Under the pieces are notes generated by a model that was not told the origin of the DNA, did not search any database, and was given only the letters and a program-made list of their open reading frames with translations. A stretch of 64,000 nt of DNA from Rhizobiaceae bacterium. GTDB taxonomy: Bacteria; Pseudomonadota; Alphaproteobacteria; Rhizobiales; Rhizobiaceae. The DNA is taken from the NCBI GenBank assembly GCA_965204295.1, contig OZ241973.1, positions 3,437,940 through 3,501,939 on the forward strand, in the 5' to 3' direction. Both the position numbers and the translations under genes were made by a program. Within the stretch, counting starts at the first letter, position 1. The number at the start of each line of letters is the position of its first letter. Shown piece by piece: positions 1 to 64,000 of the stretch.

Positions 1-1706
1 AGTCCGGCAAGAGCGCTCAGGCCTTGAGCGATGCGCTCAGCCGCGAGGATGAAGAGCGCCCGACAGGGGAAATCGAAGACGTCATCGCGGAATACCAGCG
101 TCGGCGCGGGCCGCAGGCGAACATCAGTTACTTTGCCTTCACCGCGACGCCCCGGAACGTGACGCTCGAACGTTTCGGCGCGACGGGAGCGGACGGCCTG
201 CCACGGCCGTTTCATCTCTATTCGATGCGTCAGGCCATCGAGGAAGGCTTCATTCTCGACGTTCTGCAGAATTACATGACCTACAGGGCCTATTACGCTC
301 TGGAGAAGACCGTCGAGGACGATCCCGAACTGGATACGCGAAAAGCGCAACGAAAGGTCGCCCGCTTCGCCGCCCTGCATCCGACGGCTATCGGCCAGAA
401 GACCGAAGTCATCGTCGAGCATTTCAGACGGCATGTCCGGAAGGAACTGAACGGACAGGCCAAGGCGATGATCGTCACGGCGAGCCGCGAGAGCGCGCTT
501 CGATACTACTTCGCCCTGAACTCCTACATCGAAGACAAGGGCTATTCCGACCTGAAGGCGCTTGTGGCCTTCTCGGGAGAATTGCACGCCGATGGCGAGA
601 TCTTCACCGAATCCGGGTTGAACGGATTCAGCGAGACGGAACTTCCGAGGAAGTTCGACACGCCCGGATATCGGGTGTTGATCGTCGCCGAAAAATACCA
701 GACCGGCTTCGACCAGCCGAAGCTGTGCGGCATGTATATCGACAGGAAACTGGCCGGCTTGCAGGCGGTGCAGACCCTTTCACGGCTGAACAGGACGCAT
801 CCGCGAAAGGAACGCACCTTCATTCTCGATTTTCAGAACACGACGGATGACATCGGGAAAGCGTTCAGGCCGTTCTTCGGGGTCGCAACCATTGAAGCGG
901 TATCCGACAAGAACCAGATTCACCATTTGGAGAGCCGCATTCGCACGTTCGGTTACGTCGACGCCGATGAAGTGGAGCGCTTCGCGACGGGCTTCTTCAA
1001 GGGGAAGCTGTCGCCACGGGACCGCATCCGGCTTGAAGCGCTCGTCAGGAACGCGGTCGGGCGCTTTGCGGCCGACGACGACGAGGGCAGGCGGGAGGAA
1101 TTCCGGCAACTGCTTAGAAGCTACAGGCGGTTCTACGGTTTCGTCGCCCAGATCGTGCGCCTTGACGATACGAACCTTGAAAAGCTCCATGCCTACGTGG
1201 ACTGGCTGGATCGCATGCTCCCCAGTCGCGAGCAACCTCCCGAAATTGAAATCACGGATGAGATGCTTCGCCTTCAGGCGTTCCGCGTTGAGCGAAAGGA
1301 AGCCGGACGGGCGTCGTTGCAGGCCGGAGATACGGAACCGTTGACCGCCATCAGCGAATTCGGCGCGAAGCCCTATAGCGAAGACGAGGCCAGGGCCCTC
1401 TCGGAAATCGTCAGATCCTTCAACGAGCGCCATGGAACGCAGTTCACCGAGGAGGACTTCATCCGTCTGGAACAGGTGAAACGGAAAGCTCTCGATGAAG
1501 AGATGACGGCGGTTCTGAGGAACAATCCGCCCGACGTCTCGCGGCCCGCCTTCATGAAACGTCTTCTGGAAGAGACGATCATGCAGTACCGGCGCGACAA
1601 CAGTCTGCAAAACATCATCATGACGAACGCCGAGGACCGCGACCGCGTCTTCAACCATCTGTTCGGCAGGGCGTTGAGGGAGGTCCGCGATGCGGTCGAT
1701 ACATAG
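1..1706 (+). CDS. hsdR: Type I restriction enzyme R subunit (HsdR), C-terminal part; 5' end lies outside the window
   Basis: The frame is open to the window edge. It carries SF2 helicase C-terminal motifs (FAFTATPR, EKYQTGFDQPKL, QAVQTLSRLNR) followed by a long helical C-terminal domain typical of HsdR. Confidence 0.8.
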   Translation, partial: SGKSAQALSDALSREDEERPTGEIEDVIAEYQRRRGPQANISYFAFTATPRNVTLERFGATGADGLPRPFHLYSMRQAIEEGFILDVLQNYMTYRAYYALEKTVEDDPELDTRKAQRKVARFAALHPTAIGQKTEVIVEHFRRHVRKELNGQAKAMIVTASRESALRYYFALNSYIEDKGYSDLKALVAFSGELHADGEIFTESGLNGFSETELPRKFDTPGYRVLIVAEKYQTGFDQPKLCGMYIDRKLAGLQAVQTLSRLNRTHPRKERTFILDFQNTTDDIGKAFRPFFGVATIEAVSDKNQIHHLESRIRTFGYVDADEVERFATGFFKGKLSPRDRIRLEALVRNAVGRFAADDDEGRREEFRQLLRSYRRFYGFVAQIVRLDDTNLEKLHAYVDWLDRMLPSREQPPEIEITDEMLRLQAFRVERKEAGRASLQAGDTEPLTAISEFGAKPYSEDEARALSEIVRSFNERHGTQFTEEDFIRLEQVKRKALDEEMTAVLRNNPPDVSRPAFMKRLLEETIMQYRRDNSLQNIIMTNAEDRDRVFNHLFGRALREVRDAVDT

Positions 1707-1827
1707 CTCACGCTATCCCATCGCCTCCCGTCCAACCCCGACCACATCCATCCCGGCCCGTCCATGGCGACCGTTTCCACAAATCCGGTTGACCGTATCG
1801 CCCAATCGCCTATAGTCCGCGCCGGCT

Positions 1828-1904
<77 letters not shown>

Positions 1905-2081
1905 TCGAAACCGGCTGTTGCAAACCCGCCATCCCGCATGAGCCGGTTAGGCGAGCAAACGGGCCGATGGCGGGCCGTCGGCGCCAATGGCGAGCGGACC
2001 GCCGATTTTCTCGCATCGGCGATGATATAGGCGCTCATTCTGCGGATTCCGGCACGAAAACGATTGTTTACGCCGAGGGGA

Positions 2082-2597
2082 TCATCGCGCCTGATCGAGC
2101 AGGCGCTTGCACTCCAGCAGATCGAACAGCGTTTCCTGCAGCAGGGCGCGATTGTCCTTCGACAACCGCTTTTTGTCCGAAGGTTCTTCGCTTGCGTCCT
2201 GTCCCTTGCCCAGACCGAGGAACCGGCGTCCGGTCTTGGCTTTCGTCCCGCCGACAACACCTTCCCCGGCCTCCGGCGCGTCCGACGCCTGGCGACTCGC
2301 CATGATCGCCTCGGCGGCCTCAAGATTTCCGGCGCCAAGCGCGACGACGTAGGAATTGCCGTTTTCACGCAAGAGCTTCTGAACGCCTTTGATCGTGTAG
2401 CCCTGGTCATACAGCAGGTGGCGAACGCCCTTGATCAGATCGACGTCGCCCGGACGATAATATCGCCGCCGGCCGCCGCGTTTCATGGGCTTTATCTGGG
2501 AAAATCTGGTCTCCCAGAAACGCAGCACGTGCTGCGGCAAATCCATGTCATCGGCGACTTCGCTGATCGTCCTGAAGGCGTCAGGATTTTTTCCCAT
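2082..2597 (-). CDS. MerR family transcriptional regulator
   Basis: N-terminal HTH ([23 protein letters not shown]...[12 protein letters not shown]) and the ihfA-adjacent position common in alphaproteobacteria. Confidence 0.8.
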
Positions 2598-2690
2598 GCG
2601 TCAACCCACCCATGCGAATCTGATTCGCCGCGTATTTCAGCGAGTTGCGTCGAGATATTCAACCCCTGCTAAAGTAAGAACAGGGGAAAA

Positions 2691-3008
2691 TCAGCCGTTA
2701 TTCGCGGCCTTTCGATGGCCGTCCAATATCCGTTCCTTGAGAACATTGGAGGCTTTGAATGTCATGACGCGGCGCGGAGAGATCGGAACCTCCTCGCCGG
2801 TCTTCGGATTCCGCCCGATCCGCTCCTTCTTCGAACGGACCTGAAACGTCGCGAATGAAGACAATTTGACGGTCTCGCCACGCACGACGGCGTCGCATAT
2901 TTCATCGATCACCATCTCGACGAGCTGAGCGGATTCGGTGCGCGACAACCCGACATTGCGGTACACGGCATCCGCAAGATCGGCTCGCGTAACATTTCTT
3001 TCCCCCAT
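2691..3008 (-). CDS. ihfA: Integration host factor subunit alpha
   Basis: Translation [16 protein letters not shown]...[25 protein letters not shown] is a textbook IHF/HU fold sequence. The start is moved to the internal Met (MGERN) of ORF 2691..3029. Confidence 0.9.
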
Positions 3009-3115
3009 GGACCTCTGCCTTACAATCAATAATTGAACAAACGATAGCGGTCGGGAGTTAACTAAAATGCGAACCCGCGGTCAAGGAGCATCGGGCTTTT
3101 GAAGACGATTCGCGT

Positions 3116-4087
3116 CTACCACCTGAGCAGCGCCGCCCCCCAGGTGAATCCACCCCCCATCGCCTCCAGCATGACCAGATCGCCTCGTCCGATACGGCCG
3201 TCGCCGACCGCAGCCGCCAGGGCCAGCGGAACCGACGCCGCGGACGTGTTGCCGTGCCGGTCGACCGTGATGACGACCTTTTCGTCCGGAATGCCCATTT
3301 TCCTCGTCGAAGCGTCAATGATGCGCTTGTTGGCCTGATGGGGCACAAACCAGTCCAGCGCCGACAAGGGCAGCCCCGCCGCGTCGAAAACATCCTCCAC
3401 AACATCCGTGATCATGCCGACGGCATGTTTGAAGACCTCGCGGCCTTCCATGCGCAGGCGACCGACCGTCTGCGTGCTCGACGGACCGCCGTCCACGAAC
3501 AGCTTGCTTTTGTGCGCACCGTCGGAACGCAGGCTCGATGCGAGAATGCCCCGGTCGTCGGGGATCCCCCTGCCCTCCCGCGCCTCCATCACGACCGCGC
3601 CGGCCCCGTCGCCGAACAGTACGCAGGTGGAGCGATCGGTCCAATCCAGTATGCGGGAGAATGTCTCCGCGCCGATCACCAGAACCCGTTTGGCGGCGCC
3701 GCCGCGAATGTGCAGGTCGGCGGTCGCCAGGGCATATACAAATCCGCTGCACACCGCCTGCATGTCAAAGGCGAAGCCGCGGTTCATCCCAAGTCTGCTC
3801 TGGATATCGACGGCGGTTGCCGGAAACGTGTTGTCCGGCGTTGATGTGGCGACAATGATCGTATCGATATCGGAGGCGGCAAGCCCGGCATGCTCCAGCG
3901 CGGCCCTCGCGGCCGCCTCGCCCAGAGAGGCCGTCGTTTCATTGTCCGATGCGATGTGACGCCGGCTGATTCCCGTTCGCTGAACGATCCAGGCGTCCGA
4001 CGTTTCGACGATGTTTTCAAGTTCCGCGTTATCGACCGCGCGTTTCGGCAATGCGGAGCCGACACCCCGTACAACTGACCTGATCAC
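3116..4087 (-). CDS. fabH: 3-oxoacyl-ACP synthase III
   Basis: 323 aa with the FabH active-site context ([27 protein letters not shown]). Confidence 0.9.
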
Positions 4088-4099
4088 CGAAATCCGCCC

Positions 4100-5194
4100 C
4101 TATCCGTTCGACGCCGCCGCTCCGGCATCGGAATAAACGCCGACGGATTCCGGCAACGCGCCGAAAATTTCGAGATCCGCGCGTATCTTGTCGAGCAGCT
4201 CGTTCCGAACCACGTCATAGCCAAGTTCGATCGCCGCCGCAAAGCCCTCGTCATCGGCGCCGCCATGGCTCTTCACGACGACGCCGTTCATGCCAAGAAA
4301 CACACCGCCATTGGCCTTGCGCACGTCCATCTTCTCGCGCAGGCCGCGAAATGCGTTTTGAGCGAAGAAAAATCCGATCCTGGCCATCAACGTCCGGCTC
4401 ATGGCCGCGCGCAGATACTCCGAAATCTGTCTGGCCGTACCCTCCGCCGTCTTGAGGGCGATATTGCCCGAAAACCCTTCGGTGACAACAACATCGACCG
4501 CTCCCTTGCCAATGTCGTCGCCCTCGACAAACCCGACATAGCGCATCGATTCCAGATCGGCCGCGCGCAACGTCGCTCCGGCCTCCTTGACTTCCTCCTG
4601 CCCCTTGATCTCTTCCACGCCGACATTCAGCAGGCCGACCGTCGGATGGTCGATTTCGAACAACGCCCGCGCCATGGCCGCGCCGAGTATCGAAAAATCG
4701 ACAAGCTGCCGGGCGCCGGCGCCGATGGTCGCGCCAACATCGAGAACAACGCTTTCGGCCCGCAAATTCGGCCAGAGCGCGGCAATCGCCGGACGCTCGA
4801 TGCCCGGCATCATGCGAAGGCAGAACTTCGACATCGCCATCAAAGCGCCGGTATTTCCCGCCGAGACGCAGAAATCGGCGCTGCCCTCCCTGACGGCCTC
4901 GATCGACTTCCACATCGACGAGACCCTGCGCCCGTGACGCAGCGCCTGGCTGGGTTTGTCGTTCATCCGGACCGCAACGTCGCAATGGAAGAATTCCGAT
5001 GCGTCGCGAACGCGCGGATACCGTTCAAGATACGGATTTACGGCTTCTTCCCGGCCGAATATGAGGAAACCGACATCCTCCCGGCGCTCAAGAACCTTGA
5101 GCATGCCGGGAACGACGACTTCAGGGCCATGGTCGCCCCCCATCGCATCGACGGATATTCTGATCACGCCCGGCCCGCCAAGTCTTCCCTCCAT
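4100..5194 (-). CDS. plsX: Phosphate acyltransferase PlsX
   Basis: [11 protein letters not shown] motif, fabH directly downstream, and full-length similarity to the PlsX family. Confidence 0.9.
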
Positions 5195-5287
5195 TTACCG
5201 CCCCATCGGGTCGGGGGAAAATAGCCTTTTTCCGGCGACGCACAACCGGAATCGGGCAACCTCATCCAACCATGAGCGTTTTTTGGA

Positions 5288-5851
5288 TCAACGACCGCGT
5301 TTCAGTTCGGCCAGTTTCGCAAAGGGCGACTGTTTTTCGTCGCCGGTCACACCCGGGTCGCCGAAGGCAAGCACGGCATCGTCACTTCGCGGATATGGCT
5401 CGATCGCAAGGGCGAAAAATTCTTCCGCGATCGCGCCCACATCGATCTTCCCGTGACGAAACGTCTCCGGGTCGTTCTCGGAGTCGGGATCGAAAATCAC
5501 TTCCCCGGCAATCGGTTCCGGCTTCGCGGGCGCGTTATGCTCCGGAAGGAGCATGAGGTCGATTTCTTCCTCAATCACCGAGCCAATCGGTTCCAGCGTC
5601 ACCACACATTGCTGGGTGATTTGCGCCCTGACACGCCCCCGCACTCTTGCGCCGGCTCGTTTCCGGGGAACTACCGACAGGCGCGCTTCAAGAAAGCCGA
5701 CATTGTAAAGCCCGTGGTCGCGAGCGAGCGCATCGCATTGCGACCTGTCCGCGTCGATCGCCACGTTCAAATCATCCTTCGGCAGGGCGCCTGCCCGGAT
5801 TACCCGGGAAATCGGGCTCCTCCGTCCGGTCAAATTCGTTTCATCGGTCAT
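5288..5851 (-). CDS. YceD/DUF177 family protein
   Basis: 187-aa acidic protein upstream of plsX, with an ITQQCVVTLEP-type core typical of DUF177. Confidence 0.7.
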   Translation of the reverse strand: MTDETNLTGRRSPISRVIRAGALPKDDLNVAIDADRSQCDALARDHGLYNVGFLEARLSVVPRKRAGARVRGRVRAQITQQCVVTLEPIGSVIEEEIDLMLLPEHNAPAKPEPIAGEVIFDPDSENDPETFRHGKIDVGAIAEEFFALAIEPYPRSDDAVLAFGDPGVTGDEKQSPFAKLAELKRGR

Positions 5852-6396
5852 GCGCCGCCATCTGCGTGAGCGCCAAACGAAACGCGACCGGCGAGAATTT
5901 CGCCGATATCGTTCCGGGACATCGCATCGTACAGACGAAACACCTGCTCCGCCAGCCCGTCGGCATGCGGCCAGTCCACATCGCCGGGCCGGATGTTTCG
6001 CGCCAGCGCTTCGGCGAGCGCCCGCAGATCTCCTTCATCCAGCGCCCGGCCATAGGACGAAGCCCGGCCATAGAACATTTTTGCAAGTTTCTTCATGCGT
6101 TTCGGTATGCCTATATCGCCGACCCCGAGTTCCCGCAACGAATGATCAATGTCCTTAAAGAACATGTCGGTGACGTCCCGCGCCAGTTCCGCGGCGCTGC
6201 CTGTCTCGTTTTTCAGCCGATGGAGAAAGAGAAACATGTGAAGCGAAAGCATTTCGTAGCGACCCAGCGGCGTATCCGGCACGTCCAGATCGGCGAAGTA
6301 TCGCGGTTGCCGCGCGGCTGCCACGATTTCGGCGTAAAGTGCATCGGCGATAGCCCTATTGGCCCGCTTCGCCGAGCCGAACAGTCGCTTGAACAT
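5848..6396 (-). CDS. Ubiquinol-cytochrome c chaperone family protein
   Basis: Family-like sequence (ALYAEIVAAARQPRYF...LGRYEMLSLHMFLFLHRL). Its stop overlaps the yceD start by 4 nt. Confidence 0.7.
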   Translation of the reverse strand: MFKRLFGSAKRANRAIADALYAEIVAAARQPRYFADLDVPDTPLGRYEMLSLHMFLFLHRLKNETGSAAELARDVTDMFFKDIDHSLRELGVGDIGIPKRMKKLAKMFYGRASSYGRALDEGDLRALAEALARNIRPGDVDWPHADGLAEQVFRLYDAMSRNDIGEILAGRVSFGAHADGGA

Positions 6397-6538
6397 CGGT
6401 TTCCGTCTCCCCTAACGGCGATTGGACGACCCGGTTCGCCGTAAGAACATCGAGGTTCGGGTTGCATCGGCGGTGAAGCTGGTTTACCGAGTTTTCCGCC
6501 GGTGCATGCGGCGGCCCTTTTGAACCTGTCTGAAGAAC

Positions 6539-7036
6539 ATGTTGGCAAATCGCAAGTCCGTATTCGATGTGGCCCGTTCAGCGCCGGTGGTTCTGGCGAT
6601 GATCGGCATTGCGTTGTCCGGTTGCAATGGCACGGAAATGCTGAATCCGACGACGACGCTGACCCAGGGCTACATCGTGGATCAGGAGGCCCTGGATCTG
6701 GTTCCGGTCGGATCGAGCCGCGAACAGGTGCTGCTGGCGCTTGGAACGCCGACGACGACGGCGACTTTTGACAATAAGGCATTTTACTACATCTCGCAAA
6801 GGCGGGTAAAAAGGGCCGCGTTCATGACGGCGGAAATCGTCGATCGGCGCATTTTCGCGGTTTATTTCGGTGAGGACGAGCGCGTTGCGAATATCGCTCA
6901 GTACGGCCTTCAGGATGGCAGAGTTTTCGATTTCATCTCGAAGACCACGCCGACCGGCGGCACGCGCGACAGTTTCATCGGACAGTTGCTGTCCGGTCTG
7001 AGCAGCGGCCAGGCGCCGACGTTGGGCCGACCCTGA
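6539..7036 (+). CDS. bamE: Outer membrane protein assembly factor BamE (SmpA/OmlA lipoprotein)
   Basis: Lipobox ALSGC after a signal peptide. SmpA/OmlA core (GYIVDQEALDLVPVGSSREQVLLALGTP). Confidence 0.75.
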   Translation: MLANRKSVFDVARSAPVVLAMIGIALSGCNGTEMLNPTTTLTQGYIVDQEALDLVPVGSSREQVLLALGTPTTTATFDNKAFYYISQRRVKRAAFMTAEIVDRRIFAVYFGEDERVANIAQYGLQDGRVFDFISKTTPTGGTRDSFIGQLLSGLSSGQAPTLGRP

Positions 7037-7061
7037 ACCCGCAGGCCCAAACCGTGTCGTG

Positions 7062-7098
7062 AAAAAACCCGCGGAGATCGCTCTTCGCGGGTTTTGTT
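7062..7098. terminator. Bidirectional rho-independent terminator between bamE and hppA
   Basis: AAAAAACCCGCG-(12 nt)-CGCGGGTTTTGTT is a GC stem flanked by an A-run on one side and a T-run on the other. It sits between two convergent genes. Confidence 0.55.
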
Positions 7099-7116
7099 CG
7101 AGCGAATCGGGCCGCG

Positions 7117-9255
7117 TCAGTGCGCCAGGACGGCCAGCAGCAGCAGCGCCACGATGTTGGTGATCTTGATCATCGGATTGACCGCCGGGCCGGCCGTGTC
7201 CTTGTAGGGGTCGCCCACCGTGTCGCCGGTGACCGACGCTTTGTGGGCTTCCGAACCCTTTTCGTGTCTTGCGCCGTCCTTGTCGATGAAGCCGTCTTCA
7301 AACGACTTCTTGGCGTTGTCCCAGGCGCCGCCGCCCGCCGTCATCGAAATGGCGACGAACAGACCCGTGACGATCACGCCGAGCAGCATCGCGCCGACGG
7401 CGGCAAGCGCGTCGTTCTTGTCCGCGATCGCGTAGATCAACCCGAAGACCACAATCGGCGAAAGCACCGGCAGCAGCGAAGGAACAATCATCTCCCTGAT
7501 CGCGGCGCGGGTCAGCATATCCACGGCGCGGCCATAATCGGGTTTTTCCTTGCCTTCCATGATGCCGGGTTTCTCGCGGAATTGCCTGCGTACTTCCTCA
7601 ACCACCGCGCCACCGGCGCGACCGACGGCGGTCATCGATATGCCGCCGAACAGGTAGGGCAACAGGCCGCCGAACAGCAGTCCGACGACCACATATGGAT
7701 TGGAAAGCGAGAAGTCGACCGATACGCCTTCAAAGAAGGATCCCGGCGCCGCGTTGGCCGCGAAGAATTTCAGGTCTTCGGTGTAGGCGGCGAACAGCAC
7801 CAGCGCGCCGAGGCCGGCCGATCCGATGGCATAACCCTTGGTGACGGCCTTCGTGGTGTTGCCGACCGCATCAAGCGCATCGGTTGACTTGCGGACCTCC
7901 GGATCAAGCCCCGCCATCTCGGCGATGCCGCCGGCGTTGTCCGTTACCGGGCCGAACGCATCGAGCGCGACGACCATGCCGGCCAGCGCCAGCATGGTGG
8001 TGACGGCAATCGCAATCCCGAACAATCCGGCCAGATTGAAGGTCGCGATGATGCCGGCGATGATCACGATTGCAGGCAATGCCGTGGCCTCAAGCGAAAC
8101 GGCCAGACCTTGAATGACGTTGGTGCCATGGCCGGTGACCGACGCCTGCGCGATGGAAACCACCGGGCGCTTGCCCGTGCCGGTGTAGTATTCCGTGATC
8201 CAGATAATCAGACCGGTGACCGCAAGGCCGATCAGTCCGCAATAGAACAAATAACGTCCGGTGAAGGAAGCGCCGTTCGATGCCGTGAAATCGGTTCCGG
8301 CGCCGAGCCAGCCCCACACGATCACGGCGAGCGCGACGGCCGACAGCGCCGCCGTCGCCCAAAAACCCTTGTAAAGGGCGCCCATGATCGAATTGTCGGA
8401 TCCGAGCTTGACGAAAAACGTGCCGATGATCGACGTGACCACGCACGATGCGCCGATGACCAGCGGAAACAGCATCAACATTTGCGCCGTAGCGCCATCG
8501 AAGAAGATCGACGCCAGCACCATCGTCGCGACGATCGTCACCGCATAGGTTTCGAACAGGTCCGCGGCCATTCCGGCGCAGTCGCCGACATTGTCGCCGA
8601 CATTGTCCGCAATGGTCGCCGGATTGCGTGGATCGTCTTCCGGAATGCCGGCTTCCACCTTGCCGACGAGATCGCCGCCGACGTCGGCGCCCTTGGTGAA
8701 GATACCGCCGCCAAGGCGGGCGAAAATCGAGATCAGCGACGCGCCGAAGCCAAGAGCCACCATGGCGTCGATGACGTTGCGGCTTTCCGGATCAAGGCTC
8801 ATCGGCCCGATCAGGATGCAGTAGTAGCCGGCGACGCCCAGCAGCGCCAGGCCGGCCACCAACAGTCCGGTGATCGCGCCTGACTTGAAGGCGATATCGA
8901 GACCGCCGGCAAGCGAATCGGACGCCGCCTGCGCGGTGCGGACATTGGCGCGCACGGAAATATGCATGCCGATGTACCCCGCCGCGCCGGACAGAACGGC
9001 GCCGATCAGAAAGCCGATCGCGGCGATACCGGACAACAGCCACCAGGCAATCAGGCACACCACGACGCCGACAATGGCGATCGTCGTATACTGACGGTTC
9101 AGATATGCCTGCGCACCCTCGCGGATATAGCCCGCGATTTCCTGCATTCGGGCGTTGCCCTGATCGGCCGCGAGAACCGACTGTGTCGCCCAGATGGCGT
9201 AAAGCACGGACAGCAAGCCGCAGGCGATGACGACAAAAAGCATGGTCATTGCCAT
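7117..9255 (-). CDS. hppA: Membrane-bound proton-translocating pyrophosphatase
   Basis: 712-aa polytopic protein with H+-PPase signatures ([47 protein letters not shown]). Confidence 0.95.
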
Positions 9256-9441
9256 ATTCCTTGGTTTGATTGATCCGGATGGTCCCCATGCCGGACAGGT
9301 CTGACATCTGCCGGATCACGCCGGGCAAAAAGGCGGCGTCACGGCCATCGCTGCGGCTTATGCGCATGCCACCCGCCAAGGTCAAGGCTTTGTTGCGAAT
9401 TGCAACGAATTGCCAGTCTCATTGGCGAATTCGGGCCGGCA

Positions 9442-10653
9442 TCAGGTGGAAATCGCCGATTTCGGGGTCCGGAACGACAGAATCGCCAATGCGGCCAGGC
9501 AGAGGAGCGTAACCGGAAACACGATCCAGTTGAGCATATCCCACCCCCAGGCGTTATAGACCTGACCGGACATCAGCGACGCGAAGGCGACCAGCCCGAA
9601 AAGCAGAAAGTCATGGAATCCCTGAACCTTGTTCTTTTCGGATGGACGATAGCATTCGGTAACGATCGCGGTTGAGCCGATGAATCCGAAATTCCAGCCG
9701 ATCCCGAGCAGGACAAGCGCGGTCCAGAACTGCCATAGAGCGATGCCCGACAACGCCACGATTGCACAGGCGATCAAAAGGAAAAGGCCGGTCGCGATGA
9801 TTTTCTCCTTGCCGAACCGCGCGATGAGGCCGCCGGTAAAGAAGCTCGGCGCAAACATCGCCATGACGTGCCAGGAAATACCGAGCGTCGCTTCATCCGG
9901 CGTAAAACCGCATCCGACCATGGCCAGAGGCGCACCGGTCATGACGAAAACCATCAGCGTGTATGAACCGACCGCGCAGATCAGCGCGGCGGCAAAACGC
10001 GGTCGGCGAATGATTTCGACAAGCCGCCGGGCGGGCTCTCCCGTCGCCGTATCGCGGGAACCCGATTCCCTGGGCATTCCGAGAAACGACAGGATCAACG
10101 CGCCGATGGCCGCCAATCCGATCACGGCCGCGAAGGAGCCGGCAAACATGATCGGCGCGAACAGTTCGCGTGTGAAGATTACCGTCTGCGGTCCGATGAT
10201 GGCCGCGAAGACGCCACCGCCGAGAACCCAGGAAATGGCCTTGGGTTTGAAGGAGACCGGCGCATTGTCGGCGGCCGCGAAGCGATATTGCTGGACGAAA
10301 GAGTTTCCGCTGCCGATGAACAACAATCCGAGGGCGAAAAGCCAGAAGCTGTGATTGAAAAGCGCGATGGTCGCCACCGCGCCGCCAAGCGCCGTCACGC
10401 CGGCGCCGGACACGAACCCATACCGCCTGCCGACCCATCTCATCAGAGCGGCGGCCGGCAATGCGCCGAGCGCCGTGCCGATATTGAAGCCGGTTACAGG
10501 CGCTGTCGCCAGCGATTTGTCGGCGCCGAGCAGATAAAATCCCGCCAATCCGCCCATTGCAATCGATATGGGCGCCGCCGATCCGACAATGGCCTGGCTT
10601 GCGGACAGGATTAACGCCGTCCGGCGGGCTTCACTCCCGGGAACGGCGCTCAC
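9442..10653 (-). CDS. MFS transporter
   Basis: 403 aa, about 12 predicted TM helices, MFS-like loop (GRRYG). Confidence 0.75.
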
Positions 10654-11135
10654 CCGTCTTTGTCCCGCACCCGCTTAGCGACGCGGTCGAGCACCGCATT
10701 TACCAATTTGGGCTCTTCGTCCTCATAAAAGGCGCGGGCGATATCGACATATTCGTTGACGATTACAGCGACAGGAACGTCATTTCGCCGCATCAATTCA
10801 TAGGTTCCCGAACGTAAAATCGCGCGAAGCGTCGTGTCGAGCCTGGAAAGCGGCCAGCCTTCGACCAGCGATTGCCTGACGATCGGATCGATACGTTTCT
10901 GGTTGTCCACCACACCGGACAGGATCGACCGGAACCACCGCGCGTCGGCTTCACGGTATTGCGCGCCGTCGATCTCCCTGCCGAGACGGTGGGCTTCATA
11001 TTCGGCGGCGATTTCAAGCAAACCGGCGCCCGCGACATCCATCTGGTAAAGCGCCTGCACGGCCGCCAGACGCGCAGCCCCGCGCTTGTTGGCCAGGCGA
11101 ACCGGTTTGGCCGGTTTTTCATCCGCCTCGATCAC
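10650..11135 (-). CDS. nusB: Transcription antitermination factor NusB
   Basis: NusB core ([14 protein letters not shown]...). The start is re-set to the GTG at 11135, which forms a GTGA overlap with the ribH stop. The tracked ORF start at 11228 would overlap ribH by 97 nt. Confidence 0.85.
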
Positions 11136-11578
11136 GATGAGAGGTTCTTGCGCAGGCCGATCATCGCGAGCGCCGCGCGCGCGGCGAAGCCGCCCTTGTC
11201 GCCCTCGGTTTTTTTCGCTCGGGCCCAAGCCTGGTCGGCGTTTTCGACCGTCAGGATTCCGTTGCCGATGGCGAGACCCCGCCCGATCGCAAGATCAGCG
11301 ATCGCCCTGCTCGATTCGTTGGCGACGATCTCGAAATGGCGGGTCTCGCCACGAATGACACAGCCCAGCGCGACATAGCCGTCATAGCCTTTGGCGCCGT
11401 ATTTTTCCGCGAAAGCGATGGCCGCAGGCACCTCAAGCGCACCGGGCACCGTAACCACGTCACAGGTGGCGCCGGCTCCGTCTATCGCCGATTTCGCCCC
11501 GTCAAGGAGCGCGTCGGATAAGTCCTCGTAAAACCGGGCTTCGACGACCAACAAATGCGGCTTCTCGTTCTCGGACAT
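11132..11578 (-). CDS. ribH: 6,7-dimethyl-8-ribityllumazine synthase
   Basis: [13 protein letters not shown]...VPGALEVP...[12 protein letters not shown] motifs. The start is set to the internal ATG (MSENEK) at 11578. Confidence 0.9.
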
Positions 11579-11630
11579 CGGTTTCCCGCAAGCGCATCGC
11601 GACACGTCAGACATGGGTTCGCGAGATCGT

Positions 11631-12245
11631 CTAGGCTTCTTTGGCGACTTCCGCAAGGCGCGCCGCGTAGCGCGCCATGATGTCGACTTCGAGATTGACC
11701 GGTTCGCCTTCCCGGCGCTGGCCCCAGGTTGTGACCGCCAGCGAATGCCGGATCAAAAGCACATTAAACAGATTGCCGTCGACGCGATTTACCGTGAGCG
11801 ACGCGCCGTCGAGCGCAACCGACCCTTTCGGCGCGATGAAGCGAGCAAATTCCGCCGGCGTTTCGAGCGTGAAACGAACCGCTTCACCCTCCTGCGCGAC
11901 CGAAACAATGCCGGCGGTCCCATCGACGTGACCCGAAACGATATGCCCCCCCAGTTCGTCGCCGATCTTCAGCGCGCGTTCGAGATTGATCCGCCTGCCC
12001 TCAATCCAGCCATCCGCGGTCGTCAGGCGCAGCGCCTCTTCCCAGGCCTCCACCTCGAACCAGCGCTCGTTCGAGCCCCGACCGGGCAAGGCAACGACCG
12101 TCAGACAGATACCGGAACAGGCAATCGAAGCGCCGATTTCAACGGATTCGGGGTCATAAGCCGAATCGATGCGAAACCGCTTGCCTTCCTTGAGCGATCG
12201 AACGGACGAAACGGTTCCGATATCCGTCACGATACCGGTGAACAT
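11631..12245 (-). CDS. ribE: Riboflavin synthase
   Basis: Canonical [11 protein letters not shown]-terminus at the internal ATG, and the duplicated barrel repeat ([15 protein letters not shown]). Confidence 0.9.
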
Positions 12246-13351
12246 CGGAACCGATCTGCGCGCACCCATTCCATATAGCGGTCTTCGCCGAGAATCTCCT
12301 CGCGCACAAGGGTGAATTCGACCGGAACACGATCCGGCGTCAGCGGCGAGGCGATTCCCGTATCGCCGATGAACATCGGGGCGTCGAACAGGATTATCCG
12401 ATCCACGAGACCGTCCGCGAGGAACGACCGCGCGATTTTCACGCCGCCTTCGACCAGAACCGACATGACGCCCTGCGCGCCCAGATCGTCCAGCAATTCC
12501 GGAAGCGCGACTTGTCCGTCGTCGGTCTCGGTGGCGAGAAAACGAACCCCGGCGGCAACGAGTTCATCCGCCGTTCCCGGTTCTCCGCCGCCGCTTGCCG
12601 CCAGCCACAACGGAACCTGGCGCGCACCCGAAACCAATTCGGAGCCGGACTTCAGCGATGACGCGCCGCCAACGACAATTCTGATGGGCGACCGGTCTTC
12701 CAATCCCGGCAGACGGCAGGTCAATTCGGGGTCGTCGGCAATGGCGGTGCCGCTCCCAACGAGGATCGCATGGGCTTGCGCGCGCATCAAATGGGCGCGT
12801 GCGCGGGCTTCCGGGCCGGTAATCGCGACTTGCCCCACACCTTTCCGGCCAACCATACCATCGGCGGAAACCGCAATTTTCAAAGTTAGTTCCGGGCGCT
12901 TTTTCATAGATCGGATCAAGTATCCCGCCATTGCGTCCGCCGCCTGATCCGACAATACGTCCTCGGTCACCGAAATCCCTGCCTGGCGCAGAATCGCATA
13001 TCCCCTGCCCGATACCCGTTCATCGGGGTCGCCGGCTCCCCCGACGACCCGCGAAACCCCGGCGGCGACCAGGGCCTCGGCGCATGGCCGTGTGCGGCCA
13101 TGATGGGCGCAGGGCTCAAGCGTGACATAGGCGGTTGCGCCGCGGGCGCTTTCGCCGGCTTCGGCGAGCGCGACCGGTTCCGCATGGGGTCTGCCACCCG
13201 CCGCGGTCACGCCACGGCCGACGATGGCGCCATCCTCGCCGACGATCAACGTCGCCACCGACGGGTTCGCGCCGGTTCGCCCGCTGTTGCGCCGCGAAAG
13301 CCTGATTGCGGCCGCCATGAAGCGCTCGTCATCCCGCGGTGTGAATTGCAC
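12227..13351 (-). CDS. ribD: Bifunctional diaminohydroxyphosphoribosylaminopyrimidine deaminase / 5-amino-6-(5-phosphoribosylamino)uracil reductase
   Basis: CMP/dCMP deaminase zinc motif (HAE...PCAHHGRTRPC) followed by a RibD C-terminal reductase domain. Confidence 0.9.
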   Translation of the reverse strand: MQFTPRDDERFMAAAIRLSRRNSGRTGANPSVATLIVGEDGAIVGRGVTAAGGRPHAEPVALAEAGESARGATAYVTLEPCAHHGRTRPCAEALVAAGVSRVVGGAGDPDERVSGRGYAILRQAGISVTEDVLSDQAADAMAGYLIRSMKKRPELTLKIAVSADGMVGRKGVGQVAITGPEARARAHLMRAQAHAILVGSGTAIADDPELTCRLPGLEDRSPIRIVVGGASSLKSGSELVSGARQVPLWLAASGGGEPGTADELVAAGVRFLATETDDGQVALPELLDDLGAQGVMSVLVEGGVKIARSFLADGLVDRIILFDAPMFIGDTGIASPLTPDRVPVEFTLVREEILGEDRYMEWVRADRFRCSPVS

Positions 13352-13354
13352 GCC

Positions 13355-13828
13355 TCAACCTCTCGACACCGCTTCCGCGTCATCCTCGAGTTCGCCGAGC
13401 ACTTGCTGAAACTCGCCAAGAGTGCGGAAATTCCGGTAGACGGAGGCGAACCGGACATAGGCGACGTCGTCGAGCGCCTTTAACGCTTCCATGGCCGCGA
13501 CGCCGATGTGTTCGGAGGGAATTTCCTGATCGCCGGCGCTTTCGAACTGGCGGACAATGCCCGAGACGGCGCCGTCCAGCTTTTCTGGGTCGACATTCCG
13601 CTTGCGCAGAGCCGTCTCCATCGACCGCATCAGCTTGTCGCGGTCGAACGGCACCTTGCGTCCGGATTTCTTGATCACCAGCAGGTCGCGAAGCTGCACG
13701 CGCTCGAAGGTCGTGAACCGTCCTCCGCAAGACGGGCAGACCCGCCGGCGCCGAATGGCGACTCCATCCTCGGCGGGACGCGAATCCTTCACCTGAGTGT
13801 CTTCGGACTGGCAGTATGGGCAGCGCAT
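13355..13828 (-). CDS. nrdR: Transcriptional repressor NrdR
   Basis: [17 protein letters not shown]...[13 protein letters not shown] zinc ribbon plus an ATP-cone. Confidence 0.95.
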
Positions 13829-13866
13829 GGGCCGAATTCCTTCGAATCAACGCGGTCGAAGGCGCA

Positions 13867-15177
<1,311 letters not shown>

Positions 15178-15305
15178 TTTAGAGCGTTGTCACGAGCCAC
15201 GCTGTGTATCACAATTGCCAGAGGGCCGCCACCGCCGCGATGCCGCAACCGTTTCGTATATGCAAGGAAGCCGCCGGGATGGACGGTTCATCAGATGAGC
15301 AAGCG

Positions 15306-16556
15306 CTAAAGAGTTGACGAAATCTGCAATTCGTCGACACCGTCGCGACGGTAGATATCATCGCGCAGATGTACGACGGCATCGCCGGTCGACCAGGCGG
15401 AGATGTAGGTGAAATAGACCGGCACCGGCTCGGCGAGCGCGACGGGAACGCTTTCTCCGGACTTGATCGTCCGTTCGAAACGCGATCTGTTCCAGCCATC
15501 CGTATCACGCAGCAACCAGGTAACCAGGTCGCGCACGTTCTGAACGCGCACACAGCCGGAGGATTCAAACCGAAGCAGTTTCGAAAACAGGCTCTGCTGC
15601 GGCGTATCGTGCATGTAAACGGCGTGCGGGTTTGGAAAATTGATCTTTACCGAAGCCATTGCGTTGATCTTGCCGGGATCCTGGCGGAACCGCAGATTGA
15701 CCGCTTCATCGGTCGACCAGTCGACGGCCGACGGTTCGATTTCATCGCCATTCGGCGCATAGAGGCGGATATTGTTGCGTGTCAGGTAGGTCGGATCCTT
15801 GCGCATCAGCGGTATGATATCGCGTTGGACGATCGATACCGGAGCATTCCAGTAGGGGTTGACGATGACTTCGTCGATTTTCGAATTGAGGATCGGCGTT
15901 TGGCGGTCGGTTTTACCGACGATCGCCGTGTGGCGCTGCGCGACCCGTCCGCCCTCCACGGCCTCGATCTGCGCCGCGGGAATGTTGACCATCACGTAAC
16001 GGCCGCCGAGGAGACCGGACATCGACCGCAGGCGAATCAGATTTGTCTCAAGCTGCCCCAGCCGGATCGGCGCCGACACGTTCATCGCGGCAAACGAGTA
16101 ACGGCTCATCACGCCGTCCACGGGAAGACCGTGGCGCGTCTGGAAACGTTTCACCGCCGCATCGACGTATGTATCGTAGGATTGCGAAATACCGGCGCGG
16201 CGCGGCAGGTCTCCCGAAATGATCAGGCGCTTGCGCAAAATCTCAACCGCCGGATCGCTTACACCGAGGCGAAGCTTCTTTGTCGCGGGGACAACGGGCC
16301 AACCGCCGCCGTTGACGATATCGATGTATCGCCATATGGCCTGTTCGATAAACTCCACGGTTTCAGGGCTGAAAATCGGCAGGTTCGAAGCGATCCTGCC
16401 GCCTCCGGCGCGGGCGTCGAACTCATCGTCCCAGTTTCCCCGGCTTGGCGAATTCAACAGACTCCCGAACATGTCACGCGCCCGCGCCGTTCCCGGCATG
16501 GCCAATGCCGTAAACGCGCCGGCCGTAGAGAGGAAATGTCTGCGATCTGCCTTCAT
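15306..16556 (-). CDS. L,D-transpeptidase family protein with peptidoglycan-binding domain
   Basis: PG-binding repeat (AVKRFQTRHGLPVDGV) and YkuD catalytic motif (YMHDTP...SSGCVRV). A Tat-like signal (RRHFLS) is present. Confidence 0.85.
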   Translation of the reverse strand: MKADRRHFLSTAGAFTALAMPGTARARDMFGSLLNSPSRGNWDDEFDARAGGGRIASNLPIFSPETVEFIEQAIWRYIDIVNGGGWPVVPATKKLRLGVSDPAVEILRKRLIISGDLPRRAGISQSYDTYVDAAVKRFQTRHGLPVDGVMSRYSFAAMNVSAPIRLGQLETNLIRLRSMSGLLGGRYVMVNIPAAQIEAVEGGRVAQRHTAIVGKTDRQTPILNSKIDEVIVNPYWNAPVSIVQRDIIPLMRKDPTYLTRNNIRLYAPNGDEIEPSAVDWSTDEAVNLRFRQDPGKINAMASVKINFPNPHAVYMHDTPQQSLFSKLLRFESSGCVRVQNVRDLVTWLLRDTDGWNRSRFERTIKSGESVPVALAEPVPVYFTYISAWSTGDAVVHLRDDIYRRDGVDELQISSTL

Positions 16557-16838
16557 GCGTCACCCGTAACGGCCTTCGGCGCCAATGGCCCGGATTTCAA
16601 ACCCCGGTGGTTCCAGTATGGTTGCCAAATCTATAATCCGTAACGTTAATAAAGCGCGAATCGTATCTGTGCCATCAATGACGGCGCGCCTCGTTTCACG
16701 CTGGATTCCGCTTCGCCATCGCCAATTCCATCCGAATGAGGCGGCAAGGTGGCAGGTGCGTCACGAAAGTTTGAAAGTCCGGAACGGAACAGTGGGCCCG
16801 CATTACGGACCCGCGCATGGTCCGGCATTGAATTCAGA

Positions 16839-17354
16839 TCACATCCGGTAGGCGATTGTGTCGTTCCAGAAGCGGTCGAGCCGCTGCAATGCTTTGTTCA
16901 TTTGCCGGAACTCGTCGGCGTCGATGCCGCCGACCTGCATGATCGAACCGATATGGCGCTCATGGAGGCGTCCGACCATGTCGGCGACCTCCCGGCCCTT
17001 CCCGGCCAGGCCCACCCGAACCGAACGGCGATCGGCCCACGAGCGCCGATGGTCGAGAAACCCGAGAGCGACCAGTTTTTTCAGGTTGTAGGATACGTTC
17101 GAGCCGAGATAGCAACCGCGCGAACGCAGTTCTCCGGCCGTCAGTTCCGCTCCTCCGATGTTGAACAGAAGCAACGCCTGAACGGCATTGATGTCCGATC
17201 GGCCGTTGCGGTCGAATTCATCCTTGATCACGTCCAGAAGACGGCGGTGCAACCGCTCAACGAGTTGCAGCGATTCCAGATAAAGCGGGCGGACCGCCTT
17301 TCGGTGTTCTTCCTGCTTGACCGGCTGCGCGCCGGCGGGCTGTGCGTTCATCAT
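16839..17354 (-). CDS. MarR-family winged-helix regulator (LdtR-like by context)
   Basis: A MarR-type wHTH region, and a position immediately upstream of the L,D-transpeptidase gene on the same strand. Confidence 0.7.
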   Translation of the reverse strand: MMNAQPAGAQPVKQEEHRKAVRPLYLESLQLVERLHRRLLDVIKDEFDRNGRSDINAVQALLLFNIGGAELTAGELRSRGCYLGSNVSYNLKKLVALGFLDHRRSWADRRSVRVGLAGKGREVADMVGRLHERHIGSIMQVGGIDADEFRQMNKALQRLDRFWNDTIAYRM

Positions 17355-17501
17355 CGTTGTGCCTCTTGTTCAACGCCCGGTGATTGTTGTTTGTTCTCCA
17401 CCATGACGGGCACAATATCGAATGCACCTTAAATTCGACTTAAACGCCAATCTTAACAGGAACTTGCGAGGACGCCGGCGGCAAGGAGAGCAAATTTTCG
17501 G

Positions 17502-17924
17502 TTAACGCCCGACGTTGCGTCCTTGCAAATGGATCACAATGCGAAAGACGCAGTAGATCACCGCGACCGTCGCGTGTGAGATAACGAAGACCTGCCCGGC
17601 GCCGAAAAACTCGGGAAATCCGACATACATGACCGCTTCCGCGGCGGCACAGCAGAACCAGACGACCGGTCCCCAGGAAGCGATGGTCCACAACCCGACC
17701 GCCGCGAACGGAAACAACACCGCCAGCGACGCCGAGGCGATTTGCCAATGGACCGGCATGAGGTCGAAGCGCCAGAATACGCCATCATAATAACCGATGA
17801 GCCGGATCCAGTAGAGAACGCCGAAAAGCAGACAATAGACGGCGATGGTCCTGTGGAACCAGACGAAGGAAACTTCGGCAGTTTCCGGTTTGAGAGCGGT
17901 CTGCTCGATATCTCCGTGGATCAC
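17502..17924 (-). CDS. Hypothetical integral membrane protein (about 4 TM helices)
   Basis: Hydrophobic 140-aa ORF with good GC3 bias. It overlaps the upstream gene's stop by 4 nt. No recognisable motif. Confidence 0.5.
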   Translation of the reverse strand: MIHGDIEQTALKPETAEVSFVWFHRTIAVYCLLFGVLYWIRLIGYYDGVFWRFDLMPVHWQIASASLAVLFPFAAVGLWTIASWGPVVWFCCAAAEAVMYVGFPEFFGAGQVFVISHATVAVIYCVFRIVIHLQGRNVGR

Positions 17925-19009
17925 CGCGCGCGCGCCCCTTCAATCGAAGCCGATACCGTTAGCTCATTTCCTCCCAGCGAGGCAAAATAGGAATCGATTT
18001 CCGTCCGGTCGACAAGATCAAATTCCGCCGGTCGCCAGCAGGGCGAACCGTCCTTGTCGATGACGGCCGATCTGATCCCTTCATAAAAATCATGCCGCTC
18101 CAGCATGCGCGATGCAATCCGGTACTCCATTGCCATGCATTCCGCCATGGAAAGCCGCGCGCCGGCCCTGATTTGCCGGAAAGCGACGTTGAGGCTGGTG
18201 GGAGAAGCCCTGGCGAGCCTTGCAAGCGTATCAACGGCGAAGCGGTCGCCGCCGCGAGCCTTGCCTCGAAGACTTTTCACAAGGCCGGCAAGACCGGGCG
18301 CGGAAAAATGCCGTCCGATATCCGCGATCGTCGATTCATTGACATTACGCTCGGGGTCGAATGAGTGATCGCCGAGCACGGCATCCACCGTTCCAACTCC
18401 GGCAAGGTCCGCGACAATCCGTTCGAATTGATTGGCTTTGGTGCAATGCGTGGCCAAACCGGCCCATTTTGCATCTCCCCAACCCAATCGCGATCCGGTC
18501 AAACCCAGCCACAGTCCGAATTCCCCCGGTAATCGCGGCAGAAACCTGCTGCCGCCGACATCGGGAAAAAATCCGATCGTAACCTCCGGCATGGCGAATT
18601 TCGCTTTCTCGCTGAAAACGCGATGGCTGCCGTGAATCGAAATCCCGACGCCACCGCCCATGACAATGCCGTCGACCAGCGCGACATACGGTTTGGGATA
18701 AGATTCGATGCGAATGTTCAACCGGTATTCGTCAGCGAAGAAACTGTAGAGCGGATGCCCGGATTTCCCGGCATCGTAAATAGCCTGAATGTCTCCACCG
18801 GCGCAAAAGGCCCTGCCCTCGCCACGAACGATAACGACTTCCACGCCGGCGTCATGTTCCCAATCGGCAAGCGCCCTGGACATTGCGATGACCATATTCC
18901 TGGTCAACGCATTCAGCGCTTTCGGCCGGGTCAGGGTGATCACCCCCGCCTTGCCGGTCCGCTCGAAAAGGATTTCATCGCCGCCGCCGTACCCTGGCAC
19001 CTGCTTCAT
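17921..19009 (-). CDS. Enoyl-CoA hydratase/isomerase family protein (3-hydroxyisobutyryl-CoA hydrolase-like)
   Basis: Crotonase fold motifs (RAFCAGGDI, DGIVMGGGVGIS). The start is moved to the internal Met (MKQVPG) to avoid overlapping the divergent hemB. Confidence 0.8.
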   Translation of the reverse strand: MKQVPGYGGGDEILFERTGKAGVITLTRPKALNALTRNMVIAMSRALADWEHDAGVEVVIVRGEGRAFCAGGDIQAIYDAGKSGHPLYSFFADEYRLNIRIESYPKPYVALVDGIVMGGGVGISIHGSHRVFSEKAKFAMPEVTIGFFPDVGGSRFLPRLPGEFGLWLGLTGSRLGWGDAKWAGLATHCTKANQFERIVADLAGVGTVDAVLGDHSFDPERNVNESTIADIGRHFSAPGLAGLVKSLRGKARGGDRFAVDTLARLARASPTSLNVAFRQIRAGARLSMAECMAMEYRIASRMLERHDFYEGIRSAVIDKDGSPCWRPAEFDLVDRTEIDSYFASLGGNELTVSASIEGARAR

Positions 19010-19121
19010 CTCCGTTTTGTCCCGCGGGTGAGCAATAGAAACGACGTTTCGTCGCGTCAATCCGGCCTTGGTATCGATGGCCACGGCGTGATAGACAGCC
19101 GCGTTCCAGGAGAAGAACCAG

Positions 19122-20153
19122 ATGAACAAGATCATTCGTGCCGTTCAAAGCGGCGCCCGCAACGTCGATGAAATAACCGGAAGCCGGCGAATGCGGCGTT
19201 TACGCCGGTTTCCGTGGCTGCGCGAACTCGTTTCGGAAAGCGTTGTGACGACCGGCGATCTGATATGGCCTCTCTTTCCCGTCGATGGGGAAAACCGACG
19301 TCAGCCCGTCGGGGCGATGCCGGGATTAAACCGCCTGTCGGTCGACCTTCTCGTTGAGGAGGCGAGGCGCGCGCGCGATCTCGGCATACCGGCCATTGCG
19401 ACATTTCCCTGCATCGACAATGACCTGCGAGACGATTTCGGATCCGGTATCCTCGATCCGGACAACCTGATAAACCGGGCGACGCGGGCGATAAAGGAAG
19501 CGGCGCCGGAGATCGGCGTCATCACCGATGTCGCGCTCGACCCGTTCACGTCACACGGACATGACGGCGTTTTGCGCGACGGGATCATCGCCAACGACGA
19601 AACCGTCGGAGTGCTGGCGGATGCGGCCGTTCTGCAAGCGGCGGCCGGATCGGATATCATCGCGCCGTCGGACATGATGGATGGCCGCGTCGGCGCCATT
19701 CGAGACGCGCTCGACGCCAACGGTTTCCATCATGTGTCCATCATGTCCTACGCGACCAAATACGCTTCGGCGTTTTACGGGCCTTATCGTGAAGCGGTCG
19801 GAACCGGCGATCTGCTCAAGGGCGACAAGAAGACCTATTATGTCGATCCCGCGAACTCAGACGAAGCAATGCGCGAAATCGGCCTGGATATCTCGGAAGG
19901 CGCGGATATGGTCATGGTCAAACCGGGCATGCCCTATCTCGATATCGTTCACCGGGCCAAGGAAACATTTGCGATGCCGACATTCGCCTATCAGGTGTCC
20001 GGAGAATTCGCCATGATCAAGGCCGCCGGCGCCAATGGGTGGATCGACGGCGAAAAGGCGATGATGGAAGCCATGATGGCCTTCAAACGCGCCGGTTGTG
20101 ATGGTGTTTTGACCTATTTCGCGCCGGATATCGCGGAAATCCTCAACAAATAG
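19122..20153 (+). CDS. hemB: Porphobilinogen synthase (delta-aminolevulinate dehydratase)
   Basis: 343 aa with ALAD motifs (DVALDPFTSHGHDG, VKPGMPYLDI, AYQVSGEFAM). Confidence 0.95.
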   Translation: MNKIIRAVQSGARNVDEITGSRRMRRLRRFPWLRELVSESVVTTGDLIWPLFPVDGENRRQPVGAMPGLNRLSVDLLVEEARRARDLGIPAIATFPCIDNDLRDDFGSGILDPDNLINRATRAIKEAAPEIGVITDVALDPFTSHGHDGVLRDGIIANDETVGVLADAAVLQAAAGSDIIAPSDMMDGRVGAIRDALDANGFHHVSIMSYATKYASAFYGPYREAVGTGDLLKGDKKTYYVDPANSDEAMREIGLDISEGADMVMVKPGMPYLDIVHRAKETFAMPTFAYQVSGEFAMIKAAGANGWIDGEKAMMEAMMAFKRAGCDGVLTYFAPDIAEILNK

Positions 20154-20163
20154 GACGGAAATC

Positions 20164-20703
20164 TTGAATTCGGCCGCATGCGTCGCCATGTCCGAAACGA
20201 GGAGATTCGGTCCAGGACGCATGTCAATGAACGCCGAAGCGCTCGAAGGCGAAATACTGCAATCCCATGTGGATAACCTACGGGCTTTCGAGGGCGTTCG
20301 CACAAGGCGCGTCGTCGCCTTCTGTCTCGACTATGTGTTTGTCGGGCTGCTGTCGGCCCCGCTCGCGATCATCGTGTTCCTGCTTGGCGTCATCACACTC
20401 GGCCTTGGGTTCGCGTTGTTCGGCATTTTGGTTCCCGCGGTGACCCTGATTTACGTCGCGCGTACACTTGGCGGCGCCGGGCAGGCAACGCCCGGCATGC
20501 GAATCATGGGCATTCGGCTTGAGCGGCTGGACGGCAAACCCATGGACGGGATCCTCGCCATCGTTCACACCGTGCTTTTCTGGGCGGGAAATGTCCTGCT
20601 GACGCCGTTGATATTGCTGGCGACCTTGTTTCTCGACCGCAAGCGCACCGTCCACGACATGCTGCTCGGAACGGTTGTCGTGCGTCACCCGCGAATGTGG
20701 TGA
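20164..20703 (+). CDS. RDD family membrane protein
   Basis: Three TM segments and a terminal R-x-VHDMLLGT motif typical of RDD domains. The exact start is uncertain. Confidence 0.6.
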   Translation: MNSAACVAMSETRRFGPGRMSMNAEALEGEILQSHVDNLRAFEGVRTRRVVAFCLDYVFVGLLSAPLAIIVFLLGVITLGLGFALFGILVPAVTLIYVARTLGGAGQATPGMRIMGIRLERLDGKPMDGILAIVHTVLFWAGNVLLTPLILLATLFLDRKRTVHDMLLGTVVVRHPRMW

Positions 20704-20827
20704 TATTTTTCCGGCCGGGATCATTTCGCGATCAAAAATCTCTTTGTCCGCCGCGCCGCGGCATTGCCGGTCTTCTAATCGCGGCCTTCACGGCATATGA
20801 TGCACTGGATCAATCGACGGTACACAT

Positions 20828-22642
20828 ATGGACCAATTCCATATCTGGGCGACCTATCTGATTGTCGTGGTTACGATAATTGCCTACGCTACGGAACGTT
20901 TCGCCCTTGAAATTGTCGCGTTGTGCAGCCTGGCGGCATTGCTGCTGCTGTTCGCGCTCTTTCCTTACGCCGGACCTGAAGGCCGGATCGGTCCCCAGGA
21001 TCTGTTGATGGGATTCGCCAGCCCCGCGCTGGCGACGGTGCTGGCGCTCCTGATTGTCGGACAGGGCCTGTTCGCCACCGACGCGATTGAGGGCATTTCC
21101 CGGACCATCTCCCGCATGGGCGGATCGTCGGGATATATGACGATTGGAATTACGCTGGTCGTCGCTGCCGGCTTGAGCGCGGTTCTCAACAATACGCCGG
21201 TCGTCGTCATATTCATCCCGGTCATTTCGCTATTGGCGGCCCAGCGCAACCTGCCGGCCGCCGGCGCGCTGCTGCCGCTGTCCTATCTGTCGATCCTCGG
21301 TGGCATGACCACATTGATCGGCTCGTCGACCAATCTGCTTGCGGCCGGGATCGCCGGCGATGCTGGAATCGAGATCGGCTTTTTCGACATCACGATTCCC
21401 GGCCTGTTTCTGGCGGTGGCGGGCGGTTTGTATGTCTTCGCGTTTCTGCCGGTGATGTTTCGCGCGCGCGGTGCGCCATCGGCGAATTCGGGACGCATGT
21501 CCGGTTCGCAGTTCATCGGCGAAATCCGGCTTTCTCCCGATCACCCGTTTATCGGAATTGAATCCAGAGCCGGGCTTTTCCCCCGGTTGGGCGATTTGAT
21601 GCCGCGGCTCATCCTGCGCCGGGGCACAGCGATCTATCCGCCTTTTGAAGATGCGGTGCTTTCGGTGGGAGACAAACTCGTCGTCTCCGCCACCCGACAG
21701 GTTTTCACCCGCGCTCTGGCGGGTGGTTCCGCCGGACCGGCGCAGGGTGACGGCGAGGAAAGCGCGGGCGGCGGACCTCCCGCCGTCGGCTATCAGGTCG
21801 CCGAGGCGGTCGTCGCGCCGGGTTCGCGCCATTCGGGCAGAACGATCCGGAATGCCGGCATCGAGACAAGCTACGGCGTGGACGTGATCGCCGTGCAGCG
21901 CAAGAACCGGATGAGCCGCATCCCGTTTCCCGAAATCAGGCTGGAACCCGGTGACACCCTGCTCGTCGGCGGCACCGAAGCCCAGCTTCAAAACCTGCGA
22001 GCCAATCATGATCTTTTGCTGCTGGAATGGTCGGCCGAGACCGTGCCCCAAAGGCGAAAGGCCGGTATCGCCTTCATCGTCTTCGCGGCGATCGTTACGT
22101 GTGCGGCGACAGGTGTCGTGCCGATCGCTTCAGCGGCGATCGTCGGCGCATTCTCCATCATCGCAACCGGCTGCCTCACGATGCAGCAGGCCGCCCGCGC
22201 GTTTGACCGCCAGATATTCGTTCTCGTCGGCGCGTCGATCGCGGCCGCCGTGGCGCTGGAAAAAACCGGCGGCGCCATGCTCGCGGCGGAATCGGTTGTC
22301 CGTCTGTTCGAGGGTCATGGGTCGGCCGTCCTGTTGTCCGCGTTCTTCGCCGCAATCGCCGTGATGACCAATTTCCTGTCCAACAATGCGGCGGCGGTTC
22401 TGTTCACGCCGATCGGCATCGGCATCGCGAAAGCGGTCGACGCGCCGCCGGAAGCTTTTGTGGCCGCGGTGATTTTCGCCGCGAACTCCTCCTTCGCCAC
22501 ACCGATGGGCTACCAGACAAACCTGATGGTGATGGGTCCGGGCAATTACCGTTTTCTCGACTATGTGAAAGCCGGTTGTCCGCTGGTCGTGATTATTTGG
22601 TTGACCTTTTCCGTGGTCGGGCCATGGTATTATGGTTTGTGA
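20828..22642 (+). CDS. SLC13/DASS-type permease with central TrkA-C (RCK_C) domains
   Basis: 604 aa. Polytopic N- and C-terminal halves flank two soluble RCK_C-like segments (GDKLVVSA..., GDTLLVGG...). Confidence 0.8.
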
Positions 22643-22680
22643 CCGGCATTGAATCCCGAGGAACGGGTCAGAATAACTAT

Positions 22681-23439
22681 ATGACTCATCATACCCCCCA
22701 ATCTCCTCAGTTCTTTCTGACCGCGCCGTCCCCCTGCCCGTATATCGAAGGACAGTTTGAGCGAAAGGTTTTCACTCATCTTGTCGGGGACAAAGCCCCG
22801 GGCATCAACGACCTGCTCACGCAGGGCGGGTTCCGGCGATCGCAGAACATCGCCTATCGACCGGCCTGCGAGCATTGTCGAGCCTGTGTTTCCGTGCGGA
22901 TTCTGGCGCAGGAGTTCGAACCGACACGAAACATGAAACGGGTGCTACAACGCAACGAGGATCTGATCGGCGCTGAAATCAAGGCGCAACCCACCACCGA
23001 ACAATACTCCCTGTTCCGCTCATACCTTGACGCCCGGCATCGCCGCGGAGGCATGTCCGACATGACGGTGCTCGACTACGCGATGATGGTCGAGGACACG
23101 CATGTGAACACCAGGATCATCGAATATCGGAAAAAGGGATCTGATTCCTTCATGACCTCGGCCGGAGAAGGCGATCTGATCGCGGTCGCGCTGTCGGACC
23201 GGATGGCGGACGGCTATTCCATGGTCTATTCCTGTTTCAGGCCGGAAATGGAGGACCGCTCCCTGGGAACGTATATGATCCTCGATCACATCGCCCGCAC
23301 CCGCGCCGCCGGGCTCGCCCATGTCTATCTCGGTTATTGGGTCAGCGGATCGGGGAAGATGGAGTACAAAGCCCGGTTCCGGCCCCAGGAACGCCTTGGT
23401 CCCGACGGCTGGGAGCGTTACGAGGCGACGCGGACATAA
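22681..23439 (+). CDS. bpt: Arginyltransferase / aspartate-glutamate leucyltransferase (Bpt, N-end rule)
   Basis: [13 protein letters not shown]...[19 protein letters not shown]...YLGYW motifs of the ATE/Bpt family. The start is at the ATG at 22681. Confidence 0.85.
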
Positions 23440-23669
23440 GTCCCGCCCGGCGCGGGAGATCGGCGAAAGGCCGGGTTCGGCAGGTCGGTCCGTCCGCCGC
23501 GTCGGGAATTTCATCCAAAAAACAATAAATACAGCATGTTACGCACTGAAATTGACTCAGAAGATTAGCAGACGACTAAGCGCGGGGTCGATTGCTGAAA
23601 TAAGCGGAGAACGATTGTCAGGGCGGCAAATTTCTGCTTTCTCGCACCTTTAGGGGAAAGGAAAACAAC

Positions 23670-24374
23670 ATGACTGAATTGAATGTGGCGATTGTCGTTG
23701 GCGGCGGCAGCGGCATGGGCGCCGATGCCGCGCGGAAATTGCGCGAAGACGGATTCGAGATCGCCATTCTGTCATCGTCCGGCAAGGGCGAGGCGCTCGC
23801 CGACGAGTTGGGCGGATTTGGCGTCACCGGCTCGAACCTCGAAGTCTCCGACCTCCGGCGCCTTGTTGAAGGCGCGATGGAGCGCTGGGGCCGCATCGAC
23901 GCGGCGGTCAACGGCGCCGGACACGGCCCGAAGGGCGATGTCCTGGCCATTGCGGACGAAGACTGGCACGCCGGCATGGATGTCTATCTGCTGAATGTCG
24001 TCCGCATGACGCGTCTGGTCACTCCGGTCATGCGGAAACAGGGCGGCGGCTCGATCGTCAACATCTCCACCTACGCGACATTCGAGCCGGAGGCGGCATT
24101 CCCGACGTCGGGCGTTTTCCGGGCCGGATTGGCGGCATTCGCCAAATTGTTCGCCGACAAATACGCCGCCGACAACATTCGCATGAACAATGTGCTTCCG
24201 GGCTTCATCAACAGCCTGCCTGAAGCGGAGGAGCGGCGGAAACGCATCCCGATGGGCCGATATGGCGACGTCGGCGAGGTTTCCGAACTGATCGCCTTTC
24301 TCGCCTCCGCCAGATCGAGCTACATCACCGGTCAGAATATCCGCATTGACGGAGGGATCACCAGATCGGTGTAG
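23670..24374 (+). CDS. SDR family oxidoreductase
   Basis: Short-chain dehydrogenase fold, with the glycine-rich VVGGGSGMG nucleotide-binding motif and the C-terminal YITGQNIRIDGG. Confidence 0.8.
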   Translation: MTELNVAIVVGGGSGMGADAARKLREDGFEIAILSSSGKGEALADELGGFGVTGSNLEVSDLRRLVEGAMERWGRIDAAVNGAGHGPKGDVLAIADEDWHAGMDVYLLNVVRMTRLVTPVMRKQGGGSIVNISTYATFEPEAAFPTSGVFRAGLAAFAKLFADKYAADNIRMNNVLPGFINSLPEAEERRKRIPMGRYGDVGEVSELIAFLASARSSYITGQNIRIDGGITRSV

Positions 24375-24399
24375 TTCGCGACCGACGGGGGTTAGGACG

Positions 24400-24930
24400 T
24401 TATCCGGATTTGGCCAGAATGAGCGCGGCGGTCAAATCCTCATAGGTGGCGTGGGTCTTTTCCGCGCCCCTCTCATGGACAAAACGCCAGACCTCCCTGC
24501 CGGACATTCCGTAGACGATCACGGTGGGAATCCGGTCGATATCGCCAAAGGCGCGCCTGATGTCCCCGGACCCGTCGAGCAAGGGGAACCGGGGCCTGGT
24601 GCGGTTCAGAAACCGCGCCATGCGGGCGGGATTCTTCTCGCCGCCAAACGCTTCGAACAGATTGATGGCGACGATCGCCGCGCCGTCGCCTTCGATTCCG
24701 GCCAGCCTGTTCAGATGGCCGAATTCATCGGTGCATGGCGGGCACCAGGAGGCGAAGAAGGCGACAATCACCGGACCCCGGTCGGGAATGACGCCATCGG
24801 CTCCCTCGCCGATGGCGGGCCGGTCGATCAGGAGTTCGCGCAATTCCCGCCAATCGGCTTCGCCGGCGCGGGCGTGGATGATCGGACCGAAAGCGACAAG
24901 GACCAGAACGCAGAACAATCTCGTCATCAT
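24400..24930 (-). CDS. TlpA-family thiol:disulfide oxidoreductase (redoxin)
   Basis: Signal peptide plus the thioredoxin motif WCPPC. Confidence 0.75.
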   Translation of the reverse strand: MMTRLFCVLVLVAFGPIIHARAGEADWRELRELLIDRPAIGEGADGVIPDRGPVIVAFFASWCPPCTDEFGHLNRLAGIEGDGAAIVAINLFEAFGGEKNPARMARFLNRTRPRFPLLDGSGDIRRAFGDIDRIPTVIVYGMSGREVWRFVHERGAEKTHATYEDLTAALILAKSG

Positions 24931-24987
24931 GCGCGAAATCTACGCGGTCGGCCCGCTCACGGGCAAATCAAGTTTGCGTAAGCGGCC

Positions 24988-27234
24988 CTAGCCAAACCGG
25001 CCGGACCTTGGAAAGCCCTTCGGCGCCATGCGGCCGGCGCCGGCGCGCGCGCCCATCCATTCGGCGAGTTCCTTCGCCGGGCGGGTAAACGTCCGGTCGG
25101 CGGAATCCAGCCAGGCGAGTCCCTCGGCCAGCGTGAACGTTTTCACGTCTCTGACGCCGCCGTCCCTGTATTTTTGCAGCCGCACGCCCTTGCCGCGCGT
25201 CATCTGCGGAATGTCGGCCAGCGGGAAGATCAGCAGCTTCCGGTTCTCGCCGACGATCGCCAGGTGATCGCCGGCGACGGCGACGCAGTTCCTCGCTTCG
25301 TCGGGCGCCTTGACATTCATTACCTGCCTGCCCTTTCGCGTATTGGCGACGACGTCTTTTTCCGCGACGACAAACCCGTTGCCGGCATAGGAGACAACCA
25401 GAAGCTTTCGCTCCGGATCGTGCACGAAGGCGGTCACGATGTCCTGATCGTTGTCCATATCGACAATGATGCGCACGGGTTCGCCGTGGCCGCGCCCGCC
25501 CGGCAACCGGTCGGCGCCGATCGTGTAGACCTTGCCGCCGGTGGTGAAAATCAGCACCTTGTCGGTCGTCAGCGCATGGAAGGCGAGTTTCAACCTGTCG
25601 CCCTCCTTGAAGGACAGCGCCGCGAAGTCCGACAGGTGCCCCTTCATGGCGCGCAGCCAGCCCTTCTCGGAGACGACCACGGTAATCGGCTCCTTCTCGA
25701 TCATCGCCTGCTGGATGGCCTCCATGTCGTGATCGGGCGCTTCGCCGAAATCGGTGCGACGCGCGCCCTGCTCGATATCCCCGCCAAATTTCTTCTTCGC
25801 CTCGCCGATCTGGCGAGCGATCATTCGCCACTGCTTGTCGCCGGACGCGAGCAGCGCCTCGATCACTCTCTTTTCCTCGGTCAAGGCGTCGAATTCCTTG
25901 CGAATCCCGATCTCTTCCAGCTTGCGCAGGGCGCGCAGACGCATGTTGAGGATCGCTTCGGCCTGCACGTCGCTCAACCGGAAGCGGGCCATCATCACCT
26001 TTTTGGGCTCGTCCTCCTCGCGGACGATCCCGATCACCTCGTCGATATTCAGATAGGCGACGAGATATCCGCCGAGCACTTCGAGACGGCGCCCGATCCG
26101 GCCCAGCCGGTGGCGCGACCGGCGCAACAACACCTCCTTGCGGTGATCGAGCCATTCGCGCAGCACGCCGCGCAGCGACAGGACGCCGGGAACCCTGCCG
26201 CGCGACAGCACGTTCATGTTGAGCGGGATCCGGCTTTCCAGATCGGTGAGTTTGAACAGCGATTCCATCAACACGCCGGGATCGACCGAGCGGCTTTTCG
26301 GCGTCAGCACGACGCGGATGTCTTCGGCGCTTTCGTCGCGGACGTCTTCGAGGAGCGGCAGTTTCCTGGCGATCAGCAATTCGGCGATCTTCTCGATCAG
26401 CCGGGATTTCTGCACCTGATAGGGGATTTCGGTGACCGCGATCACCCAGGCGCCCCTGCCCCGTTCCTCCTTCTCCCACCGGGCGCGTACGCGAAAACCG
26501 CCGCGTCCGGTCGCATAGGCCTCGACGATCGAGGCGCGGTCATCGACAATCGTTCCGCCGGTCGGAAAATCCGGACCCGGAACCATGCCGACAAGTTTTT
26601 CGACCGTGGCGTTCGGATGTTCGATCAGATGCAACGCGGCGTCGCACAATTCGGCGGCGTTGTGCGGGGGAATCGAGGTCGCCATGCCGACCGCGATGCC
26701 GGAGGCGCCGTTGGCGAGCAGATTCGGAAACGCGCCGGGAAGCACGGCCGGCTCCTCGTCCTCCTCGTTGTAAGTCGGACGAAAATCGACCGCGTCCTCG
26801 TCGATGCCCTCGAGCAGTTCGACCGCGACATCGGTCATGCGCGCTTCGGTGTAGCGGTAGGCGGCGGCGTTGTCTCCGTCGATATTGCCGAAATTGCCCT
26901 GCCCGTCGACCAGCGGGTAACGCATGGAGAAATCCTGCGCCAGCCGCACCAGCGCGTCATAGACCGCCTGGTCGCCGTGCGGATGGAATTTGCCGATCAC
27001 GTCGCCGACGATGCGGGCGCACTTCTTGTACGCCTCGTCCGGGTCGAGGCGCAGAATGCGCATGGCATGCAGAATGCGCCGGTGGACGGGCTTCAATCCG
27101 TCGCGCACGTCCGGCAGCGCGCGGTGCATGATGGTCGAGAGCGCATAGGCGAGATAGCGCTCTTCAAGAGCCGATTTCAGATCGACCGGTTCGATATCGT
27201 CTCCGTCGCCCGGCGGAACAAGGCTTTTCCCCAT
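24988..27234 (-). CDS. parC: DNA topoisomerase IV subunit A
   Basis: 748 aa of the GyrA/ParC family ([16 protein letters not shown], active-site AAAYRYTE). The size and C-terminal domain fit ParC rather than GyrA. Confidence 0.85.
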
Positions 27235-27396
27235 GTTCGCGGGTTAACCGGACAAGTGATTCGTGGCAAGTGGGAGCGTTCGTGGCGGCGGCGACCCTCT
27301 CGCCTTCCCCGGAGAAGCGAAGCGGTTTGACAAATATCAATGTAAAATGCCGTGGCCGGTTCATGCTGCCACGGTCGGTTTATCCCATGGAGGTTG

Positions 27397-27816
27397 ATGA
27401 TGGTCGAACAAATGCACACGGCCGGCTGGTGGCCCGGCATCTACGAACCCCTGCGCGGTTTCGGGCGGAAAGTCGCCGATTGGATCGCACCGCGGTCCGA
27501 TGCTTCCACGGATGAGGATTTTTATGAAATCAACATCGAACTGCCGGGTGTGAAGCCCGGCGATGTGGACGTGTCCGTTCACGACGGAAGCGTCATGATA
27601 AAAGGCGAGAAGCACTTCGAGCGCGAGAAAAAGGGCCGGACGTTCTTCTTCTCGGAACGCGAATATGGCTCGTTTCAACGCACGTTCCGTCTGCCCGCCG
27701 ACGCCGACGCCGGCAAGATCGACGCGGAGTTCGGCAACGGCGTGCTGTGTCTGAAGATCGCCAGGGCCGTGCAGAAACGGTCCGAGGGCAGGAAAATCGA
27801 CGTGCGGTCGGCCTGA
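27397..27816 (+). CDS. Hsp20/alpha-crystallin family small heat-shock protein
   Basis: Alpha-crystallin domain (YEINIELPGVKPGDVDVSV...FQRTFRLP...GVLCLKI). A GGAGG SD sits 5-8 nt upstream of tandem ATGs at 27397/27400. Confidence 0.85.
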   Translation: MMVEQMHTAGWWPGIYEPLRGFGRKVADWIAPRSDASTDEDFYEINIELPGVKPGDVDVSVHDGSVMIKGEKHFEREKKGRTFFFSEREYGSFQRTFRLPADADAGKIDAEFGNGVLCLKIARAVQKRSEGRKIDVRSA

Positions 27817-28138
27817 TGCGCCCGGGCGTCCGCCGAACCCGGCGGCCCGAAAACCGGACGGAGCGGATATTTTCCCGCAAATGACATCGACCGGCCAATC
27901 CTGACCGGTCATGTCCGGCGCGGGCGTGTTCCATCCTCGTTGACGCGGATCGAAACGGAACAGTGAAGACGCATTCCGCCCGATGCCGCCGGCAGGCGGC
28001 ATATACTCGCCAGCTCGCGGTCCGCGCGGTCGAAACCGGACAAATCATGGCGGGTAAACGCCGGACGACGGCGATTCTCCGACAGCGGGAACGGCGAAAC
28101 CGTCTATAGATCGAAAATCCGCTTCGGCAAAAGGCGCC

Positions 28139-29374
28139 ATGTCCTCCGTCCGCCCGCTGATTCCCCTCCTGATCGCCGCCGGCATATTGCTGGCGGGCAA
28201 CGGGCTGCAAGGCACGCTGATCGCGCTGCGCGGAGCGGCGGAAGGATTTTCGGCGTCGATCATCGGCCTGATGGGAACGACCTATTTCGGCGGCTTCCTG
28301 ATCGGATGCCTGACGATGCCGCGCCTGCTGCAATCGGTCGGCCATATCCGAACCTTCGCGGCCCTCGCCGCCATCGCCGCGTCGGCCTCGCTGGCGCTGG
28401 TTCTTCTGGTCGAACCGGTTATCTGGATGACGATGCGGTTCGTGACCGGGTTCTGCTTCTCGGGCCTGTTCATGACCGTCGATAGCTGGATAAATTCCGG
28501 CGTCTCCAACAAGGACCGCGCCGGCGTGCTGTCGATATACCGCATCGTCGACATCGTCGCCGTCACCGGTTCGCAATATCTGATTCCGGTCTTCGGCGCG
28601 GACGGTTTCACCATTTTCGCGATCATGGCGATGATGATCTGCCTGTCGCTGGTTCCGGTTTCGGTCGCCGACCGGTCAAATCCCGAACCGCCCGAGGCGT
28701 TCGGCCTCGACCTGAAATCGGTCTGGATCACCTCTCCGCTCGCCTGCCTCGGCAGCCTGGCCATCGGTTTGACCAACAGCGCCTTCCGGCTGGTCGGGCC
28801 GGTCTACGCTCAGAACATCGGTTTGTCGGTCGCCGATGTCGCGACATTCATGAGCGCCGGCATTCTTGGCGGCGCCATTCTGCAATATCCCATGGGCTAT
28901 CTGTCCGACCGCGGCGACCGGCGTTACGTATTGCTGATGGCGACGACCGGCGCCGTTCTCGCGGGCCTGGGCCTCACCTATCTGGCGGGTGATTCGCCCT
29001 GGCGCAATTTCATCGGGATATTCCTGTTCGGAGCGTTCTCGCTGCCGCTCTATTCGCTGGCCGCGGCGCACGCCAACGACCACGCGAAAAGAGGGCAGTT
29101 CGTGCAGGTGGCGGCGGGTCTGTTGTTTTTCTTCTCGCTTGGAGCGACCGTCGGACCGGCGACCGCCGCCGCCTTTGTCGAGTTTGGCGGCCCGAAGCTG
29201 CTCTTCAACTACATCAGTCTCATTCATGCGCTGCTGATCTTCGCCACGATCTGGCGTATGCGGGCCCGCGCGGCGGTTCCGGTCGCGGGGCGCAGGCGGT
29301 TTTCCGGCCTGCTGCGCACATCGGCGTCCTTCAACAGGATCGCCCGCAAACCCGGCAGGGGGCGCGGCAAATAA
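28139..29374 (+). CDS. MFS transporter
   Basis: 411 aa, 12 predicted TM helices. Confidence 0.75.
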   Translation: MSSVRPLIPLLIAAGILLAGNGLQGTLIALRGAAEGFSASIIGLMGTTYFGGFLIGCLTMPRLLQSVGHIRTFAALAAIAASASLALVLLVEPVIWMTMRFVTGFCFSGLFMTVDSWINSGVSNKDRAGVLSIYRIVDIVAVTGSQYLIPVFGADGFTIFAIMAMMICLSLVPVSVADRSNPEPPEAFGLDLKSVWITSPLACLGSLAIGLTNSAFRLVGPVYAQNIGLSVADVATFMSAGILGGAILQYPMGYLSDRGDRRYVLLMATTGAVLAGLGLTYLAGDSPWRNFIGIFLFGAFSLPLYSLAAAHANDHAKRGQFVQVAAGLLFFFSLGATVGPATAAAFVEFGGPKLLFNYISLIHALLIFATIWRMRARAAVPVAGRRRFSGLLRTSASFNRIARKPGRGRGK

Positions 29375-29434
29375 GTCCGGTCGGGATTCGAATCGGTTGC
29401 AGACAAACAAAATGTTTTTGTCTAATAGGCGCGC

Positions 29435-30595
29435 ATGGAATTGATCAGCACGACGACCGCGCTCCGGGACGCGGTATCCGAACTTTCCAGGTCCGAATTC
29501 ATTACCGTCGACACCGAGTTCATCCGTGAAACGACATTCTGGCCGGAGTTGTGCCTGATCCAGATGGCGGCGCCGGGAACCGAAGCGATGGTCGACGCGC
29601 TGGCGCCGGGCCTCGACCTGGAACCGTTTTTCGGCCTGATGGGCGACGAGGCGGTGGTCAAGGTGTTTCACGCCGCGCGCCAGGACATCGAGATCGTTTT
29701 TCATCGCGGCGGCCTGATTCCGCATCCGGTGTTCGATACGCAGGTCGCGGCCATGGTTTGCGGATTCGGCGACAGCGTCTCCTACGATCAGCTTGTCCAG
29801 AGAATTACCGGCAATTCGATTGACAAGTCATCCCGCTTCACCGATTGGCGCCGCCGCCCGTTGTCGCAGAAACAACTGGCCTATGCGCTCGCCGACGTGA
29901 CATATCTCATCGACGTCTACCGCCGCCTCGAAGCCGAATTGCGGCGCGAGAACCGCGCGCATTGGCTGGAGGACGAGATGGAGGCGCTTACGGCGCGCGA
30001 AACCTACGACATCCGTCCGGAAGAAGCCTGGAACCGGCTCAGGAAACGATTGAGAAAGCCGGCGGAACTGGCCGTCATGCGATCCGTCGCCGCCTGGCGC
30101 GAGCGGGAGGCGCGGTCCCGGAACGTACCGCGCGGGCGCGTGTTGAAGGACGACGCGATTTACGAGATCGCGCAACAACAACCGACGGACCCGGAAAAAC
30201 TGAGCCGGCTGAGAACCATACCGCGTGGCCGGAAACGTTCGGGCGACGTCGCCGGCCTGCTGAAGGCGGTCAACGACGCGCTCGCGCTGCCGCGCGACCG
30301 GATGCCGAGCCCGCTCAAGCCGAAACGCCCGCCAAACGGCGCCGCCGCGGCGGCGGAACTCCTGAAAGTGTTATTGCGGATGACGTCGGAGGATTCGGGC
30401 GTAGCGGCCAGGGTTCTCGCCTCCGGCGACGATATCGACAAACTGGCCGCCGAGGGCGAAAAGGCCGACATTCCGGCGCTGAACGGCTGGCGTCGCGAAG
30501 TGTTCGGCGATCCCGCGCTAAAACTGATCCGTGGCGAGACCGCGCTTCGCTACAGGAACGGCAAGGTGGCGACGGAGGAATGCCGGCCGGGATGA
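29435..30595 (+). CDS. rnd: Ribonuclease D
   Basis: DEDD 3'-5' exonuclease motifs (ITVDTEF, FHAARQDIE, YALADVTYL) followed by an HRDC region. Confidence 0.9.
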   Translation: MELISTTTALRDAVSELSRSEFITVDTEFIRETTFWPELCLIQMAAPGTEAMVDALAPGLDLEPFFGLMGDEAVVKVFHAARQDIEIVFHRGGLIPHPVFDTQVAAMVCGFGDSVSYDQLVQRITGNSIDKSSRFTDWRRRPLSQKQLAYALADVTYLIDVYRRLEAELRRENRAHWLEDEMEALTARETYDIRPEEAWNRLRKRLRKPAELAVMRSVAAWREREARSRNVPRGRVLKDDAIYEIAQQQPTDPEKLSRLRTIPRGRKRSGDVAGLLKAVNDALALPRDRMPSPLKPKRPPNGAAAAAELLKVLLRMTSEDSGVAARVLASGDDIDKLAAEGEKADIPALNGWRREVFGDPALKLIRGETALRYRNGKVATEECRPG

Positions 30596-30629
30596 CCCCC
30601 CGCCGGCCCGGTGCGCCATGCGTATCGCC

Positions 30630-31601
30630 TCAGGCGGCTTTGCGCCGGGGCATGTAGGAGGGCGGTGCGATGCCGAGCGCCTCGCGAAGGTCGGGCGGAA
30701 CGAGCCGGTGCGCCGATATGCGCGCAAACGGCATTTCCGCGATCAGACGGTCGGCCCCGGCGATTTCGAGATATTCGTCGTAATTGTCGAAGCCGGACCG
30801 GCCGACATAATCGATAAAGCTCTCCGCGGGAACGCCGTTGGCGACGACGCACTCGTGGTTCTCAAGCTCCACATGCCACCAGACGAATTTCGTCGGCATG
30901 TCCGAAAGCGGCAGGAAGCGGATTGGTGTTCCGTCCTCCGCCAGCGTGCCGGCGTTGATCAGCATATCGCCGAACAGCAGGGCGTGATCGGCGGTCACGG
31001 TCAGCGGTCTGTTCGGCAGGTCCGGGCCGAGGGCGCCGGCGTCGATGCGCACGGGCTTGCGTCCGAGTTCGACGCCGCGCGGGTTGGCGACGGTCTGCCG
31101 CGCCACCCAGATCGCCGGCGTCGACCTGCCGTCATGGGTCACGACCCGGTCGCCGGGTTTCAGGGTTTCGATGGCCTTTTCGCCGTCCGGCGTGGCGATC
31201 CTCGTTCCGGTCGCGAAGCAGTTGAAGACCTGCGCCCCGTTTCCCGTGTAGACCGACGTGAAGCCCCCTGCCGTCAGGGGCGCGAGGTTTGCGTCCGCCA
31301 GGTTGTAGGGGATGTAATATTGTGCTTCTCCGCCGCCGAACTGCCTGCCGCCGCCGCCGGACTGCCTGCCGAAAATGGCGTAGGTCTCGCCTTCGAATCC
31401 GATCGTGTACCCCGTGAAGACGTTCTCGCGCGCCAAGAACGAGTCCGCGCCGACATCCAGGAGGCCGTCATCTCCGGAATTGACCATGCCCGATGATTGT
31501 TGCCGGATGGAGGCGGAAGTCCACGAGATGCTCCCGCCCGGCTGGTTGACGACATCCATGCCGGGTAGGCTTATAAAAATGTAATGAGAAAATGTAGCCA
31601 C
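30630..31601 (-). CDS. Hint (Hedgehog/intein-like, bacterial intein-like) domain protein, paralog 1
   Basis: A 127-aa divergent N-module, then N|CFATGT...TADH...VANGVPAESF, which matches the Cys1 and TxxH blocks of Hint/BIL domains. GTG start with an AAGGAGA SD. Confidence 0.8.
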   Translation of the reverse strand: MATFSHYIFISLPGMDVVNQPGGSISWTSASIRQQSSGMVNSGDDGLLDVGADSFLARENVFTGYTIGFEGETYAIFGRQSGGGGRQFGGGEAQYYIPYNLADANLAPLTAGGFTSVYTGNGAQVFNCFATGTRIATPDGEKAIETLKPGDRVVTHDGRSTPAIWVARQTVANPRGVELGRKPVRIDAGALGPDLPNRPLTVTADHALLFGDMLINAGTLAEDGTPIRFLPLSDMPTKFVWWHVELENHECVVANGVPAESFIDYVGRSGFDNYDEYLEIAGADRLIAEMPFARISAHRLVPPDLREALGIAPPSYMPRRKAA

Positions 31602-31739
31602 GGGCCGTCTCCTTTCAGTCCCGGGGAGCGACCCGGCGGAAACCCGCGAGGCAAACGCCCCGGTCAGATGCCGGTTGCCCGACAGTCCGTCTTCACACCC
31701 ATGCCGCCGATTTGGGAAACGGGCGCGTCATACTTCAAT

Positions 31740-31775
31740 GGCGACGCACCGCTTGATGACGACGCCCCGCTTGAT
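31740..31775. repeat. Two-unit 18-bp tandem repeat in the 5' leader of Hint paralog 1
   Basis: ggcgacgcaccgcttgat / gacgacgccccgcttgat. Same family as the long arrays upstream of paralogs 2 and 3. Confidence 0.8.
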
Positions 31776-31779
31776 GGGC

Positions 31780-31807
31780 ATTGTACGGCCCCGACACGGA
31801 CCGTCAA
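31780..31807 (-). promoter_or_regulatory. Predicted sigma70-type promoter of Hint paralog 1
   Basis: Gene-sense strand reads TTGACG-16 nt-TACAAT. The same architecture is conserved upstream of all paralogs. The repeat begins 4-5 nt after the -10 box. Confidence 0.5.
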
Positions 31808-31872
31808 GGGGCCCTTCCGCACCCGGACGCCGGCGCGAGAAAAGAGCGCGCGCCCGCCGCGTCACGCCATGC

Positions 31873-31980
31873 GCCGGTCTTCAAACGCCTTTCAAACGCC
31901 CTTCGAAACGGTTTTGAGGGGCCTTCGGGCGAAAACGCCGGACAGCGCCCTTGAGGGAGCGCCGCCGCCGTCTCCTTGCG
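31873..31980. repeat. Conserved ~110-nt 3' element of the Hint unit (copy downstream of paralog 2)
   Basis: Near-identical to 33483..33592 and similar to 41443..41554 (tcttcaaacgcctttcaaacgcccttcgaaacgg...gaggggccttcgggcgaaaacgcc...). Confidence 0.8.
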
Positions 31981-32946
31981 TCAGGCGGCGGTTTTCCGGG
32001 GGGCGGCGATAAGAGGCCGCCGGGCGATGGCCGGCAATCCCCGCAACCCGTTCGCCGGCAACAGACGCCGCGCCGATATGCGCGCAAACGGCATTTCCTT
32101 AATCAGACGGTCCGCGCCCACAAGGTCGAGATACTCGTCGTAATTGTCGAAGCCGGACCGGCCGACATAATCGATAAAGCTTTCCGCGGGAACGCCGCCA
32201 TTGGCCAGAACGACCTCGTGGTTCTCAAGCTCCACATGCCACCAGGTGAATTTCGTCGGCATGTCCTCAAGCGGCAGGAAGCGGACCGGGGTTCCGTCCT
32301 CCGCCAGCGTGCCGGCGTTGACCAGCATGTCGCCGAACAGCAGGGCGTGGTCGGCGGTCACGGTCAGCGGTCTGTTCGGCAGGTTCGGGCCGAGCGCGCC
32401 GGCGTCGATGCGCACGGGCTTTCGTCCGAGTTCGACGCCGCGCGGGTTGGCGACGGTCTGCCTCGCCACCCAGATCGCCGGCGTCGACCTGCCGTCATGG
32501 GTCACGACCCGGTCGCCGGGTTGCAGCGTTTCGATGGCCTTTTCGCCGTCAGGCGTCAGAATCGTCGTTCCGGTGGCGAAGCAGTTGGAGACATCGGCTC
32601 CGGTGGGGATGTAACCCGTCGAACTGCCCCTAACCAAGGGCGCGAGGTCATGCTGCGCCGCGTTGTAGGGGATGAAATAAGTGTCCGGTTCGACGGTGCC
32701 CGTACTACCGAAAATGGCGTAGGTCCGGCCTTCGTATTCGACCACGTACCCCGTGTAGACGATGGGTGGGCTTACTCTTCCTAACTGGTCGACGTTTCGA
32801 TCCAGAAGCCCATCGGGTCCGGAATCGACACTGGATGGTAAATTAACGGCGGCGCCATTACTCCACGAGATTGAACCGTCCGGCCCGCCGGGGGTTACGT
32901 GCACGTTAGTTAACCGGATGACATGAGTGAATGATACATCAGCCAC
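31981..32946 (-). CDS. Hint/BIL domain protein, paralog 2
   Basis: The Hint module is over 90 percent identical by eye to paralogs 1 and 3, while the N-module is divergent. The start is set to the GTG (ADVSFTHVI) that aligns with the paralog starts. An in-frame upstream ATG at 33066 is an alternative. Confidence 0.7.
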   Translation of the reverse strand: MADVSFTHVIRLTNVHVTPGGPDGSISWSNGAAVNLPSSVDSGPDGLLDRNVDQLGRVSPPIVYTGYVVEYEGRTYAIFGSTGTVEPDTYFIPYNAAQHDLAPLVRGSSTGYIPTGADVSNCFATGTTILTPDGEKAIETLQPGDRVVTHDGRSTPAIWVARQTVANPRGVELGRKPVRIDAGALGPNLPNRPLTVTADHALLFGDMLVNAGTLAEDGTPVRFLPLEDMPTKFTWWHVELENHEVVLANGGVPAESFIDYVGRSGFDNYDEYLDLVGADRLIKEMPFARISARRLLPANGLRGLPAIARRPLIAAPRKTAA

Positions 32947-33074
32947 GAATAATCTCAACGGGGAACGCACCGGCGGAAAACCGCGGGCAGACGTTCCGGT
33001 CAGATGCCGGTTGCCCGACGGCCTGTCCTCACACCCATGCCACCGATAAGGAAACGGGCGCGTCATACTTCATT

Positions 33075-33378
33075 GGCGACGCACCGCTTGGGCGACGCAC
33101 CGCTTGGGCGACGCACCGCTTGGGCGACGCACCGCTTGGGCGACGCACCGCTTGGGCGACGCACCGCTTGGGCGACGCACCGCTTGGGCGACGCACCGCT
33201 TGGGCGACGCACCGCTTGGGCGACGCACCGCTTGGGCGACGCACCGCTTGGGCGACGCACCGCTTGGGCGACGCACCGCTTGGGCGACGCACCGCTTGGG
33301 CGACGCACCGCTTGGGCGACGCACCGCTTGGGCGACGCACCGCTTGGGCGACGCACCGCTTGGGCGACGCACCGCTTG
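33075..33378. repeat. 19 perfect tandem copies of a 16-bp unit (GGCGACGCACCGCTTG) in the 5' leader of Hint paralog 2
   Basis: Counted directly: 304 bp = 19 x 16 with no visible substitutions. All six frames are open across it. Confidence 0.95.
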
Positions 33379-33383
33379 ATTCC

Positions 33384-33411
33384 ATTATATGGCCCCGACA
33401 CGGACGGTCAA
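33384..33411 (-). promoter_or_regulatory. Predicted sigma70-type promoter of Hint paralog 2
   Basis: Gene-sense strand reads TTGACC-16 nt-TATAAT. The repeat array begins 5 nt downstream of the -10 box. Confidence 0.55.
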
Positions 33412-33482
33412 GAGGCTTTTCCGCACCCGTCGGGACACGGCCCGGCGCGCCTTGGTCACGGATTTCGACTCCGTGATTTGAC

Positions 33483-33592
33483 GCCGGTCTTAAAGCGCCT
33501 TGCAAACGCCCTTCGAAACGCGGTTTTGAGGGGCCTTCGGGCGAAAACGCCGGACAGCGCCCTTGAGGGAGCGCCGCCGCCGTCTCCTTGCG
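33483..33592. repeat. Conserved ~110-nt 3' element of the Hint unit (copy downstream of paralog 3)
   Basis: Aligns with 31873..31980 and 41443..41554. Confidence 0.8.
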
Positions 33593-34570
33593 TCAGGCGG
33601 CGGTTTTCCGGGGGGCGGCGATAAGAGGCCGCCGGGCGATGGCCGGCAATCCCCGCAACCCGTTCGCCGGCAACAGACGCCGCGCCGATATGCGCGCAAA
33701 CGGCATTTCCTTAATCAGACGGTCGGCCCCCGCAAGGTCGAGATATTCGTCGTAATTGTCGAAACCGGACCGGCCGACATAATCGATAAAACTCTCCGCA
33801 GGAACGCCGCCATTGGCCAGAACGACCTCGTGGTTCTCAAGCTCCACATGCCACCAGATGAATTTCGTCGGCATGTCCGAAAGCGGCAGGAAGCGGATCG
33901 GGGTTCCGTCCTCCGCCAGCGTGCCGGCGTTGACCAGCATGTCGCCGAACAGCAGGGCGTGATCGCCCGTCACGGTCAGCGGTCTGTTCGGCAGGTCCGG
34001 GCCGAGGGCGCCGGCGTCGATGCGCACCGGTTTGCGGCCGAGTTCGACGCCGCGCGGGTTGGCGACGGTCTGCCGCGCCACCCAGATCACCGGCGTCGAC
34101 CTGCCGTCATGGGTCATGACCCGGTCGCCGGGTTGCAGCGTCTCGATGGCCCGCTCGCCGTCCGGCGTCAGAATCGTCGTTCCGGTGGCGAAGCAGTTGA
34201 AGACCTGGGCATTGCTGGGCTGGAAACCCGTCGAGACGCCGCCCATGAACGCCAGGGTGCCGAGGTTTTGTCCCTGCTCGGGGTCATAGGGGATGTAATA
34301 TCGCGCTCCTCCGCCGCTGAGCGGCCTGCCGAAAATGGCGTAGGTCTCGCCTTCGTATTCGACCACGTACCCCGTGTAGGTGGTGGCATCGTTTAGGAAC
34401 CAGTCGGTTCCGGCATCCAGGATGTCATCGTCTCCGGTATTGACGCTGAATCGTGGGTCCACATTGTCAGTGGCAGTAAAAACAGTCCACGAGATCGACC
34501 CGTCCGGCCCGGAGGGGAGGGGCGTCGGCGAATTAATCTCAATGTAGTTGGGGAACTCTATAACAGCCAT
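33593..34570 (-). CDS. Hint/BIL domain protein, paralog 3
   Basis: The ATG at 34570 (MAVIEFPNY) is preceded by AAGGAAA. Same N|CFATGT ... TGDH ... LANGGVPAESF architecture. Confidence 0.8.
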   Translation of the reverse strand: MAVIEFPNYIEINSPTPLPSGPDGSISWTVFTATDNVDPRFSVNTGDDDILDAGTDWFLNDATTYTGYVVEYEGETYAIFGRPLSGGGARYYIPYDPEQGQNLGTLAFMGGVSTGFQPSNAQVFNCFATGTTILTPDGERAIETLQPGDRVMTHDGRSTPVIWVARQTVANPRGVELGRKPVRIDAGALGPDLPNRPLTVTGDHALLFGDMLVNAGTLAEDGTPIRFLPLSDMPTKFIWWHVELENHEVVLANGGVPAESFIDYVGRSGFDNYDEYLDLAGADRLIKEMPFARISARRLLPANGLRGLPAIARRPLIAAPRKTAA

Positions 34571-34705
34571 GGGTAGTTTCCTTTCAATCCGGGGAACGAA
34601 CCGGCGGAAACCCGCGGGCAAACGTTCCATTAAGATGCCGGTTGCCCGACAATCCGTCTTCACACCCCTGCCACCGATCGGGACACGGGCGCGTCATACT
34701 TCAAT

Positions 34706-34894
34706 GGCGACGCCCCGCTTGAGGCGACGCACCGCTTTGAGGCGACGCACCGCTTTGAGGCGACGCACCGCTTTGAGGCGACGCACCGCTTTGAGGCGAC
34801 GCACCGCTTTGAGGCGACGCACCGCTTGGGCGACGCACCGCTTTGAGGCGACGCACCGCTTGGGCGACGCACCGCTTGGGCGACGCACCGCTTG
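34706..34894. repeat. 11-unit tandem repeat (mixed 16/17/18-bp variants of GGCGACGCACCGCTT(T)G(A)) in the 5' leader of Hint paralog 3
   Basis: Units counted by hand: one 17-mer, five 18-mers, then an alternation of 16- and 18-mers. Confidence 0.9.
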
Positions 34895-34899
34895 ACCTC

Positions 34900-34927
34900 A
34901 CTATATGGGCCCGACCCAAACCGTCAA
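34900..34927 (-). promoter_or_regulatory. Predicted sigma70-type promoter of Hint paralog 3
   Basis: Gene-sense strand reads TTGACG-16 nt-TATAGT. The repeat starts 5 nt downstream. Confidence 0.5.
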
Positions 34928-35024
34928 GGGGCCTTTTCGCAGCCGGACGCCGGCAAGGCGGGCCGCCCGTCGCGCATCTTGCGCGCCCGCAACCGCCGGC
35001 ATGTCGCGGATATGAGTCCCGGCC

Positions 35025-36539
35025 CTATTGCGGCGCGACCGCGAGCCGCAACGGCCTTTCGATCATTCTTGCAAGCTGCTCCAGCCGCCACGACGGTCTG
35101 TCGCCGTAAAGGCCGGCGAGATCGGCCGGCAGCCGCAGTTCCAGACCGCCGTCGCCAACTGCAACCCATTTCAGTCGCGGGATGACCCCGGGCATGGCCG
35201 CGGACAGCAGATATCCGACCCGCATCAAACCCGCCGCGAGTTTCGCGCGCTCGAACGATCTCGCTCCGGCGACTTCAACGAGCGCGGGCGAGACCTTCGC
35301 CGCCAGACCTTCGTGCCGGAACGCGGTGGCGAGGGCGATAAACGCCCGCCCGGGATGATCGATTCCGACAAACGAGGTGTGCGAAATCACATTGAGCGAT
35401 TGAGCGCCGCGATATTCCGGATGCGCCCGCCAGCCGATGTCGGCCAACATGCATGAGGCGCGCCGGCACCTCGCCTCGTCGGCGGTCTCGTCCACGCCGA
35501 ATTTCCCGAACGAACGCCCGGTCCAGTCAGCCATCTCCCGGGCGTGCGCGATGGACCGGGAGCGAAGCAGCGCCAGTTCCCCGGCGGCGGCGGCAAGCGG
35601 GTCCAGATCGCGCTCGACATCGTTCAGAAGCGAATACAGATAACCTTCCCGCACCCCGAGAGCCGACACTTCGATATGGGCCGGCCGCATGATCCTGATG
35701 ATTTCCTCCAGCACGATCGCGCCATAGGGCAACAGCGACCGGCGGTTCTTCGATACGCTGCCGATGCCCTTGACCGATTCGATTTCTCCCGACGACACCC
35801 GGCGCAGAAAACCGGCGATCCGAGCGGGCCTCATCGCGTAATGGTGTATGACGCCGAGAGGATAGCCGTCCGAGTTCATGTGAAGACGGGCGAGATTTCT
35901 CCATGTTCCGCCCACCGCGTAGAAGACCCGCCCCCTGCCCTTCGCGAGCCAGGACGCGCGCTTGAGTTCGGATGCCACGATCCCGCGAACCCTGCCAAGA
36001 TCCTCCCCCGCCATGTCGCGCAGGCGCAGGCCGCCGAGCGGCAGGGTGATGCCGTCGCCGATCCGCGTTCCCGATACGTCGAACAATTCCAGGCTGCCGC
36101 CGCCGAGATCGCCGCCGATCCCATCCGGCGACATGAAGCCGGAAATGACGCCCAATGCGGAATAATATGCTTCCCGGCGCCCCGACAGCACGTCGATTTC
36201 GGCGCCGAGGATTTTCTCGGCCCGCTCTATGAATTCCTGTCCGTTGACCGCCTCACGCGCGGCGGCGGTGGCGATCACATGCAGGGAGGCCGCGCCGGTT
36301 TGCGCGACCAGCGCCCGAAAACGCCTGAATTCCTCCATGGCCGCGTCGATCGCCGCCGGATCGAGCCGTCCGGTCGAATGAACGCCCCGGCCCAGACCGG
36401 CCAGCATTTTTTCATTGAAAAGAACCGTCGGAGACCTGGTCACGCCTTCATAGACGACAAGGCGAATCGAATTGGAACCGACATCGATGATTGCGACCGG
36501 TTCGCGGCCGGGCAGCCGACCCTGCGAAAAATCGTTCAT
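35025..36539 (-). CDS. ppx: Exopolyphosphatase (Ppx/GppA family)
   Basis: N-terminal ASKHA motif ([15 protein letters not shown]), 504 aa, overlaps the ppk1 stop by 4 nt. Confidence 0.9.
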
Positions 36540-38755
36540 TTCGCGGTTGAGGCGCGCATTTTTTTCGTGGGCTTCAAGCGCATGATTCGTTTCGGCGCAT
36601 GGCTCTTGAGCGCCTCGCCCCGGCCCGACAGGCTGGGATTGGTCATGAAATATTCCTGCGCATTGAACAATTCCTCCCCCCGTTCGGGCGCGATGCGCCT
36701 CGACGTGCCGTCGGGCAATAACTCGAAACTCTGGCAGTTGTCCATGATATTGCCCAGCATGATCTGGTCGAGCACCTGTTCATGCACGGTCGGATTGGTC
36801 AGCGGCGCGATCGTCTCCACGCGGCGGTCCAGATTGCGCGGCATCATGTCGGCGGAACCGATATAGACAAGCGCCTCGTCGGACGGCAGCCCATATCCGT
36901 TTCCAAAGCAATAAATGCGACTGTGCTCCAAAAATCGTCCGACGATCGACTTGACCCGAATGTTGTCGGAAAATCCCGGCGCCTGCGGGCGCAGGCAACA
37001 AATTCCGCGCACGATCAAATCGATCTCCACACCCGCCTTGCCGGCATCGTACAAGGCGTCGATGACCTGCGGATCGACAAGCGAGTTCATCTTCATCCAG
37101 ACCGCCGCCGGTTTTCCGTTTTTTGCGAACGCCTTTTCCCGCGCGATATGCTTGAGGATGCGGTCGCGCATGGTCATCGGCGAGACCGCCAGTCCCATCT
37201 TCTTGGCGGGTTCCACGTATCCGGTCACGAGATTGAAGACCTGCGCCACTTCGTGAGCCGTCTGCTGATCCGATGTGAAATAGGACAGATCGGTGTAAAT
37301 GCGGGCGGTGATCGGATGGTAGTTTCCCGTGCCGAGATGGACGTAATTCCTCAGCCTGCCCTCTTCGCGCCGCACCACCTGAGACATTTTCGCATGGGTT
37401 TTCAACTCGATGAAACCGAACACGACCTGCACGCCGGCGCGCTCCATATCGCGCGCCCAGCGTATGTTGGCCTCCTCGTCGAACCGGGCCTTCAGTTCGA
37501 TCAGCGCCGTGACCGATTTGCCCGCTTCCGCCGCGTCGATCAGCGCCCGGACGATCGGGCTGTCGTTCGATGTCCGGTAAAGCGTTTGCTTGATCGCAAC
37601 GACATCGGGATCGTTAGCCGCCTGACGCAGAAATTGAACAACCACGTCGAACGACTCGTAGGGATGGTGAACGATGATGTCCTTTTCGCGAATCGCGGCC
37701 AGGCAATCGCCCCCGTTTTCGCGAATGCGCTCGGGAAAACGGGGATTGTAGGGCGGAAATTTCAGATCGTCGCGGGGCAGCGAGACGATTTCGGATATTT
37801 GCGCCAGATCCTGCAATCCCTCGGTCACGCTCACACGGCCGGCGGAGACGTTCAATTCATGAGCGACGAATTCGCGCAATCCGGGCGGCATGCCGGAATC
37901 GAATTCGATGCGGATCACCGACCCGCGACGGCGGCGTTTCAGCGCCGACTCGAACAGGCGGACCAGATCTTCCGCTTCCTCCTCGACTTCGATATCGCTG
38001 TCCCGAATGATCCTGAACGTTCCCATTCCCTTGAGTTTGTATCCCGGGAACAGGTCGGTGACATGCATTCCGACCAGATTTTCCAGGGTGACGAACTTCG
38101 TTTGGCCGTCCCGGTCGGGCAGCCGGATGAAACGGGTCAGCGCGACCGGCAGCCGCAGAAGAGCGAACATCTGCTCCTTGCGCTTCCTGTGCATGAGTTC
38201 GAGCGCTATCGAAAATCCGAGATTGGGTATGAACGGAAACGGATGGGCGGGATCGACGGAGAGCGGGGTTAGAACCGGAAAAACGCTGTCGCGAAAATGC
38301 TCTCCCAGCCATTCGCGTTCGCTTTTATTGAGATCGGACGGTCCGGCGATATATATGGAATGCCCGGCGAGCAGTTCGAGCAACGCGGTCAGTTGCGATT
38401 GCTGATCCTTCTCCAGCCGGTCGATTTCAAGCAACACCTGCGACAGTTGCTGCTCCGGGGTTCTTCCGTCCGCCGATTTCAGCGCGATGCCTTCGCGCAC
38501 CTGACCGTCGAGCCCGGCGACGCGAACCATGAAGAACTCATCCAGATTGGCCGCCGATATCGACAGGAAACGCAGACGTTCTAGCAGCGGATGATTGTCG
38601 TTCCGGCTTTCCGCGAGCACGCGGCGATTGAATTGAAGCCATGAAAATTCGCGATTGACGAAGCGCTCGGGACTTTTCGCCAGCCTTGCGGCGTCCATCG
38701 CGGGCGACGACGCGAAATCCGTCGATATCGGGGTCCGTTCGTTCATGTTCCTCAT
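36536..38755 (-). CDS. ppk1: Polyphosphate kinase 1
   Basis: PPK1 signatures ([32 protein letters not shown]...GTGNYH). The exact start among Met 1/28/31 of the tracked ORF is uncertain. Confidence 0.9.
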
Positions 38756-38961
38756 TCGATCTCGATTGGACGGCTGCGTTGAAACGCCGATTCCGGTCGT
38801 TGTGCGAATCATAACCGCAATTCGCGACTTTCGCATTGATTTATGACAGGTCGCATCGTAGAGATTCCTTGCACTGGCGTATCGTTCGGGCCGGACGCTG
38901 GGAAAGAAATCCGATCCGGCGGCGCGGGAGATCGATGTAAAACCGGGGAGCGAGACAAGCT

Positions 38962-39903
38962 ATGAGAAAAATCGTGTTGCTATTGAGTGCGATCGCCTTT
39001 TTCGTTTTTGCGACGAGCCCTGGTTTTGGGACAGTATATAGATCTGGTAGTTTTGGATGTGGTGATTTTGAGGATACCGAGAGACAGTATAAAGAGCAAT
39101 TAAATGATCCTGATCCTTATGTGAGTGTGACCTTAGTTTATGCTATTTGTCTCTTATTAAAAGGTGAAGTGACTAACAATCAAGACAATGTTTCCAAGGG
39201 AATGTTGATATTACATGGTTTAGCTGATCAACACAGCAATATTGTAGCTAATTATTGGATAGCAGAATACCATCTTTCAGGAGGGGATTTCAAAGGTATA
39301 GCTGATAGAAATTTGGATTTAGCCGCCCATTACTATTCAAGCACACTGGCTATCATAAAGACTTATAATATCTACCCTCCTCTTGATTACTTTATGTGGG
39401 AGGCAACTGATAACATAGAGATGACATCTTATTATCAATTACCTCTTGTTTATTTAGCCATGTTTTATAAAGGGGTTTCTGGTGACTACCGTGTTAGGTT
39501 ACTTAACTCTCCCAGTTATGAAGGAGATCGTGACTTAGAAACTTATCCTGAATACAGAGATAATATTATGGGTTATATTAACTTAGCAATAGAGCATGCG
39601 GGGAATTGTAAAAACCTTCCTCTCAAGAGACATTTTGATAAATCTTCTTCTCCTTATTATATAAAAGTTTGTGCTATGTATGAGGAGAAAGCCAAGCTTT
39701 TAAAATCAGCTTATATGAAAAGTCAGCTTATTTTAAATCAGAACAACTGTAAGGATATAGGATCTGATGAAACAGTTTTTGCCTATTGTCCTGAAAATGA
39801 TGAGGCAATACAAAAAGTTGTCGATACTTATGACTCTATATTTGTAGAAATTAAGGAAATACTCTACCCTATTCGTGACACTCTTGTATCGAATCAAAAA
39901 TAA
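38962..39903 (+). CDS. Hypothetical secreted protein encoded in a gene-sized AT-rich patch (possible weak Sel1/TPR-like repeats)
   Basis: Clean 313-aa ORF with an N-terminal signal peptide (MRKIVLLLSAIAFFVFATSPGFG). Codon usage is A/T-ending, unlike every neighbouring gene. Confidence 0.7.
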   Translation: MRKIVLLLSAIAFFVFATSPGFGTVYRSGSFGCGDFEDTERQYKEQLNDPDPYVSVTLVYAICLLLKGEVTNNQDNVSKGMLILHGLADQHSNIVANYWIAEYHLSGGDFKGIADRNLDLAAHYYSSTLAIIKTYNIYPPLDYFMWEATDNIEMTSYYQLPLVYLAMFYKGVSGDYRVRLLNSPSYEGDRDLETYPEYRDNIMGYINLAIEHAGNCKNLPLKRHFDKSSSPYYIKVCAMYEEKAKLLKSAYMKSQLILNQNNCKDIGSDETVFAYCPENDEAIQKVVDTYDSIFVEIKEILYPIRDTLVSNQK

Positions 39904-39949
39904 GAGTCTCTCTCTCCTCTTGCCTCAACACGGAGCGGGTTAAACAGAA

Positions 39950-40195
39950 ATGGCGGGTCGTGCGGTTCCTCATTTTCACAATAGCGGCGGGCATGCGAGA
40001 ATCGACATCGGGGTCGGGGAATTCATGTGCGTCGGCGCGGAACCCCCGTTCGATCACCCGCATGTGTTTCTGGACATGGGCGCGGAAAGCGAGAAAGTCT
40101 GCCCCTACTGCTCGACCCTGTTTCGCCATGTCGGATCCCTGGGCGAAAACGAGACGCGCCCCGAAGGGTGCGCGTTCGAACCGGCGGACGCCTGA
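39950..40195 (+). CDS. Zinc-finger (zf-CHCC type) domain protein
   Basis: 81 aa with HPHVFLDMG...KVCPYCSTLF, matching the NDUFS6-like CHCC zinc-finger family. Confidence 0.7.
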   Translation: MAGRAVPHFHNSGGHARIDIGVGEFMCVGAEPPFDHPHVFLDMGAESEKVCPYCSTLFRHVGSLGENETRPEGCAFEPADA

Positions 40196-40216
40196 CGGGT
40201 CGGTCGTCGCGGGCGA

Positions 40217-41422
40217 ATGTGCGCGGTGCGTCCCGGAAACAAACCGGTTCTGATCGCCGGGGGCGGCATCGCGGGGCTTAGCGCGGCGCTGGCCCTGTCG
40301 GCCGTGGGGCGCGAAGTCCGCGTTATCGAGCGCGCCGGACAGTTCGGGGAACTTGGCGCCGGCCTGCAAATCTCTCCAAACGCGTCGCGCCTGCTTGCCA
40401 GGCTCGGCGTGCTCGAAAAACTCGGCGCGAAAGCCGCCCGTCCCGGCGCCGTCCGGCTGATGGACGCCCGGTCGGGCCGGTTGCTGGCCGAAATGCCGCT
40501 GGGGAAAACCGCCGAGGCGCGTTGGCGCGCTCCCTATCTCGTCGCTCATCGGGCGGACCTGCATGGGGCGCTCGCCGAGACGGCCGCGGCGCGGCCGAAT
40601 ATCGCCGTCGAGATGGGGGTGTCCGCGACCGGCGTTCGACGCGACAATGGCGGTGTGAGCGTTCTGACCGGCGGAGGCCGGACAATCGCCGCGGACCTCG
40701 TTGTCGGCGCCGACGGCGTCCGGTCCGGCCTTCGCGCCGCGGTTCGCGCCGCGCATGAAAGCCGGTTTACCGGATATGTCGCCTGGCGCGCGTTGATCGG
40801 CCCCGACGCGGTGAAGCGCCTGCCGCGCGAAGCATCGGCCATGTGCGTGACCGCGCTGCTGAACCCGCGTTTCCATATGGTGGTTTATCCGGCCGGGGGC
40901 GGCGAATGTTTCAACATCGTCGCGGTCGTGAAGGACGGGGCCGATGGCGAGCGTTGGATTGCCGACGCCGACAGGTCCGCACTGACGGCCGTGCTGCGAA
41001 ACACATGCGCCGCGCCGCTGGCCGACGCCGCCGTCGACTGGACGGCCTGGCCCCTGCATGAAGTCGATTGCCGGCCTGCATGGAGCGATCGAAAGCGGCT
41101 GGCGCTCATCGGCGACGCCGCGCACGCCATGACCCCGTTTCTGGCGCAGGGCGCGGCCATGGCGATCGAGGACGGCCACGTTCTGGCGCGGCGCATTTGC
41201 GAACACGACGACGTCCTGCCGTCGGCGTTGAGACGGTTCGAGGCATCGCGCAAACCGCGTGTGGCCCGCGTCGTGAAACGCGGCGCCTTCAACCGCCTCG
41301 CGTGGCATGCGTCGGGACCGGTCGCCCGGGCGCGCAATCTTGTGCTTCGCGCCCGTTCCGGGGCGGGCCTCATGCGCGATCTCGATTGGCTTTACGGCTT
41401 CGACGCCGATCGTCCAAGGTGA
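40217..41422 (+). CDS. FAD-dependent monooxygenase (salicylate hydroxylase-like)
   Basis: GGGIAGLSAA dinucleotide-binding motif, the DG and GDAAH motifs (LIGDAAHAMTPFLAQGAAMAIEDG). Confidence 0.85.
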   Translation: MCAVRPGNKPVLIAGGGIAGLSAALALSAVGREVRVIERAGQFGELGAGLQISPNASRLLARLGVLEKLGAKAARPGAVRLMDARSGRLLAEMPLGKTAEARWRAPYLVAHRADLHGALAETAAARPNIAVEMGVSATGVRRDNGGVSVLTGGGRTIAADLVVGADGVRSGLRAAVRAAHESRFTGYVAWRALIGPDAVKRLPREASAMCVTALLNPRFHMVVYPAGGGECFNIVAVVKDGADGERWIADADRSALTAVLRNTCAAPLADAAVDWTAWPLHEVDCRPAWSDRKRLALIGDAAHAMTPFLAQGAAMAIEDGHVLARRICEHDDVLPSALRRFEASRKPRVARVVKRGAFNRLAWHASGPVARARNLVLRARSGAGLMRDLDWLYGFDADRPR

Positions 41423-41442
41423 TTTTCCCCGCGCATGCGCAA

Positions 41443-41554
41443 CATGGCACGATCTTCAAGCGCCTTTCAAACGCCCTTCAAAACGGCTGTGAGGGGCTTT
41501 CGGGAGCGCGACGAAACGCCCCCGCCGCGTCGGCTCACCCCAATGCGCATTGCG
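41443..41554. repeat. Conserved 3' element of the Hint unit (copy at the remnant)
   Basis: Aligns with 31873..31980 and 33483..33592. Confidence 0.75.
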
Positions 41555-41752
41555 TCAGGCGGCGGTTTTCCGGGGGGCGGCGATAAGAGGCCGCCGCGCG
41601 ATGGCCGGCAATCCCCGCAACCCGTTTCGCGGCAACAGACGCCGCGCCGATATGCGCGCAAACGGCATTTCCGCGATCAGACGATCGGCCCCGGCGATTT
41701 CGAGATAGTCGTCGTAATTGTCGAAACCGGACCGGCCGATATATAACCCCAA
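41555..41752 (-). pseudogene. Remnant of a Hint-domain gene: only the last ~65 codons remain
   Basis: Translation GRSGFDNYDDYLEIAGADRLIAEMPFARISARRLLP...APRKTAA equals the C-terminus of paralogs 2 and 3. Upstream it abruptly joins promoter-like sequence. Confidence 0.8.
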
Positions 41753-41765
41753 ACCAAACCGTCAA
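41738..41765 (-). promoter_or_regulatory. Hint-unit promoter copy fused to the remnant
   Basis: Gene-sense strand has TTGACG and, about 14-16 nt later, a TATATA/TATATC box. It aligns with the paralog-3 promoter (ccgtcaagggg...). Confidence 0.35.
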
Positions 41766-41866
41766 GGGGCGTTTTCGGCGCGGCGGCGGGTGCCCGACTA
41801 TGGTGTTCCGCCACGCGCATGCAAGCGATCCGAATCAGGAAAAACAAATTGTATCCATCGGGGATT

Positions 41867-41942
41867 CTGGCAGGGGCAGCAGGACTTGAACCCGCGACCT
41901 ACGGTTTTGGAGACCGTCGCTCTACCGACTGAGCTATACCCC
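41867..41942 (-). tRNA. tRNA-Trp (anticodon CCA)
   Basis: 76-nt cloverleaf read on the minus strand. Acceptor AGGGGTA/TGCCCCT, anticodon stem ACGGT/ACCGT with loop CTCCAAA, T-arm GCGGG-TTCAAGT-CCTGC, encoded CCA. Confidence 0.9.
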
Positions 41943-42043
41943 TGTGGCCGGGCGCTACATGCATCAGCAATCCGGTAAATTCAAGCCCTGACTTCCCGGT
42001 CCGCACGCCCGCCGCCAATCGCCCGGCGCCTGATGACCTTCGA

Positions 42044-42424
42044 TCACATTTCCCTCCGGGTCGTGGAAAATATCCGATGCCAACCGCCCGTGGCGACACC
42101 GGCATAGTTGCTGTAGGATACACTATCGGCTTCGAGACGTTTTTTGAATGCCTCAATATCATCAGTACGAAACGCAGTGTGTCCGCGCTCCACAGGATTG
42201 ACGGCCTTTCCCGCCCGATAGGGCAGCCCCAAATCCTTTTGCGCGAGGTGCATTTGTATATTCCCGTTACTCATGAACGCGACGTCGCCGGTATAATCCC
42301 GCGTCGGCTCGCAAAGCGGCAGATCCTTCGTGTGCTCACCCAGACCCATGACATCCGAGTAGAAGCGGCGCAGACGCTCCACATTGTCCGAGACGCGGTT
42401 GATGTGATGCAGCCAAAGCTTCAT
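42044..42424 (-). CDS. VOC (glyoxalase/bleomycin resistance/dioxygenase) family protein
   Basis: 126 aa. A beta-alpha-beta-beta-beta module with H...E metal ligands (HHINRVSDN ... HTAFRTDD). Confidence 0.7.
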   Translation of the reverse strand: MKLWLHHINRVSDNVERLRRFYSDVMGLGEHTKDLPLCEPTRDYTGDVAFMSNGNIQMHLAQKDLGLPYRAGKAVNPVERGHTAFRTDDIEAFKKRLEADSVSYSNYAGVATGGWHRIFSTTRREM

Positions 42425-42726
42425 TGCCTCTTCTTTTTCTCGGGATGTTCATGCATTGCACAGTCGGCATTCTCTCCGACGCCCGGCGCGTTTTCAAATA
42501 TGCAGTTCTTTGTCGGCGGACCGCCACATACTGACTTGAGTTGCCGAAATCCAACGCATTCGCCTGTCTTGATCGATCGGTAACCCGGGCCGCCGGCGCA
42601 ACCGCATCCCTTGCAACGCGGCCGCTCCGGACATTGTCTATGCGCCAATGACAAATCGGCGGACCACACCAGACCCGCCGATAGGAGAATCAGCAAATAC
42701 AGGCGAACGCCAAACGCCGCGCGCAT
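42421..42726 (-). CDS. Small cysteine-rich secreted hypothetical protein
   Basis: Signal peptide, then 10 Cys in about 75 aa (CPERPRCKGCGCAGG...). ATGA overlap with the downstream VOC gene. Confidence 0.5.
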   Translation of the reverse strand: MRAAFGVRLYLLILLSAGLVWSADLSLAHRQCPERPRCKGCGCAGGPGYRSIKTGECVGFRQLKSVCGGPPTKNCIFENAPGVGENADCAMHEHPEKKKRQ

Positions 42727-42730
42727 TCCG

Positions 42731-43906
<1,176 letters not shown>

Positions 43907-44085
43907 AAATCAAGTCTTCCTGTCTGAATTGGCCGGATTGCCGACCGTTCGGCCCGTGGCAGCGCAAATACGGTTTCCATGCCGCCGATGCAAGCGGGAA
44001 ATCGCGGACATGGCGTCCACGTCTCCGCTTGAAAATCCGGCCGCCCGCCGCCATCTGCCGGCATGGCCGGTTGGAAAGGTGTCCG

Positions 44086-44886
44086 ATGGAAATTCTGAAA
44101 AGATTTGTAACGTCGCCGAAATTCGAAACGTTCGTCATCGCCGTGATCGTCGCAAACGCCGTCACCCTCGGTCTGGAAACCGGTAAATCGGTTCCGGACG
44201 GCATACGCCGCCTGCTCATGGTTCTTGACAGGGTATTCCTTGTCATCTTCACCGTCGAGATTGCGCTGAAGCTGATCGTTTTCCGCCTGAATTACCCGCG
44301 CGACCCATGGCGCCTGTTCGATTTAGCCATCGTGTCCATCGCCTGGATGCCCTCGACCGGCGCGTTCTCCATCCTTCGGGCGCTGCGTATCCTGAGAATC
44401 GTGCGCGTCGTCGGGATGGTCCCGTCCCTGCGGCGGGTCGTCGGCGGTCTTGTGGCCGCCCTGCCCGGCATGGGCTCGATTGTCGGTCTGTTGGCGCTGG
44501 TCTTTTACATATTCTCGGTCATGGCGACCAAACTGTTCGGCGCAGCGTTTCCCGAATGGTTCGGCGGCATAGGCGCGTCAGCCTACTCGCTGTTCCAGAT
44601 CATGACGCTGGAAAGCTGGTCAATGGGGATCGTCCGGCCGGTCATGGAGACATTCCCTCACGCCTGGCTGTTTTTCATACCGTTCATAGTCTCGACGACA
44701 TTCACGGTGTTGAACCTGTTTATCGGCATTATAGTGGCCGCCATGCAATCCGAACACGACAAAGCGGCCGCGGAGCAGCGCGAAGCGCTGCACTCCGATC
44801 AGGAAACGATAATCTCCGAGATCAGGGCCCTTCGCGAGGATATCGCGGCAATGCGCCAACACCTCCCGCCAGGTCGGGACGGCTGA
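44086..44886 (+). CDS. Bacterial voltage-gated sodium channel (BacNav/NaChBac family)
   Basis: Six TM segments. S4 has Arg at every third position (LRALRILRIVRVV), the selectivity filter is FQIMTLESWSMGIVRP, and there is a C-terminal coiled coil. The start is set to MEILKRF. Confidence 0.85.
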   Translation: MEILKRFVTSPKFETFVIAVIVANAVTLGLETGKSVPDGIRRLLMVLDRVFLVIFTVEIALKLIVFRLNYPRDPWRLFDLAIVSIAWMPSTGAFSILRALRILRIVRVVGMVPSLRRVVGGLVAALPGMGSIVGLLALVFYIFSVMATKLFGAAFPEWFGGIGASAYSLFQIMTLESWSMGIVRPVMETFPHAWLFFIPFIVSTTFTVLNLFIGIIVAAMQSEHDKAAAEQREALHSDQETIISEIRALREDIAAMRQHLPPGRDG

Positions 44887-44979
44887 ATGGCCACCGACCG
44901 GCGCCGGTAGGATTTTCGATGCGCTTCTCAAGGTGCCGGAACAAAGGCTCGCATTGGCGGCGAACCCGGGTGAGCCGTT

Positions 44980-45825
44980 TCAATCGAGAATTTCGGTCGC
45001 AAACCGGCTATCGATCAGTTCTTCCTCGACCAGAACATAAATATCCTCCGGCGGCGTCATCAAACCGTGGCGCATGATTCCGGGATCGACGCCCATTTCA
45101 ATGAGGTGGGCCATCGTCCTTCCCTGATTTTGCTGGATCGATTCAACGGCGAAGAAAACCGGCATATACCCCGGAGTTTCATAGTAATGCTGGTGCAGAC
45201 CCAGTGCGCCCCGCAGAGACACCCTGCGCTCCAGGCCGCCCGCGAAGGCATAGGGGCAGGAAGACATACAGGCCATCCCCGCCGGAACAAGCGTGTCGAA
45301 CTCGCGTTCGCGCAACAACAGACCGATCCGCAGGGCTTCTTCGACGATGCCGCCCGGACTGTTGATCGCCAGAAGGGCCGGATAATTCTTCTCACCGTCA
45401 AGGAACGCCGTCAAGCGCCGCGCGTCTCCGATTTCGATCTTTCCATTCAGAAGCAGGATTCGTCCAAAGCCCGGGTGCTCCTCGATCGAGAAATTCAGCC
45501 GACTCGGCAGTTCCAACGGAAGTTCGATACCCGGGACGTCAACCGGTCGAGAGAACCTTGGAAGAGGTTTCGACGGCTCGTAGCGGCGCACCTGATCGCC
45601 GGGGGCGACGGGGGATGCGGGGCTTTCCTCATCCCGTGACGGATCCGTTCTCCAGCGCGCATCCCGATCCGTCAGAAGCATCAGGCCGGCGATGATACAT
45701 TGCAGAACAAGGACCGCCTTCAGGCCCCGCGCGATTGAAAAACCGCCCGGTCCGCCGGCCACACCCTTCATTGCCCACCCAAACCGATGTCCGGGTCCAT
45801 TATTTCGACGGACGATCATCTTCAT
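44980..45825 (-). CDS. Hypothetical membrane-anchored periplasmic protein (ClpP/SppA-like fold suspected)
   Basis: One N-terminal TM segment. The C-terminal region has an LLAINSPGGIVEEAL segment resembling ClpP-class/COG3904 proteins. Confidence 0.5.
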   Translation of the reverse strand: MKMIVRRNNGPGHRFGWAMKGVAGGPGGFSIARGLKAVLVLQCIIAGLMLLTDRDARWRTDPSRDEESPASPVAPGDQVRRYEPSKPLPRFSRPVDVPGIELPLELPSRLNFSIEEHPGFGRILLLNGKIEIGDARRLTAFLDGEKNYPALLAINSPGGIVEEALRIGLLLREREFDTLVPAGMACMSSCPYAFAGGLERRVSLRGALGLHQHYYETPGYMPVFFAVESIQQNQGRTMAHLIEMGVDPGIMRHGLMTPPEDIYVLVEEELIDSRFATEILD

Positions 45826-47083
45826 GCACGCGCCGCAGGATTTCCGCGTCCGCGTCGCCCATCGACGCCTCGACCTCCTTCATCGCATTGATCGCCGCCT
45901 TGAGGTCGGCAAGCGTCAATGTTTCCTCAATGCCGAGACCGTCGCGACCGTTCCGTATTGCGACCTGAGTAATCGCCAGGACGAAAACAAGGATGGCCGG
46001 CAGGAGGTCGATTGCGATCGCGCCAGCCCAGGAAGGCACGAAATTGCCGGCATATCGGATAACCGCGTCCGCGCTCGTGACAGGGTTATACGCCGTCTCC
46101 TGAGGCGGCTCCATCGCAAGAACTTCCACAGCCGCCCGCCGCAACGTCTGGCTGCGTTGATCGAGCGCGCCGAGAACCGACGCGATGGTCGAGCCCTGCG
46201 CGTCCCGGATCGTGGATGTTCTACCATCGAGTTCCGGCAGGACCACGGATGCAGGCAGGTCTTCCGCCGCACGTGCGACGAGCGATGCGACCGAATATTG
46301 GTTCAGGTTGGAAATCACCCCGGCCAGACGAACACTTTCCTCGGAAAAAGCGACCGATCTTTGCTCCACCGGCCCCGGCGCGACCGTAAGCGCGCGCATT
46401 CGGCCCAAATTTTCGTTGCCCCGGTCGTAGGCGGTGGCAATCAACTGCTGTTGCTTGGTTATGAGACCGCCCAGGCTGCCGAGTTCCTCCGTTTTCTGCC
46501 GCAACACGCGATAGACGGCCCCCTCCCCGGCCGTCCCGGACAATTCGCCGGATTTTTCCTGTTCGGCGAGCGCCGCGAAGGCCTCCTGAGCCCTCTGGAC
46601 CTCGCGACCGAGGGTTTGACCGGCAAGCGCGATGTCGTGGGCCTGCTCCAGAGCGGCCTGATAATCACGAACGGTGTTTTCGAGATGCTGCTCAACCGCG
46701 GCCGAGCCGGCCAGCGCCGCCGCGTTCAGCCAACTCGACATGGCCACGATGGCAAGCGAACCGACGATCGTTGAAATCGTGAGGCCGATGAATCCGCTCG
46801 AACTCCGCATCGAAGGGAGCAGCCGGAGCATGTAGCTCCAGAACACGAATATCCCGACGGATACCGCCGCCGAATAGGCGACCGCGGCGAAGAACGTCAT
46901 CGCCCCCGTATCCTCCAGCAAAGTGGACACGCCGAGATACGTATAGATTCCCGAAGCGACGGCCAGCACTCCAAGCGCCGCAGGCGTGAACGTCTCCAAC
47001 CACGCCAGATGCCCCTCAAGTTCTTTGGCCGTGCGAAGCCCTTTGGTCTCGGACGCGGTCAGCGGCCGGTCGTTTCCGCTCAC
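45800..47083 (-). CDS. Hypothetical membrane protein with central coiled-coil region
   Basis: 427 aa. About 4 N-terminal TM helices, a long Ala/Gln/Glu-rich helical segment, and a C-terminal TM helix. It overlaps the downstream gene by 26 nt. Confidence 0.55.
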   Translation of the reverse strand: MSGNDRPLTASETKGLRTAKELEGHLAWLETFTPAALGVLAVASGIYTYLGVSTLLEDTGAMTFFAAVAYSAAVSVGIFVFWSYMLRLLPSMRSSSGFIGLTISTIVGSLAIVAMSSWLNAAALAGSAAVEQHLENTVRDYQAALEQAHDIALAGQTLGREVQRAQEAFAALAEQEKSGELSGTAGEGAVYRVLRQKTEELGSLGGLITKQQQLIATAYDRGNENLGRMRALTVAPGPVEQRSVAFSEESVRLAGVISNLNQYSVASLVARAAEDLPASVVLPELDGRTSTIRDAQGSTIASVLGALDQRSQTLRRAAVEVLAMEPPQETAYNPVTSADAVIRYAGNFVPSWAGAIAIDLLPAILVFVLAITQVAIRNGRDGLGIEETLTLADLKAAINAMKEVEASMGDADAEILRRVHEDDRPSK

Positions 47084-47447
47084 TCGTTCCTCCTTTCAAA
47101 CCACAGCCTTTTGCACCTTCCGCGTCACTGAACCCCACTAGCCCGCCCCCTGTTGAGGGTCAAGCCTGAGCGGAGCCTGTTTTCTTTCTGGCCGCCATCA
47201 TTCGGCTTCGCGAGCGATGGACGCAGCTTTTCGGGGTGCCTCGCGCGGTCACGCCGCCTTCGGGTGTTTCCGTTCGCCTTGAGAGCGATCAAACCACCTT
47301 CAACTGCCGTGTAATCCGTTTCTTCCAACCAAATGAAAAACATCGACTTTTAATGCGTATCGATTCGAGCGAGTGCAGAGGGAACGGGGCTCTTTCGCGC
47401 CGGCGCCGGCCACCCCGGCGAAAATCCGCGAGTCGGGACCGGATCGC

Positions 47448-48263
47448 TCAAATGGTCATCGGTTCCGCCGGCGTGGGGGCCTGCCCGTCATACCCTCCCC
47501 ACACCGACTGATCGAACTGAATGACGGAACCGGTCATCATGCCGCTGTCCTCCGATGCGAGAAAGGCCACGGCCATCGCCACCTCGTCCGGCTCCAGTAG
47601 GCGTCCAAAGGGAAGCGTCGCGGCCTGCCTGTCGATGAAGGCCGGATCGCCGGTCTCGCCGGATTGCACGGCGCGTTCGTTGTCCGAGTTCATCCAGCCG
47701 ATGTCGAGCTGATTTACTCGGATCCGGTTGCGCATCAACGCAAAGCCGGCATTGCGGGTCAGGGTCGATAGCGCGCCCTTGGAGGCGCAATACGGCGCAA
47801 TTAAGGGTTGTCCGGCCCGCGACGAGGTCGACCCGATGTTCACGATGGCTCCCTCGGCGCCGTCCCGGATCATCAGTCGAACGGATTTCTGCATGAGGAA
47901 AAAGGGCGCTCGCACATTGACCGCGAACATACGGTCGAAGAGCTCCGGCGTCGTGTCGAGGAGATTGCCGCGGTCGCTCAGCCCGGCGGCGTTGACGAGG
48001 ATATCGACACGCCCGAAGGCGTTGTCCGCCGCTTCGATAACGGCCCGGCAATCGGTCACTTTCGCAAGGTCGGCCGTCACGAATTTGACTGGAACGTCAT
48101 GCTCGCGCGCTATGCCGGCGGCAACCGCTTCACCTTTGCCGGTGGAGCGTCCGCAGGTCAGGATACCGGCCGCGCCCGCCATCGCGAACCGACGCGCAAC
48201 GGCGGCGCCAAGGCCCTGGGTTCCGCCGGTAACGACGGCGATCTTACCGTCCAGTCCGTTCAT
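47448..48263 (-). CDS. SDR family oxidoreductase
   Basis: MNGLDGKIAVVTGGTQGLG nucleotide-binding motif and YCASK catalytic motif. The start is at the internal ATG at 48263. Confidence 0.85.
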   Translation of the reverse strand: MNGLDGKIAVVTGGTQGLGAAVARRFAMAGAAGILTCGRSTGKGEAVAAGIAREHDVPVKFVTADLAKVTDCRAVIEAADNAFGRVDILVNAAGLSDRGNLLDTTPELFDRMFAVNVRAPFFLMQKSVRLMIRDGAEGAIVNIGSTSSRAGQPLIAPYCASKGALSTLTRNAGFALMRNRIRVNQLDIGWMNSDNERAVQSGETGDPAFIDRQAATLPFGRLLEPDEVAMAVAFLASEDSGMMTGSVIQFDQSVWGGYDGQAPTPAEPMTI

Positions 48264-48392
48264 GTTCGCGCCTCCTGTGTCGGAATATATCATCCGAGCC
48301 GATTGTCCGGGTTCGCCTTGCGGTCGTCAGGCGGTATTCAGCCAAAGTCTTCACGAACCGGGCGCCGGTGTCGAAGGAGCGTGTCGCCGTAA
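48191..48392. repeat. Direct repeat copy A (~200 bp: first ~24 codons of the SDR gene plus its upstream region)
   Basis: Aligns by eye at roughly 85 percent identity with 51456..51656. Confidence 0.8.
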
Positions 48393-48422
48393 GCCGCCGG
48401 CAGACCGGGCCGCCCGACCGAC

Positions 48423-49199
48423 TCACGCCGCTTCGGCCTCGTACTCGGGCTGGGTCTTGGCGCCGGTGATGTAGGCGACGACATCCTGACCGTCAGTTTC
48501 CCTCTTCATGAGATTGGCGCAGATGCGCCCCCGCCGGAAAACCACGATCCGGTCGACGAGGTCCATCACCTGCCGCATGTTGTGGCTGATCAGAATCAGA
48601 GGTTCGCCCGCGTCCTTCAGCGCGCGGACGATGTTTTCCACTTGCGCGGTTTCCTGCACGCCGAGCGCCGCGGTCGGCTCGTCCATAATGGTGAGCTTGG
48701 AGTGGAAGGTCGCGGTGCGGGCGATGGCAACGCATTGTCGCTGGCCGCCGGACATGTTGCGGATCGTGTTCCTGATGTTGGGAATCTTCACCGCGGTCTT
48801 CTCAAGCCCCGCAAGCGTCGCCTCGCGCATCGCCTTGTAGTCCAGCAGGCGGAACGGGCCGAGCCAATCCCACCTGGTCTTCTCGCGCCCCAGAAACAGG
48901 TTGTCGGGAACATCGAGGTCGTCGGCCAGGGCGAGTGTCTGGAACACGGTTTCGATGCCCGCCTCGCGCGCATCGAGCGGACCGTGAAAATGCACCGGCT
49001 TGTCGTCGAAGATGATCTCGCCCCGCGTGCGCTGCTCGACCCCGGTGACCTGGCGCACGAAGGTCGACTTGCCCGCTCCGTTGTCGCCCATGATCGCTAC
49101 ATGCTCGTCCTTGCGCAGGGTGAAGTTCGCGCCATCCAGCGCATGCACGCCGCCGTAGTGCTTGGTCAGGTCGCGGGTTTCCAGGATGATGTCGCTCAT
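48423..49199 (-). CDS. Sugar ABC transporter ATP-binding protein
   Basis: Walker A GDNGAGKST, signature MSGGQRQ, Walker B IMDEPTAAL. Confidence 0.9.
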   Translation of the reverse strand: MSDIILETRDLTKHYGGVHALDGANFTLRKDEHVAIMGDNGAGKSTFVRQVTGVEQRTRGEIIFDDKPVHFHGPLDAREAGIETVFQTLALADDLDVPDNLFLGREKTRWDWLGPFRLLDYKAMREATLAGLEKTAVKIPNIRNTIRNMSGGQRQCVAIARTATFHSKLTIMDEPTAALGVQETAQVENIVRALKDAGEPLILISHNMRQVMDLVDRIVVFRRGRICANLMKRETDGQDVVAYITGAKTQPEYEAEAA

Positions 49200-49211
49200 G
49201 TTCGTTCTCCC

Positions 49212-50300
49212 TTATGCCCGCACCGCCGCGCGCCGCTGGCGCAACTGGTCGAGGACCACCGCGCCGATGATGATCGCGCCCATGGCCATCAGCTGATAGA
49301 AGGCGTCGAGCTTGACATAGGTGAACCCCGACTGGATGACGCCGAACACCATCGCGCCCAGCACGGTGCCAATGATCGAGCCGCGCCCGCCGGTCAAACT
49401 GACGCCGCCGATCACCGCCATGGCGATCGCGTAAAGCTCGTAGAATTGCCCCATGCCCGCCTGTGCGGTAAGGTTCTTGGAACTCAGAACAATGGCGGCG
49501 AAAGCCGCCAGCATCGAGGCGACCATGTAGACCAGCACCTTGTGGCGAGCGACGTTGATCCCCGACATCCGTGCGGCATCCTCGTTGGAGCCGATGGCGT
49601 AGGTGTGCTTGCCGTAGACGGTGTAGCGCATGATCAGGTGCAGGATGATCGCCAAGCCGATGAACCACACCACCGGCATCATGCCGGTGCCGATCCAGGC
49701 GTAGCCTTCGGTCGGGAACGAAACCGGCTGCCCCTTGGTCCACCACTGGGAAATTCCGCGGCAGACAAGAAACATTCCCAGCGTCGCGATGAAAGGCGGA
49801 ATGCGGGCGAAAGCGACGAAAAAACCGTTGATCGAGCCGATAAACGCGCCGAAACACAATCCGACGACAACTGGCGCGATCACCGGCAGATCGAAGGCCC
49901 AGGCGCCGAAGACGGCCTTGGGATTGGGCTGGCCGTTGACCAGTTCGGTCTGTGCGAACGACATCACGATCATCGCCGTGGCGCCAACCAGCGGGCCTGA
50001 CGACAGGTCGATCCCGCCCGAGATGATCACCTGCGTCACCCCAAGCGAGATGATCCCTATGATGGCGACCTGCAGGATGATGATCTTGATCCGCGCCATG
50101 TTCAGGATCGTGCCGTCGCGGTTGGTGTTGAAGTCGAAGAGCATGCTCTGGCCCCGCATGTAGGGCAATAGCTGGCCCAGCGCCTCGAACAGGAGGATGA
50201 TCAGAATAAGAGCCAGAAACACGTTGAATTCGTTGGGCCAGGCCCTTTTCGATTTGTCGAAGGTCAGCCCGCCAGTGCCGTGCGATGTCTGATCGGCCAT
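49212..50300 (-). CDS. Sugar ABC transporter permease (CUT2/ribose type)
   Basis: 362 aa polytopic, BPD_transp_2-like (GGIDLSSGPLVG). Confidence 0.85.
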   Translation of the reverse strand: MADQTSHGTGGLTFDKSKRAWPNEFNVFLALILIILLFEALGQLLPYMRGQSMLFDFNTNRDGTILNMARIKIIILQVAIIGIISLGVTQVIISGGIDLSSGPLVGATAMIVMSFAQTELVNGQPNPKAVFGAWAFDLPVIAPVVVGLCFGAFIGSINGFFVAFARIPPFIATLGMFLVCRGISQWWTKGQPVSFPTEGYAWIGTGMMPVVWFIGLAIILHLIMRYTVYGKHTYAIGSNEDAARMSGINVARHKVLVYMVASMLAAFAAIVLSSKNLTAQAGMGQFYELYAIAMAVIGGVSLTGGRGSIIGTVLGAMVFGVIQSGFTYVKLDAFYQLMAMGAIIIGAVVLDQLRQRRAAVRA

Positions 50301-50380
50301 GTTCGTTTCCTCTCAGGCGTTCACCGCCCAAATTCGCTTGGAATTCCGGAGCGGCGCAAGAGGCGCCGCTCCGGCCGGGC

Positions 50381-51325
50381 TCAGTTCTTGGCCAGGTAGT
50401 TGTCGATGTTGGCCGGAGTCACCAACTCGAAGGGGATATAGACCTTCTGTTCGACCTCTTCGCCGCGCGCAAGCTTCAGCGCGGCATCCAGCGCGCCCGA
50501 GCCCTGTCCGGCGGCGTTCTGGAACACCGTGACATCCAGGTCGCCCGCTTGCATCGCGGCCAGTGCGTCCTGGGTGGCATCCACGCCGCCCACGACGATG
50601 ACCTCCATGTCGAGCCCCGCGGCCTTCATTGCCTGGATGGCGCCGATGGCCATTTCGTCGTTATTGGCGAAGACGGCGTCGAACTCTTCGCCCGAGCTCA
50701 GCCAGTTGGTCATCAGGCTCGTGGCCTGTTCACGCGACCAATTGGCGGTCTGCTCGTCGATCAACGAGATAAAATTGCACATGTCGGTGCCGAGGATGTC
50801 ATGCACGTCCTTGGTGCGCTGCACCGCCGCTTGGTTTGAAAGCTCGCCCATCATAAGATAGGCTTTGGCGCCGCCTGCCTTGCCCTGGCTGCGCAGGATC
50901 TTGCAGATCTCGAAGGCCTCCAACGTGCCGGATTCGATCTCGTTCGACGCCACGAATGCCTGATTGTCGGGCAATGTGTCCACGTTGACCGGCTCGCGGT
51001 TCACGTACACCAGCGGAACGCCGGCGGACTCGGCGGCGGCGGTCATCGCTTGAGTGGCCGATGTGTCGACCGGGTTCACGATGATCGCGTCGACGCCGCT
51101 GGCGACGAAGTTGTTGATCTGGTCGAGCTGACGCGCCACGTCGTTCTGGGCGTCCTCAATCTGCACGTCCACATTATCCATGTCGTCGGCAAGCTCCTGG
51201 ATGCCGTTGCGCAGAACGGTCAGGAAATTGTCGTCGAACAGCGCCATTGACACGCCTATGGTCTCGGCCATGGCGGCCGTCGACATCATCGAGGCAAGGC
51301 CTGCGGCGATTAGGGTCTTTTTCAT
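50381..51325 (-). CDS. Sugar ABC transporter substrate-binding protein (CUT2 family)
   Basis: Signal peptide MKKTLIAAGLASMMSTAAMA and a periplasmic-binding-protein type I fold. The start is set to the internal ATG. Confidence 0.85.
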   Translation of the reverse strand: MKKTLIAAGLASMMSTAAMAETIGVSMALFDDNFLTVLRNGIQELADDMDNVDVQIEDAQNDVARQLDQINNFVASGVDAIIVNPVDTSATQAMTAAAESAGVPLVYVNREPVNVDTLPDNQAFVASNEIESGTLEAFEICKILRSQGKAGGAKAYLMMGELSNQAAVQRTKDVHDILGTDMCNFISLIDEQTANWSREQATSLMTNWLSSGEEFDAVFANNDEMAIGAIQAMKAAGLDMEVIVVGGVDATQDALAAMQAGDLDVTVFQNAAGQGSGALDAALKLARGEEVEQKVYIPFELVTPANIDNYLAKN

Positions 51326-51455
51326 GGTCATCCTCCTGTTGCGCGGGTGTCCGGCACACCCTTCAAGTAGCCGGAGTCGCCCCAAGGCTCGGGGCGGATA
51401 TCATCGCGCAGGTCACTCAGCATGGGCGAACGTACCTGCGCAAATGAATTGGTAT

Positions 51456-51528
51456 GACGCGCGACGGCGGCGCCAAGGCCCTGGGTTCCGCCTGTGACGA
51501 CGGCGGTCTTACCGTCCAGTCCGTTCAT
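51456..51528 (-). pseudogene. 5' fragment (~24 codons) of an SDR paralog
   Basis: MNGLDGKTAVVTGGTQGLGAAVAR is near-identical to the N-terminus of the SDR at 47448..48263, after which similarity ends. Confidence 0.75.
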
Positions 51529-51656
51529 GTTCGCGCCTCCTGCCGGGATATGACATCCGGGCCGATTATCGCGGTTCGCCCCGCGGCCGTCAGGCAATAT
51601 TCAGTCAAAACCTTCACGAACCATGTGCCGATGTCGAAGGAATGTGTCGCCATAAG
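51456..51656. repeat. Direct repeat copy B (~200 bp)
   Basis: Aligns with 48191..48392, in the same orientation. Confidence 0.8.
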
Positions 51657-51730
51657 TCATGGATTAATTTTGAACAAAAAGCGGCGACACGGCAACCCGC
51701 GCCGCCACGGATTTGAAGCTCGGAACCGTG

Positions 51731-52714
51731 TTATTTCACGCACGTGTCGACGTTCTCGTTGTCACACACATCAAGGCCGGTGTAGATCGGGTCATTAACC
51801 GACTTGCCCTCGGCGATCTCTTTGAGAATGTACATCGCCTTGTAGCCCATTTCATAGGGACGCTGGCCGACCAGACCGTTGCCCAGGCCGTCCCTGGTCT
51901 GCTCAAGCTGCATCGGCAGAGTGTCGGCGACCACGATGGTCATCTCGCCCGAATCCATCCTAGTCTTGTAGGGCTCGGCGGCCTTGCGATAAGCGTTGTC
52001 AAACCACTGGGTGAAGGCGCCGGTCGACAGGAAGGCCGTCAAATCCGGGTTCGCGGCCAGAATATCCGACATCCCCTGAACCGCGACGTTGCCATCGTCG
52101 TTGGTTACGAGTGGGCAACCGGCTATCTCGGTCCAGCCGCCTTCACCGGTCAGCGCGCTGCCGGGAGGCGTGCCGGTGTCCTTGCCGGCAAGCGTGTCCC
52201 TGGCGCCCTTCAAACGCTCATTGTGATTGGCGGCGGCCGCGCCGCCGGTTTGCAGGCAGATGGTGCCCCCATCGGCATGGCGGTCTTGTACGAGTTTGGC
52301 GAGATTTACACCGATGTCGTAGTTGTTGGTGCCGACATAGGTGGTGCGCAGACCCTTGTCTTCCTCAAGCAGGTCCGAATCCCACGTCATGACCGGAATA
52401 CCGGCGGCGGCGGCGGCCTTCAACACCTTGGCCATGGCGGGCGCGTTCGACGGCGCGACGGCAATTCCGTCGACTCCCTTGGTGATCAGATCCTGAACGA
52501 TCTGGATCTGCTCAAGTTCGGTATGCTCGCCGGGCCCGATATACTCGCACGTGACATCCGCCAGTTCTTCCTGAGCCTTGTAGCAGCCATCGCGAGCGAG
52601 ATCGAAGAACGGATTGTTCATCGCCTTCGGCACCAAGGCGAACGTGTAATCCGCCATCGCGGCCGCAGGAAACATTGCCGCCGCGACGATCGTGCTTGTA
52701 AGTAGTTTTTTCAT
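51731..52714 (-). CDS. Sugar ABC transporter substrate-binding protein (CUT2 family), second system
   Basis: Signal peptide MKKLLTSTIVAAAMFPAAAMA and a PBP type I fold. Confidence 0.85.
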   Translation of the reverse strand: MKKLLTSTIVAAAMFPAAAMADYTFALVPKAMNNPFFDLARDGCYKAQEELADVTCEYIGPGEHTELEQIQIVQDLITKGVDGIAVAPSNAPAMAKVLKAAAAAGIPVMTWDSDLLEEDKGLRTTYVGTNNYDIGVNLAKLVQDRHADGGTICLQTGGAAAANHNERLKGARDTLAGKDTGTPPGSALTGEGGWTEIAGCPLVTNDDGNVAVQGMSDILAANPDLTAFLSTGAFTQWFDNAYRKAAEPYKTRMDSGEMTIVVADTLPMQLEQTRDGLGNGLVGQRPYEMGYKAMYILKEIAEGKSVNDPIYTGLDVCDNENVDTCVK

Positions 52715-52752
52715 GGTGTCCTCCCAATTTGGACGGGTTGTGCGACGGCGGA

Positions 52753-53769
52753 TCAGTTGCCGCCGCGGTTACGGATCTGTTCCAGAAGAACTGCAATGAT
52801 CAGGAACAGACCAACGAAGAATTGCTGCCAAAGACTGTCTATGCCGGCAAGTAGAAGCGAGTTGCGTATCAGCTCCATCAGGGCCGCCCCGATGGGGGCG
52901 CCGACCGCGTAAACCACCCCGCCCATCAGATTGGCGCCGCCGATCACCGACGCCGCGATAACGTTAAGTTCCTGAGTGACGCCGATGCCGTTCGTCACCG
53001 AACCCGTATAGCCCACAAACATGAAAGCCGAAAGCCCGGTGCACATCGAGCACACGATATAGACCGAGACGATCACTCGTTCGACGGGAATGCCCGATAG
53101 CTTGGCTGCCTGCGGATTGCCGCCGATGGCCAATACCCAGCGACCCCAGGTCGAATACCGCCACACCCACCAGAACAGTGCGGTCATCACGATCAGCACC
53201 CAGACCACGTTCGGCACACCAAGCATGCTTTCGCCGCCGATCCATTCGAACAGATCCTGATCGGGACCGAATTCGTAGATCATCTTGTTGTTTGACACGA
53301 CCATGGCCAGAGACCTTGCGATCGCAAGCATGCCGAGCGTGGTGACAAACGGCGCAAGTCGCAGATAAGCAATGAGCACTCCGTTGACGCAGCCGATCGC
53401 GGCAGCCGTCAGCATGCAGGCGATGAATCCGAATTCGATCCCCCAGCCGGCCTGCATCACCAAACCAAGCACGATTCCGCTTAGCGCCATCAGCGAGCCC
53501 ACGGAAAGGTCGATACCCGCCGTACAGATCACTGCGGACATGCCGAGCGCCATAATTCCGAAGAAGGCGAAATTGCGGGTAATATTGAAGAAATTCCGCT
53601 CGGTCAGAAACGCCTCCGAGACGAATGTCATGACCAGCCCGATAGCGAGGATGGCGATGAAGACCCAGAATGGCTGGGTGCGCACGATCGCCTGTAGACC
53701 GGTCATCTCCTGCCGTGAGGTGACACTCTCGTCTATTTCGGCGTGGAATTGTCGTGTTTGATCCGTCAT
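52753..53769 (-). CDS. Sugar ABC transporter permease, second system
   Basis: Polytopic with a GIDLSVGS motif. The start is set to the ATG that forms an ATGA overlap with the upstream ATPase stop. Confidence 0.85.
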   Translation of the reverse strand: MTDQTRQFHAEIDESVTSRQEMTGLQAIVRTQPFWVFIAILAIGLVMTFVSEAFLTERNFFNITRNFAFFGIMALGMSAVICTAGIDLSVGSLMALSGIVLGLVMQAGWGIEFGFIACMLTAAAIGCVNGVLIAYLRLAPFVTTLGMLAIARSLAMVVSNNKMIYEFGPDQDLFEWIGGESMLGVPNVVWVLIVMTALFWWVWRYSTWGRWVLAIGGNPQAAKLSGIPVERVIVSVYIVCSMCTGLSAFMFVGYTGSVTNGIGVTQELNVIAASVIGGANLMGGVVYAVGAPIGAALMELIRNSLLLAGIDSLWQQFFVGLFLIIAVLLEQIRNRGGN

Positions 53770-54506
53770 GCCGCTTCTATCGCCCCCGTAATCAGGCCGG
53801 TCACCTCTTCGGGACTGGTTTGCTTGATCGGACGGTCCGCCACCTTGTCGCCGCGACGCAGCACCGCGACCCGGTCGCAAACTTCAAACACGTCGGGCAT
53901 GCGGTGGGACACCAGGACGACGGCGTGATTGGTTTCCTTCAGCCGATGGATCAGGTTGAGAACCTCGGCGACCTGTCGCACCGAAATCGCCGCGGTCGGC
54001 TCATCCATCAGCACCAGTTTCGGATCCGAAAGGCGCGTCCGCGCGATCGCAACGGCCTGCCGTTGTCCACCCGACATCTGCCGCACGAGGTCACGCGACC
54101 GGGTTTCCGATTTCAGCTCCTTGAACAGCGCCGCCGCCGTATCGAACATCGCTCGATGGTCGAGGTATTTGAGCGGGCCGACCCGCCGCTTCTTTTCCCG
54201 GCCGAGAAACACATTGGCCGCCGCCGTCAGGTTGTCGCACAGCGCCAGATCCTGATACACGATCTCGATGCCGCTGTTCCTGGCGTCAACCGGCCTAGCG
54301 AACCGGGTCTCGCGGCCTTCGATTCGAATTGTTCCGCCGGTTGGCAGGTAGTTGCCGGCGATGATCTTCATCAGCGTCGACTTACCGGCGCCGTTGTCGC
54401 CCATCAGACCGACCGCCTCGCCGGGGTCGACATCCAGGTCGACGCCTTGCAACGCGTGAATGGCGCCGAAGCTCTTGGTGATGTTTCTTAGTTCGAGGAG
54501 CGTCAC
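53766..54506 (-). CDS. Sugar ABC transporter ATP-binding protein, second system
   Basis: Walker A GDNGAGKST, signature MSGGQRQ, Walker B LMDEPTAAI. Confidence 0.9.
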   Translation of the reverse strand: MTLLELRNITKSFGAIHALQGVDLDVDPGEAVGLMGDNGAGKSTLMKIIAGNYLPTGGTIRIEGRETRFARPVDARNSGIEIVYQDLALCDNLTAAANVFLGREKKRRVGPLKYLDHRAMFDTAAALFKELKSETRSRDLVRQMSGGQRQAVAIARTRLSDPKLVLMDEPTAAISVRQVAEVLNLIHRLKETNHAVVLVSHRMPDVFEVCDRVAVLRRGDKVADRPIKQTSPEEVTGLITGAIEAA

Positions 54507-54519
54507 GCATTGCCTCCTT

Positions 54520-55475
54520 TCAGATCGCCTGTGGCGCGTAGTCCGACGGCACCGCGTACATCACGTTTCGAAGCAGCGAAACCGAATTCTCCAAACCTTC
54601 ACAGGAATTCACAAGCACGTCCTCATGTTCGATGCTGAGCCAGCCGTCATACCCGGCCATTCTCAGATGATGGCAGAACTGACGCCACCATTCTTCTCCA
54701 TGTCCAAAACCGAGCGTGACGTAGCTCCAGCTTCGGGATCGAATGCTTGTCAGGCCACCGTTATCCAAAAGACTCGTTGTGGCTTGTACCGGCGCGTTGA
54801 GCATCGTGTCCTTGGCGTGTACGTGATAGATGGCCTCGCCAAGCGCCGCCGCCAGCGGATCCGTTCCCATCCAGAAAAGGTGCGAAGGGTCGAGATTGGC
54901 GCCGATGACCGGCCCGACCTCCTCGCGAAGTCTTATCAGGGAGGGAACATTGTACACACACACTGATTTCCGTGCATTTCGATTGCGATCCGCTCGACTC
55001 CATGCTCTCTGGCGAGAATGGCGATCTCGCTCTAGAACGGTAGCAGAACTTCATTCCACTGATAGTCGAGGATGATCTGCGTTTCCGGCGGCCAACCGGA
55101 GATAACCCAGTTTGGCATGGCGTCACCCGAAGAGCCCGCCGGCAATCCGGACATGGCGCAGACCGTGGAGAGGCCTATGTCTCCGGCTACGCGGATCGTG
55201 TCCTTCAGGCATTCGCATTGCTCGGTGTCGATCGGATGCAGCGGGTTTCCGTTGGCATTGAGACAGACGATATCGAGACCCAGATCGTCAAACGCCTTTC
55301 GAAAGGCGTTGCGGGCGTCGGCGTCGGACTTCATTGCTTTCATATCGAAATGGGGAGCGGTCGACCAGCCGCCGATGTTGACTTCAATGCCGCCAACGCC
55401 CATTTGCGCGGCTGCATCGAGGAGGTTGTCAAACCCGAGGTGGCCAAAGCTGTCCGAGACAAATCCGATTTTCAT
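54520..55475 (-). pseudogene. Sugar phosphate isomerase/epimerase (xylose isomerase-like TIM barrel), disrupted
   Basis: The N-part (MKIGFVSD...WNEVLLPF) ends at an in-frame TAG at 55032-55034. The same frame continues SEIAILAREHGVERIAIEMHGNQC, then shifts at a (GT)n tract near 54955-54963 into the C-part (CVYNVPSLIRLREEVGP...IEHED). Confidence 0.75.
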
Positions 55476-56560
55476 GCCGCGACCCTGACTTTTGAATAAA
55501 GTGCGGGGCTTTGCGGCAGAACCGCTGCGACTTTTTGGCCCGAAGACAAAGCTGCGGCTCCGGCCTCCGCAATCACGTTGGCGCAATGGCCGTCCCAGGC
55601 ATGCGCGGCGCCTTCAGCGGGGATGCCGGTGACAATCGCACTGATCCATGCCTGATTCTGCAACCTATAAGCTTCACGAAATCTCGATCGCCAGTCCGCA
55701 GCGTAGCTTGCCGTGGACATGAGATCCCTGTCGATACGCAGGTTCGGACGGGTTGCAAGCGTTACCGATCCATCGGTGCCGACGAGTTCACCCCTTACAT
55801 CGTATCCATACCCGGCATTGTTGTTTATCTCGATAGTCGCAAGCTGGCCACGCGATGTCTCCATAACGAGGACAACCGGCTTGCATATGACATTGCCCCC
55901 GATCACCGGCTCGAACGCCGAAATCGCAACGATTTCCGCATCAAGCACGTATCGAACCGCGTCGAATTCATGCGGCGCCGAGTTGGTGATCGCCATCCAC
56001 CCGTTGAATCCGGCCGGCGCCGCGACATTGCGGTGAAAATTGTGCATCATCACGGCAGTGCCGATCCGTCTGGATTGAAGCGCCGACTTTATTTCAACGT
56101 AACCCGGGTCGAATCTGCGCATGAAACCCACCTGGACCAGTTGCCGTCCAATGGCGCATTCCGCATCGACCACCGACAGGGATTCCGCGGGAGTGAGGGC
56201 GAGGGGCTTTTCGCACAACACCGGTTTGCGCGCGTTTAAGGCAGAGAGCGTCAGACCGGCATGGGTTGAGTCCGGGCTGGCGATCAGGACCGCATCGACA
56301 TCCCGCCGCCCTATCGTTTCGGTGGCGTTGGCGCTGATGTCCCGAGCACCGCAGGGGTCGGCGAGTTGGCGCGCCGTGGCTTCGGACACATCACAGATCA
56401 CCTGCAACGCGGCGCCCGGCACGTCCCTGGAAATTATGCGCGCGTGCTCCGCTCCCATCACACCGGCACCGATCAAGGCAACCCGAACAGTCAACTCTCC
56501 AATTCGACGCCACCACCGACGACGACCTCCCTTTGCTCGCCAATTATGCGTTTCTTCCAC
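55472..56560 (-). CDS. Gfo/Idh/MocA family oxidoreductase
   Basis: Rossmann motif VALIGAGVMG and the EKP motif (VLCEKPLA). The true start may lie downstream of the tracked ATG. Confidence 0.85.
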   Translation of the reverse strand: MEETHNWRAKGGRRRWWRRIGELTVRVALIGAGVMGAEHARIISRDVPGAALQVICDVSEATARQLADPCGARDISANATETIGRRDVDAVLIASPDSTHAGLTLSALNARKPVLCEKPLALTPAESLSVVDAECAIGRQLVQVGFMRRFDPGYVEIKSALQSRRIGTAVMMHNFHRNVAAPAGFNGWMAITNSAPHEFDAVRYVLDAEIVAISAFEPVIGGNVICKPVVLVMETSRGQLATIEINNNAGYGYDVRGELVGTDGSVTLATRPNLRIDRDLMSTASYAADWRSRFREAYRLQNQAWISAIVTGIPAEGAAHAWDGHCANVIAEAGAAALSSGQKVAAVLPQSPALYSKVRVAA

Positions 56561-56695
56561 CAGGTAATAAAGTGGATTGATCGGTTTTTCTGATGTGAAT
56601 CACATCAAATGGGACATAATCGATCCGAGCATCGCGGTATTTCGATCATAATTCGAGAGAATGACGTAAAACACCTCAAAACGGGATACCAGGCA

Positions 56696-57718
56696 ATGAA
56701 ACGGTCGAATTCCGCCAGACGCTGGAAAGGGCCGACTATCAGGGAAATAGCAGACCTGGCGGGCCTGAGTGTCGCTACGGTTGACAGGGTAGTGAACGGC
56801 CGGCCGGGCGTCAGTAACAAAACACGCAAGCGGACAAACGCTGCGTTGCTGAAACTACGGAAATCAGCCTCGGTCGACGAAGTGCTGCGGGTCGCGCTTC
56901 TTTGCGAGTCGGGAAAGACCTTCAACCGCGCAATTGACGATGCGGCAACCCTTATCAACCGATCCGTGGCCGGCGTCTCGATTTTCGGAAGCTACTCCGA
57001 AACCACTAGGTCCGATCCCCGAACCCTCGCAGGAAAAATCGAAGAGGCCGGCGAAACCTCCGATGGCCTGATCCTGATTGCGAGGGAGCACCCGGCTATC
57101 AACAATGCCGTCCGCAAGATGAAACGGAACAGTTTGCCGGTTGTCTGCCTCACCACCGACTTGCCGAGTTCGCGCTGGAATATCTATATCGAAAATGATC
57201 AGTACGCCGCCGGCTGTGTCGCGGCGCAACTGATAGGACAGGCGCTGCCGCGATCGAAGCAAAAAATCCTGTTTGTGATGAGCGTTCCGTTTCGCTGCCA
57301 GCAGGAGCGGGAGATGGGATTCCGGCGTGTGTTGCGATCCTCGTTTCCGCACCTGCGTATTGAAGAAAGGGTCATTTCGGACGACGTCCCCGAGACGACA
57401 TTCGAGCAGTTACAGATATTCTTCGAAACCCATGAACCTCCATCGGCGGTGTACAATGTCGCGGGCGCAAATCGCGGCGTTGCACAGGCCCTGGAAGCCG
57501 CGGACTGCACGAACACGACAAAATTCGTCGGGCACGAACTGACGCCCATCTCCCAGCTCCTGTTGGAATCCGGGACGATGGACTACGTGATTTCACACGA
57601 TTTCAGAGCAGAGATGCAAACTGCGGTCCGATGGATTCAATCCTATCACGAAGGGATTGAAACCAACCCCGGACCCAGCCAAATTCTCGTCCACACGCGA
57701 TATAATTGCAGCATTTAG
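56696..57718 (+). CDS. LacI family transcriptional regulator
   Basis: HTH TIREIADLAGLSVATVDRVVNG followed by a periplasmic-binding-like effector domain. The start is set to the internal ATG. Confidence 0.85.
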   Translation: MKRSNSARRWKGPTIREIADLAGLSVATVDRVVNGRPGVSNKTRKRTNAALLKLRKSASVDEVLRVALLCESGKTFNRAIDDAATLINRSVAGVSIFGSYSETTRSDPRTLAGKIEEAGETSDGLILIAREHPAINNAVRKMKRNSLPVVCLTTDLPSSRWNIYIENDQYAAGCVAAQLIGQALPRSKQKILFVMSVPFRCQQEREMGFRRVLRSSFPHLRIEERVISDDVPETTFEQLQIFFETHEPPSAVYNVAGANRGVAQALEAADCTNTTKFVGHELTPISQLLLESGTMDYVISHDFRAEMQTAVRWIQSYHEGIETNPGPSQILVHTRYNCSI

Positions 57719-58216
57719 GATTTCGGCGCGTCGTTGAAGCCGCCTGGTTTCGATGGAGATCCGATTGCGCGGAAATGGCGGTCTCGGCTTTTTCCAATCG
57801 CCTCCAAGCTCCGTCGCTCGGACATTGAAACCGGATGCTTCCCATCATTGCCGCATTTGCCGGGAGTGTCTTGAATTTTGTGTATCCGGGTAGAACCATG
57901 CGGTTTTCGCCGCCTCACGGACCGCATTGCGCCGACCCTTTTCCATGTCGCTATATCGCTGTTCTGCACCGGTCTTGCAAATGCAACCAAAGCGTGCCTT
58001 TGGCAATTTTGTCGTTTCCGCGCAATCCGGCCGCGGATGGTTCGGCGCGGCGCGTGGTCCGGGAGAATGGTTGTCAAATTTGCGGTTTCGATACTGCCTC
58101 ATTCGTCAGGAAATAACGGGCAATTCGGGTGGGAAAGGCGGTGACGCTTGCTCTCCGACCATGGAGAAAGTTAAACAACGCAATACGATTGCAACACGGG
58201 TTTACCGCTGCGTTTC

Positions 58217-59536
58217 ATGTCTCACATATTCCCAAGACACACCAAAGGGAAATTTCCCGTCGCCGTTCGTGGAGACGGCTGTTATCTGATCGACAGCGAC
58301 GGCAAGCGTTATTTCGACGGCTCCGGAGGCGCTGCGGTGTCTTGTCTGGGACATTCGGACGAGGCCGTTCGGGAGGCAGTCAAGTGGCAAATCGACGAAC
58401 TCGCCTTCGCGCATACCGGATTCCTGACATCGCAACCCGCAGAGCAACTGGCCGACCTGCTGATTGCGAACGCCCCGGGAGAGCTTGATCGCGTTTATTT
58501 CGTGTCAGGCGGTTCCGAGGCGGTCGAAGCGGCCATCAAGCTTGCGCGCCAGTACTTTGTCGAAATCGGACAGCCCGAGCGAAGACTCCTGATCGCACGC
58601 AGGCAAAGCTATCACGGCAACACGCTCGGCGCACTCGCGGCAGGCGGAAACGAATGGCGCAGAAAACCGTTCGCGCCATTGATGATCGAAACATCGCACA
58701 TATCGCCCTGCTATGAATATCGCGACAGGCAGTCGGATGAATCCGTCGAAGCTTACGGACGGCGGGCAGCCGATAAACTCGAACAGGAAATTTTGAGACT
58801 CGGGTCCGAAAACGTCATGGCGTTCATTGCGGAGCCTGTCGTCGGCGCGACGATGGGAGCGGTTCCGCCGGTTCCCGGGTATTTCGCGCGCATACGGAAT
58901 ATCTGCGACAGACATGGCGTCCTCCTGATCCTCGACGAGGTCATGTGCGGAATGGGAAGAACCGGTTCCTTGTTTGCCTGTGAACAGGAAGGGATCGCGC
59001 CTGATATAGTGACCATCGCGAAGGGACTGGGCGCCGGATATCAGCCGATCGGCGCAGCCCTTTGCACAGGCTCGATCTACCGGTCTTTCGAAAACGGATC
59101 CGGATATTTTCAGCACGGACACACCTATATCGGTCACCCGACCGCCTGCGCGGCCGGAAAGGCGGTCGTCCGCGCCATTCTGGATCGCGAATTGCCGGCG
59201 CGGGTCCGCGAGATGGGTAAGAAACTCGATAGCGCGCTGCAATCGGGTTTTGAACGGCATCCGAATGTCGGCGATATCAGGGGGCGCGGTCTGTTCATCG
59301 GGATTGAAATCGTTCGCGATCGGGAAACCAAACAGCCTTTCGATCCGTCCCGGGCGATCAACGCCAGGTTAAAGAAGGCCGCATTCGAAGCCGGACTGAT
59401 CTGTTATCCCATGGGCGGCACGATCGATGGCGTGCGCGGCGACCATGTTTTGCTGGCCCCGCCCTTCATTCTGGACGATGCCCAGATTGGCGAGATCGTC
59501 GAAAAGCTGAGCCATGCGTTTGAGACCGTGTTGTGA
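58217..59536 (+). CDS. Class III (omega) aminotransferase family protein
   Basis: 439 aa with the PLP-lysine context (DEVMCGMGRTG ... DIVTIAKGLGAGY). Confidence 0.85.
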   Translation: MSHIFPRHTKGKFPVAVRGDGCYLIDSDGKRYFDGSGGAAVSCLGHSDEAVREAVKWQIDELAFAHTGFLTSQPAEQLADLLIANAPGELDRVYFVSGGSEAVEAAIKLARQYFVEIGQPERRLLIARRQSYHGNTLGALAAGGNEWRRKPFAPLMIETSHISPCYEYRDRQSDESVEAYGRRAADKLEQEILRLGSENVMAFIAEPVVGATMGAVPPVPGYFARIRNICDRHGVLLILDEVMCGMGRTGSLFACEQEGIAPDIVTIAKGLGAGYQPIGAALCTGSIYRSFENGSGYFQHGHTYIGHPTACAAGKAVVRAILDRELPARVREMGKKLDSALQSGFERHPNVGDIRGRGLFIGIEIVRDRETKQPFDPSRAINARLKKAAFEAGLICYPMGGTIDGVRGDHVLLAPPFILDDAQIGEIVEKLSHAFETVL

Positions 59537-60318
59537 AGGAACTTCCACGCATCATGGTTGCGCCAAACGGGGCCCGGCGCACCAAAAATGATCATCCGCG
59601 TCTTCCTGTCACCATCGACGAGATCGTGACCTGCGCCGCGCAATGCCATACCGCCGGCGCCGGCGCCATTCACGCGCATATGCGCGATGAAAACCGGGTC
59701 CATGTGCTGGATGCCGGCCTGTATCGCGAACTCGTCGGCGAAATGTCCTTGCGTGTGCCTGGGATGGACGTGCAGATCACCACCGAAGCGGCGGGCCGGT
59801 ACTCGTCCGAAGATCAGCGAAAACTCGTCCGGGAGGTCATGCCGGCCGCGGTTTCGGTTTCCCTGTCCGAAATGTTCTCGGACGGCGACCGGATTGCGGC
59901 GATCGATTTCTATCAATGGGCCTTGGCCGCCGGAATATCGGTACAACATATAGTGTACGGCGTCGCCGAGTTTTCGGAGTTTATCGAACTGGCGTCCCGC
60001 GCCGAAATTCCACCCGGGCGTCACCAGCTTTTGTTCGTCCTTGGACGATACGCGCCGGGGCAAAACAGCGATCCGGCGGATCTCGACGCATTCCTGGATG
60101 CGATTGATTCGCGGGCCGCCACATTGGATTTGGATTGGGCGGCGTGCGCGTTTGGAATACGGCAGCAAATGTGTCTTGTCGAAGCCATGAGGCGGGGCGG
60201 CAAGGCGCGCGTCGGCTTTGAAAACGGCTTCCGGCTGCGCAACGGTCTCGTGGCGCGCGACAATGCCGACCTGGTTGACGATCTGGTGAAACGGACGGCG
60301 TTGGAGGCGGGTCGGTAA
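59533..60318 (+). CDS. 3-keto-5-aminohexanoate cleavage enzyme family (BKACE/DUF849) protein
   Basis: MVAPNGARRTKNDHP ... HAHMRDE motifs typical of BKACE. ATGA-type overlap with the aminotransferase gene. Confidence 0.75.
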   Translation: MKELPRIMVAPNGARRTKNDHPRLPVTIDEIVTCAAQCHTAGAGAIHAHMRDENRVHVLDAGLYRELVGEMSLRVPGMDVQITTEAAGRYSSEDQRKLVREVMPAAVSVSLSEMFSDGDRIAAIDFYQWALAAGISVQHIVYGVAEFSEFIELASRAEIPPGRHQLLFVLGRYAPGQNSDPADLDAFLDAIDSRAATLDLDWAACAFGIRQQMCLVEAMRRGGKARVGFENGFRLRNGLVARDNADLVDDLVKRTALEAGR

Positions 60319-60394
60319 AGCCGCGGCCGTCAGTACGGGGCGGGAGCAGGAAGAGGGGGAGGCCCTGTCCGCCGCTCCGAGGGGCGCACGTCCG

Positions 60395-61654
60395 TCAGAA
60401 CCGCCGCTCCACGCCCACGGTTACGTTGATGTCGCGCCAGGAATATGCTCTGGCGCGGGACTTCACCCGCTGATACGTGACCGTGGCGTAAGGAGTGAAG
60501 CCGTTCGCCAGGATGATCCGGCTGCTTTCGACGGTCAGCGCTGCTCCGGTCCCCGTCTCGTCAAGACTTTCCACATAGACCGACCCCGCGTTATCGAACA
60601 GCTTCCGTTCGATGAACGCGCTCGGCCTGAGGGTGATCCCCCGGCCAACGTCGAACGCGCCGAACGCGGTCAGGCGGAACCGCTGAAAGGCGTCCGGTTC
60701 GAACTCCGCGTCCTTGTCTTCGAACGCCAGTCGCGCGCCCAGAGAGGCTCTGGGCGAGACAGGGCGCGTGGCCGTCAGGCCGAGGGTCACGGCCTGTCCG
60801 TCCCGGCTGTCATTGCGCCGGTGATCGATATCGTGCCACGCCGAGGAAACGGCCAGCGTCGCCCCGGTGTCATAACGCCGCCCGAACGTGGCGCGGAACC
60901 CGACGCGGTCTTCCCAGCCCGACCCGCTCAGGAAGCGGCGCGACGCCAAAGGCGCGACGGTCAGCGTGGAGCGCGGCCAGATGAACCGCGCGCCGGCCTC
61001 TGCCGTAAGCGTCAGGTCATCGAACCGCGATCCCGGCCCTTCGTCGCCCGCGGCGACGATCCGGGCGAAGCCCAGCGTCCGGCGCTTTGGCCCGGACAAT
61101 CCCGGGAGGTCTCGGCGCAGAGCCGCGCTGAAGGAAAAACGCAGGCCGGGAACTGTCCCGGGGTCGCGATCCAGCGTGAAGGGAAGCGCTCCGCCTCCCA
61201 CATCCAGAAGAAGCGTATCGCTCTCGTAGTCGCGGGTATTGCCCAGTTGCGCGACGGCGACATCCGCATCCCATTCAAAGCCCCGGCGGGAGTCTATCGC
61301 CCGGATGAACGACAGTATGTTCGCGCGCACGGGTTCGGGGATGTCGCCCGAGAGCGCCGAAAGAAATTCCGCGCGGGCGCGGCGCCATTGCCCCGAGTCG
61401 AAATAGGCCCGGGCCAGTTCGAGGCGCACCCGCACGAGGTCGGGATTCCGCGACAGGATATTTGCAAAGATCGCCGCCGCCGCGCGGGGCCGGCCCGCGT
61501 TCAAGAGGGCCAGGCCGGTTTCAAACCGGAGCGCGGTTACCCCGGGTCCGGAATCGACCGATACCGTCCGGGCGGCCTCGCTGCGGGCCGCCACCGGCGA
61601 CGATATGGCCAGGACGGCGCTCAGCAACAGGGCGTAAACCGGACGGGGCATCAT
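60395..61654 (-). CDS. DUF560/Slam-like outer membrane protein (N-terminal TPR region plus C-terminal beta-barrel)
   Basis: Signal peptide, and a TPR-like segment (NPDLVRVRLELARAYFDSGQWRRARAEF...PEPVRANILSFIRAI). This is followed by about 300 aa of alternating beta-strand pattern ending in a terminal Phe. The pattern matches my recollection of the Slam family; no HMM was run. Confidence 0.6.
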   Translation of the reverse strand: MMPRPVYALLLSAVLAISSPVAARSEAARTVSVDSGPGVTALRFETGLALLNAGRPRAAAAIFANILSRNPDLVRVRLELARAYFDSGQWRRARAEFLSALSGDIPEPVRANILSFIRAIDSRRGFEWDADVAVAQLGNTRDYESDTLLLDVGGGALPFTLDRDPGTVPGLRFSFSAALRRDLPGLSGPKRRTLGFARIVAAGDEGPGSRFDDLTLTAEAGARFIWPRSTLTVAPLASRRFLSGSGWEDRVGFRATFGRRYDTGATLAVSSAWHDIDHRRNDSRDGQAVTLGLTATRPVSPRASLGARLAFEDKDAEFEPDAFQRFRLTAFGAFDVGRGITLRPSAFIERKLFDNAGSVYVESLDETGTGAALTVESSRIILANGFTPYATVTYQRVKSRARAYSWRDINVTVGVERRF

Positions 61655-61716
61655 CGGGAGATGTCACAGACGGGGGCCGCTCACCGGTGGTCGGCCCGTC
61701 AATTTGCGGAAGCGGC

Positions 61717-62064
61717 CTACTCCCTAATCGCGCCAAATGCGCCGACGATGTTGTCGCTTTCAAAGATTCCGAGAGCCTCGGCATGGTCCGGTCCGACAAA
61801 ACCGCCCAGGATACTGTTCCCGGGCTGACCGTCCGCAAAGATCCCGTCTTGACCCACCGCAAGATTTTCGAAGTCTATCCTCAATGTCGCATGTGGGCTT
61901 CCGCGATCGAGATCAACGATATCGGTGAAGTGCGCGTCGACCTCGTTGTCGGCGGAGGCGTATATCAGTTCGGCGTCCCCCTGCAGGATGTTGCCGCGAT
62001 GAGCGCCGCCGACCGGCCACAGGCGCTCGGTCTCGGCAATCCAAGGGTTTTGGGAGACGCCGGT
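61717..62064 (-). CDS. TbpB/fHbp-like beta-barrel ORF (115 codons stop-to-stop), no ATG and no N-proximal start codon; status uncertain (fusion, readthrough or pseudogene)
   Basis: Hand translation gives GC3-biased codons and ends ...ILGGFVGPDHAEALGIFESDNIVGAFGAIRE. That matches the G-F-x-GP-x-A-E-x-x-G-x-F ... FGA ending of TbpB-type lipoprotein barrels. This ORF was not in the supplied track. Confidence 0.45.
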   Translation of the reverse strand, partial: TGVSQNPWIAETERLWPVGGAHRGNILQGDAELIYASADNEVDAHFTDIVDLDRGSPHATLRIDFENLAVGQDGIFADGQPGNSILGGFVGPDHAEALGIFESDNIVGAFGAIRE

Positions 62065-62802
62065 TCAGCAGACCGTGCTTTGACATGCCCGGAAGTTGGC
62101 CACTTTTTCGGTCAGAACCGCACGGCCAAGCGCGCCGAACACCACTTCGTCGCCGACCACGTAGGAGGGGGTGCCGGTAATCGACAATTCATTGGCAAGC
62201 TCATAGGTTTTCGCAAACGCCGCCTGAATTTCGGGATTTTGCATCTCCTTGCGAAGGTCCGCCTCACTGGCGCCAAGGTCCACGGCAACGCGCATGGCCT
62301 TTTCCTCGCCGGCCAGGCCTGGCCCGTTGAGCACCTCACGATGGAAATCCGCGTATTTGTCTGGATGCAGGGCGCGGAAGGCCATCGAAACAATATGAGC
62401 CCTTTGCGAATCCGGTCCCAGAATCGGAAACTCTTTCAGGGCAAATCGCAGTTCGGGGTCTTTTCTGACCATCTCATCCATGTCGGCCATGGCGCGTTTG
62501 CAGAAACCGCAATTGTAATCGAAAAACTCCACGACCGTGATCTCGCCATCGGGATTTCCGACGATCCCGTCGTAACCGGCGTTGAATATCTCATTCGCCT
62601 GCTCGGTGATTGTCGCCGTCCGCGCGAGACGTTGTTCCTGCTGCTGTCTGATTTCTAGCGCGGTTTGGGCCGAGGTCAGGGCCGGCGGGTTTGCGCCTGT
62701 CACCACGCCCCGAGCGCGCTCGGCAAAGCCTGGACTGCTGCTACAACCCGACAGGGCGATTCCCGCCGCACAGAAGACGATAAACAACATAATACGAATC
62801 AT
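62065..62802 (-). CDS. DsbA-family thiol:disulfide oxidoreductase lipoprotein
   Basis: Start MIRIMLFIVFCAAGIALSGC (lipobox), thioredoxin motif FDYNCGFCK, and C-terminal GTPSYVVGDE. The tracked ORF start at 62982 looks like an over-extension. Confidence 0.8.
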   Translation of the reverse strand: MIRIMLFIVFCAAGIALSGCSSSPGFAERARGVVTGANPPALTSAQTALEIRQQQEQRLARTATITEQANEIFNAGYDGIVGNPDGEITVVEFFDYNCGFCKRAMADMDEMVRKDPELRFALKEFPILGPDSQRAHIVSMAFRALHPDKYADFHREVLNGPGLAGEEKAMRVAVDLGASEADLRKEMQNPEIQAAFAKTYELANELSITGTPSYVVGDEVVFGALGRAVLTEKVANFRACQSTVC

Positions 62803-62947
62803 GGAAATGTCCCCGTTTTTATTCAGATAAACGCCCACCCCGGCACTCTGCAAGACGATTATGTTGTCCGCAAACCTGTCAAGGAAAAACGCCAGTGCCC
62901 GCCGAATGAAAAAGGGCGCCGCAACGGGCGCCCTTCCCGTCATCCGG

Positions 62948-64000
62948 TTATCGGGGCAGTGTGTCGTCCACGCCCGCGACATAGAAATTCATGCCAAGAA
63001 GCGCGCCGAGGTCGGCCTGTTCGCCTTCCTTGAGCCATTCCGATCCGTCCTGCTTCATGATCGGCCCGGTGAAGGGCTCCAATTCCCCGGAGGCGATCAT
63101 GGCAGTGGTTTCCTCGGCCAGAGCCTTCACGTCGTCCGGCATATTGGTGAATGGCGCCATGACGACATTGCCTTCGGCCAGACCATGCCAGACGTCATGC
63201 TGCTCCCAATCGCCGTCGATCACCGCTTTGACGCGCTCGACGTAATAGGGACCCCAATCGTCGATGATCGCGGTCAGTTGGGTTTCCCTGCCGAAGGCGA
63301 TCATGTCGGACGCCTGACCGAAAGCCTTGACGCCGCGTTCGGCCGCCACCTGCATCGGCGCCGTCGAATCGGTATGCTGCGTGACGATATCGACGCCCTG
63401 GTCGATCAGCGCCTTCGCGGCATCGGCTTCGCGGCCCGGATCGAACCAGGTGTTCGCCCAGACGACTTTCAGCTTGAAGTCGGGGTTGATCGACTGCGCG
63501 CCGAGAATGAACGAATTGATGCCACGCACCACTTCCGGGATCGGGAACGATGCAATGTAGCCGGCCACGCCCGTCGTCGACATTTTCGCCGCGATTTGGC
63601 CCTGGACGTAGCGGCCCTGATAGAATTTCGACGAGTAGGTCGAAACATTCTCATGTTCGCGCTTGTATCCCGTGGCGTGCTCGAATTTCACATCCTTGAA
63701 CTTGCCGGCGACCTTGTTGGTCGCATCCATGTAGCCGAATGAGGTCGTGAAGATAATGTTGCAGCCGGAGCGGGCAAAACGCTCCAGCGCACGCTCCGAA
63801 TCCGCGCCTTCCGGCACACTTTCCAGATACGCCGTTTCCACCGCGTCGCCAAATTCCTTTTCGACATCAAGACGGCCCCGATCATGCTGGTACGACCAGC
63901 CGAAATCGCCGATCGGACCGACATAGATAAAGCACGCCTTCGTCCTGGCTTCGACCGCCCCCGCCGCCATGGCGGCGATTGCCGCCGAAGCCAATAGTGT
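62948..64000 (-). CDS. BMP-family ABC transporter substrate-binding protein (PnrA-like), 5' end at or beyond the window edge
   Basis: IYVGPIGDFGWSYQHD ... YIASFPIPEVVRGINSF motifs of the Bmp/PnrA family. The ORF is open to the window end. Confidence 0.8.
   Translation of the reverse strand, partial: TLLASAAIAAMAAGAVEARTKACFIYVGPIGDFGWSYQHDRGRLDVEKEFGDAVETAYLESVPEGADSERALERFARSGCNIIFTTSFGYMDATNKVAGKFKDVKFEHATGYKREHENVSTYSSKFYQGRYVQGQIAAKMSTTGVAGYIASFPIPEVVRGINSFILGAQSINPDFKLKVVWANTWFDPGREADAAKALIDQGVDIVTQHTDSTAPMQVAAERGVKAFGQASDMIAFGRETQLTAIIDDWGPYYVERVKAVIDGDWEQHDVWHGLAEGNVVMAPFTNMPDDVKALAEETTAMIASGELEPFTGPIMKQDGSEWLKEGEQADLGALLGMNFYVAGVDDTLPR

Follow-up and report, generated by a model that had tools for sequence, protein, structure and literature searches.

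Predicted self-processing Hint-domain cassettes with reassorting N-terminal modules in a tandem array between rnd and ppx

Described systems and the array

B-type BIL domains were reportedly described by Amitai et al. in 2003 and Dassa et al. in 2004, and by the two definitions we take Pfam Hint_2 (PF13403) to be the same class. BIL domains occupy variable regions of non-conserved proteins, and their products are chiefly those of N- and C-cleavage (PMC7765530, PMC7664689, PMC5874633). The array proteins described here resemble the B type in several respects: the Hint_2 match, Cys1 and TxxH blocks and a C-terminal motif unlike that of inteins; the location of the domain within a hypervariable, non-conserved alphaproteobacterial protein; and the expected chemistry, which would be N- and/or C-terminal cleavage, not splicing (PMC7765530, PMC5874633). 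Beyond the B-type pattern, the array newly provides population-level evidence that modules reassort precisely at the junction, one promoter per cassette and a leader repeat that is hypermutable.

Hedgehog/Hog proteins share with the array proteins the order of N-terminal cargo, Cys-starting Hint domain and short conserved C-terminal region, and only the first acyl-shift step would be used in both (PMC7664689, PMC2362128). In the array proteins, however, the Hedgehog-type Pfam Hint family (PF01079) is below threshold, no signal peptide is evident and the tail is unrelated in sequence, and an adduct is known for the Hedgehog side only. The best structural match is the Tetrahymena BUBL BIL2 domain (6y75, 6tmm), which likewise lies between independently folded domains, not inside a host protein, and serves to activate the upstream domain (PMC9200820). 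It differs in being eukaryotic, in its ubiquitin-like upstream domain with an RGG end, in its His-Asn-type C-terminal chemistry and in a sequence identity of 16-18%. PT-HINT toxins and the Neisseria MafB/TpsA proteins with BIL domains also combine Hint with an adjacent variable module, multiple cassettes and recombination (PMC3113570, PMC4524018), but the array's module is N-terminal and comes with no immunity gene, toxin family match or trafficking domain.

The full architecture is widespread: it occurs, frequently as tandem arrays, in Rhodobacteraceae (Mameliella alba, Antarctobacter heliothermus, Roseovarius) as well as on 211 alphaproteobacterial plasmids. Shared features are the three-part, ~300-aa layout, the tail motif …E[ST]FIDY..R..FDNY.EYL.L.G..R.I.EM...RIS..R.LP and the head-to-tail arrangement of genes, 3 to 6 or more per array, with N-modules that differ between neighbours. 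Overall identity to the array proteins is just 37-42%, the organism studied here belongs to Hyphomicrobiales and not Rhodobacterales, and the Rhodobacteraceae arrays have neither a per-gene consensus promoter nor tandem leader repeats. Thus, promoter and repeat are dispensable for the basic function of the family. Databases annotate the architecture only as "Hint domain-containing protein", and our literature search found no functional study of a family so named, in line with the original prediction, which had considered the function uncharacterised.

Organization of the cassettes

In the 64,000-nt stretch of DNA that was analysed (the window), three intact minus-strand open reading frames lie between the convergent genes rnd and ppx, located and oriented as predicted (Table 1). 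Family alignments favour the starts of g1, g2 and g3 given there over longer upstream ORFs; g2 lacks a clear Shine-Dalgarno sequence. The stop codon of g1 is 34 nt from that of rnd. Each cassette consists of a consensus promoter of sigma-70 type, a slippage-prone leader tandem repeat where the transcript would begin, a conserved basal leader of ~130 nt, the gene and a conserved terminator-like hairpin; the hairpin of cassette 3 was not called by a simple terminator scan. The original prediction of a duplicated ~1.6 kb cassette holds for the duplication and its parts but not for a uniform size: the period is 1360 nt from g1 to g2 and 1612 nt from g2 to g3, and leader repeat number is the main source of the difference.

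Table 1 Features of the array and its surroundings in the window
Feature	Position	Strand	Description
rnd	29435-30595	+	convergent with ppx
g1	30630-31601	-	323-aa precursor, GTG start
g1 tail	30630-30809	-	second tail type (…PPSYMPRRKAA)
g1 Hint_2	30810-31220	-	
g1 Cys1 codon	31218-31220	-	
g1 N-module	31221-31601	-	
Leader repeat, cassette 1	31738-31776	-	about 2 (2.2) units, one degenerate
Promoter-like site, cassette 1	31780-31807	-	TTGACG-16-TACAAT
g2	31981-32946	-	321-aa precursor, GTG start, backed by homologues opening MADVSFTH
g2 tail	31981-32169	-	
g2 Hint_2	32170-32583	-	
g2 Cys1 codon	32581-32583	-	
g2 N-module	32584-32946	-	
Leader tandem repeat, cassette 2	33075-33378	-	19 perfect 16-nt units
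Promoter-like site, cassette 2	33384-33411	-	TTGACC-16-TATAAT, 11/12 matches
3' element, cassette 3	33480-33592	-	long GC-rich hairpin, GUUUUC, then conserved spacer
g3	33593-34570	-	325-aa precursor, ATG start (ORF, Pfam Hint_2 4.4e-32, AlphaFold, Foldseek)
g3 conserved tail	33593-33781	-	aa 264-325
g3 Hint_2	33782-34195	-	aa 126-263
g3 Cys1 codon	34193-34195	-	
g3 N-module	34196-34570	-	aa 1-125
Basal leader, cassette 3	34571-34705	-	~135 nt; homologous segments 32947-33074 and 31602-31737
Leader tandem repeat, cassette 3	34706-34893	-	about 11 (10.8) units, core AAGCGGTGCGTCGCC
Promoter-like site, cassette 3	34900-34927	-	TTGACG-16-TATAGT
ppx	35025-36539	-	convergent with rnd
Remnant cassette	41555-41790	-	family promoter (CCCTTGACGG…TATATAT) abutting the final 63 codons of a tail and the 3' element

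A sigma-70-like promoter stands ahead of each gene, and the region contains 7 such sites versus 0.6 expected; the promoter sequence of cassette 3 also stands ahead of the cassette nearest ppx in strains L004, L005 and L007. In simple-sequence contingency loci of one kind, repeats separate the promoter from the start codon, as do the 7-bp repeats in front of the Haemophilus influenzae hmw adhesin genes. The array resembles them in having a perfect tandem repeat between promoter and coding region, in copy numbers that vary among closely related strains and in the variable multigene family attached, but its unit is 16-18 nt compared with 1-7 nt, and its host is an environmental bacterium. Across the family, this leader repeat ranges from 0 to 43 copies and the same cassette varies between strains; the counts come from long-read metagenome assemblies, in which some error is possible. 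The repeat of cassette 3, which mixes 18-nt and 16-nt periods and begins a few nucleotides past the -10 box, has 1, 8 and 6 copies in other strains, and that of cassette 2 has 15 in L004 and 6 in L006.

The basal leader of cassette 3 contains three predicted hairpins, one of them GCAA-capped, followed by AAAGGAAA as the Shine-Dalgarno sequence. Only 1 of 33 pairs in the basal leader is compensatory, and leader folding energy was not better than that of shuffled controls (z-scores not significant). A copy of the 3' element with 97% identity follows g2 (31870-31980). The remnant cassette, which follows tRNA-Trp (41868-41943) and tuf at a short distance downstream, encodes a partial tail with 88-90% identity to aa 260-326 (tblastn).

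Hint domain, flanking modules and their reassortment

The precursors comprise a variable, beta-rich N-module of ~125 aa, a ~138-aa Hint domain that opens with Cys and a conserved, structured tail of ~60 aa. The assignment to Hint/BIL was borne out by strong Pfam Hint_2 matches in all three proteins (1.2e-31, 2.5e-31 and, for g3, 4.4e-32; 110-112 bits, with a cut-off of 28.4), spanning aa ~122/126/128 to ~259-264. All of the predicted motifs, N|CFATGT, VT(A/G)DH and (G)VPAESF, were recovered, and in a profile search of the PDB the junction aligns with G|CFAKGT of the VMA1 intein. An AlphaFold model of g3 has a pLDDT of 86.6, with a low-confidence linker (residues 121-123) immediately N-terminal to Cys126. 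The best Foldseek matches (TM 0.57-0.70 on target) are Tetrahymena BIL2, MchDnaB-1, 2lwy (the BIL domain of C. thermocellum) and gp41-1.

We scored residue conservation in 80 diverse relatives, in which mean column identity is 35% overall. Cys1, Thr/Ser201, His241, Glu243, His247 and Glu259 are each present in 80/80 and His204 in 79/80, so that the residues of the first splicing step (Cys1, Thr/Ser-x-x-His) are complete. Position 253 is Asn in 69 relatives, Glu in 9, Ala in 1 and His in 1; position 255 is Gly in 77/80 and in 70/80 is immediately next to position 253. There is no Cys, Ser or Thr nucleophile thereafter, and the C-terminal His-Asn plus nucleophile of inteins is absent, which rules out intein identity. 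Thus, by their residue pattern, the array proteins are predicted BIL-type (Pfam Hint_2) self-processing domains.

N-modules of g1-g3 are 45-49% identical, whereas the final ~200 aa are almost identical, as originally described. The three genes and the majority of array members keep the N-module islands GSISW, TGY..E.EG.TYAIF and IPY. Searched with an N-module profile, 1.84 billion representative proteins yielded 39 matches: Hint_2 proteins of similar length, short ORFs that are unverified and a few repetitive giants that are spurious; no other recognisable family was among them, and the N-modules match no toxin, defence or phage family. The tail has pLDDT values of 92-94 at residues 271-300 and 80 at 261-270. 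Arg267 and Pro301 are invariant in the 80 relatives, and Phe270, Asp271, Asn272, Arg293 and Arg298 occur in 77-79. No similarity of the tail to known domains was detectable.

The N/C mosaic of the original prediction was recovered by both substitution rates and breakpoint analysis. Among the three paralogs, dS is 0.41-0.59 and dN/dS 0.8-1.3 in the N-module, compared with 0.15-0.19 and 0.2-0.3 in the Hint module; dN/dS of the tail is 0.09-0.49. Purifying selection acts on both the Hint module and the tail. An N-module dN/dS near 1 at a dS around 0.6 would also be given by relaxed constraint. In each of the three pairs, the maximum chi-square breakpoint lies at alignment nt 393-396, 3-4 codons upstream of Cys1 (codon at nt 405), and 0/500 permutations reached the observed value. 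Across the family, identical N-modules are joined to Hint modules of 75% identity, Hint modules 97-99% identical bear N-modules only 26-40% identical, and the two identities are uncorrelated (Spearman 0.09, 1540 pairs). An orthologous cassette in another strain has kept its N-module (dS 0.01) with a different tail (dS 0.50). N-modules and Hint/tail modules thus reassort freely across the family, and gene conversion of the Hint part, as first proposed, captures a real mosaic but understates this exchange.

The array genes are members of a large family that is present in multiple copies in an uncultured Hyphomicrobiales species. Co-occurring strains have 1, 2 or 3 cassettes in the ppx-rnd interval, a comparison called for in the original prediction, with flanks 97-99% identical; elsewhere, arrays run to 8 or more genes. 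The ~300-320 aa architecture is shared by the homologues, which excludes fragments of a larger protein, and truncated or frameshifted copies occur. No signal peptide was evident by eye in the N-termini of the three proteins, as noted before, and six different genomic contexts revealed neither a signal peptide nor a lipobox, and neither a secretion-system neighbour nor any other conserved partner gene. Close relative genera have no array near parC.

Proposed function and alternatives

Our preferred explanation, held with slightly better than even confidence, is that the array is a lineage-specific, recombination-shuffled tandem set of autonomous self-processing cassettes with the N-module as payload and repeat-tuned expression. 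The Hint domain would convert the N125-C126 peptide bond to a thioester, and the N-module would then be freed by hydrolysis or passed to a nucleophile; most likely, each precursor frees its variable N-module, or hands it on, at the thioester formed at this N|C junction. The role of the conserved tail may be similar to that of the Hedgehog-type adduct-recognition region. The N-module would be the functional payload, its diversity upheld by recombination and relaxed or diversifying selection. By analogy with contingency loci, we infer that repeat number affects cassette expression, and shifts in it would alter the expression of single cassettes and create population heterogeneity.

How the thioester is resolved separates this reading from one we consider unlikely, in which the tail recruits another molecule (a protein lysine, a cell-envelope component or a lipid) whose amine or hydroxyl resolves the thioester and leaves the N-module covalently on a target, like cholesterol on Hedgehog or the ubiquitin-like domains of the Tetrahymena BUBL locus. 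The layout does parallel Hedge-Hint-SRR/ARR (PMC2362128), the structured tail with its invariant or near-invariant Arg267, Asp271, Asn272, Glu288, Arg293 and Arg298 is binding-site-like, and the best structural match belongs to the BUBL BIL family, reported to supply activated ubiquitin-like protein without energy consumption (PMC9200820). The tail is nonetheless unlike any known domain, PF01079 stays below threshold and the present analysis identified no acceptor. Quite improbable, in our view, is that cassettes grow and shrink by unequal recombination with no host benefit, the N-modules drifting and the repeat a by-product of slippage. An N-module dN/dS of about 1, the broken copies and promoter-tail deletion remnant, the unrelated contexts lacking a partner gene, the leader structure lacking thermodynamic or covariation support and the absence near parC in close relative genera all fit such churn; it accounts poorly for purifying selection on Hint and tail, catalytic residues strictly conserved across distant taxa, the intactness of the three genes in the window and of most members of the arrays, N-module islands included, the near-consensus promoter retained by each cassette and the persistence of the family in many alphaproteobacterial genera and plasmids.

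Polymorphic toxins or effectors offer a precedent, since such systems use Hint domains to free toxin modules and secreted Neisseria proteins have BIL domains in their variable regions (PMC3113570, PMC4524018, PMC7765530), and the modular shuffling and multiple cassettes of the family are reminiscent of them. We give very little credence to a variable module freed in the manner of PT-HINT or MafB-type proteins, however: PT-HINT (PF07591) reaches only 12-13 bits where the cut-off is 27.7, the variable module lies at the N- rather than the C-terminus and matches no toxin family, intergenic DNA holds only promoter, leader and terminator with no immunity gene, and neither a trafficking domain nor a secretion-system neighbour was found. 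Some Hint-like domains have lost activity, and the Hint domain could serve as a structural or binding scaffold in a protein that acts uncleaved. This, too, seems highly unlikely, as Cys1, Thr/Ser-x-x-His and further His and Glu residues persist almost without exception in relatives so divergent overall, the pattern expected of an active site.

Array organisation and the N/C mosaic

Three intact Hint genes, here g1, g2 and g3 (323, 321 and 325 aa), lie head-to-tail on the minus strand between convergent rnd and ppx, as the original prediction had it. Its assignment to the Hint/bacterial intein-like (BIL) class was borne out for all three proteins by Pfam Hint_2 (PF13403), which matches them at 1e-31 to 4e-32 with 110–112 bits, against a curated cut-off of 28.4 bits. 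The match spans ~138 residues and starts at the Cys of N|CFATGT. In the same Pfam profile scan the Hom_end_hint model stayed below its cut-off on g1, g2 and g3, and profiles from NCBIfam, PADLOC and PHROGs returned intein block A and otherwise nothing. For the rnd and ppx flanks, Pfam content was read from these genes in other strains. Overall protein identity among g1–g3 is 69–71%, with 45–49% in the N-terminal ~125 aa (the N-module) and near identity in the remainder, i.e., the Hint module and a ~60-aa tail.

Coordinates of the features discussed, in the window unless another locus is named
Feature	Position	Strand	Remark
g1	30630-31601	-	intact ORF, head-to-tail with g2 and g3; leader repeat of ~2 units
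g2	31981-32946	-	intact ORF; leader repeat of 19 perfect 16-nt units; GTG start at 32946
g3	33593-34570	-	intact ORF; leader repeat of 11 units, 18 or 16 nt
rnd	29435-30595	+	array flank; convergent with ppx
ppx	35025-36539	-	array flank; convergent with rnd
Duplication in g1 N-module	31330-31371		tandem duplication of 21 nt, in frame; two copies at 95% identity
Extra promoter-like site	32931-32958		TTGAGA-16-TATCAT; overlaps g2 start codon
Relic cassette	41555-41790	-	beside tRNA-Trp and tuf
tRNA-Trp	41868-41943	-	
tuf	42731-43906	-	
hsp20/parC	27234-27352		hsp20 and parC adjacent
Repeat tract of L012 (same species)	9136-9866		ENA ERZ25068762 ctg152766; 43 perfect 17-nt units
L002 (Thiohalocapsa MAG)	3250-4266, 4352-5233		sole gammaproteobacterial member found
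Region beyond ppk in L005-L007 (same species)	~600-7500		strain-variable gene content

The proposed mosaic of the two halves was upheld by both substitution rates and a breakpoint scan. In Nei-Gojobori comparisons of g1, g2 and g3, dS is 0.41–0.59 in the N-module (dN/dS 0.8–1.3) and 0.15–0.19 in the Hint module (dN/dS 0.2–0.3). The tail is under purifying selection, with a dS of 0.085 and a dN/dS of 0.09 between g2 and g3. A maximum chi-square scan placed the breakpoint at alignment nt 393–396 in all three pairs, 3–4 codons ahead of the Cys1 codon (alignment nt 405), and none of 500 permutations matched the observed maximum. Because dS changes ~3-fold across the junction, unequal constraint at the protein level is insufficient on its own, and the N-module and Hint module must have had different histories. 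The observation behind the original prediction is confirmed, and its interpretation is supported, gene conversion of the Hint part being an understatement of the reshuffling seen.

Throughout the family, N-modules occur in changing combinations with Hint/tail modules. N-module identity is uncorrelated with Hint identity (Spearman 0.09, 1540 pairs); 13 pairs combine N-module identity of at least 90% with Hint identity of at most 80%, and 14 pairs show the opposite. In DNA comparisons, dS between g2 and the corresponding gene of L004, a locus of another strain, is 0.010 in the N-module, 0.18 in the Hint module and 0.50 in the tail; between g1 and a copy from a different locus it is 0.011 in the N-module and 0.25 in the Hint module. 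The median pairwise N-module identity within one species is 41%. An N-module profile run against 1.84 billion representative proteins gave 39 matches, all of them Hint_2 proteins of similar length, short unverified ORFs or, in a few cases, spurious giant proteins rich in repeats; no further family could be recognised. The 21-nt duplication in the g1 N-module extends a Gly-rich loop (…GGGGRQFGGGE…) and is an example of slippage within the variable module.

Cassette anatomy and variation among strains

Upstream of each gene, on the minus strand, is a near-consensus sigma-70-type promoter (TTGACG/C, 16-nt spacer, TATAGT/TATAAT/TACAAT), and the region holds seven promoter-like sites where 0.6 are expected. 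A tandem repeat with the core AAGCGGTGCGTCGCC and a 1–3-nt spacer begins a few nucleotides past the -10 box. The basal leader (~130 nt) is conserved and has a Shine-Dalgarno sequence at its end, g2 being without a clear one, and a conserved hairpin with GUUUUC lies 3' of g2 and g3. The claim that the whole unit is duplicated as a ~1.6 kb cassette stands for the duplicated unit and roughly for its size, but the period is not uniform: start-to-start distances are 1360 nt from g1 to g2 and 1612 nt from g2 to g3, mainly because the repeat number differs. The g2 gene lacks the AAGGAG-type Shine-Dalgarno sequence of g1 and g3, and its translation may be poor even though its leader repeat is the longest of the three.

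Within the repeat, the 12-mer GCGGUGCGUCGC can pair with itself only via G-U, i.e., on the sense RNA, and adjacent units are predicted to fold as 12-bp hairpins. Folding energies of the leaders, computed on single sequences, were no better than those of shuffled controls (z-scores -0.4 to -1.5, not significant). A conserved leader RNA structure was considered and dropped, as its 33 predicted pairs contained one compensatory change only and covariation was too sparse to judge. A switch depending on odd or even repeat number was likewise set aside: in silico folding of synthetic leaders with 0–12 units gave Shine-Dalgarno accessibilities of 0.49 vs 0.53 and 0.54 vs 0.66, a slight effect. An Rfam scan of 30400–35200 at E-values up to 10 yielded chance-level matches only, none of them on leaders or repeats, and two adjacent repeat units had no match in JGI metagenome contigs.

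A relic cassette elsewhere in the window consists of the family promoter (CCCTTGACGG…TATATAT) joined directly to the last 63 tail codons and the 3' element. Its tail is 88–90% identical to those of g2 and g3, and the relic looks like a deletion product from which the leader, N-module and Hint domain have gone.

At least 19 contigs in ENA, JGI, Logan and NCBI encode a ParC protein 99–100% identical to that of the window, followed by proteins at 85–87% (one from a "Rhizobiaceae bacterium" MAG) and then at about 80% (Mesorhizobium), a pattern that identifies the organism as an uncultured Hyphomicrobiales genus sampled as many strains. The g3 protein itself is listed for an NCBI contig of 3.56 Mb. 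In the relatives with 85–87% ParC identity synteny differs and parC has no Hint_2 gene closer than 10 kb, and a scan of GTDB genomes with g3 gave three distant loci only, the window's own species being absent among the matches. The protein collection contains more than 300 proteins of this family, many per genome, and another locus of one strain carries at least eight copies in a row. In that collection, g3 and the 504-aa Ppx share one "90% identity" cluster, most likely a clustering artefact.

Four contigs of a single metagenome (ERZ25068762) encode an identical Ppx and have flanks 97–99% identical to the window. Comparison of the rnd-ppx interval across these strains, as had been suggested, revealed cassette numbers from 1 to 3: three in L004 (one frameshifted), two in L006 and one each in L005 and L007. 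In L007 the sole gene is chimeric, with the promoter of g3, the body of g2 and the 3' end of g1. Leader repeats vary as well, with 11 units in the window, 1 in L004, 8 in L005 and 6 in L007 for the ppx-proximal cassette, and 19 in the window, 15 in L004 and 6 in L006 for the second; the period is 16, 17 or 18 nt. The longest tract listed, that of L012 (units of CAAGCGGTGCGTCGCCA) at a different locus in a further strain, begins 5 nt past the TATAAT box of a consensus promoter and lies ahead of a Hint_2 gene; a gene caller had annotated this repeat region as a spurious 357-aa ORF.

Gene content also differs outside the interval. In L004, L005 and L006, hsp20 and parC are separated by an ORF of 109 aa and a Type ISP restriction-modification gene of up to 1068 aa (N6_Mtase and Type_ISP_C). 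This defence island varies among strains and lies a few kb away from the Hint array. Beyond ppk, the gene content of L005–L007 (SpoU methylase, BglII-type restriction-modification pair, ABC-F protein, YHS protein) differs from that of the window and L004, which have zf-CHCC and FAD-binding genes on that side. Upstream of ppk, a 256-aa Hint_2 gene was called on the opposite strand in L005, and L006 and L007 have Hint fragments at the DNA level. Since gene content varies upstream of ppk too, ppk-ppx is bordered by variable DNA on both sides.

Predicted fold and relation to known Hint systems

An AlphaFold model of g3 made with 80 diverse relatives as input reached a pLDDT of 86.6; an input of 56 close paralogues gave 54 and was set aside. 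In the model, residues 1–120 form a beta-rich N-module, a low-confidence linker (121–123) lies just ahead of Cys126, and the Hint domain follows with the expected horseshoe-like fold. The predicted tail is structured (pLDDT 92–94 over residues 271–300), and the last ~17 residues are disordered and positively charged. Foldseek matched the model in the PDB to BIL domains and mini-inteins (E 6e-5 to 1e-3, probability 1.00), namely Tetrahymena BIL2, the MchDnaB-1 and gp41-1 inteins and a C. thermocellum BIL domain (TM 0.57–0.70 on the target), and in BFVD to Hint-domain proteins only. Searches of the PDB and BFVD with the uncropped whole model found no credible structural relative of the N-module; its likeness to lipocalins and PH domains (E > 0.1, probability < 0.5) was not counted as evidence.

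In the 80-sequence alignment, the block A nucleophile Cys126 is invariant, as are Thr/Ser201 of block B (80/80), His241, Glu243, His247 and Glu259, and block B His204 is present in 79. In the family profile, the VMA1 intein G|CFAKGT aligns to the N|C junction. The C-terminal motif reads …H-E-V-V-L-A-N-G(G)-V-P-A-E-S-F, with Ala at position 252 in 79/80, Asn (69/80) or Glu (9/80) at 253, Gly next and no nucleophile after it. In the tail, Arg267, Phe270, Asp271, Asn272, Glu288, Arg293, Arg298 and Pro301 are invariant or nearly so. The precursor closes on a conserved …PR(K/R)xAA, which we considered as a candidate C-terminal secretion signal or degron.

The profile match, the modelled Hint fold, Cys1 and Thr-x-x-His together place the g1–g3 family in the HINT superfamily. 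Canonical inteins have a penultimate His, a terminal Asn and Cys, Ser or Thr at +1, whereas this family has Ala-Asn-Gly; canonical inteins also interrupt a conserved host with intein-less homologues, whereas the Hint domain here sits in a variable, non-conserved protein and no homologue with N-module and tail but without the Hint domain was found (short N-module-only ORFs among the matches being left aside). The family instead shares its Hint_2 score, variable host and non-intein C-terminal motif with Hint_2, which we take to be the B-type BIL domain. BIL domains are described as retaining the N-terminal chemistry alongside an atypical C-terminal motif, as occurring in variable, non-conserved hosts and as yielding chiefly cleavage products (PMC7765530, PMC7664689, PMC5874633). 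With Cys1 and TxxH, the catalytic residues for the N-S acyl shift, retained and an Ala-Asn-Gly junction lacking a nucleophile, the family bears the described BIL signature rather than that of an intein, and BIL-type autocatalytic cleavage at its N- and/or C-terminus would be expected. A large RTX-type repeat exoprotein of Ruegeria pomeroyi, a type I secretion target-repeat protein, showed no peptides across its predicted intein-like region (PMC2953401); given the …HN at its end, this region looks to us like a different BIL type.

Possible function and occurrence elsewhere

We lean, by a little more than even chances, towards a joint reading in which the Hint domain would make a thioester at Asn125-Cys126, the N-module, a diversified payload, would then be released, and leader repeat length would modulate expression of the cassette. 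As a rival or a refinement, the conserved tail might recruit a nucleophile, as Hedgehog or BUBL proteins do. By analogy this is conceivable but rather unlikely: the domain order is that of Hedgehog-type Hog proteins (cargo, Hint, short recognition region), following the Hint plus ARR/SRR logic laid out by Bürglin 2008 (PMC2362128), and the tail is conserved and structured, but the Hedgehog Hint profile PF01079 scores g1–g3 at 15–18 bits, below its cut-off of 29.7. Neutral churning of a repeat family appears slightly less probable still. We give very little credence to a polymorphic toxin, which would share the Hint domain: PT-HINT toxins have a variable toxin C-terminal and an adjacent immunity gene, whereas here the variable part is N-terminal, the intergenic DNA holds promoter, leader and hairpin only, and PF07591 gives 12–13 bits against a cut-off of 27.7. 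A non-catalytic scaffold, a Hint fold kept for its structure beside a conserved Cys126 and block B, seems just as improbable.

More speculatively, and in our estimate doubtful, the arrays would be a new type of programmed variation system, in which Hedgehog-like self-processing precursors have their N-modules covalently displayed or released and reshuffled exactly at the cleavage junction, and cassettes are tuned by repeat length. The 16–18-nt leader repeat (0–43 copies) would then expand or contract and turn its cassette up or down. Contingency loci likewise have a perfect tract in the promoter, leader or ORF, here 19 and 11 units just past the -10 box, with a length polymorphic among close strains, here between flanks 97–99% identical. 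If the repeat tunes expression, contingency-locus logic would extend to 16–18-nt units and to environmental Hyphomicrobiales. If the programmed-variation view is true, BIL domains, whose biological role has to our knowledge been open since 2003, would gain a defined one, that of generating heterogeneity within populations of free-living Alphaproteobacteria.

BIL/Hint_2 domains abound in Alphaproteobacteria, and among marine Rhodobacteraceae the fast growers are enriched in PF13403 (PMC12487129). The protein family and its annotation are known but functionally unstudied; the literature search met a single direct mention of the "Hint domain-containing protein", as one of unknown function (PMC11999647), in line with the original prediction that the N-module plus Hint architecture is uncharacterised. 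What is new is that the breakpoint falls at the predicted scissile junction, that modules are shuffled at the population level, that cassette number varies and that a hypermutable 16–18-nt leader repeat stands behind a per-cassette promoter. The locus thereby offers a concrete hypothesis, with the breakpoint at the predicted scissile bond, a hypervariable cargo, a conserved processing module and tail, and cassette number and repeat length differing among strains of one sample. Since the precursors are short (~320 aa) and the cultivable Mameliella alba and Antarctobacter heliothermus have similar arrays, self-cleavage, N-module fate and the role of the tail are directly testable.

In M. alba, six or more genes stand head-to-tail, with unlike N-modules on the same Hint and tail parts, A. 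heliothermus has five between aconitase and ccm genes, and a Roseovarius MAG and a Thiohalocapsa MAG have three and one, respectively. Arrays of the M. alba and A. heliothermus type are without per-gene consensus promoters and leader repeats. Neighbouring genes elsewhere are unrelated housekeeping genes, and no conserved neighbour, secretion system or immunity-like gene recurs in six genomic contexts. More than 1300 proteins match an M. alba member, those named by source being mostly "Hint domain-containing protein". Homologues of the Hint-plus-tail part occur on 211 alphaproteobacterial plasmids, and none was found in the phage records searched. The Thiohalocapsa member lies directly downstream of an ORF that, by eye, resembles an IS630-type transposase, a hint that single cassettes may move by horizontal transfer.

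Follow-up and report, generated by a model that had tools for sequence, protein, structure and literature searches.

A strain-variable tandem repeat array between a predicted promoter and a Hint-family gene in an uncultured relative of Mesorhizobium

Tandem Hint genes and their upstream arrays

The window, by which we mean the whole stretch of 64,000 bp that was analyzed, contains three tandem paralogous genes whose products belong to the Hint_2 family (PF13403; E about 1e-31 each, with scores of 109-112 bits against a cut-off of 28.4). The three paralogs share one architecture: a promoter-like site, a gap of 5-7 nt, a run of tandem units (2, 19, and 11 units in paralogs 1, 2, and 3, respectively), a leader of ~128 nt, and the start codon (Table 1). 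The array of 19 units that is our main subject is separated by a conserved leader from the probable start codon of paralog 2 (GTG, 32946), at a distance of 129-432 nt upstream of it, and two more arrays of its kind are present in the window.

Table 1. Positions of the Hint genes, arrays, leader, and promoter-like sites in the window
Feature	Position	Strand	Basis
-35-like hexamer TTGACC, Hint paralog 2	33406-33411	-	promoter scan; CTTGAC kept in all paralog upstream regions
-10-like hexamer TATAAT, 16-nt spacer, Hint paralog 2	33384-33389	-	promoter scan; same type in sister strains
GGAAT between -10 and array	33379-33383	-	raw sequence, upstream alignment
Array, 19 perfect 16-bp units, gene sense CAAGCGGTGCGTCGCC	33075-33378	-	TRF, raw sequence, sister-strain polymorphism
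Conserved 128-nt leader, Hint paralog 2	32947-33074	-	alignments; without Rfam match
Hint paralog 2 CDS, 321 aa, most likely GTG start	31981-32946	-	Pfam Hint_2 E = 3e-31; N-terminus fits homologues
Promoter-like site TTGACG-16-TATAGT, Hint paralog 3	34900-34927	-	promoter scan
11 units, mixed 16, 17, and 18 bp, Hint paralog 3	34706-34893	-	TRF, core scan
Hint paralog 3 CDS, 325 aa	33593-34570	-	ORF and Pfam, paralog alignment
Promoter-like site TTGACG-16-TACAAT, Hint paralog 1	31780-31807	-	promoter scan
Two imperfect units, Hint paralog 1	31742-31772	-	TRF, haplotype comparison
Hint paralog 1 CDS, 323 aa	30630-31601	-	ORF and Pfam

The array of paralog 2 is a perfect tandem repeat. TRF reported a period of 16, 19.0 copies, 100% matches, 0 indels, and a score of 608 for the unit GGCGACGCACCGCTTG, and the raw sequence agreed. 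The preliminary description of this DNA had claimed 19 perfect copies of a 16-bp unit that begin 5 nt downstream of TTGACC-16-TATAAT on the minus strand; our repeat analysis and promoter scan confirmed both statements. Its claim that all six reading frames are open across the array also held, as there were ORFs in three plus-strand and three minus-strand frames, and our results support its view that the array is non-coding and directly 3' of a strong promoter-like site, one that proved to be conserved in the family.

The unit is confined to the Hint leaders. Allowing at most one mismatch, we counted 32 occurrences of the unit's 12-nt core across the 64 kb of the window (0.6 expected by chance), and all 32 fall in the three arrays, each of which is upstream of one of the three Hint genes. 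The unit is not a dispersed repeat, and the core scan found no antisense partner of it within the 64-kb window.

Each array is preceded by a good match to a promoter. The site of paralog 2 matches the consensus at 11 of 12 positions, and there were 7 promoter-like sites in 4.8 kb compared with 0.6 expected from shuffled sequences. Alignment of the upstream regions of the three paralogs gave the shared pattern CTTGAC[G/C]-16-TA[T/C]A[A/G]T. The first base of the array of paralog 2 (33378) is five bases past the -10 hexamer. Since transcription usually starts 6-9 nt past the -10, the predicted start site would fall on the first bases of the array; both the promoter and the +1 are consensus predictions. 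Phase variation through the length of the promoter spacer was rejected: the 16 nt between the -35 and the -10 are free of repeats, and the array begins 5 nt past the -10.

A GANTC site (GAATC, 33378-33382, minus strand) sits between the -10 and the first unit and overlaps the predicted +1. GANTC is also present at the junction of the -10 and the unit in TATAAT-type promoters and in several paralogs of a second Hint locus (see below). From what is established about CcrM, we take GANTC, and with it the GAATC at this junction, to be a CcrM methylation site; it could link TATAAT-type Hint promoters to cell-cycle methylation.

Translation of paralog 2 most likely starts at the GTG at 32946, because the resulting protein aligns with its paralogs and with homologues beginning MADVS. 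An ATG at 33066 is a less likely start; it is in frame only by accident, since leader lengths differ among the paralogs by numbers that are not multiples of three. Automated gene calls are a hazard at these arrays: ORFs of 166-345 aa were called on or beside them in the window (for example 33004-33624 on the plus strand and 33029-33505 on the minus strand) and in sister strains, and some of the plus-strand calls at arrays replace the true Hint gene.

The Hint proteins have a modular layout. In an alignment of 15 paralogs, a variable N-terminal part of ~120 aa is followed by an invariant N-C-F-A-T-G, which supplies the catalytic Cys expected where the Hint module begins (C122); the module and the C-terminal tail after it are conserved as well. 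This layout matches those of the Hedgehog and intein families, which suggests a self-cleaving Hint protein that would release its N-terminal part. AlphaFold2 gave a mean pLDDT of 54.6, with the N-terminal part predicted to be all-beta (pLDDT 65-87). With this low-confidence model, Foldseek found only weak matches to inteins and BIL domains, and none for the N-terminal domain. Searches of the PDB by sequence and of NCBIfam gave no significant match to the Hint protein, and we found nothing in the literature on secretion of Hint_2 proteins or on the sample accessions. We did find 202 relatives of the protein, nearly all from contigs that belong to the same set of ENA samples and several per contig; one contig of 3.4 Mb has at least 13 Hint paralogs, divided between a second locus and the locus between RNase D and Ppx.

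There are further traces of Hint genes in the window. At 41440-41765 on the minus strand, a Hint-type promoter (CCTTGACGG...TATATAT) is fused to the last ~60 Hint codons (GRSGFDNYDDYLEIAGADRLIAEMPFARISARRLLP...KTAA and the stop codon), and this segment is a deletion remnant of a fourth Hint paralog. In sister strains, full, partial, or split Hint genes lie beside the FAD-binding gene. In addition, an 11-bp direct repeat of 2.6-2.8 copies (gene sense GGCGTTTGAAG) is found at 31879-31910, about 33491-33522, and 41454-41482, just 3' of each Hint stop codon and ~95-125 nt upstream of the next Hint promoter. Its period of one helical turn suggests a putative binding site for a protein of the response-regulator type.

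Copy number of the array among strains

The host is an uncultured relative of Mesorhizobium. Its ParC is 87% identical to that of an entry named 'MAG: Rhizobiaceae bacterium' and 80% identical to that of Mesorhizobium, and its EF-Tu groups with those of Hyphomicrobiales. About 19 ParC variants were found at 99-100% identity, indicating that many strains co-occur. In several sister strains, a Type ISP restriction-modification gene (1068 aa, N6_Mtase and Type_ISP_C) and two small ORFs are inserted between the genes for ParC (24988-27234) and HSP20 (27400-27816). The Type ISP gene is absent from the window and from other sister haplotypes, and it is split in one.

Unit arrays are known from the host species alone. 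A sister species (ParC 85% identical) is without Hint genes at the same locus. A scan of GTDB genomes with the protein, which did not reach the host species itself, gave Hint_2 genes that were all distant (identity no higher than 54%, chiefly from Rhodobacterales) and in no case had an upstream array; the 27-bp repeats near some of these genes are within coding regions. Two scans of JGI metagenomes, one with a two-unit DNA pattern and one by protein alignment, gave no usable match. A relative in JGI 3300000051 (Botbay15_c001511), with a Hint_2 protein 56% identical to that of the window, has a related leader and no unit array. It is the lack of arrays in the sister species and in the GTDB and JGI relatives that restricts them, as far as known, to one species.

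The number of units differs among strains of this species. Using exact-protein look-up with RNase D, Ppx, and HSP20, we found 14 contigs in addition to the window, all from the long-read metagenome analysis ERZ25068762 at ENA and with coverage of 8-704x as stated in their names. The flanking genes were 99.4-99.8% identical to those of the window. The interval between RNase D and Ppx held 1-3 Hint genes per haplotype, some of them truncated or frameshifted, for a total of 30 cassettes of promoter, array, and gene in the 15 haplotypes.

Cassettes could be sorted by promoter type. The type to which the 19-unit array belongs (TATAAT/GGAATC) was present in 9 of the 15 haplotypes, with 19, 14, about 20, 15, 6, 29, 46, 10, 1, and 1 copies of the unit. 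Cassettes of the TATAGT/GAGGTC type had 11, 5, 2, 21, 4, 2, 8, 6, 2, 5, and 2 copies; those of the TACAAT/GCCCATC type had 2, 2, 2, 2, 2, 2, and 3; and two further promoter variants had 15 and 17. The copy number thus spans 1-46 across the 15 haplotypes, no two of which share the same set of alleles. The preliminary description had suspected that copy number changes and had proposed a search for polymorphism in related strains, and this comparison bore it out: the array is a real variable-number tandem repeat (VNTR).

Unit length varied as well. Units are 16, 17, or 18 bp long, with 0, 1, or 2 bases added at the junction. The length differs among strains at the same promoter and is homogeneous or arranged in blocks within an array; for example, the array of 46 units, at 765 bp the longest, has blocks of 17-, 16-, and 17-bp units.

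The pattern of variation is that expected of slippage or unequal exchange, with high diversity in long perfect arrays and low diversity in the short imperfect one. The imperfect two-unit allele of the TACAAT type had n = 2 in 6 of 7 haplotypes. This stability fits the imperfection of its two units, as expected if slippage needs perfect repeats. The closest pairs of haplotypes differed by about 1 substitution per kb across 4.9 kb of flank, and at this minimum distance there was no pair among the 15 haplotypes with identical flanks and different n. What the data prove is polymorphism between strains and concerted homogenization, and not high-frequency switching within a clone. The array does have three of the features by which contingency loci are recognized: a near-identical tandem tract, a position in the promoter or leader region (relative to the predicted start site), and a copy number that differs from strain to strain.

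Origin of the unit and predicted folding of the leader

Other members of the Hint family carry the unit in few copies at the same place. A second locus, in a sister strain, comprises no fewer than 10 Hint_2 genes in tandem, and every gene there has a promoter and a leader to itself. This locus is at about 590-606 kb of ENA ctg152757, where genes for an AAA ATPase, DUF6638, and DUF2333 precede it. Further tandem and solitary Hint paralogs were examined in two other strains. Every paralog had its own CTTGAC-N16/17-TATAAT-like promoter, followed by 0, 1, or 2-3 units (often degenerate) and then by a long or a short leader. In the paralogs with no unit, the leader begins 4-5 nt past the -10, which shows that the gene's own promoter is the one upstream of the arrays. 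The box A(A/G)AGCGGTGCG(T/A)CGCC was kept 7-11 nt past the -10 in paralogs whose leader had otherwise diverged. Because other paralogs have 0-3 copies of the unit in the corresponding position, the arrays are amplifications of it, and one unit (AAGCGGTGCGTCGCC) is ancestral, a native element at the predicted 5' end of the leader of the Hint family. The preliminary description had overlooked both this single-copy box of the family and the presence of arrays at all three paralogs of the window.

The leader between the array and the gene is itself conserved. It occurs, with a length of ~130 nt, upstream of all three genes of the window (32947-33074, 31602-31741, and 34571-34705, minus strand), where the motifs AUUGAAGUAUGACGCGCCCG...GUCGGGCAACCGGCAUCU...GAAAGGAGA are common to the paralogs in this order. 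Within the window, leader 18-mers are found only at the three Hint paralogs, and in paralog alignments the leader was far more conserved than the 120 N-terminal codons downstream of it. In the 128-nt leader of paralog 2, an AU-rich stretch (AAUGAAGUAUGA) lies directly 3' of the array; this leader also contains the unit in inverted form (GACGCGCC), a weak SD (GAGA), and three predicted hairpins. There is also a degenerate direct copy of the unit (CATGGGTGTG), and the last unit forms with the leader an inverted repeat with two-turn spacing, GGTGCGTC-N13-GACGC[G/A]CC. The leader alignments did not demonstrate covariation for pairing of the inverted unit or of the direct copy. RNAalifold, applied to 13 leaders, predicted three hairpins with one compensatory pair (GGAACG/CGUUCC versus GGGGCG/CGCUCC). 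In searches of Rfam 15, the arrays and leaders gave no match at the gathering threshold (window) or at E <= 1 (30500-35100). We regard the ~130-nt leader as a candidate uncharacterized cis-regulatory RNA of the Hint family.

Folding of the array itself was not distinguishable from that of shuffled sequence. The preliminary description had proposed a 4-bp hairpin within each unit; this hairpin did no better than shuffled sequences (-2.9 kcal/mol, z = -0.17). A stronger feature is a 12-bp pairing of neighboring units that includes G-U pairs, and it was likewise not significant. The 12-mer GCGGUGCGUCGC, as RNA, is self-complementary if four G-U pairs are allowed. The predicted folding energy was -14.6 kcal/mol for two units and fell by about 8 kcal/mol with each added unit, and in the MFE structure the units pair with each other such that the array folds as a self-contained module. 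None of the single unit, dimer, tetramer, leader, or full UTR lay beyond the shuffle distribution (z = -0.2 to -1.8). A long hairpin between the array and a complementary arm in the leader was absent, the leader having one inverted unit.

Possible function of the array

We slightly favor the view that the array is a hypermutable minisatellite in a transcribed leader, acting as an expression rheostat or contingency element of the Hint gene. This reading draws on the analogy with hmw1A (see below) and on the exclusion of other routes. The first ~16 nt of the transcribed Hint leader would have been amplified in tandem to give a minisatellite. The copies being perfect direct repeats, replication slippage or unequal exchange would shift the copy number far faster than point mutations accrue, such that every strain would come to have a different allele, from 1 to 46 copies. 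The array would be the 5' part of the mRNA and a separate structured module folded on itself. The first unit is the same at any n and the spacing of the -35 and -10 is untouched; initiation should therefore be independent of n, and any effect must come later. A graded change in the amounts of mRNA and protein could arise after initiation, through elongation, processing, or stability of the transcript. Occlusion of the ribosome-binding site is an unlikely route and was rejected in silico, as the SD and start codon were predicted to be equally accessible (0.62-0.63) for all n between 0 and 20. The tandem Hint paralogs would in this way each gain a heritable and quickly changeable level of expression. 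That such variable expression of Hint proteins benefits the cell is our conjecture.

The variation could instead be without regulatory consequence, a possibility that we consider rather unlikely. A slippage-prone box in an untranslated leader that tolerates changes in length would simply drift in copy number, and several results are in keeping with such a neutral minisatellite: copy numbers of 1-46 show no preferred value, the predicted accessibility of the ribosome-binding site is constant with n, folding is not above that of shuffled sequence, and some cassettes at the locus are pseudogenes or truncated, as if the locus were partly decaying. However, divergent paralogs in which the surrounding sequence has changed retain the single unit at a constant spacing from the -10, evidence that the box itself is functional, and an mRNA lengthened at its 5' end by as much as 750 nt of structured RNA would probably be affected. 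In addition, all 11 arrays with n >= 10 precede an intact gene (full-length ORFs of 316-325 aa), an association that is not significant as judged from the cassette counts (hypergeometric, about 0.08).

It is also conceivable, and in our judgment quite improbable, that the array acts as DNA. The unit, at +1 to +16, would be the binding site of a family-specific regulator of DNA-binding type, and its amplification would strengthen or titrate repression, with the units serving as roadblocks or decoys. The box is where a repressor operator would usually be found, and paralogs have kept it; 4 of 6 Watson-Crick pairs make the 12-mer GCGGTGCGTCGC a partial palindrome, and the inverted repeat formed by the last unit and the leader has two-turn spacing. 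Against this, no regulator gene adjoins the Hint clusters, the palindrome is imperfect as DNA and needs G-U pairs for full self-complementarity, and unit lengths of 16, 17, and 18 bp give no fixed helical phasing.

Much the least probable explanations are an artefact of assembly, a coding repeat, and a repeat of the CRISPR type. Mis-assembly classically occurs at perfect tandem repeats, but arrays are present at the same position in 14 independent contigs (8-704x) and at three promoters in the window, and the longest is well under the length of a long read, which makes an artefact very unlikely. Gene callers did place ORFs through the arrays. None of the ORFs called on arrays had a Pfam match, and a coding repeat was rejected: copy numbers differ by other than multiples of three units, and mixed unit lengths shift any frame. 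An upstream ORF or leader peptide was rejected because indels in the leader break every frame and the ATGs in the leader give short ORFs that are not conserved. CRISPR was rejected because the units are contiguous, with no spacers.

A broader version of the regulatory reading is speculative, and we think it unlikely to hold in full. The 16-nt box could be a family-wide cis-element for a single factor that acts in trans, be it protein or RNA. The tandem Hint genes, which number in the dozens and have variable N-termini and their own promoters, would then constitute a combinatorial, repeat-programmed repertoire of expression in a possibly host-associated bacterium. Such a repertoire would be akin to the variable surface proteins of mycoplasmas, except that the variable element would be a repeat of long units at the mRNA 5' end. 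The longest arrays (as many as 46 units, about 750 nt) could also titrate the factor as decoys and thereby alter how the entire family is expressed.

Returning to the rheostat that we favor, variable repeats that alter expression are known in other bacteria. To our knowledge, nearly all known cases of such variation come from host-adapted pathogens and involve units of 1-9 nt. In Moraxella catarrhalis, the number of AGAT repeats in the 5'-UTR of uspA2 reportedly affects the level of mRNA (Attia and Hansen, 2006). The Hint array resembles that of uspA2 in being a multi-copy repeat between a (here predicted) transcription start and the start codon; the uspA2 repeat is a tetranucleotide at a single gene, whereas the Hint unit is a family-wide leader box of 16-18 bp with up to 46 copies. 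The vlp, vsp, and vsa genes of Mycoplasma are tandem paralogs with conserved 5' regions, and hypermutable homopolymers between the -35 and -10 of their promoters switch them on and off, each gene independently of the others. The Hint genes are likewise tandem paralogs with conserved 5' regions, a variable part of the protein, and one mutable tract per gene; unlike that of the Mycoplasma genes, the Hint tract is downstream of the -10 and cannot alter promoter spacing. Plasmid iterons and operator arrays are also direct repeats, of ~16-22 bp, and could, like the Hint units, bind protein cooperatively. In contrast to these, the Hint locus is chromosomal, has no replication or partition gene nearby, and consists of contiguous identical units with a highly unstable copy number.

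The closest parallel is in Haemophilus influenzae. The preliminary description held that no described regulatory class matches this arrangement; this was wrong, as transcribed repeats that act as rheostats in the 5'-UTR are known from hmw1A and hmw2A (PMC12721329). The 5'-UTR transcript of hmw1A includes the (ATCTTTC)n repeat, which folds into an RNase III hairpin, and a higher n goes with lower expression (PMC12721329). In both systems, the tandem repeat is downstream of the promoter and before the start codon (its transcription is a prediction in the case of the Hint array), the genes are paralogous, allelic diversity is high, and copy number varies between strains. For hmw1A and hmw2A, variation of copy number within a strain, action as a rheostat, and a mechanism at the RNA level have been described (PMC12721329), and the same study calls the action of leader repeats at the RNA level poorly understood (PMC12721329). 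The two differ in the unit (16-18 bp compared with 7 bp in hmw), in pairing (Hint units, by prediction, with each other, hmw repeats with a G-rich right arm), and in setting (a Hint-domain product of an uncultured Mesorhizobium-like host compared with an adhesin of a human pathogen).

Two other systems may be compared. In tlpB of Helicobacter pylori, a variable G-repeat in the leader is the target of the sRNA RepG and sets the strength of post-transcriptional control (PMC8295292). tlpB shares with the Hint genes a variable repeat in the (here predicted) mRNA leader; its repeat is a homopolymer with a known sRNA (PMC8295292), whereas the 64-kb window contains no antisense partner of the Hint unit. 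Arrays of as many as 43 copies of the heptamer TAACTGA, from Beggiatoaceae, cyanobacteria, and Bacteroidetes, have been proposed as sites that a post-transcriptional regulator would use (PMC4679880). These too are short direct repeats of environmental bacteria that lie in the 5' regions of genes, but they are within a few nt of the start codon and at many unrelated genes (PMC4679880), whereas the Hint array is at the 5' end of a conserved leader of ~130 nt and in one gene family only.

Based on these comparisons, the kind of element is already known: a strain-variable tandem repeat in a promoter-proximal transcribed leader that sets expression, with the TAACTGA arrays perhaps belonging here as well. 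What is new is the unit of 16-18 bp, its origin from a leader box at the predicted +1, the array length of up to 46 units, the predicted pairing between units, the class of gene, and the lineage of the host. At least 15 co-occurring strains provide a natural allelic series of 1-46 copies on nearly identical backgrounds. If the array does tune expression, then this strategy would extend to a new lineage, a new size of unit, and a new class of genes, the bacterial Hint or hedgehog-like autoprocessing proteins.

Follow-up and report, generated by a model that had tools for sequence, protein, structure and literature searches.

A hypervariable tandem array at the predicted transcription start of a Hint-domain gene in an uncultured Rhizobiaceae bacterium

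Tandem arrays in three Hint cassettes

The window (the whole stretch of DNA analyzed, 64,000 nt) carries three head-to-tail cassettes on the minus strand, located downstream of ppk and ppx (Table 1). Each cassette comprises a sigma-70-like promoter, five variable bases, a tandem array, a conserved leader of ~135 nt, and a gene of ~325 aa that includes a Hint_2 domain (PF13403, E about 1e-32). A promoter scan returned 7 promoter-like sites, compared with 0.6 expected, and the sole promoter-like site for the paralog 3 gene lies upstream of its array. Given the position of this predicted promoter, transcripts of paralog 3 should carry the array as the beginning of their 5′ UTR.

TRF reported the paralog 3 array as a repeat of period 18 with 10.8 copies (34706-34893, score 320). 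When the array was parsed into units in the sense of the gene (minus strand), the −10 box TATAGT was followed by GAGGT and then by 11 head-to-tail copies of a 13-nt core, GCGGTGCGTCGCC, 10 of which are identical; the terminal core is the variant GCGGGGCGTCGCC. The successive spacers are CAA, CAA, TCAAA, CAA, five copies of TCAAA, and TCAA, where core and spacer together amount to 16 nt with CAA, 18 nt with TCAAA, and 17 nt with TCAA. With each spacer counted before its core, the units run 16, 16, (16, 18), (16, 18), four times 18, and 17 nt. An earlier note on this DNA had described 11 units of mixed 16-, 17-, and 18-nt length that begin 5 nt past the TATAGT −10 box, at the same place as in paralog 2. 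The plus-strand parse (17 + 5 × 18 + 16 + 18 + 3 × 16 = 189 nt) reproduces those lengths, and the promoter scan and unit parse agree on the placement, the −10 box of paralog 2 ending at 33384 and its array running from 33378. The difference in copy number from paralog 2 was likewise recovered (11 versus 19 units). The description of two interleaved unit variants stands only in part: interleaving is present, but the unit lengths are three, and a single duplication of a two-unit segment explains the order. If a 34-nt double unit was duplicated once in tandem (Table 1), the interleaved appearance of the array needs nothing more. The genes of neighboring cassettes had also been described as near-identical, which does not hold throughout, since paralog types share only ~41% identity in their N-terminal 125 aa.

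Several other readings of the array were considered and rejected. It is not a CRISPR array, as its spacers are 3 to 5 nt long and recurrent, whereas unique spacers of ~25 to 40 nt would be required. A coding reading fails because the mixed unit lengths shift the frame and the array has neither an ATG nor a ribosome-binding site. The lack of both, together with internal GTG and TTG frames that shift with the unit lengths, also argues against an upstream-ORF repeat switch (a leader peptide of the pil1 type); moreover, the leader ATG (34696, gene sense) lies downstream of the array, and its frame ends differently among the paralogs, entering the gene only in paralog 2. A CcrM GANTC site at the array start is not a common feature, being present in paralog 2 (GAATC) but replaced by GAGGTC at paralog 3.

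Homology searches provided little annotation beyond the Hint_2 domain. Neither the N-terminal 125 aa of paralog 3 nor the AT-rich secreted protein introduced below matched a family in NCBIfam or Pfam. An exact look-up of the paralog 3 protein gave no record, a metagenome scan with its N-terminal part found no relative, and a scan of named genomes returned only distant Hint proteins, in Mameliella, Roseovarius, and Thiohalocapsa. The only Rfam 15 matches in the window were two tRNAs; the array and leader matched no family, and nothing credible was found in 30500-35100 at E values up to 1.

Two further features of the cassettes were observed. In paralog 2 (32946-33066, minus strand), the GAAAGGA ribosome-binding region is lost and the putative start is a GTG at 32946; an alternative candidate is the leader ATG at 33066, which shares the frame of the gene and gives a 361-aa reading frame. 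A conserved element with reiterated CTTCAAACGCC motifs lies 3′ of the Hint genes (TRF; 31879-31910, 33483-33592, and 41454-41482 in the window), and the element also occurs at an isolated remnant near tRNA-Trp.

Table 1. Features of the cassette region in window coordinates
Feature	Position	Strand	Basis
ppk	36536-38836		
ppx	35025-36539		
Predicted sigma-70-type promoter of paralog 3, TTGACG-16 nt-TATAGT	34900-34927	−	Promoter scan, 10/12 matches; genome census
Tandem array of paralog 3, 11 units, 189 nt, begins at predicted transcription start	34706-34894	−	TRF; unit parse
34-nt double unit (16 + 18 nt) in two identical copies, as units 3-4 and units 5-6	34795-34862	−	Unit order; 3 = 5, 4 = 6
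Conserved leader, ~135 nt, array to start codon	34571-34705	−	9 full-length and 12 partial genome copies
Leader segment TGACGCGCC, complement of core segment GGTGCGTCG; 3′ arm of predicted 9-bp stem with 11-nt loop	34688-34696	−	RNAalifold
Paralog 3 gene, 325 aa, Hint_2 at residues 126-263	33593-34570	−	Domain search
Promoter of paralog 2, TTGACC-16-TATAAT	33384-33411	−	
Array of paralog 2, 19 perfect 16-nt units, spacer only CAA	33075-33378	−	TRF; unit parse
Promoter of paralog 1, TTGACG-16-TACAAT	31780-31807	−	
Degenerate two-unit array of paralog 1, GCGGGGCGTCGTC ATCAA GCGGTGCGTCGCC	31740-31770	−	Unit parse; same in every strain having the degenerate form (5 contigs)

The array core is a conserved block of a promoter module

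A census of the genome (3,558,118 bases on one contig, 59.8% G+C) identified ~45 good copies of a promoter module, TTGACGG(TTT/TCC)GGGTCGGGnnnTATAnT, with 0, 1, 2, 3, 4, 11, 13, 19, or 19 cores per copy; a single core is found at a fixed position after the −10 box in ~30 promoters. All exact genome copies of the 12-nt core center, GCGGTGCGTCGC, sit a few bases downstream of the promoter module. The pattern AAGCGGTGCGTCGCC occurs 90 times in the genome at no more than one mismatch, compared with 0 to 1 occurrences of the reversed control pattern, and the core motif is therefore not a product of chance. The conserved block of the module is CAAGCGG(T/G)GCGTCGCC, of which the array core is an amplified version. 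In a conservation profile of 15 non-redundant modules, C(A/G)A-GCGG(T/G)GCGTCGCC stands out with ~1.8 bits per position, compared with 0.3 to 1.4 bits for the first five bases past the −10 box and ~0.4 bits for the 20 bases after the core. The profile thus identifies the 16-nt repeat unit with the conserved block; the first A of this block is 7 nt from the −10 box, where transcription would be expected to start. The array is best explained as the conserved 16-nt block CAAGCGGTGCGTCGCC, located at the predicted transcription start, having been amplified in tandem; the module is common to a multigene family of ~42 Hint-domain loci that is greatly expanded in this species.

Three payload types are found behind the module: long-leader Hint genes, short-leader Hint genes, and genes for an AT-rich secreted protein (35% G+C gene, ~310 aa, 16 genome copies). 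The module ends sharply with the 3′ edge of the core, and each of the three is joined there to one and the same combination of promoter and core.

Individual loci depart from this arrangement in various ways. Of the AT-rich paralogs, 15/16 lie behind a promoter-plus-single-core module, and each is followed ~100 nt on by a Hint-domain fragment that is often frameshifted; the copy in the window (38962-39903, plus strand) lacks the module. Coreless modules, at genome position 467211 (minus strand) and at 8204-8550 and 11945-12311 of contig L026, read TATAAT-CGCC-ATGAYGCACCCG; here the −10 box is joined straight to CGCC-ATGA(C/T)GCACCCG by deletions that take out the 5′ arm of the predicted stem-loop described below. 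Other small tandem repeats occupy the same spot after the −10 box, namely, three copies of TGCGTCGCCATT at genome position 469769 (minus strand) and two copies of GAGGGGCGACGCCAT at 474610 (minus strand), where the core-like sequence is inverted.

In 40 related genomes, 6 of them from the same genus, the core pattern occurred at chance level only, and 0 arrays were found. The leader, with 21 copies in its own genome, gave only one marginal 24-nt match in a single one of the 40 relatives (E 6e-4), and Hint_2 had 42 matches in the genome compared with 0 to 1 in 20 relatives. Within this comparison, all three elements (motif, leader, and Hint expansion) are confined to the species. Some 20 head-to-tail Hint cassettes are clustered at 433 to 476 kb of the genome, and the expansion includes many frameshifted members.

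Array length and composition differ among sister strains

Sister strains were represented by 14 contigs (coverage 8x to 704x) of the ENA metagenome assembly ERZ25068762, which were chosen by exact copies of ppx, rnd, and a nearby HSP20 protein. The window genome and the strains appear to be metagenome-derived, and the unit orders of the arrays are assembly consensus, which may contain errors inside a repeat. The flanking ppx and MFS-rnd DNA of the 14 contigs is 99.4 to 99.96% identical to that of the window. Between the ppx stop and the rnd stop, the window and the contigs differ in length from 1277 to 4796 bp and hold one to three cassettes, with the ppx-proximal array located 123 to 136 nt past the ppx stop (+133 in most contigs).

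In total, the 15 ppx-proximal arrays of the window and the 14 contigs comprised 14 distinct alleles, with 1 to 21 units each (Table 2). The earlier note had proposed independent slippage or recombination histories for the arrays and had named identical arrays in sister strains as an outcome that would speak against it. The opposite was seen, with distinct alleles between almost identical flanks, which supports the proposal. Only two contigs, L033 and L036, share the paralog 3 gene (100% identity across its N-terminal 125 aa), which there follows arrays of 21 units (a mosaic) and 15 units (all 16-mers), respectively, compared with 11 in the window.

Table 2. Units and spacers of the ppx-proximal array in the window and 14 strain contigs
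Source	Units	Spacer types
Window	11	CAA, TCAAA, TCAA mosaic
L027	2	ACAA
L028	8	ACAA
L029	6	CAA; promoter paralog-2-type
L030	6	ACAA
L031	5	CAA
L032	2	ACAA
L033	21	CAA, TCAAAx4, TCAA, CAAx5, TCAAx9
L034	4	TCAA
L035	2	CAA
L036	15	CAA
L037	5	ACAAx3, TCAA
L039	17	ACAA
L040	1	AT-rich-type cassette
L041	2	TCAA

The array of the second cassette ranges from 1 unit (L040 and L041) to 46 units (L037), the latter being a mosaic of CAAAx9, CAA, CAAAx7, CAAx23, and TCAAx5. Copy numbers across arrays show no preferred value and no parity bias. The rnd-proximal degenerate two-unit array is identical in the window and five contigs. This constancy across strains indicates that instability goes with repeat perfection, as slippage predicts.

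Two minor observations concern the strain contigs. L037 (ctg152773, 6.59 Mb, 704x), the contig with the highest coverage, is nearly double the length of the species' other near-complete contigs and may be a chimera or a duplicated assembly. A Type ISP restriction-modification gene (N6_Mtase and Type_ISP_C, 1066 to 1068 aa) and two small genes lie between parC and HSP20 in some strains (L034-L043, locus coordinates 5400-9600); the locus is absent in L036, L039, L040, and L041 and split in L042.

Formation of arrays and exchange between cassettes

The junctions between units take at least eight forms across loci and strains, comprising CAA, CAAA, TCAA, TCAAA, ACAA, ATCAA, ATTCAA, and AATCGCCGCAA (which gives a 24-mer), with an additional TCCAA type that accompanies the core variant GCA. 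Every form can be derived from the single-copy sequence ...TCAA-core-A(A/T)TGAAG by duplicating a segment whose ends vary by no more than 3 bases, and every form contains the whole core. The presence of at least eight junction forms indicates that amplification of the block began many times independently. Site-specific recombination at a fixed junction was rejected as the source of the arrays because the unit boundaries vary by up to 3 nt on both sides between arrays.

Mixed arrays are composed of clean blocks of unit types, a pattern that fits one- or two-unit slippage combined with unequal exchange between paralogous arrays. Arrays would thus grow and shrink by replication slippage, at times by two units (compare the 34-nt duplication in the window), and unequal recombination or gene conversion between paralogous arrays would give rise to the mixed unit types. 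BLAST joints place the breakpoints of cassette deletions and fusions within the promoter-array region. In L030 and L031, the paralog 3 promoter and an array are fused to a leader and gene of the paralog 2 type; in L029, a paralog-2-type promoter occupies the paralog 3 position; and in L041, a paralog-2-type promoter with one core is joined directly to the 5′ UTR of an AT-rich gene.

Predicted RNA structure of the array and leader

As RNA, the 12-mer GCGGUGCGUCGC within the unit is self-complementary, with two kinds of G-U pair, and neighboring units are therefore predicted to form 12-bp hairpins. The predicted two-unit hairpin has 12 bp and a loop of 4 to 6 nt, with an energy of −14.6 to −14.8 kcal/mol. 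The sense strand is favored modestly over the antisense (−14.6 versus −11.5 kcal/mol), whereas with DNA parameters the two strands are equal (−7.6 versus −7.7 kcal/mol). We rejected this strand asymmetry as proof of an RNA function because the RNA bias is modest and the DNA energies are strand-neutral. The fold of the whole array is no more stable than that of shuffled sequence (z = −0.84).

A second predicted pairing connects the array to the leader. In the RNAalifold consensus of 14 long leaders, UGACGC(R)CC, located 11 nt downstream, is the pairing partner of the last core (GGUGCGUCG) (Table 1), and in the window, the single fold of this core-leader hairpin has an energy of −13.6 kcal/mol. 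The G/A variation of the arm sits opposite a U in the consensus structure, and a change from U:G to U:A retains the pair. Compensatory change was found in 1/39 predicted pairs of the leader helices; with almost none, the core-leader pairing is not proven. In the short-leader type, the core is predicted to pair with GUGACG. On these folding models, the core resembles the 5′ arm of a 5′-terminal stem-loop in the transcript, and the array would multiply this arm and add a string of hairpins.

Possible function of the array

We consider it reasonably probable, at roughly 60%, that the array is a hypervariable minisatellite that serves, through the 5′ UTR, as a heritable, stochastic expression dial for the Hint gene. 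Since the units are predicted to pair with each other and the last unit with the leader, a change in unit number would alter both the structure of the 5′ end and the length of the UTR. The altered 5′ UTR would probably change the stability of the mRNA or the yield of the downstream Hint gene, in a heritable and stochastic manner, and the locus would then be of the contingency type, analogous to the 5′-UTR repeat of Haemophilus influenzae hmw1A. All 11 arrays of at least 10 units precede reading frames of at least 302 aa, and clearly broken genes follow 2 to 8 units, a weak hint (p about 0.06 by our own count) drawn from cases that are non-independent. If unit number does set expression, the species would offer a natural allelic series, from 0 to 46 copies, for studies of mRNA 5′-end structure, and contingency-type variation would operate within environmental populations. 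Irrespective of function, the array locus is a very sensitive strain marker for the species.

The alternative that survives best, although we regard it as unlikely, is that the array is a neutral by-product. A quasi-palindromic, GC-rich core beside its complement in the leader would be a hotspot for duplication and slippage, and array length would drift with no effect on expression. Such drift would fit copy numbers that span 1 to 46 and favor neither a particular value nor a parity, the other small repeats found at the same spot (TGCGTCGCCATT x3 and GAGGGGCGACGCCAT x2), the existence of zero-core variants, the abundance of pseudogenes in the family, and an array fold that is unremarkable relative to shuffles. 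However, the core keeps both its sequence and its distance to the −10 box, with strong conservation in diverged promoters and in three downstream contexts, which argues that the repeat unit itself is not neutral sequence. In addition, a structured insert of 30 to 750 nt at the 5′ end of an mRNA is unlikely to be without effect, and amplification of the whole core has occurred independently, with at least eight junction types.

The same constancy of position can be read at the DNA level. In this case, the core, at +1 to +15, would be an operator for a family-specific regulator, and extra copies would block RNA polymerase or titrate the regulator away from the ~45 promoters. A single core recurs at one position relative to the −10 box in ~30 promoters, which belong to two unrelated families (Hint and AT-rich secreted), it forms an imperfect inverted repeat (GCGGTG/CGTCGC), and exact copies are found nowhere else in the genome, all of which an operator would explain. 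We nevertheless find this rather improbable: no candidate regulator is obvious beside the cassettes; the palindrome is interrupted by G-T mismatches, which can pair in RNA but disturb the symmetry of DNA; the unit spacing of 16 to 19 and 24 nt is out of helical phase; and the G/A variation of the 3′ arm, opposite a U, suits RNA pairing better.

A bolder proposal, to which we give long odds, is that the core acts as a family-wide address label at the 5′ end or start site of ~45 cassettes and is read by a dedicated factor. Arrays of up to 46 copies would then be decoys or amplifiers that choose which of the ~42 Hint cassettes are expressed in a particular lineage. Because the same promoter and core are joined to three payloads with a sharp 3′ edge, the core would, under this proposal, be the joint at which payloads are swapped. 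If true, a free-living bacterium would be using copy number to encode a choice among the members of a multigene family.

That the mixed 16-, 17-, and 18-nt order is merely an assembly or consensus artifact of a repeat in a many-strain metagenome is scarcely credible: although an A run of unequal length is all that separates the 17- from the 18-nt units and the sample holds at least 15 strains, the 16- and 18-nt units differ by two separate insertions (T and A), the variants lie in clean blocks rather than scattered, independent contigs at 8x to 704x share unit types in differing block orders, and the 189-nt array is far below long-read length.

Comparison with known systems

The expression dial that we favor resembles the system of H. 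influenzae hmw1A and hmw2A, in which a heptanucleotide repeat, (ATCTTTC)n, is located in the 5′ UTR and is transcribed (PMC12721329, PMC8262952). The hmw repeat forms one arm of a long hairpin that is cut by RNase III, a longer repeat lowers expression, and the repeat regions are exchanged between the paralogous loci (PMC12721329, PMC8262952). In both cases, a tandem repeat lies between the promoter and the start codon, with the 5′-UTR placement being predicted here; the repeats form RNA hairpins (likewise predicted here); paralogs exchange their repeat regions; and the genes downstream show allelic diversity. At hmw1A/hmw2A, copy number differs both within and between strains, and variation between strains is seen here. 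The differences are also considerable. The units described here measure 16 to 24 nt, against 7 nt at hmw; the predicted transcription start is also where the array begins; and the units are predicted to pair mutually and with a short leader arm, whereas hmw uses a G-rich arm and a long RNase III substrate. The predicted folds contain only local 12-bp hairpins and the 9-bp leader hairpin, with no long continuous duplex of the hmw type. Furthermore, the array belongs to a family of ~45 promoters in an uncultured environmental host. Because unit size, transcript-start position, predicted unit-unit pairing, the ~45-promoter family, and the environmental host set the array apart, we place it, on the features listed, outside the hmw type and class it as a candidate repeat-based contingency-type locus.

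Classical simple-sequence-repeat contingency loci have units of 1 to 7 nt that alter promoter spacing or the reading frame (PMC11475388, PMC2651432). The array shares with them slippage-prone perfect repeats beside genes of a variable family and copy numbers that vary from strain to strain. Unlike the classical loci, it alters neither promoter spacing nor the reading frame, because its position is past the −10 box but ahead of any start codon. To our knowledge, repeat-driven expression switching is known almost only in small-genome, host-adapted pathogens and with units of 1 to 7 nt. Here, the host is an uncultured bacterium, the units of 16 to 24 nt run from the first predicted bases of the transcript, and there are many independent origins within one expanded family.

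The module can also be compared with the putative mobile promoters reportedly described by Matus-Garcia et al. in 2012, in that a near-identical module precedes two unrelated families (Hint and AT-rich secreted). Unlike those promoters, the module travels with a cassette family in one species and gives no sign of autonomous movement, and the amplified part is the block predicted to be transcribed, not the promoter. With respect to the transcript, the ompA 5′ UTR is said to carry a 5′-terminal stem-loop that stabilizes the mRNA (Emory, Bouvet and Belasco, 1992). The likeness is one of prediction only, as the hairpin here is predicted to begin 2 to 4 nt from the 5′ end of the transcript. We know of no mRNA stabilizer of this kind in which the 5′ stem-loop is tandemly amplified.

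Searches of the literature found no description of a hypervariable repeat at the transcript starts of Hint or BIL genes. Hint/BIL domains occur in hypervariable bacterial proteins and are linked to rearrangements, according to Amitai et al. (2003) as summarized in PMC7765530. That literature concerns proteins, whereas the hypervariable repeat described here is located at a predicted transcript start. The cassette genes nevertheless resemble BIL/Hint proteins in having Hint_2 after a variable N-terminal module and in belonging to a rearranging family.

Follow-up and report, generated by a model that had tools for sequence, protein, structure and literature searches.

An intact Slam gene lies downstream of a frame devoid of start codon

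The window, which is the whole 64-kb stretch of DNA analysed here, carries on its minus strand a 419-aa ORF (60395..61654) with a signal-peptide-like N-terminus, MMPRPVYALLLSAVLAISSPVAA, and a C-terminus, ...VGVERRF, that ends in Phe. Pfam searches matched the protein to SlipAM (PF04575; 35.9 bits vs a cut-off of 22; residues 210-419, profile positions 77-288) and to TPR_19 (38.1 bits). In its AlphaFold model (pLDDT 86), residues 37-124 form five TPR helices and residues 126-417 contain 14 long strands, which defines a TPR N-domain (~residues 37-124) and a 14-strand outer-membrane barrel (~126-419). With this model, Foldseek retrieved the TPR-plus-barrel exporters PelB, BcsC and PgaA and the 14-strand barrels FadL and OmpG, generic matches among which there was no solved Slam structure. 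Homologues from Shimia, Salipiger and Meridianimarinicoccus are annotated as DUF560 or as surface lipoprotein assembly modifier, and the gene is 97-98% identical to that of sister strains, with a dN/dS of 0.23-0.37. These data confirm the Slam-like protein with TPR and barrel domains that the first-pass annotation had recognised: the 419-aa protein is a real outer-membrane Slam/DUF560 (type XI secretion) transporter homologue encoded by an intact gene, and transport of a lipoprotein to the cell surface is its predicted role.

The other features described by that annotation are also present. On the same strand, 62 nt upstream of the Slam gene, a frame that ends with ILGGFVGPDHAEALGIFESDNIVGAFGAIRE remains open over 115 codons (61717..62064). 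The 62-nt spacer (61655..61716), read from the sequence, lies inside a zone of high divergence from a second strain, L008. As had been noticed, the frame has no ATG; neither does it have a GTG or TTG in its first 60 codons, the first TTG, at 61884, leaving 55 codons. It carries no signal peptide or lipobox; the lipobox is located in the upstream ORF, beyond a TGA codon (62065..62067). The frame opens at the base following this TGA, in phase with the upstream, DsbA-like ORF, a continuity that had gone unremarked.

Further upstream, on the same strand, lies a gene for a Bmp-family ABC-transporter binding protein (62948..63994), the 5' end of which is cut by the edge of the window. It was assigned to Pfam Bmp through the syntenic loci L002, L008 and L090, to which it is 99% identical, and constitutes the conserved left flank of a variable lipoprotein (SLP) slot. 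Genes around the locus encode, besides the Bmp ABC transporter, a BKACE-family protein and an aminotransferase.

The 115-codon frame derives from a TbpB-type barrel

The frame is strongly similar to relatives (E = 1.4e-36 to P0001; tblastn against the window, E = 1e-24 to 1e-42). By itself, it remains below the Pfam gathering score for TbpB_B_D (14.0 bits vs a cut-off of 26, E = 0.077) and has no match in NCBIfam, so that the link to TbpB rests on family-level profiles. Of 20 intact alphaproteobacterial relatives, 16 match TbpB_B_D at E <= 0.01, the best reaching 3.5e-14; a profile built from these 20 relatives matches TbpB structures with E = 2.6e-11. The 13 weak PDB matches of the frame are all TbpB or LbpB. 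No PDB match at E <= 1e-3 was obtained with Foldseek for the model of the frame; generic small barrels (FABP, lipocalins) ranked first, and the best TM-scores, obtained with HphA and fHbp, are treated as weak support.

The family signal is incomplete at one end. The barrel-family HMM matches the frame at positions 12-116 of 116, the strand-1 motif ATYxGLMVG is missing, and the AlphaFold model shows seven strands preceded by a disordered segment (residues 1-22). In agreement, blastn homology to intact alleles begins exactly at 62016 (L090, from 2144 onward, 96%; L001, 75%). The lipoprotein-derived part of the frame is therefore limited to 61717..62016, where blastn, HMM and AlphaFold delimit 99 codons and a TAG encoding barrel strands 2-8 only. 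The first 16 codons have another origin: the 48 nt at 62017..62064 are 100% identical to L007 2346-2393, downstream of the stop codon of a dsbA gene. Taken together, the subthreshold score of the frame and the family-level TbpB matches support descent from the TbpB-type barrel family, and not membership of it as a gene. Of the TbpB-type ORF that had been proposed upstream of Slam, the barrel ancestry thus stands, and the gene does not.

Sister strains retain an intact lipoprotein gene

An intact lipoprotein gene is located directly upstream of Slam in the sister strains L090, L002 and L001; it encodes 320 aa in L090, and intact alleles in general ~300-340 aa. A survey of Slam-adjacent genes in related alphaproteobacteria, an approach that the first-pass annotation had pointed to, yielded intact Slam-lipoprotein pairs in 67 of the 89 loci examined, from marine alphaproteobacteria, with Ruegeria, Shimia, Dinoroseobacter and Meridianimarinicoccus as examples. 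Pairs of Slam and a TbpB-type lipoprotein are thus common in this group. The cargo of these relatives combines a lipobox (found in 67 of 78 barrel ORFs) and a Gly/Ser-rich linker with a variable N-domain, and has an 8-strand barrel of the TbpB type at its C-terminus. The Bmp-Slam slot holds very different alleles among sister strains, and two Slam loci occur in one related genome. The Slam-adjacent lipoproteins of marine alphaproteobacteria are often cut short in public gene calls.

A dsbA fragment interrupts the lipoprotein gene

Three blastn blocks make up the region: 62787-62704 corresponds to lipoprotein gene 5' ends, 62668-62017 to housekeeping dsbA, and 62016-60395 to the lipoprotein barrel and Slam. 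On the minus strand, the order is therefore the lipoprotein signal, lipobox and linker (62669-62802), the dsbA copy (62017-62668), barrel strands 2-8 (61717-62016) and Slam, with junctions at 62668/62669 and 62016/62017. The central block is 97% identical to the dsbA loci L003-L006 and 100% to L007. The match to L007 (1742-2393) extends over 652 nt with 0 mismatches and includes the dsbA stop and 48 nt beyond; L007, from another run, encodes an identical protein and was used to read the nucleotides of the window genome's own housekeeping dsbA. The window is collinear with the intact allele of L090, apart from the exchange of L090 1710-2143 (434 nt) and the absence of a 91-nt Pro/Asp/Met-rich linker (L090 1552-1642), which has SSSPG in its place. 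Microhomology is visible at both junctions, CCAAA at the 5' one and 1-2 nt at the 3' one.

The segment 62669..62802 comprises the ATG (62802-62800), the signal peptide MIRIMLFIVFCAAGIALSGC, the lipobox Cys codon (62745-62743) and the linker SSSPGFAERARGVVTGANPPALTSA. Its identity to L090 is 98.8% up to and including the Cys codon and 92.5% in the linker; to the lipoprotein genes of L001, it is 78%. The segment is joined to a coding segment (62068..62668) for residues 70-269 of the housekeeping ScsC-like DsbA P0134, in which the CGFC active site is kept and the first half of ScsC_N is lost. The result is a chimeric ORF of 245 aa (62065..62802) that combines a lipoprotein signal with a DsbA thioredoxin domain. 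Its residues 46-245 are identical to P0134 residues 70-269, residues 1-69 of the parent being replaced. Pfam recognises DSBA (PF01323; 85.3 bits vs a cut-off of 25.6) in the chimera and finds no match to ScsC_N (PF18312) at E <= 1, a domain present in all canonical homologues. The TGA at 62065..62067 ends the chimera; since 8 of 8 canonical DsbA homologues end in ...ACxSTVC followed by a stop, it is the native dsbA stop, carried in with the fragment. A selenocysteine reading of this codon, prompted by a weak NCBIfam (seleno)lipoprotein match (30.8 bits vs a cut-off of 190), was rejected, given that canonical DsbA homologues all terminate there.

The public gene call for the chimera, P0005, starts further upstream and has 292 aa. 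Sequence reading identified a terminator-like hairpin directly after the Bmp gene (GGGCGCC-CGTTGC-GGCGCCC then TTTTT, 62909..62933), which supports the ATG at 62802 as the true start, and a perfect TTGACA at 62881-62876, upstream of the chimeric ORF. The hairpin is not listed by the promoter/terminator consensus scan, which returned no promoters and no more terminators than shuffled controls.

The same chimera (P0125), with the same junctions, is present in L008, at 96.4% overall identity to the window. In each of the two strains, the dsbA segment matches that strain's own housekeeping copy with 0 mismatches (the window's copy being read via L007), and 6 sites differ between strains. The chimera has thus apparently been kept identical to its parent dsbA by gene conversion, as this pattern suggests, although assembly polishing could in principle also yield identical copies.

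Illegitimate recombination best accounts for the mosaic

These results establish the mosaic with the precise position of its junctions, the presence in sister strains of an intact allele of ancestral type, and the Slam and TbpB-barrel assignments. The locus is very probably a Slam and surface-lipoprotein (type XI secretion) module in which illegitimate recombination with a dsbA fragment destroyed the lipoprotein gene. In such an event, ~650 nt of the genome's own scsC-like dsbA, extending from codon 70 past the stop codon to 48 nt downstream of it, would have been captured by a microhomology-mediated process and would have taken the place of 434 nt at the centre of the lipoprotein gene, those coding for the variable handle domain and for barrel strand 1. 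Three products would have followed: first, the 245-aa ORF with lipoprotein signal, lipobox, linker and DsbA thioredoxin domain, ending at the dsbA TGA; second, a presumably untranslated remnant of strands 2-8 that, with the 48-nt dsbA flank, makes up the "115-codon ORF"; and third, a Slam gene left intact. We infer that the latter remains co-transcribed and may act on lipoproteins encoded at other loci. The chimera itself would be made as a lipoprotein and stay on the periplasmic side, as it is devoid of the C-terminal barrel common to all predicted Slam cargoes (PMC5449769).

The history of the remnant was further assessed by comparing strains. Its dN/dS is 0.69-0.93, and comparisons including an intact allele give 0.66-0.78; as intact and disrupted barrels alike evolve at 0.66-0.93, this ratio does not tell a pseudogene from a gene. 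The remnants of the window and L008 differ by 55 nucleotides and one 3-nt (one-codon) indel, the frame remaining open in both, and that of L008 no longer contains the conserved GPxHxE motif and has no Pfam match at E <= 1. Divergence between the two strains reaches 20-25% at window positions 61950-61600 vs 0-4% in the flanks, and part of it appears, from its distribution, to come from a recombination patch.

This patch suggests imported sequence and would fit a remnant that acts as a silent cassette, swapping sequence with lipoprotein genes elsewhere in an antigenic-variation-like manner, as would the divergent alleles of the slot and the related genome with two Slam loci. We nevertheless consider this improbable: no second barrel copy was detected by tblastn within the 64-kb window, and the patch extends over the spacer into the first codons of Slam, as would be expected of plain allelic recombination between strains.

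Equally doubtful is the proposal that the chimera is a working new gene, an anchored DsbA expressed from the former cargo promoter and maintained by conversion, in which occasional readthrough of the TGA adds a partial barrel for surface display by Slam. If true, it would represent natural cargo-domain swapping in type XI secretion and place a thiol-disulfide oxidoreductase on the cell surface. Even less credit is due to readthrough of the TGA as the route to a functional lipoprotein-DsbA-partial barrel fusion displayed by Slam. In both strains, the remnant has kept an open frame in phase with the TGA in spite of the nucleotide differences and indel between them; however, both strains inherit one event, so that the match in frame amounts to a single 1-in-3 coincidence. 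In addition, the TGA and the 48 nt that follow it reproduce letter for letter the end of the housekeeping gene, which has no extension there, the barrel would lack strand 1, and the L008 remnant has lost its motif and its Pfam signal. Rfam reported two tRNAs only over the whole window, and no recoding or regulatory element near the TGA. Finally, no fused homologue was present among the top matches of the fused query, which covered at most 68% of it.

A second locus of the genome carries the dsbA segment in identical form, and exact repeats often cause misassembly, raising the question of whether the mosaic is a mis-join across the 652-bp repeat. There is very little to recommend such an artefact, since L008, independently assembled on a different contig and 96.4% identical, has the same two junctions, the gene order between Bmp and Slam agrees with that of intact strains, and a mis-join would still need dsbA beside lipoprotein-gene pieces somewhere in the genome. 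Virtually no chance is left for a stand-alone TbpB-type cargo gene with a non-ATG start, exported by the adjacent Slam: the position beside Slam on the same strand, the TbpB-like C-terminal motif and the TbpB and LbpB matches speak for it, but the frame has no start for 60 codons, no signal peptide, no lipobox and no strand 1, is far shorter than intact alleles, and begins with 16 codons of dsbA 3' flank, as the junction mapping reveals.

We conclude that disruption of the lipoprotein gene by dsbA is the best explanation, and that the 115-codon frame is a predicted untranslated pseudogene fragment, not a cargo gene. For these reasons, the pair described in the first-pass annotation as a candidate surface-lipoprotein display system does not hold at this locus; of its uncharacterised cargo, no intact copy exists in the window, and intact versions are found only in the three sister strains. 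The locus belongs to a known type of system, in which the cargo gene is here degraded and has left an unusual by-product, a lipoprotein-anchored DsbA chimera. The adjacent frame is thus unfit for annotation or study as a gene; the cargo worth studying is the intact ~320-aa lipoprotein of L090, L002 and L001. The Bmp-Slam slot behaves as a strain-variable cassette, in which a new lipoprotein-DsbA ORF here evolves in concert with its parent gene. Knowledge of the Slam mechanism is unchanged by these findings.

Comparison with known systems

Slam-lipoprotein pairs outside pathogens have already been reported (PMC5449769, PMC8406197); a search of the literature for Slam together with Alphaproteobacteria found no report. 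The system shares with Slam1/Slam2 of Neisseria meningitidis, which act with TbpB, LbpB, fHbp and HpuA (PMC5449769, PMC9090332, PMC8406197), the signal peptide, TPR N-domain and DUF560 14-strand barrel of the transporter and a cargo gene placed directly upstream, and the cargo of intact relatives likewise has a lipobox and a C-terminal 8-strand TbpB-type barrel. Unlike in Neisseria, the cargo gene of the window is disrupted, with strands 2-8 left, no TonB-dependent receptor or iron-related gene lies near the locus, the SlipAM score is low (35.9 bits), and the host is an uncultured-type alphaproteobacterium and no animal pathogen.

A close design is that of Pasteurella multocida PmSLP (PM1514/PM1515) and of the 2017 catalogue of predicted Slam-dependent lipoproteins (PMC5449769), ~300-aa single-lobe lipoproteins with an 8-strand barrel encoded beside Slam, which is also found in the intact alleles of L090, L002 and L001 and in at least 60 marine alphaproteobacterial loci. 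By contrast, the N-terminal domains of the putative cargoes of this clade are unrelated to any characterised cargo.

Hemophilin HphA of Acinetobacter baumannii, a Slam-dependent secreted hemophore (PMC8560813; PDB 7re4, 7rea), gave the best TM-scores with the remnant model (0.53-0.58, probability 0.99), and the barrel-family profile matches hemophilin 8glo (E = 3e-5). The Foldseek E-values of 0.25-0.5 are, however, not significant, and neither heme-clamp homology nor a nearby hemO-type locus accompanies the likeness.

As for the DsbA moiety, ScsC-type DsbA proteins consist of a ScsC_N (PF18312) stalk and a thioredoxin domain, and the chimera contains residues 70-269 of the genome's own protein of this type, with an identical CGFC motif and C-terminus. 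It differs from them in having lost the native signal/anchor and the first half of ScsC_N, and in having gained a lipoprotein signal peptide.

Slam and a degenerate barrel frame

The 419-aa ORF at 60395..61654 (minus strand), called Slam-like in the first-pass annotation, is present and matches SlipAM/DUF560 (PF04575) in Pfam with 35.9 bits (cut-off 22); TPR_19 scores 38.1 bits and TPR_Slam falls below threshold. Its AlphaFold model, computed with 19 homologues as input, reaches a pLDDT of 86; a disordered signal region precedes five helices (residues 37-124) and then 14 long beta strands (126 to 417), and the C-terminal residue is Phe. Foldseek showed that the model resembles the TPR-plus-barrel exporters PelB, BcsC and PgaA and the 14-strand barrels FadL and OmpG; no solved Slam structure was among the matches. 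Homologues from Shimia, Meridianimarinicoccus, Salipiger and one Rhodospirillales MAG are labelled DUF560 or surface lipoprotein assembly modifier. Identity to sister strains is 97-98%, with a dN/dS of 0.23-0.37, and dN/dS is 0.30 against a 75%-identical relative. Judged on its sequence, the Slam gene is genuine, and we saw no signs of decay.

The 115-codon open frame previously proposed as its cargo does exist, 62 nt upstream of the Slam ORF (61717..62064, minus), ending ...ILGGFVGPDHAEALGIFESDNIVGAFGAIRE. It contains no ATG, and GTG and TTG are also absent until 61884, from which just 55 codons remain. Overlooked earlier was its continuity of frame with a DsbA-like ORF (62065..62982), whose TGA stop occupies 62065-62067, the 115-codon frame opening in frame at the next base. 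Protein searches returned only four homologues (100-131 aa, E = 1e-36 to 6e-18), the frame alone scores 14 bits with TbpB_B_D in Pfam, and its PDB matches are weak, TbpB or LbpB in every case. AlphaFold modelled seven strands (pLDDT 72), residues 1-22 being disordered, and the family barrel HMM aligns only from position 12 of 116. Compared with intact lipoproteins, the signal peptide, lipobox, N-domain, YGxW motif and barrel strand 1 (ATYxGLMVG) are all missing. The earlier proposal of a TbpB-type barrel ORF thus holds in part: family profiles place its descent in a genuine TbpB-type Slam-cargo family, yet, with start, lipobox and strand 1 missing, the remnant is predicted to be no functional member. 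The remnant frame remains open in both chimeric strains, that of the window and the sister strain carrying locus L008, where the conserved GPxHxE motif is gone and no Pfam match is found at E <= 1. Its dN/dS is 0.93 for the window versus L008 and 0.69 for the window versus L090, an intact sister-strain allele; intact-versus-remnant comparisons overlap at 0.66-0.78.

Intact lipoproteins beside Slam in related genomes

Directly upstream of Slam, related locus L002 encodes a 339-aa lipoprotein (5284-6303) beginning MMTSSFRLLSLGFLTAAGIALSGC, L001 two copies in tandem (327 and 319 aa), and L090 a 320-aa allele very near the window sequence. The public gene calls behind the four homologues, P0002 (L001 6001-6354) and P0001 (L002 6001-6303) among them, are too short, 100-131 aa against a true 320-340 aa, so that protein databases hold too few members of the family and offer no precomputed Pfam domains for it. 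Species-representative genomes were scanned with a Slam alignment, giving 80 loci, or 89 with L001-L009, fetched earlier. At 67 of the 89, an ORF was found whose extreme C-terminus fits the full barrel HMM. These full-barrel ORFs are mostly 300-385 aa long and terminate immediately upstream of Slam; 67/78 combine a lipobox with a methionine and a hydrophobic stretch, and many carry a poly-Gly linker after the Cys. In Pfam, TbpB_B_D is matched by 16 of 20 intact members (best E = 3.5e-14) and FHBP_C by 5 of 20, while the family profile matches TbpB (E = 2.6e-11) as well as LbpB, NHBA, hemophilin and fHbp.

The survey also revealed two-barrel TbpB-like proteins of 660-713 aa beside Slam in a Thiotrichales, a gammaproteobacterial and an alphaproteobacterial MAG (L067, L068 and L084). 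At nine Ruegeria loci (L023, L027, L031, L036, L037, L039, L045, L047 and L057) the barrel gene is divergent, on the strand opposite to Slam, as is the barrel lipoprotein gene of L050 and L052, from other genera; most other genera have it on the same strand. At L002, a perfect 19-nt tandem repeat (5088-5284, 10.4 copies) stops exactly at the lipoprotein start codon, and an in-gene 18-nt repeat (5397-5507, 5.1 copies) codes for a PDPDPM linker; together, they may allow the cargo to vary in phase or in length. No tandem repeats were found at the window's own locus.

A housekeeping dsbA fragment interrupts the lipoprotein gene

On the minus strand, the Bmp gene (an ABC-transporter binding-protein gene), spacer, signal peptide and lipobox (64000 to 62735) are 98.8% identical to L090, and the lipoprotein linker (62727 to 62661) 92.5%. 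The following 652 nt (62668 to 62017) derive from housekeeping scsC-like dsbA, with 97% identity to L003-L006 and 100%, 0 mismatches, to L007, which codes for the housekeeping DsbA P0134; the contig recorded for P0134 is as long (3,558,118 bp) as that of P0005, the product of the window itself. Barrel strands 2-8, spacer and Slam (62016 to 60301) return to L090, at 96.2%. The dsbA block runs from codon 70 to codon 269, through the TGA and on into 48 nt of 3' flank. Since 8/8 canonical DsbA homologues end ...ACxSTVC and then stop, the TGA is dsbA's own terminator, and since the block runs past it, what now reads as codons 1-16 of the 115-codon ORF was once 3' untranslated sequence of dsbA. A single event placed these codons in frame with the remnant, a coincidence of 1 in 3.

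Overall, about 650 nt of dsbA have taken the place of 434 nt within the lipoprotein gene (L090 1710-2143). The 91-nt Pro/Asp/Met-rich linker of L090 (1552-1642) is missing from the window, with SSSPG in its place. The 5' junction lies within a CCAAA microhomology and the 3' junction shares at most 1-2 bases, which points to illegitimate recombination as the origin of the mosaic. A linker, FAERAxGV..PPxLTSxxIQQ..GVLGNADA, is common to the L001 lipoproteins (L001 5371-5480) and the window chimera (62641-62787); by tblastn and alignment, the weak similarity seems to extend slightly, by some codons, past the linker into dsbA-derived sequence, and may reflect older exchanges between dsbA and lipoprotein genes.

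L008, on a different contig and 96.4% identical overall, shares its junctions and its in-frame remnant with the window, and its Slam is 422 aa long; from this comparison, the chimera is genuine and inherited. In both strains the dsbA segment has 0 mismatches to its own housekeeping copy (window 62017-62668 versus L007 1742-2393; L008 versus L009), and 6 sites, at block positions 18-354, differ from strain to strain. On the L008/L009 contig the two loci are ~270 kb apart. Homogenisation in assembly polishing is an alternative explanation for the identical copies; within-strain identity combined with 6 between-strain differences indicates that gene conversion acted later than the split of the strains, and hence concerted evolution of the chimeric and housekeeping dsbA. 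Window and L008 diverge by 20-25% over 61950-61600, against 0-4 per 100 nt elsewhere in 3.7 kb. This stretch begins midway through the barrel remnant, takes in its 3' half and the 62-nt spacer, and reaches into the first codons of Slam; it has the look of a patch imported by recombination.

Predicted product and fate of the chimera

The 245-aa chimeric ORF starts with ATG at 62802 (minus), GGGGA lying seven bases upstream. Further upstream are a perfect TTGACA (62881-62876, minus) and, after the Bmp gene, a GC-rich hairpin that leads into a run of Ts (62909-62933, minus); the consensus scan listed neither. The ORF would yield a lipoprotein bearing a DsbA thioredoxin domain with CGFC, from which half of ScsC_N, the N-terminal one, has been lost (Pfam shows no match to PF18312). 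The residue after its lipobox Cys is Ser, which would favour outer-membrane targeting under the classical Lol sorting rule. The chimeric lipoprotein should stay periplasmic, because it lacks the C-terminal barrel common to all predicted Slam cargoes (PMC5449769). Slam is probably still co-transcribed and may serve cargoes encoded elsewhere; no second barrel gene was found within the 64-kb window. In one related MAG, OZ242016.1 carries both L010 and L011, which are separate Slam loci.

Comparison with known Slam systems

Among genome records, unclassified alphaproteobacterial MAGs come closest, and the nearest named relatives of the DsbA belong to Rhizobiaceae and Mesorhizobium, the nearest named species at ~64% identity. 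Across the 64-kb window, Rfam matches nothing but two tRNA genes, at 1828-1901 (+) and 41871-41943 (-). No receptor or iron genes adjoin the loci of the intact relatives. Slams have been reported in all proteobacterial classes, their predicted cargoes sharing an 8-strand barrel (PMC5449769), and DUF560 clusters in which water and soil organisms predominate, Sphingomonadaceae among them, have also been reported (PMC8406197). Given these reports, an alphaproteobacterial Slam with a TbpB-type neighbour is a known kind of system; the feature specific to this locus is that it captured part of a housekeeping dsbA and so gained a lipoprotein-DsbA chimera, apparently evolving in concert with its parent gene.

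Follow-up and report, generated by a model that had tools for sequence, protein, structure and literature searches.

The feature under study lies at positions 61,717 to 62,802 of the window, by which we mean the whole 64,000-nucleotide stretch of a Rhizobiaceae contig (OZ241973.1) that was analysed. It is very probably the product of an ectopic recombination in which a copy of dsbA broke a gene for a Slam-cargo lipoprotein (SLP). The TGA in the middle of the feature is the native stop codon of dsbA, and the barrel sequence beyond it is the headless remainder of the SLP gene. As judged from sequence comparison, the locus is thus a chimeric lipoprotein-DsbA gene followed by a gene remnant. The preliminary description had offered three readings of the same letters, namely a single gene split by a stop codon, readthrough or recoding of the TGA, and a decaying barrel pseudogene. 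The genes of the locus are all on the minus strand, and the features are as follows.

62065..62802, minus strand: chimeric lipoprotein-DsbA ORF, 245 codons plus TGA, recognised by translation and PF01323

62668..62802, minus strand: SLP-derived 5' part with signal peptide, lipobox AGIALSGC and linker up to ...PPALTSAQ

62658..62668, minus strand: 5' junction with the 11-nt microhomology CCAAA(C/T)CGCGC, from a three-way alignment of the SLP gene of L014, the window and the native dsbA of L011

62017..62667, minus strand: dsbA/scsC-derived segment of 651 nt, from codon 70 to the stop plus 48 nt of 3' flank

62065..62067, minus strand: TGA, the native stop of the dsbA donor, placed by the homologs' shared end ...STVC

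62017..62064, minus strand: native dsbA 3' flank of 48 nt, forming codons 1-16 of the "barrel ORF" (TGVSQNPWIAETERLW)

61717..62016, minus strand: SLP remnant, codons 193-291 of 291 (barrel strands 2-8), plus TAG

60395..61654, minus strand: Slam (T11SS) outer-membrane protein, 419 aa, with TPR and DUF560 barrel, intact, recognised by PF04575 and TPR_19

Translation bears out the open reading frames that had been described. The ORF at 62802..62068 begins with MIRIMLFIVFCAAGIALSGC, carries the lipobox LSGC and a CGFC motif, and ends with ACQSTVC directly before the TGA, in frame with the barrel ORF. After the TGA the frame stays open for 115 codons (62064..61720) up to the TAG at 61719..61717. 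This 115-codon frame was said to contain no ATG and to have its first GTG or TTG more than 60 codons in; both statements are correct, the earliest such codon being a TTG at 61884, codon 61. Upstream, a Shine-Dalgarno-like GGGGA lies 7 nt 5' of the ATG at 62802. A promoter scan found nothing, and terminator-like matches are no more numerous than those obtained with shuffled sequence. In Pfam, the chimeric ORF matches the DSBA family PF01323 (E 2.9e-24) and has no match to ScsC_N (PF18312). The 115-codon tail reaches only a sub-threshold match to TbpB_B_D (E 0.077), but its homology to the barrels of intact lipoproteins is clear. The neighbouring Slam at 61654..60395 matches PF04575 SlipAM with 35.9 bits against a cut-off of 22, together with TPR_19.

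Comparison with canonical DsbA proteins identifies the TGA as the ancestral stop of the dsbA donor, neither a recoded codon nor the break point of a fusion. A search with the DsbA ORF returned thousands of relatives, and the close ones are proteins of 267-272 aa from Rhizobiaceae/Mesorhizobium-like bacteria that combine ScsC_N (PF18312) with DSBA. When these sequences are aligned, every canonical homolog terminates at ...C(E/Q)STVC, which is also the end of the window ORF, and the longest of the 120 best homologs listed does not exceed 292 aa. Over its N-terminal ~45 residues, the window ORF does not align with the canonical homologs. At native dsbA loci, the codon that follows ...STVC is TGA in L003-L006 and TAG in L007 and L008, and the same TGA is found at a second assembly locus, L012. 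Because the position of the stop is conserved and some relatives use TAG, the codon represents neither a recent nonsense mutation nor a conserved case of UGA recoding.

The similarity to dsbA is not confined to the protein. In BLASTN, window positions 62667..62017 match L003 4208..4858 over 651 ungapped nucleotides with 97.1% identity. Native dsbA lies in the order RNase E - M48/TPR protease - dsbA - aroQ - accB - accC. The insert is 100% identical over its 651 nt to L011, which encodes the native DsbA P0134, and the chimera shares 200 residues with P0134, all of them identical. The native dsbA DNA of the window genome was itself deduced from the exact protein P0134 and from the Logan contig (L011) that encodes it. 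A scan of species-representative genome contigs with the chimera, in a set to which the window genome does not belong, recovered nothing beyond native dsbA at two loci and a pair of unrelated thioredoxins. The 48 nt past the TGA are identical or nearly identical to the sequence 3' of native dsbA in L003, L004, L005 and L011. Because the dsbA match extends this far beyond the stop, the first 16 "barrel" codons, including the GTCTC..GAGAC repeat, are dsbA 3' flank. In the AF2 model of the 115-aa ORF, the residues encoded by this flank have a pLDDT of 40-46, compared with ~90 for strands 2-8.

The sequences on either side of the insert belong to the SLP gene, and intact alleles of this gene occupy the same locus in sister strains. 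One encodes 339 aa with a PD-repeat linker (L002) and the other 291 aa, counted from MIRIM (L014). The locus has the shared gene order ABC transporter - Bmp - SLP - Slam - BKACE - aminotransferase - LacI. The preliminary description had named an independent, lipobox-bearing barrel gene at orthologous loci as evidence against a fusion, and this is what their alignment reveals, since both alleles carry their own lipobox and no dsbA. On the 5' side, window positions 63000..62658 are 97.4% identical to the L014 allele. Residues 1-46 of the window ORF differ from its product (P0143) by a single substitution and diverge after ...PPALTSAQ, and the N-terminus of the chimera is that of the intact P0143/P0146. 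On the 3' side, the remnant is 92.3% identical to L014 4637..5048. Between these two matches, 431 nt of the SLP gene have been replaced (L014 4206..4636, codons ~49-192), which specify the handle and barrel strand 1. The microhomology at the 5' junction is read in the same frame in the SLP gene and in dsbA. At the 3' junction, the two sequences meet in a blunt join (62017|62016). A 24-mer across the 3' junction was also used to scan metagenome contigs; its sole match, L015, covers 25 nt of an unrelated contig and was put down to chance.

Slam cargo proteins consist of a variable N-terminal domain and an eight-stranded C-terminal barrel (PMC5449769; PMC12282271). The AF2 model of the intact P0143 (pTM 0.80, barrel pLDDT > 90) has this form, in which a handle precedes the eight strands, these being at residues 203-213, 223-232, 237-247, 258-266, 271-276, 279-286, 292-299 and 302-310. 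Foldseek matched this model against the PDB to TbpB, hemophilin/HphA, the LbpB N-lobe, NHBA and fHbp. A search with the intact SLP found 20 relatives only, ranging from 205 to 366 aa. A DsbA domain is present in none of these 20, and PF01298 is recorded in one of them. The window locus shares with Slam cargo the adjacency of a Slam with DUF560 and TPR. Its barrel, however, is incomplete. Because the remnant starts at P0143 residue 213, strand 1 (DATYRGLMVGS, with 7 conserved columns) is absent and strands 2-8 are all that is left. Moreover, lipobox and barrel do not stand on one polypeptide, as the TGA and 48 nt of dsbA flank intervene.

These observations are best explained by the following series of events. 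The ancestral locus would have encoded a 291-aa Slam-cargo lipoprotein, composed of lipobox, linker, beta-rich handle and eight-stranded TbpB-like barrel, directly upstream of Slam. An ectopic recombination in an ancestor shared by the window strain and one sister strain would then have swapped SLP codons ~49-192 for a 651-nt copy of the housekeeping ScsC/DsbA gene that ran from codon 70 to the stop plus 48 nt. The 5' crossover would have used the 11-nt microhomology, while the 3' ends would have been joined bluntly. The new ORF would have taken over the promoter, signal peptide and lipobox of the SLP gene and joined them to the DsbA catalytic domain, with the loss of two thirds of the ScsC_N trimerisation segment. 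Translation would stop at the native dsbA TGA, and the 99 leftover SLP codons, which encode strands 2-8, would form an untranslated remnant that is in frame by chance. Since then, interlocus gene conversion would have kept the insert in each genome free of differences from the native dsbA there. The in-frame relation of the DsbA ORF and the tail, which made a single gene seem plausible, is not beyond what chance can explain. Two coincidences put the tail in the frame of the chimera: the blunt join fell in phase, as it would in one case out of three, and the 16 codons of the G+C-rich flank are free of stops.

The same arrangement is present in a second strain. A contig of 729,957 bp carries a chimera (P0125) together with a native DsbA (P0136), and the native DsbA P0134 (269 aa) is assigned to the contig of the window. 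In the second locus, L012, the synteny, the junctions and the TGA are as in the window, and an open tail of 117 codons follows. Neither insert differs at any of its 651 nt from the corresponding native copy, which is L011, encoding P0134, for the window and L013, on the same contig, for L012. The two genomes differ from each other at 6 sites, and these are the same in the insert and in the native copy. From L003-type alleles, the dsbA tracts of both genomes differ at 19-24 sites, and strains with L003/L005-type dsbA have intact SLPs (P0146, P0141) on the same contigs. The tracts are therefore identical within each genome and different between genomes, as expected of concerted evolution by gene conversion, with the native allele of the window genome deduced from P0134 and L011. 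A single origin followed by interlocus gene conversion is the simplest account of this pattern. An independent origin of the chimera in the two strains was rejected, as they share the blunt 3' junction down to the last base. For an origin of the insert through mRNA, nothing indicates that a transcript ends at position +48. The chimera is known in two strains only and derives from a recent recombination.

The second strain also bears on whether the locus exists as assembled. It is very unlikely that a metagenome assembler mis-joined a dsbA segment into the SLP locus, or that polishing homogenised it. The contigs do come from a strain-rich metagenome assembly (ERZ25068762), and complete identity between insert and native copy is a possible outcome of repeat-confused polishing. 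Such an artefact, however, would have had to produce two base-precise junctions 651 nt apart with the correct SLP locus on either side. It would also have had to produce both of them again in a second contig, where the flanks differ (the remnants are 81.5% identical) and the dsbA allele is that of the contig's own strain. Additionally, the chimeric protein is on record from NCBI and ENA.

The preliminary reading of a decaying barrel pseudogene came close to the present interpretation, but it missed that the DsbA segment is the intruder. What remains of the barrel is part of a gene that is intact at the same locus elsewhere, and it lacks a start codon and a ribosome-binding site. It is presumably not translated. 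Between the window and L012, the remnants have a nucleotide identity of 81.5%, with a dN/dS of 0.93 and a dS of 0.22. In the adjacent Slam, the same two strains are 98% identical, with a dS of 0.037 and a dN/dS of 0.37, and comparison of Slam with that of the sister strains likewise gives 98% nucleotide identity and a dN/dS of 0.26-0.37. The divergence of the remnants fits that of an unconstrained fragment. The frame is nevertheless open in both strains, and the two copies are not equally worn. The L012 remnant has lost 3 of the 32 conserved barrel residues (A->V, H->P and E->V) and gained one codon. Because the window remnant is open and retains all 32 conserved columns, decay is visible in L012 only. 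The remnant dS is about six times that of Slam. This synonymous divergence is in excess of what neutral decay from a single origin would give, and it suggests that the remnant has since exchanged sequence, by recombination or conversion, with other SLP alleles or paralogs. Across strains, the barrel block forms a mosaic.

The remaining alternatives all grant the barrel a product, and each of them is highly improbable. The first holds that DsbA and a Slam-recognised barrel form a single lipoprotein of 361 aa, which would be a new class of Slam cargo, and that the gene was recently interrupted at 62065-62067, either through a nonsense mutation or in appearance through a sequencing error. The two ORFs are indeed in frame with the TGA as the sole stop between them, and a Slam adjoins the locus. 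The proposal fails because the TGA is the ancestral stop of the donor and the 16 codons after it are non-coding dsbA 3' flank. The same TGA is also present in an independent assembly that differs by ~4% across the region. Barrel strand 1 is missing as well, no protein that joins DsbA to a barrel is found among the 20 SLP relatives, and the 120 best DsbA homologs listed all have 292 aa or fewer.

Equally hard to credit is a programmed readthrough of the UGA, with or without selenocysteine, that would yield some full-length DsbA-barrel protein for display by Slam. As far as the idea could be tested, the results refute it. In its favour, the frame after the TGA is open in two strains, an inverted repeat lies downstream, and AF2 models flank-encoded residues 8-17 as a strand, although with a pLDDT of 40-46. 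Native dsbA, however, has the same TGA and the same downstream sequence, and what follows there is aroQ, so that there is nothing to read into. In the relatives L007 and L008 the stop is TAG, and homologs terminate at this position rather than continuing with a Cys or Sec aligned to the UGA. The hairpin that had been proposed stands in part: the GTCTC...GAGAC repeat is present just 3' of the TGA, but it plays no part in the minimum-energy fold. For the 86 nt that surround and follow the TGA, folding is no better than for shuffled sequences (z = -1.05). A search of Rfam gave nothing relevant, its only match being a chance one to Xoo5 (E 0.31). A SECIS-like stem-loop is thus not indicated by the z-score or by Rfam, and the sequence concerned is that of the native dsbA 3' flank. 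No tRNA-Sec was found within the 64-kb window. A match to the NCBIfam thioredoxin-like (seleno)lipoprotein family was rejected as evidence for Sec, as it scores 31.8 bits against a cut-off of 190. Finally, the lost barrel residues in L012 and the dN/dS of 0.93 speak against a protein that is maintained by readthrough.

That the remnant is expressed separately, with a non-canonical start, and serves as a small barrel in the periplasm or as a decoy is scarcely conceivable: its frame is open, the window copy keeps all conserved residues, and gene callers report fragments of 73-131 aa at homologous places, but it has no ATG, no GTG or TTG before codon 61, no signal peptide, no lipobox and no strand 1, and the short proteins elsewhere are truncated calls within full-length SLP ORFs.

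The chimeric protein resulting from the recombination has the DsbA-type thioredoxin fold and a CxxC motif. Its catalytic domain is complete, with CGFC and the cis-Pro loop TGTP in place. The ScsC_N trimerisation domain (PF18312), in contrast, is not present as such, and only its residues 70-80 are kept of a native span of 47-80. The lipobox is followed by Ser at +2. If it is made, the chimera is probably a periplasm-facing lipoprotein oxidoreductase; lacking a barrel, it should not be exported by Slam. DsbA-fold oxidoreductases on an N-terminal lipid anchor, such as DsbA1 and DsbA2 of Neisseria, are familiar; the chimera differs from these in that its lipobox was taken from an unrelated surface-lipoprotein gene. 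The donor resembles the trimeric ScsC and alpha-DsbA-type isomerases PmScsC and CcScsC in combining ScsC_N with a DsbA domain and CxxC (PMC5524982; PMC8900818). In the chimera, however, the N-terminal anchor is replaced by a lipoprotein signal and most of ScsC_N is missing. PmScsC without its N-terminal domain is monomeric; it no longer acts as an isomerase and acquires dithiol-oxidase activity (PMC5524982). Purely by analogy, the chimera might act as a monomeric oxidase on a tether.

It is conceivable, if rather unlikely, that the chimera is more than a by-product and has been selected as a new gene. Such a gene would have captured a promoter, a signal peptide and a lipobox and shed most of the trimerisation segment, would encode a monomeric, membrane-tethered thiol oxidase under the regulation of a cargo gene, and would undergo conversion with its parent. 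Any signal of selection in the chimera is erased by gene conversion. More remote still is a version in which rare UGA readthrough would add the seven-strand tail and Slam would expose some of the protein on the surface.

With the known Slam (T11SS) cargo proteins TbpB, LbpB, HpuA, fHbp and hemophilin/HphA (PMC5449769; PMC12282271), the ancestral gene and its intact alleles share the lipobox, a variable handle, the eight-stranded barrel and the adjacency of Slam. The SLP family described here differs from them in being a small alphaproteobacterial (Rhizobiaceae-like) group of ~20 clusters that is poorly detected by the barrel Pfam model. The cargo gene of the window itself has lost handle and strand 1, and its lipobox is cut off from the barrel by a stop codon and a foreign 3' flank. 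Chimeras formed by illegitimate recombination, followed by gene conversion, have in common with this locus the microhomology and blunt junctions, the retention of the donor copy, and tracts that are identical within a genome only; nothing categorical sets the locus apart from them. The literature on bacterial chimeric genes and gene conversion yielded nothing specific to this case.

An apparent new class of Slam cargo, or an apparent recoding event, is thereby replaced by an ordinary and fully traced explanation. The locus is an unusually well-resolved natural example, with a known donor, an intact allele of the recipient, two resolved junctions and two strains that descend from the event. It offers a record at base resolution of a bacterial domain swap, of the capture of a secretion signal or lipobox by an unrelated enzyme, and of a 651-nt tract homogenised by conversion. 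For annotation, it carries the warning that in G+C-rich DNA a frame that stays open beyond an in-frame stop says little in favour of recoding. Here, gene callers called fragments of the remnant and over-extended the chimera, which they stretched to 292/293 aa (P0005 has 292 aa).

The block encoding the eight-stranded, TbpB-like barrel of the Slam-cargo surface lipoprotein (SLP) differs markedly among strains. Across window positions 61720..62016, L012 5931..6230 (a second assembly with identical chimera junctions) and the intact SLP genes of L002 and L014, nucleotide identity is 80-83% and dS is 0.22-0.31. For the adjoining Slam gene, identity among these strains is 98% and dS is 0.03-0.04. 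The barrel alleles look mosaic, which suggests that recombination or conversion among SLP barrels is frequent. The strains are otherwise nearly identical, with the barrel-coding block as a hot spot of divergence.

In a more distant genome, L001 (a 3.75-Mb contig), the Slam gene is preceded upstream by two SLP paralogs arranged in tandem:

L001 4197..5354, first SLP paralog
L001 5662..6663, second SLP paralog

Their barrels are 97% identical to each other, and non-synonymous changes exceed synonymous ones (dN/dS 1.7, from few sites).

In the sister strain L002, there are two repetitive features:

L002 4024..4287, tandem repeat in the intergenic region between Bmp and SLP
L002 4380..4520, low-complexity linker of SLP

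In one of its frames, the intergenic repeat gives HQTDRVPSNGPGPIKRTGS about 3.5 times. The linker, C-terminal to the lipobox, is (PDPDPM)n. In comparison with L002, the window has neither the intergenic tandem repeat nor the (PDPDPM)n linker.

An open reading frame (ORF) lies antisense to the SLP remnant and most of the chimera:

61462..62658, plus strand, ORF of 398 aa

Such ORFs are typical of G+C-rich DNA, and this one is not evidence for a gene. Within an unrelated G+C-rich ORF of a JGI metagenome contig, 24-25 nt (L015 89..112) are identical to the sequence of the 3′ junction; this is a chance match.

Gene calls at these loci require some care. Both the gene callers and the mechanical list of ORFs lengthen the chimeric gene 5′ across 62803..62982, giving products of 292, 293 or 305 aa. 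The lipoprotein signal peptide and the SD-like motif favour ATG 62802 as the true start. Similar over-extension at the 5′ end affects intact SLP alleles, P0141 and P0143 among them. The barrel-matching proteins of 73-131 aa in the databases (P0001-P0004; L002 5001..5303, L012 6012..6233) are truncated gene calls. Of those whose loci were examined, P0001 and P0002 lie inside full-length SLP ORFs and the rest inside the L012 remnant. A protein-only search is therefore misleading, as it wrongly implies that small barrel proteins form a family that stands alone.
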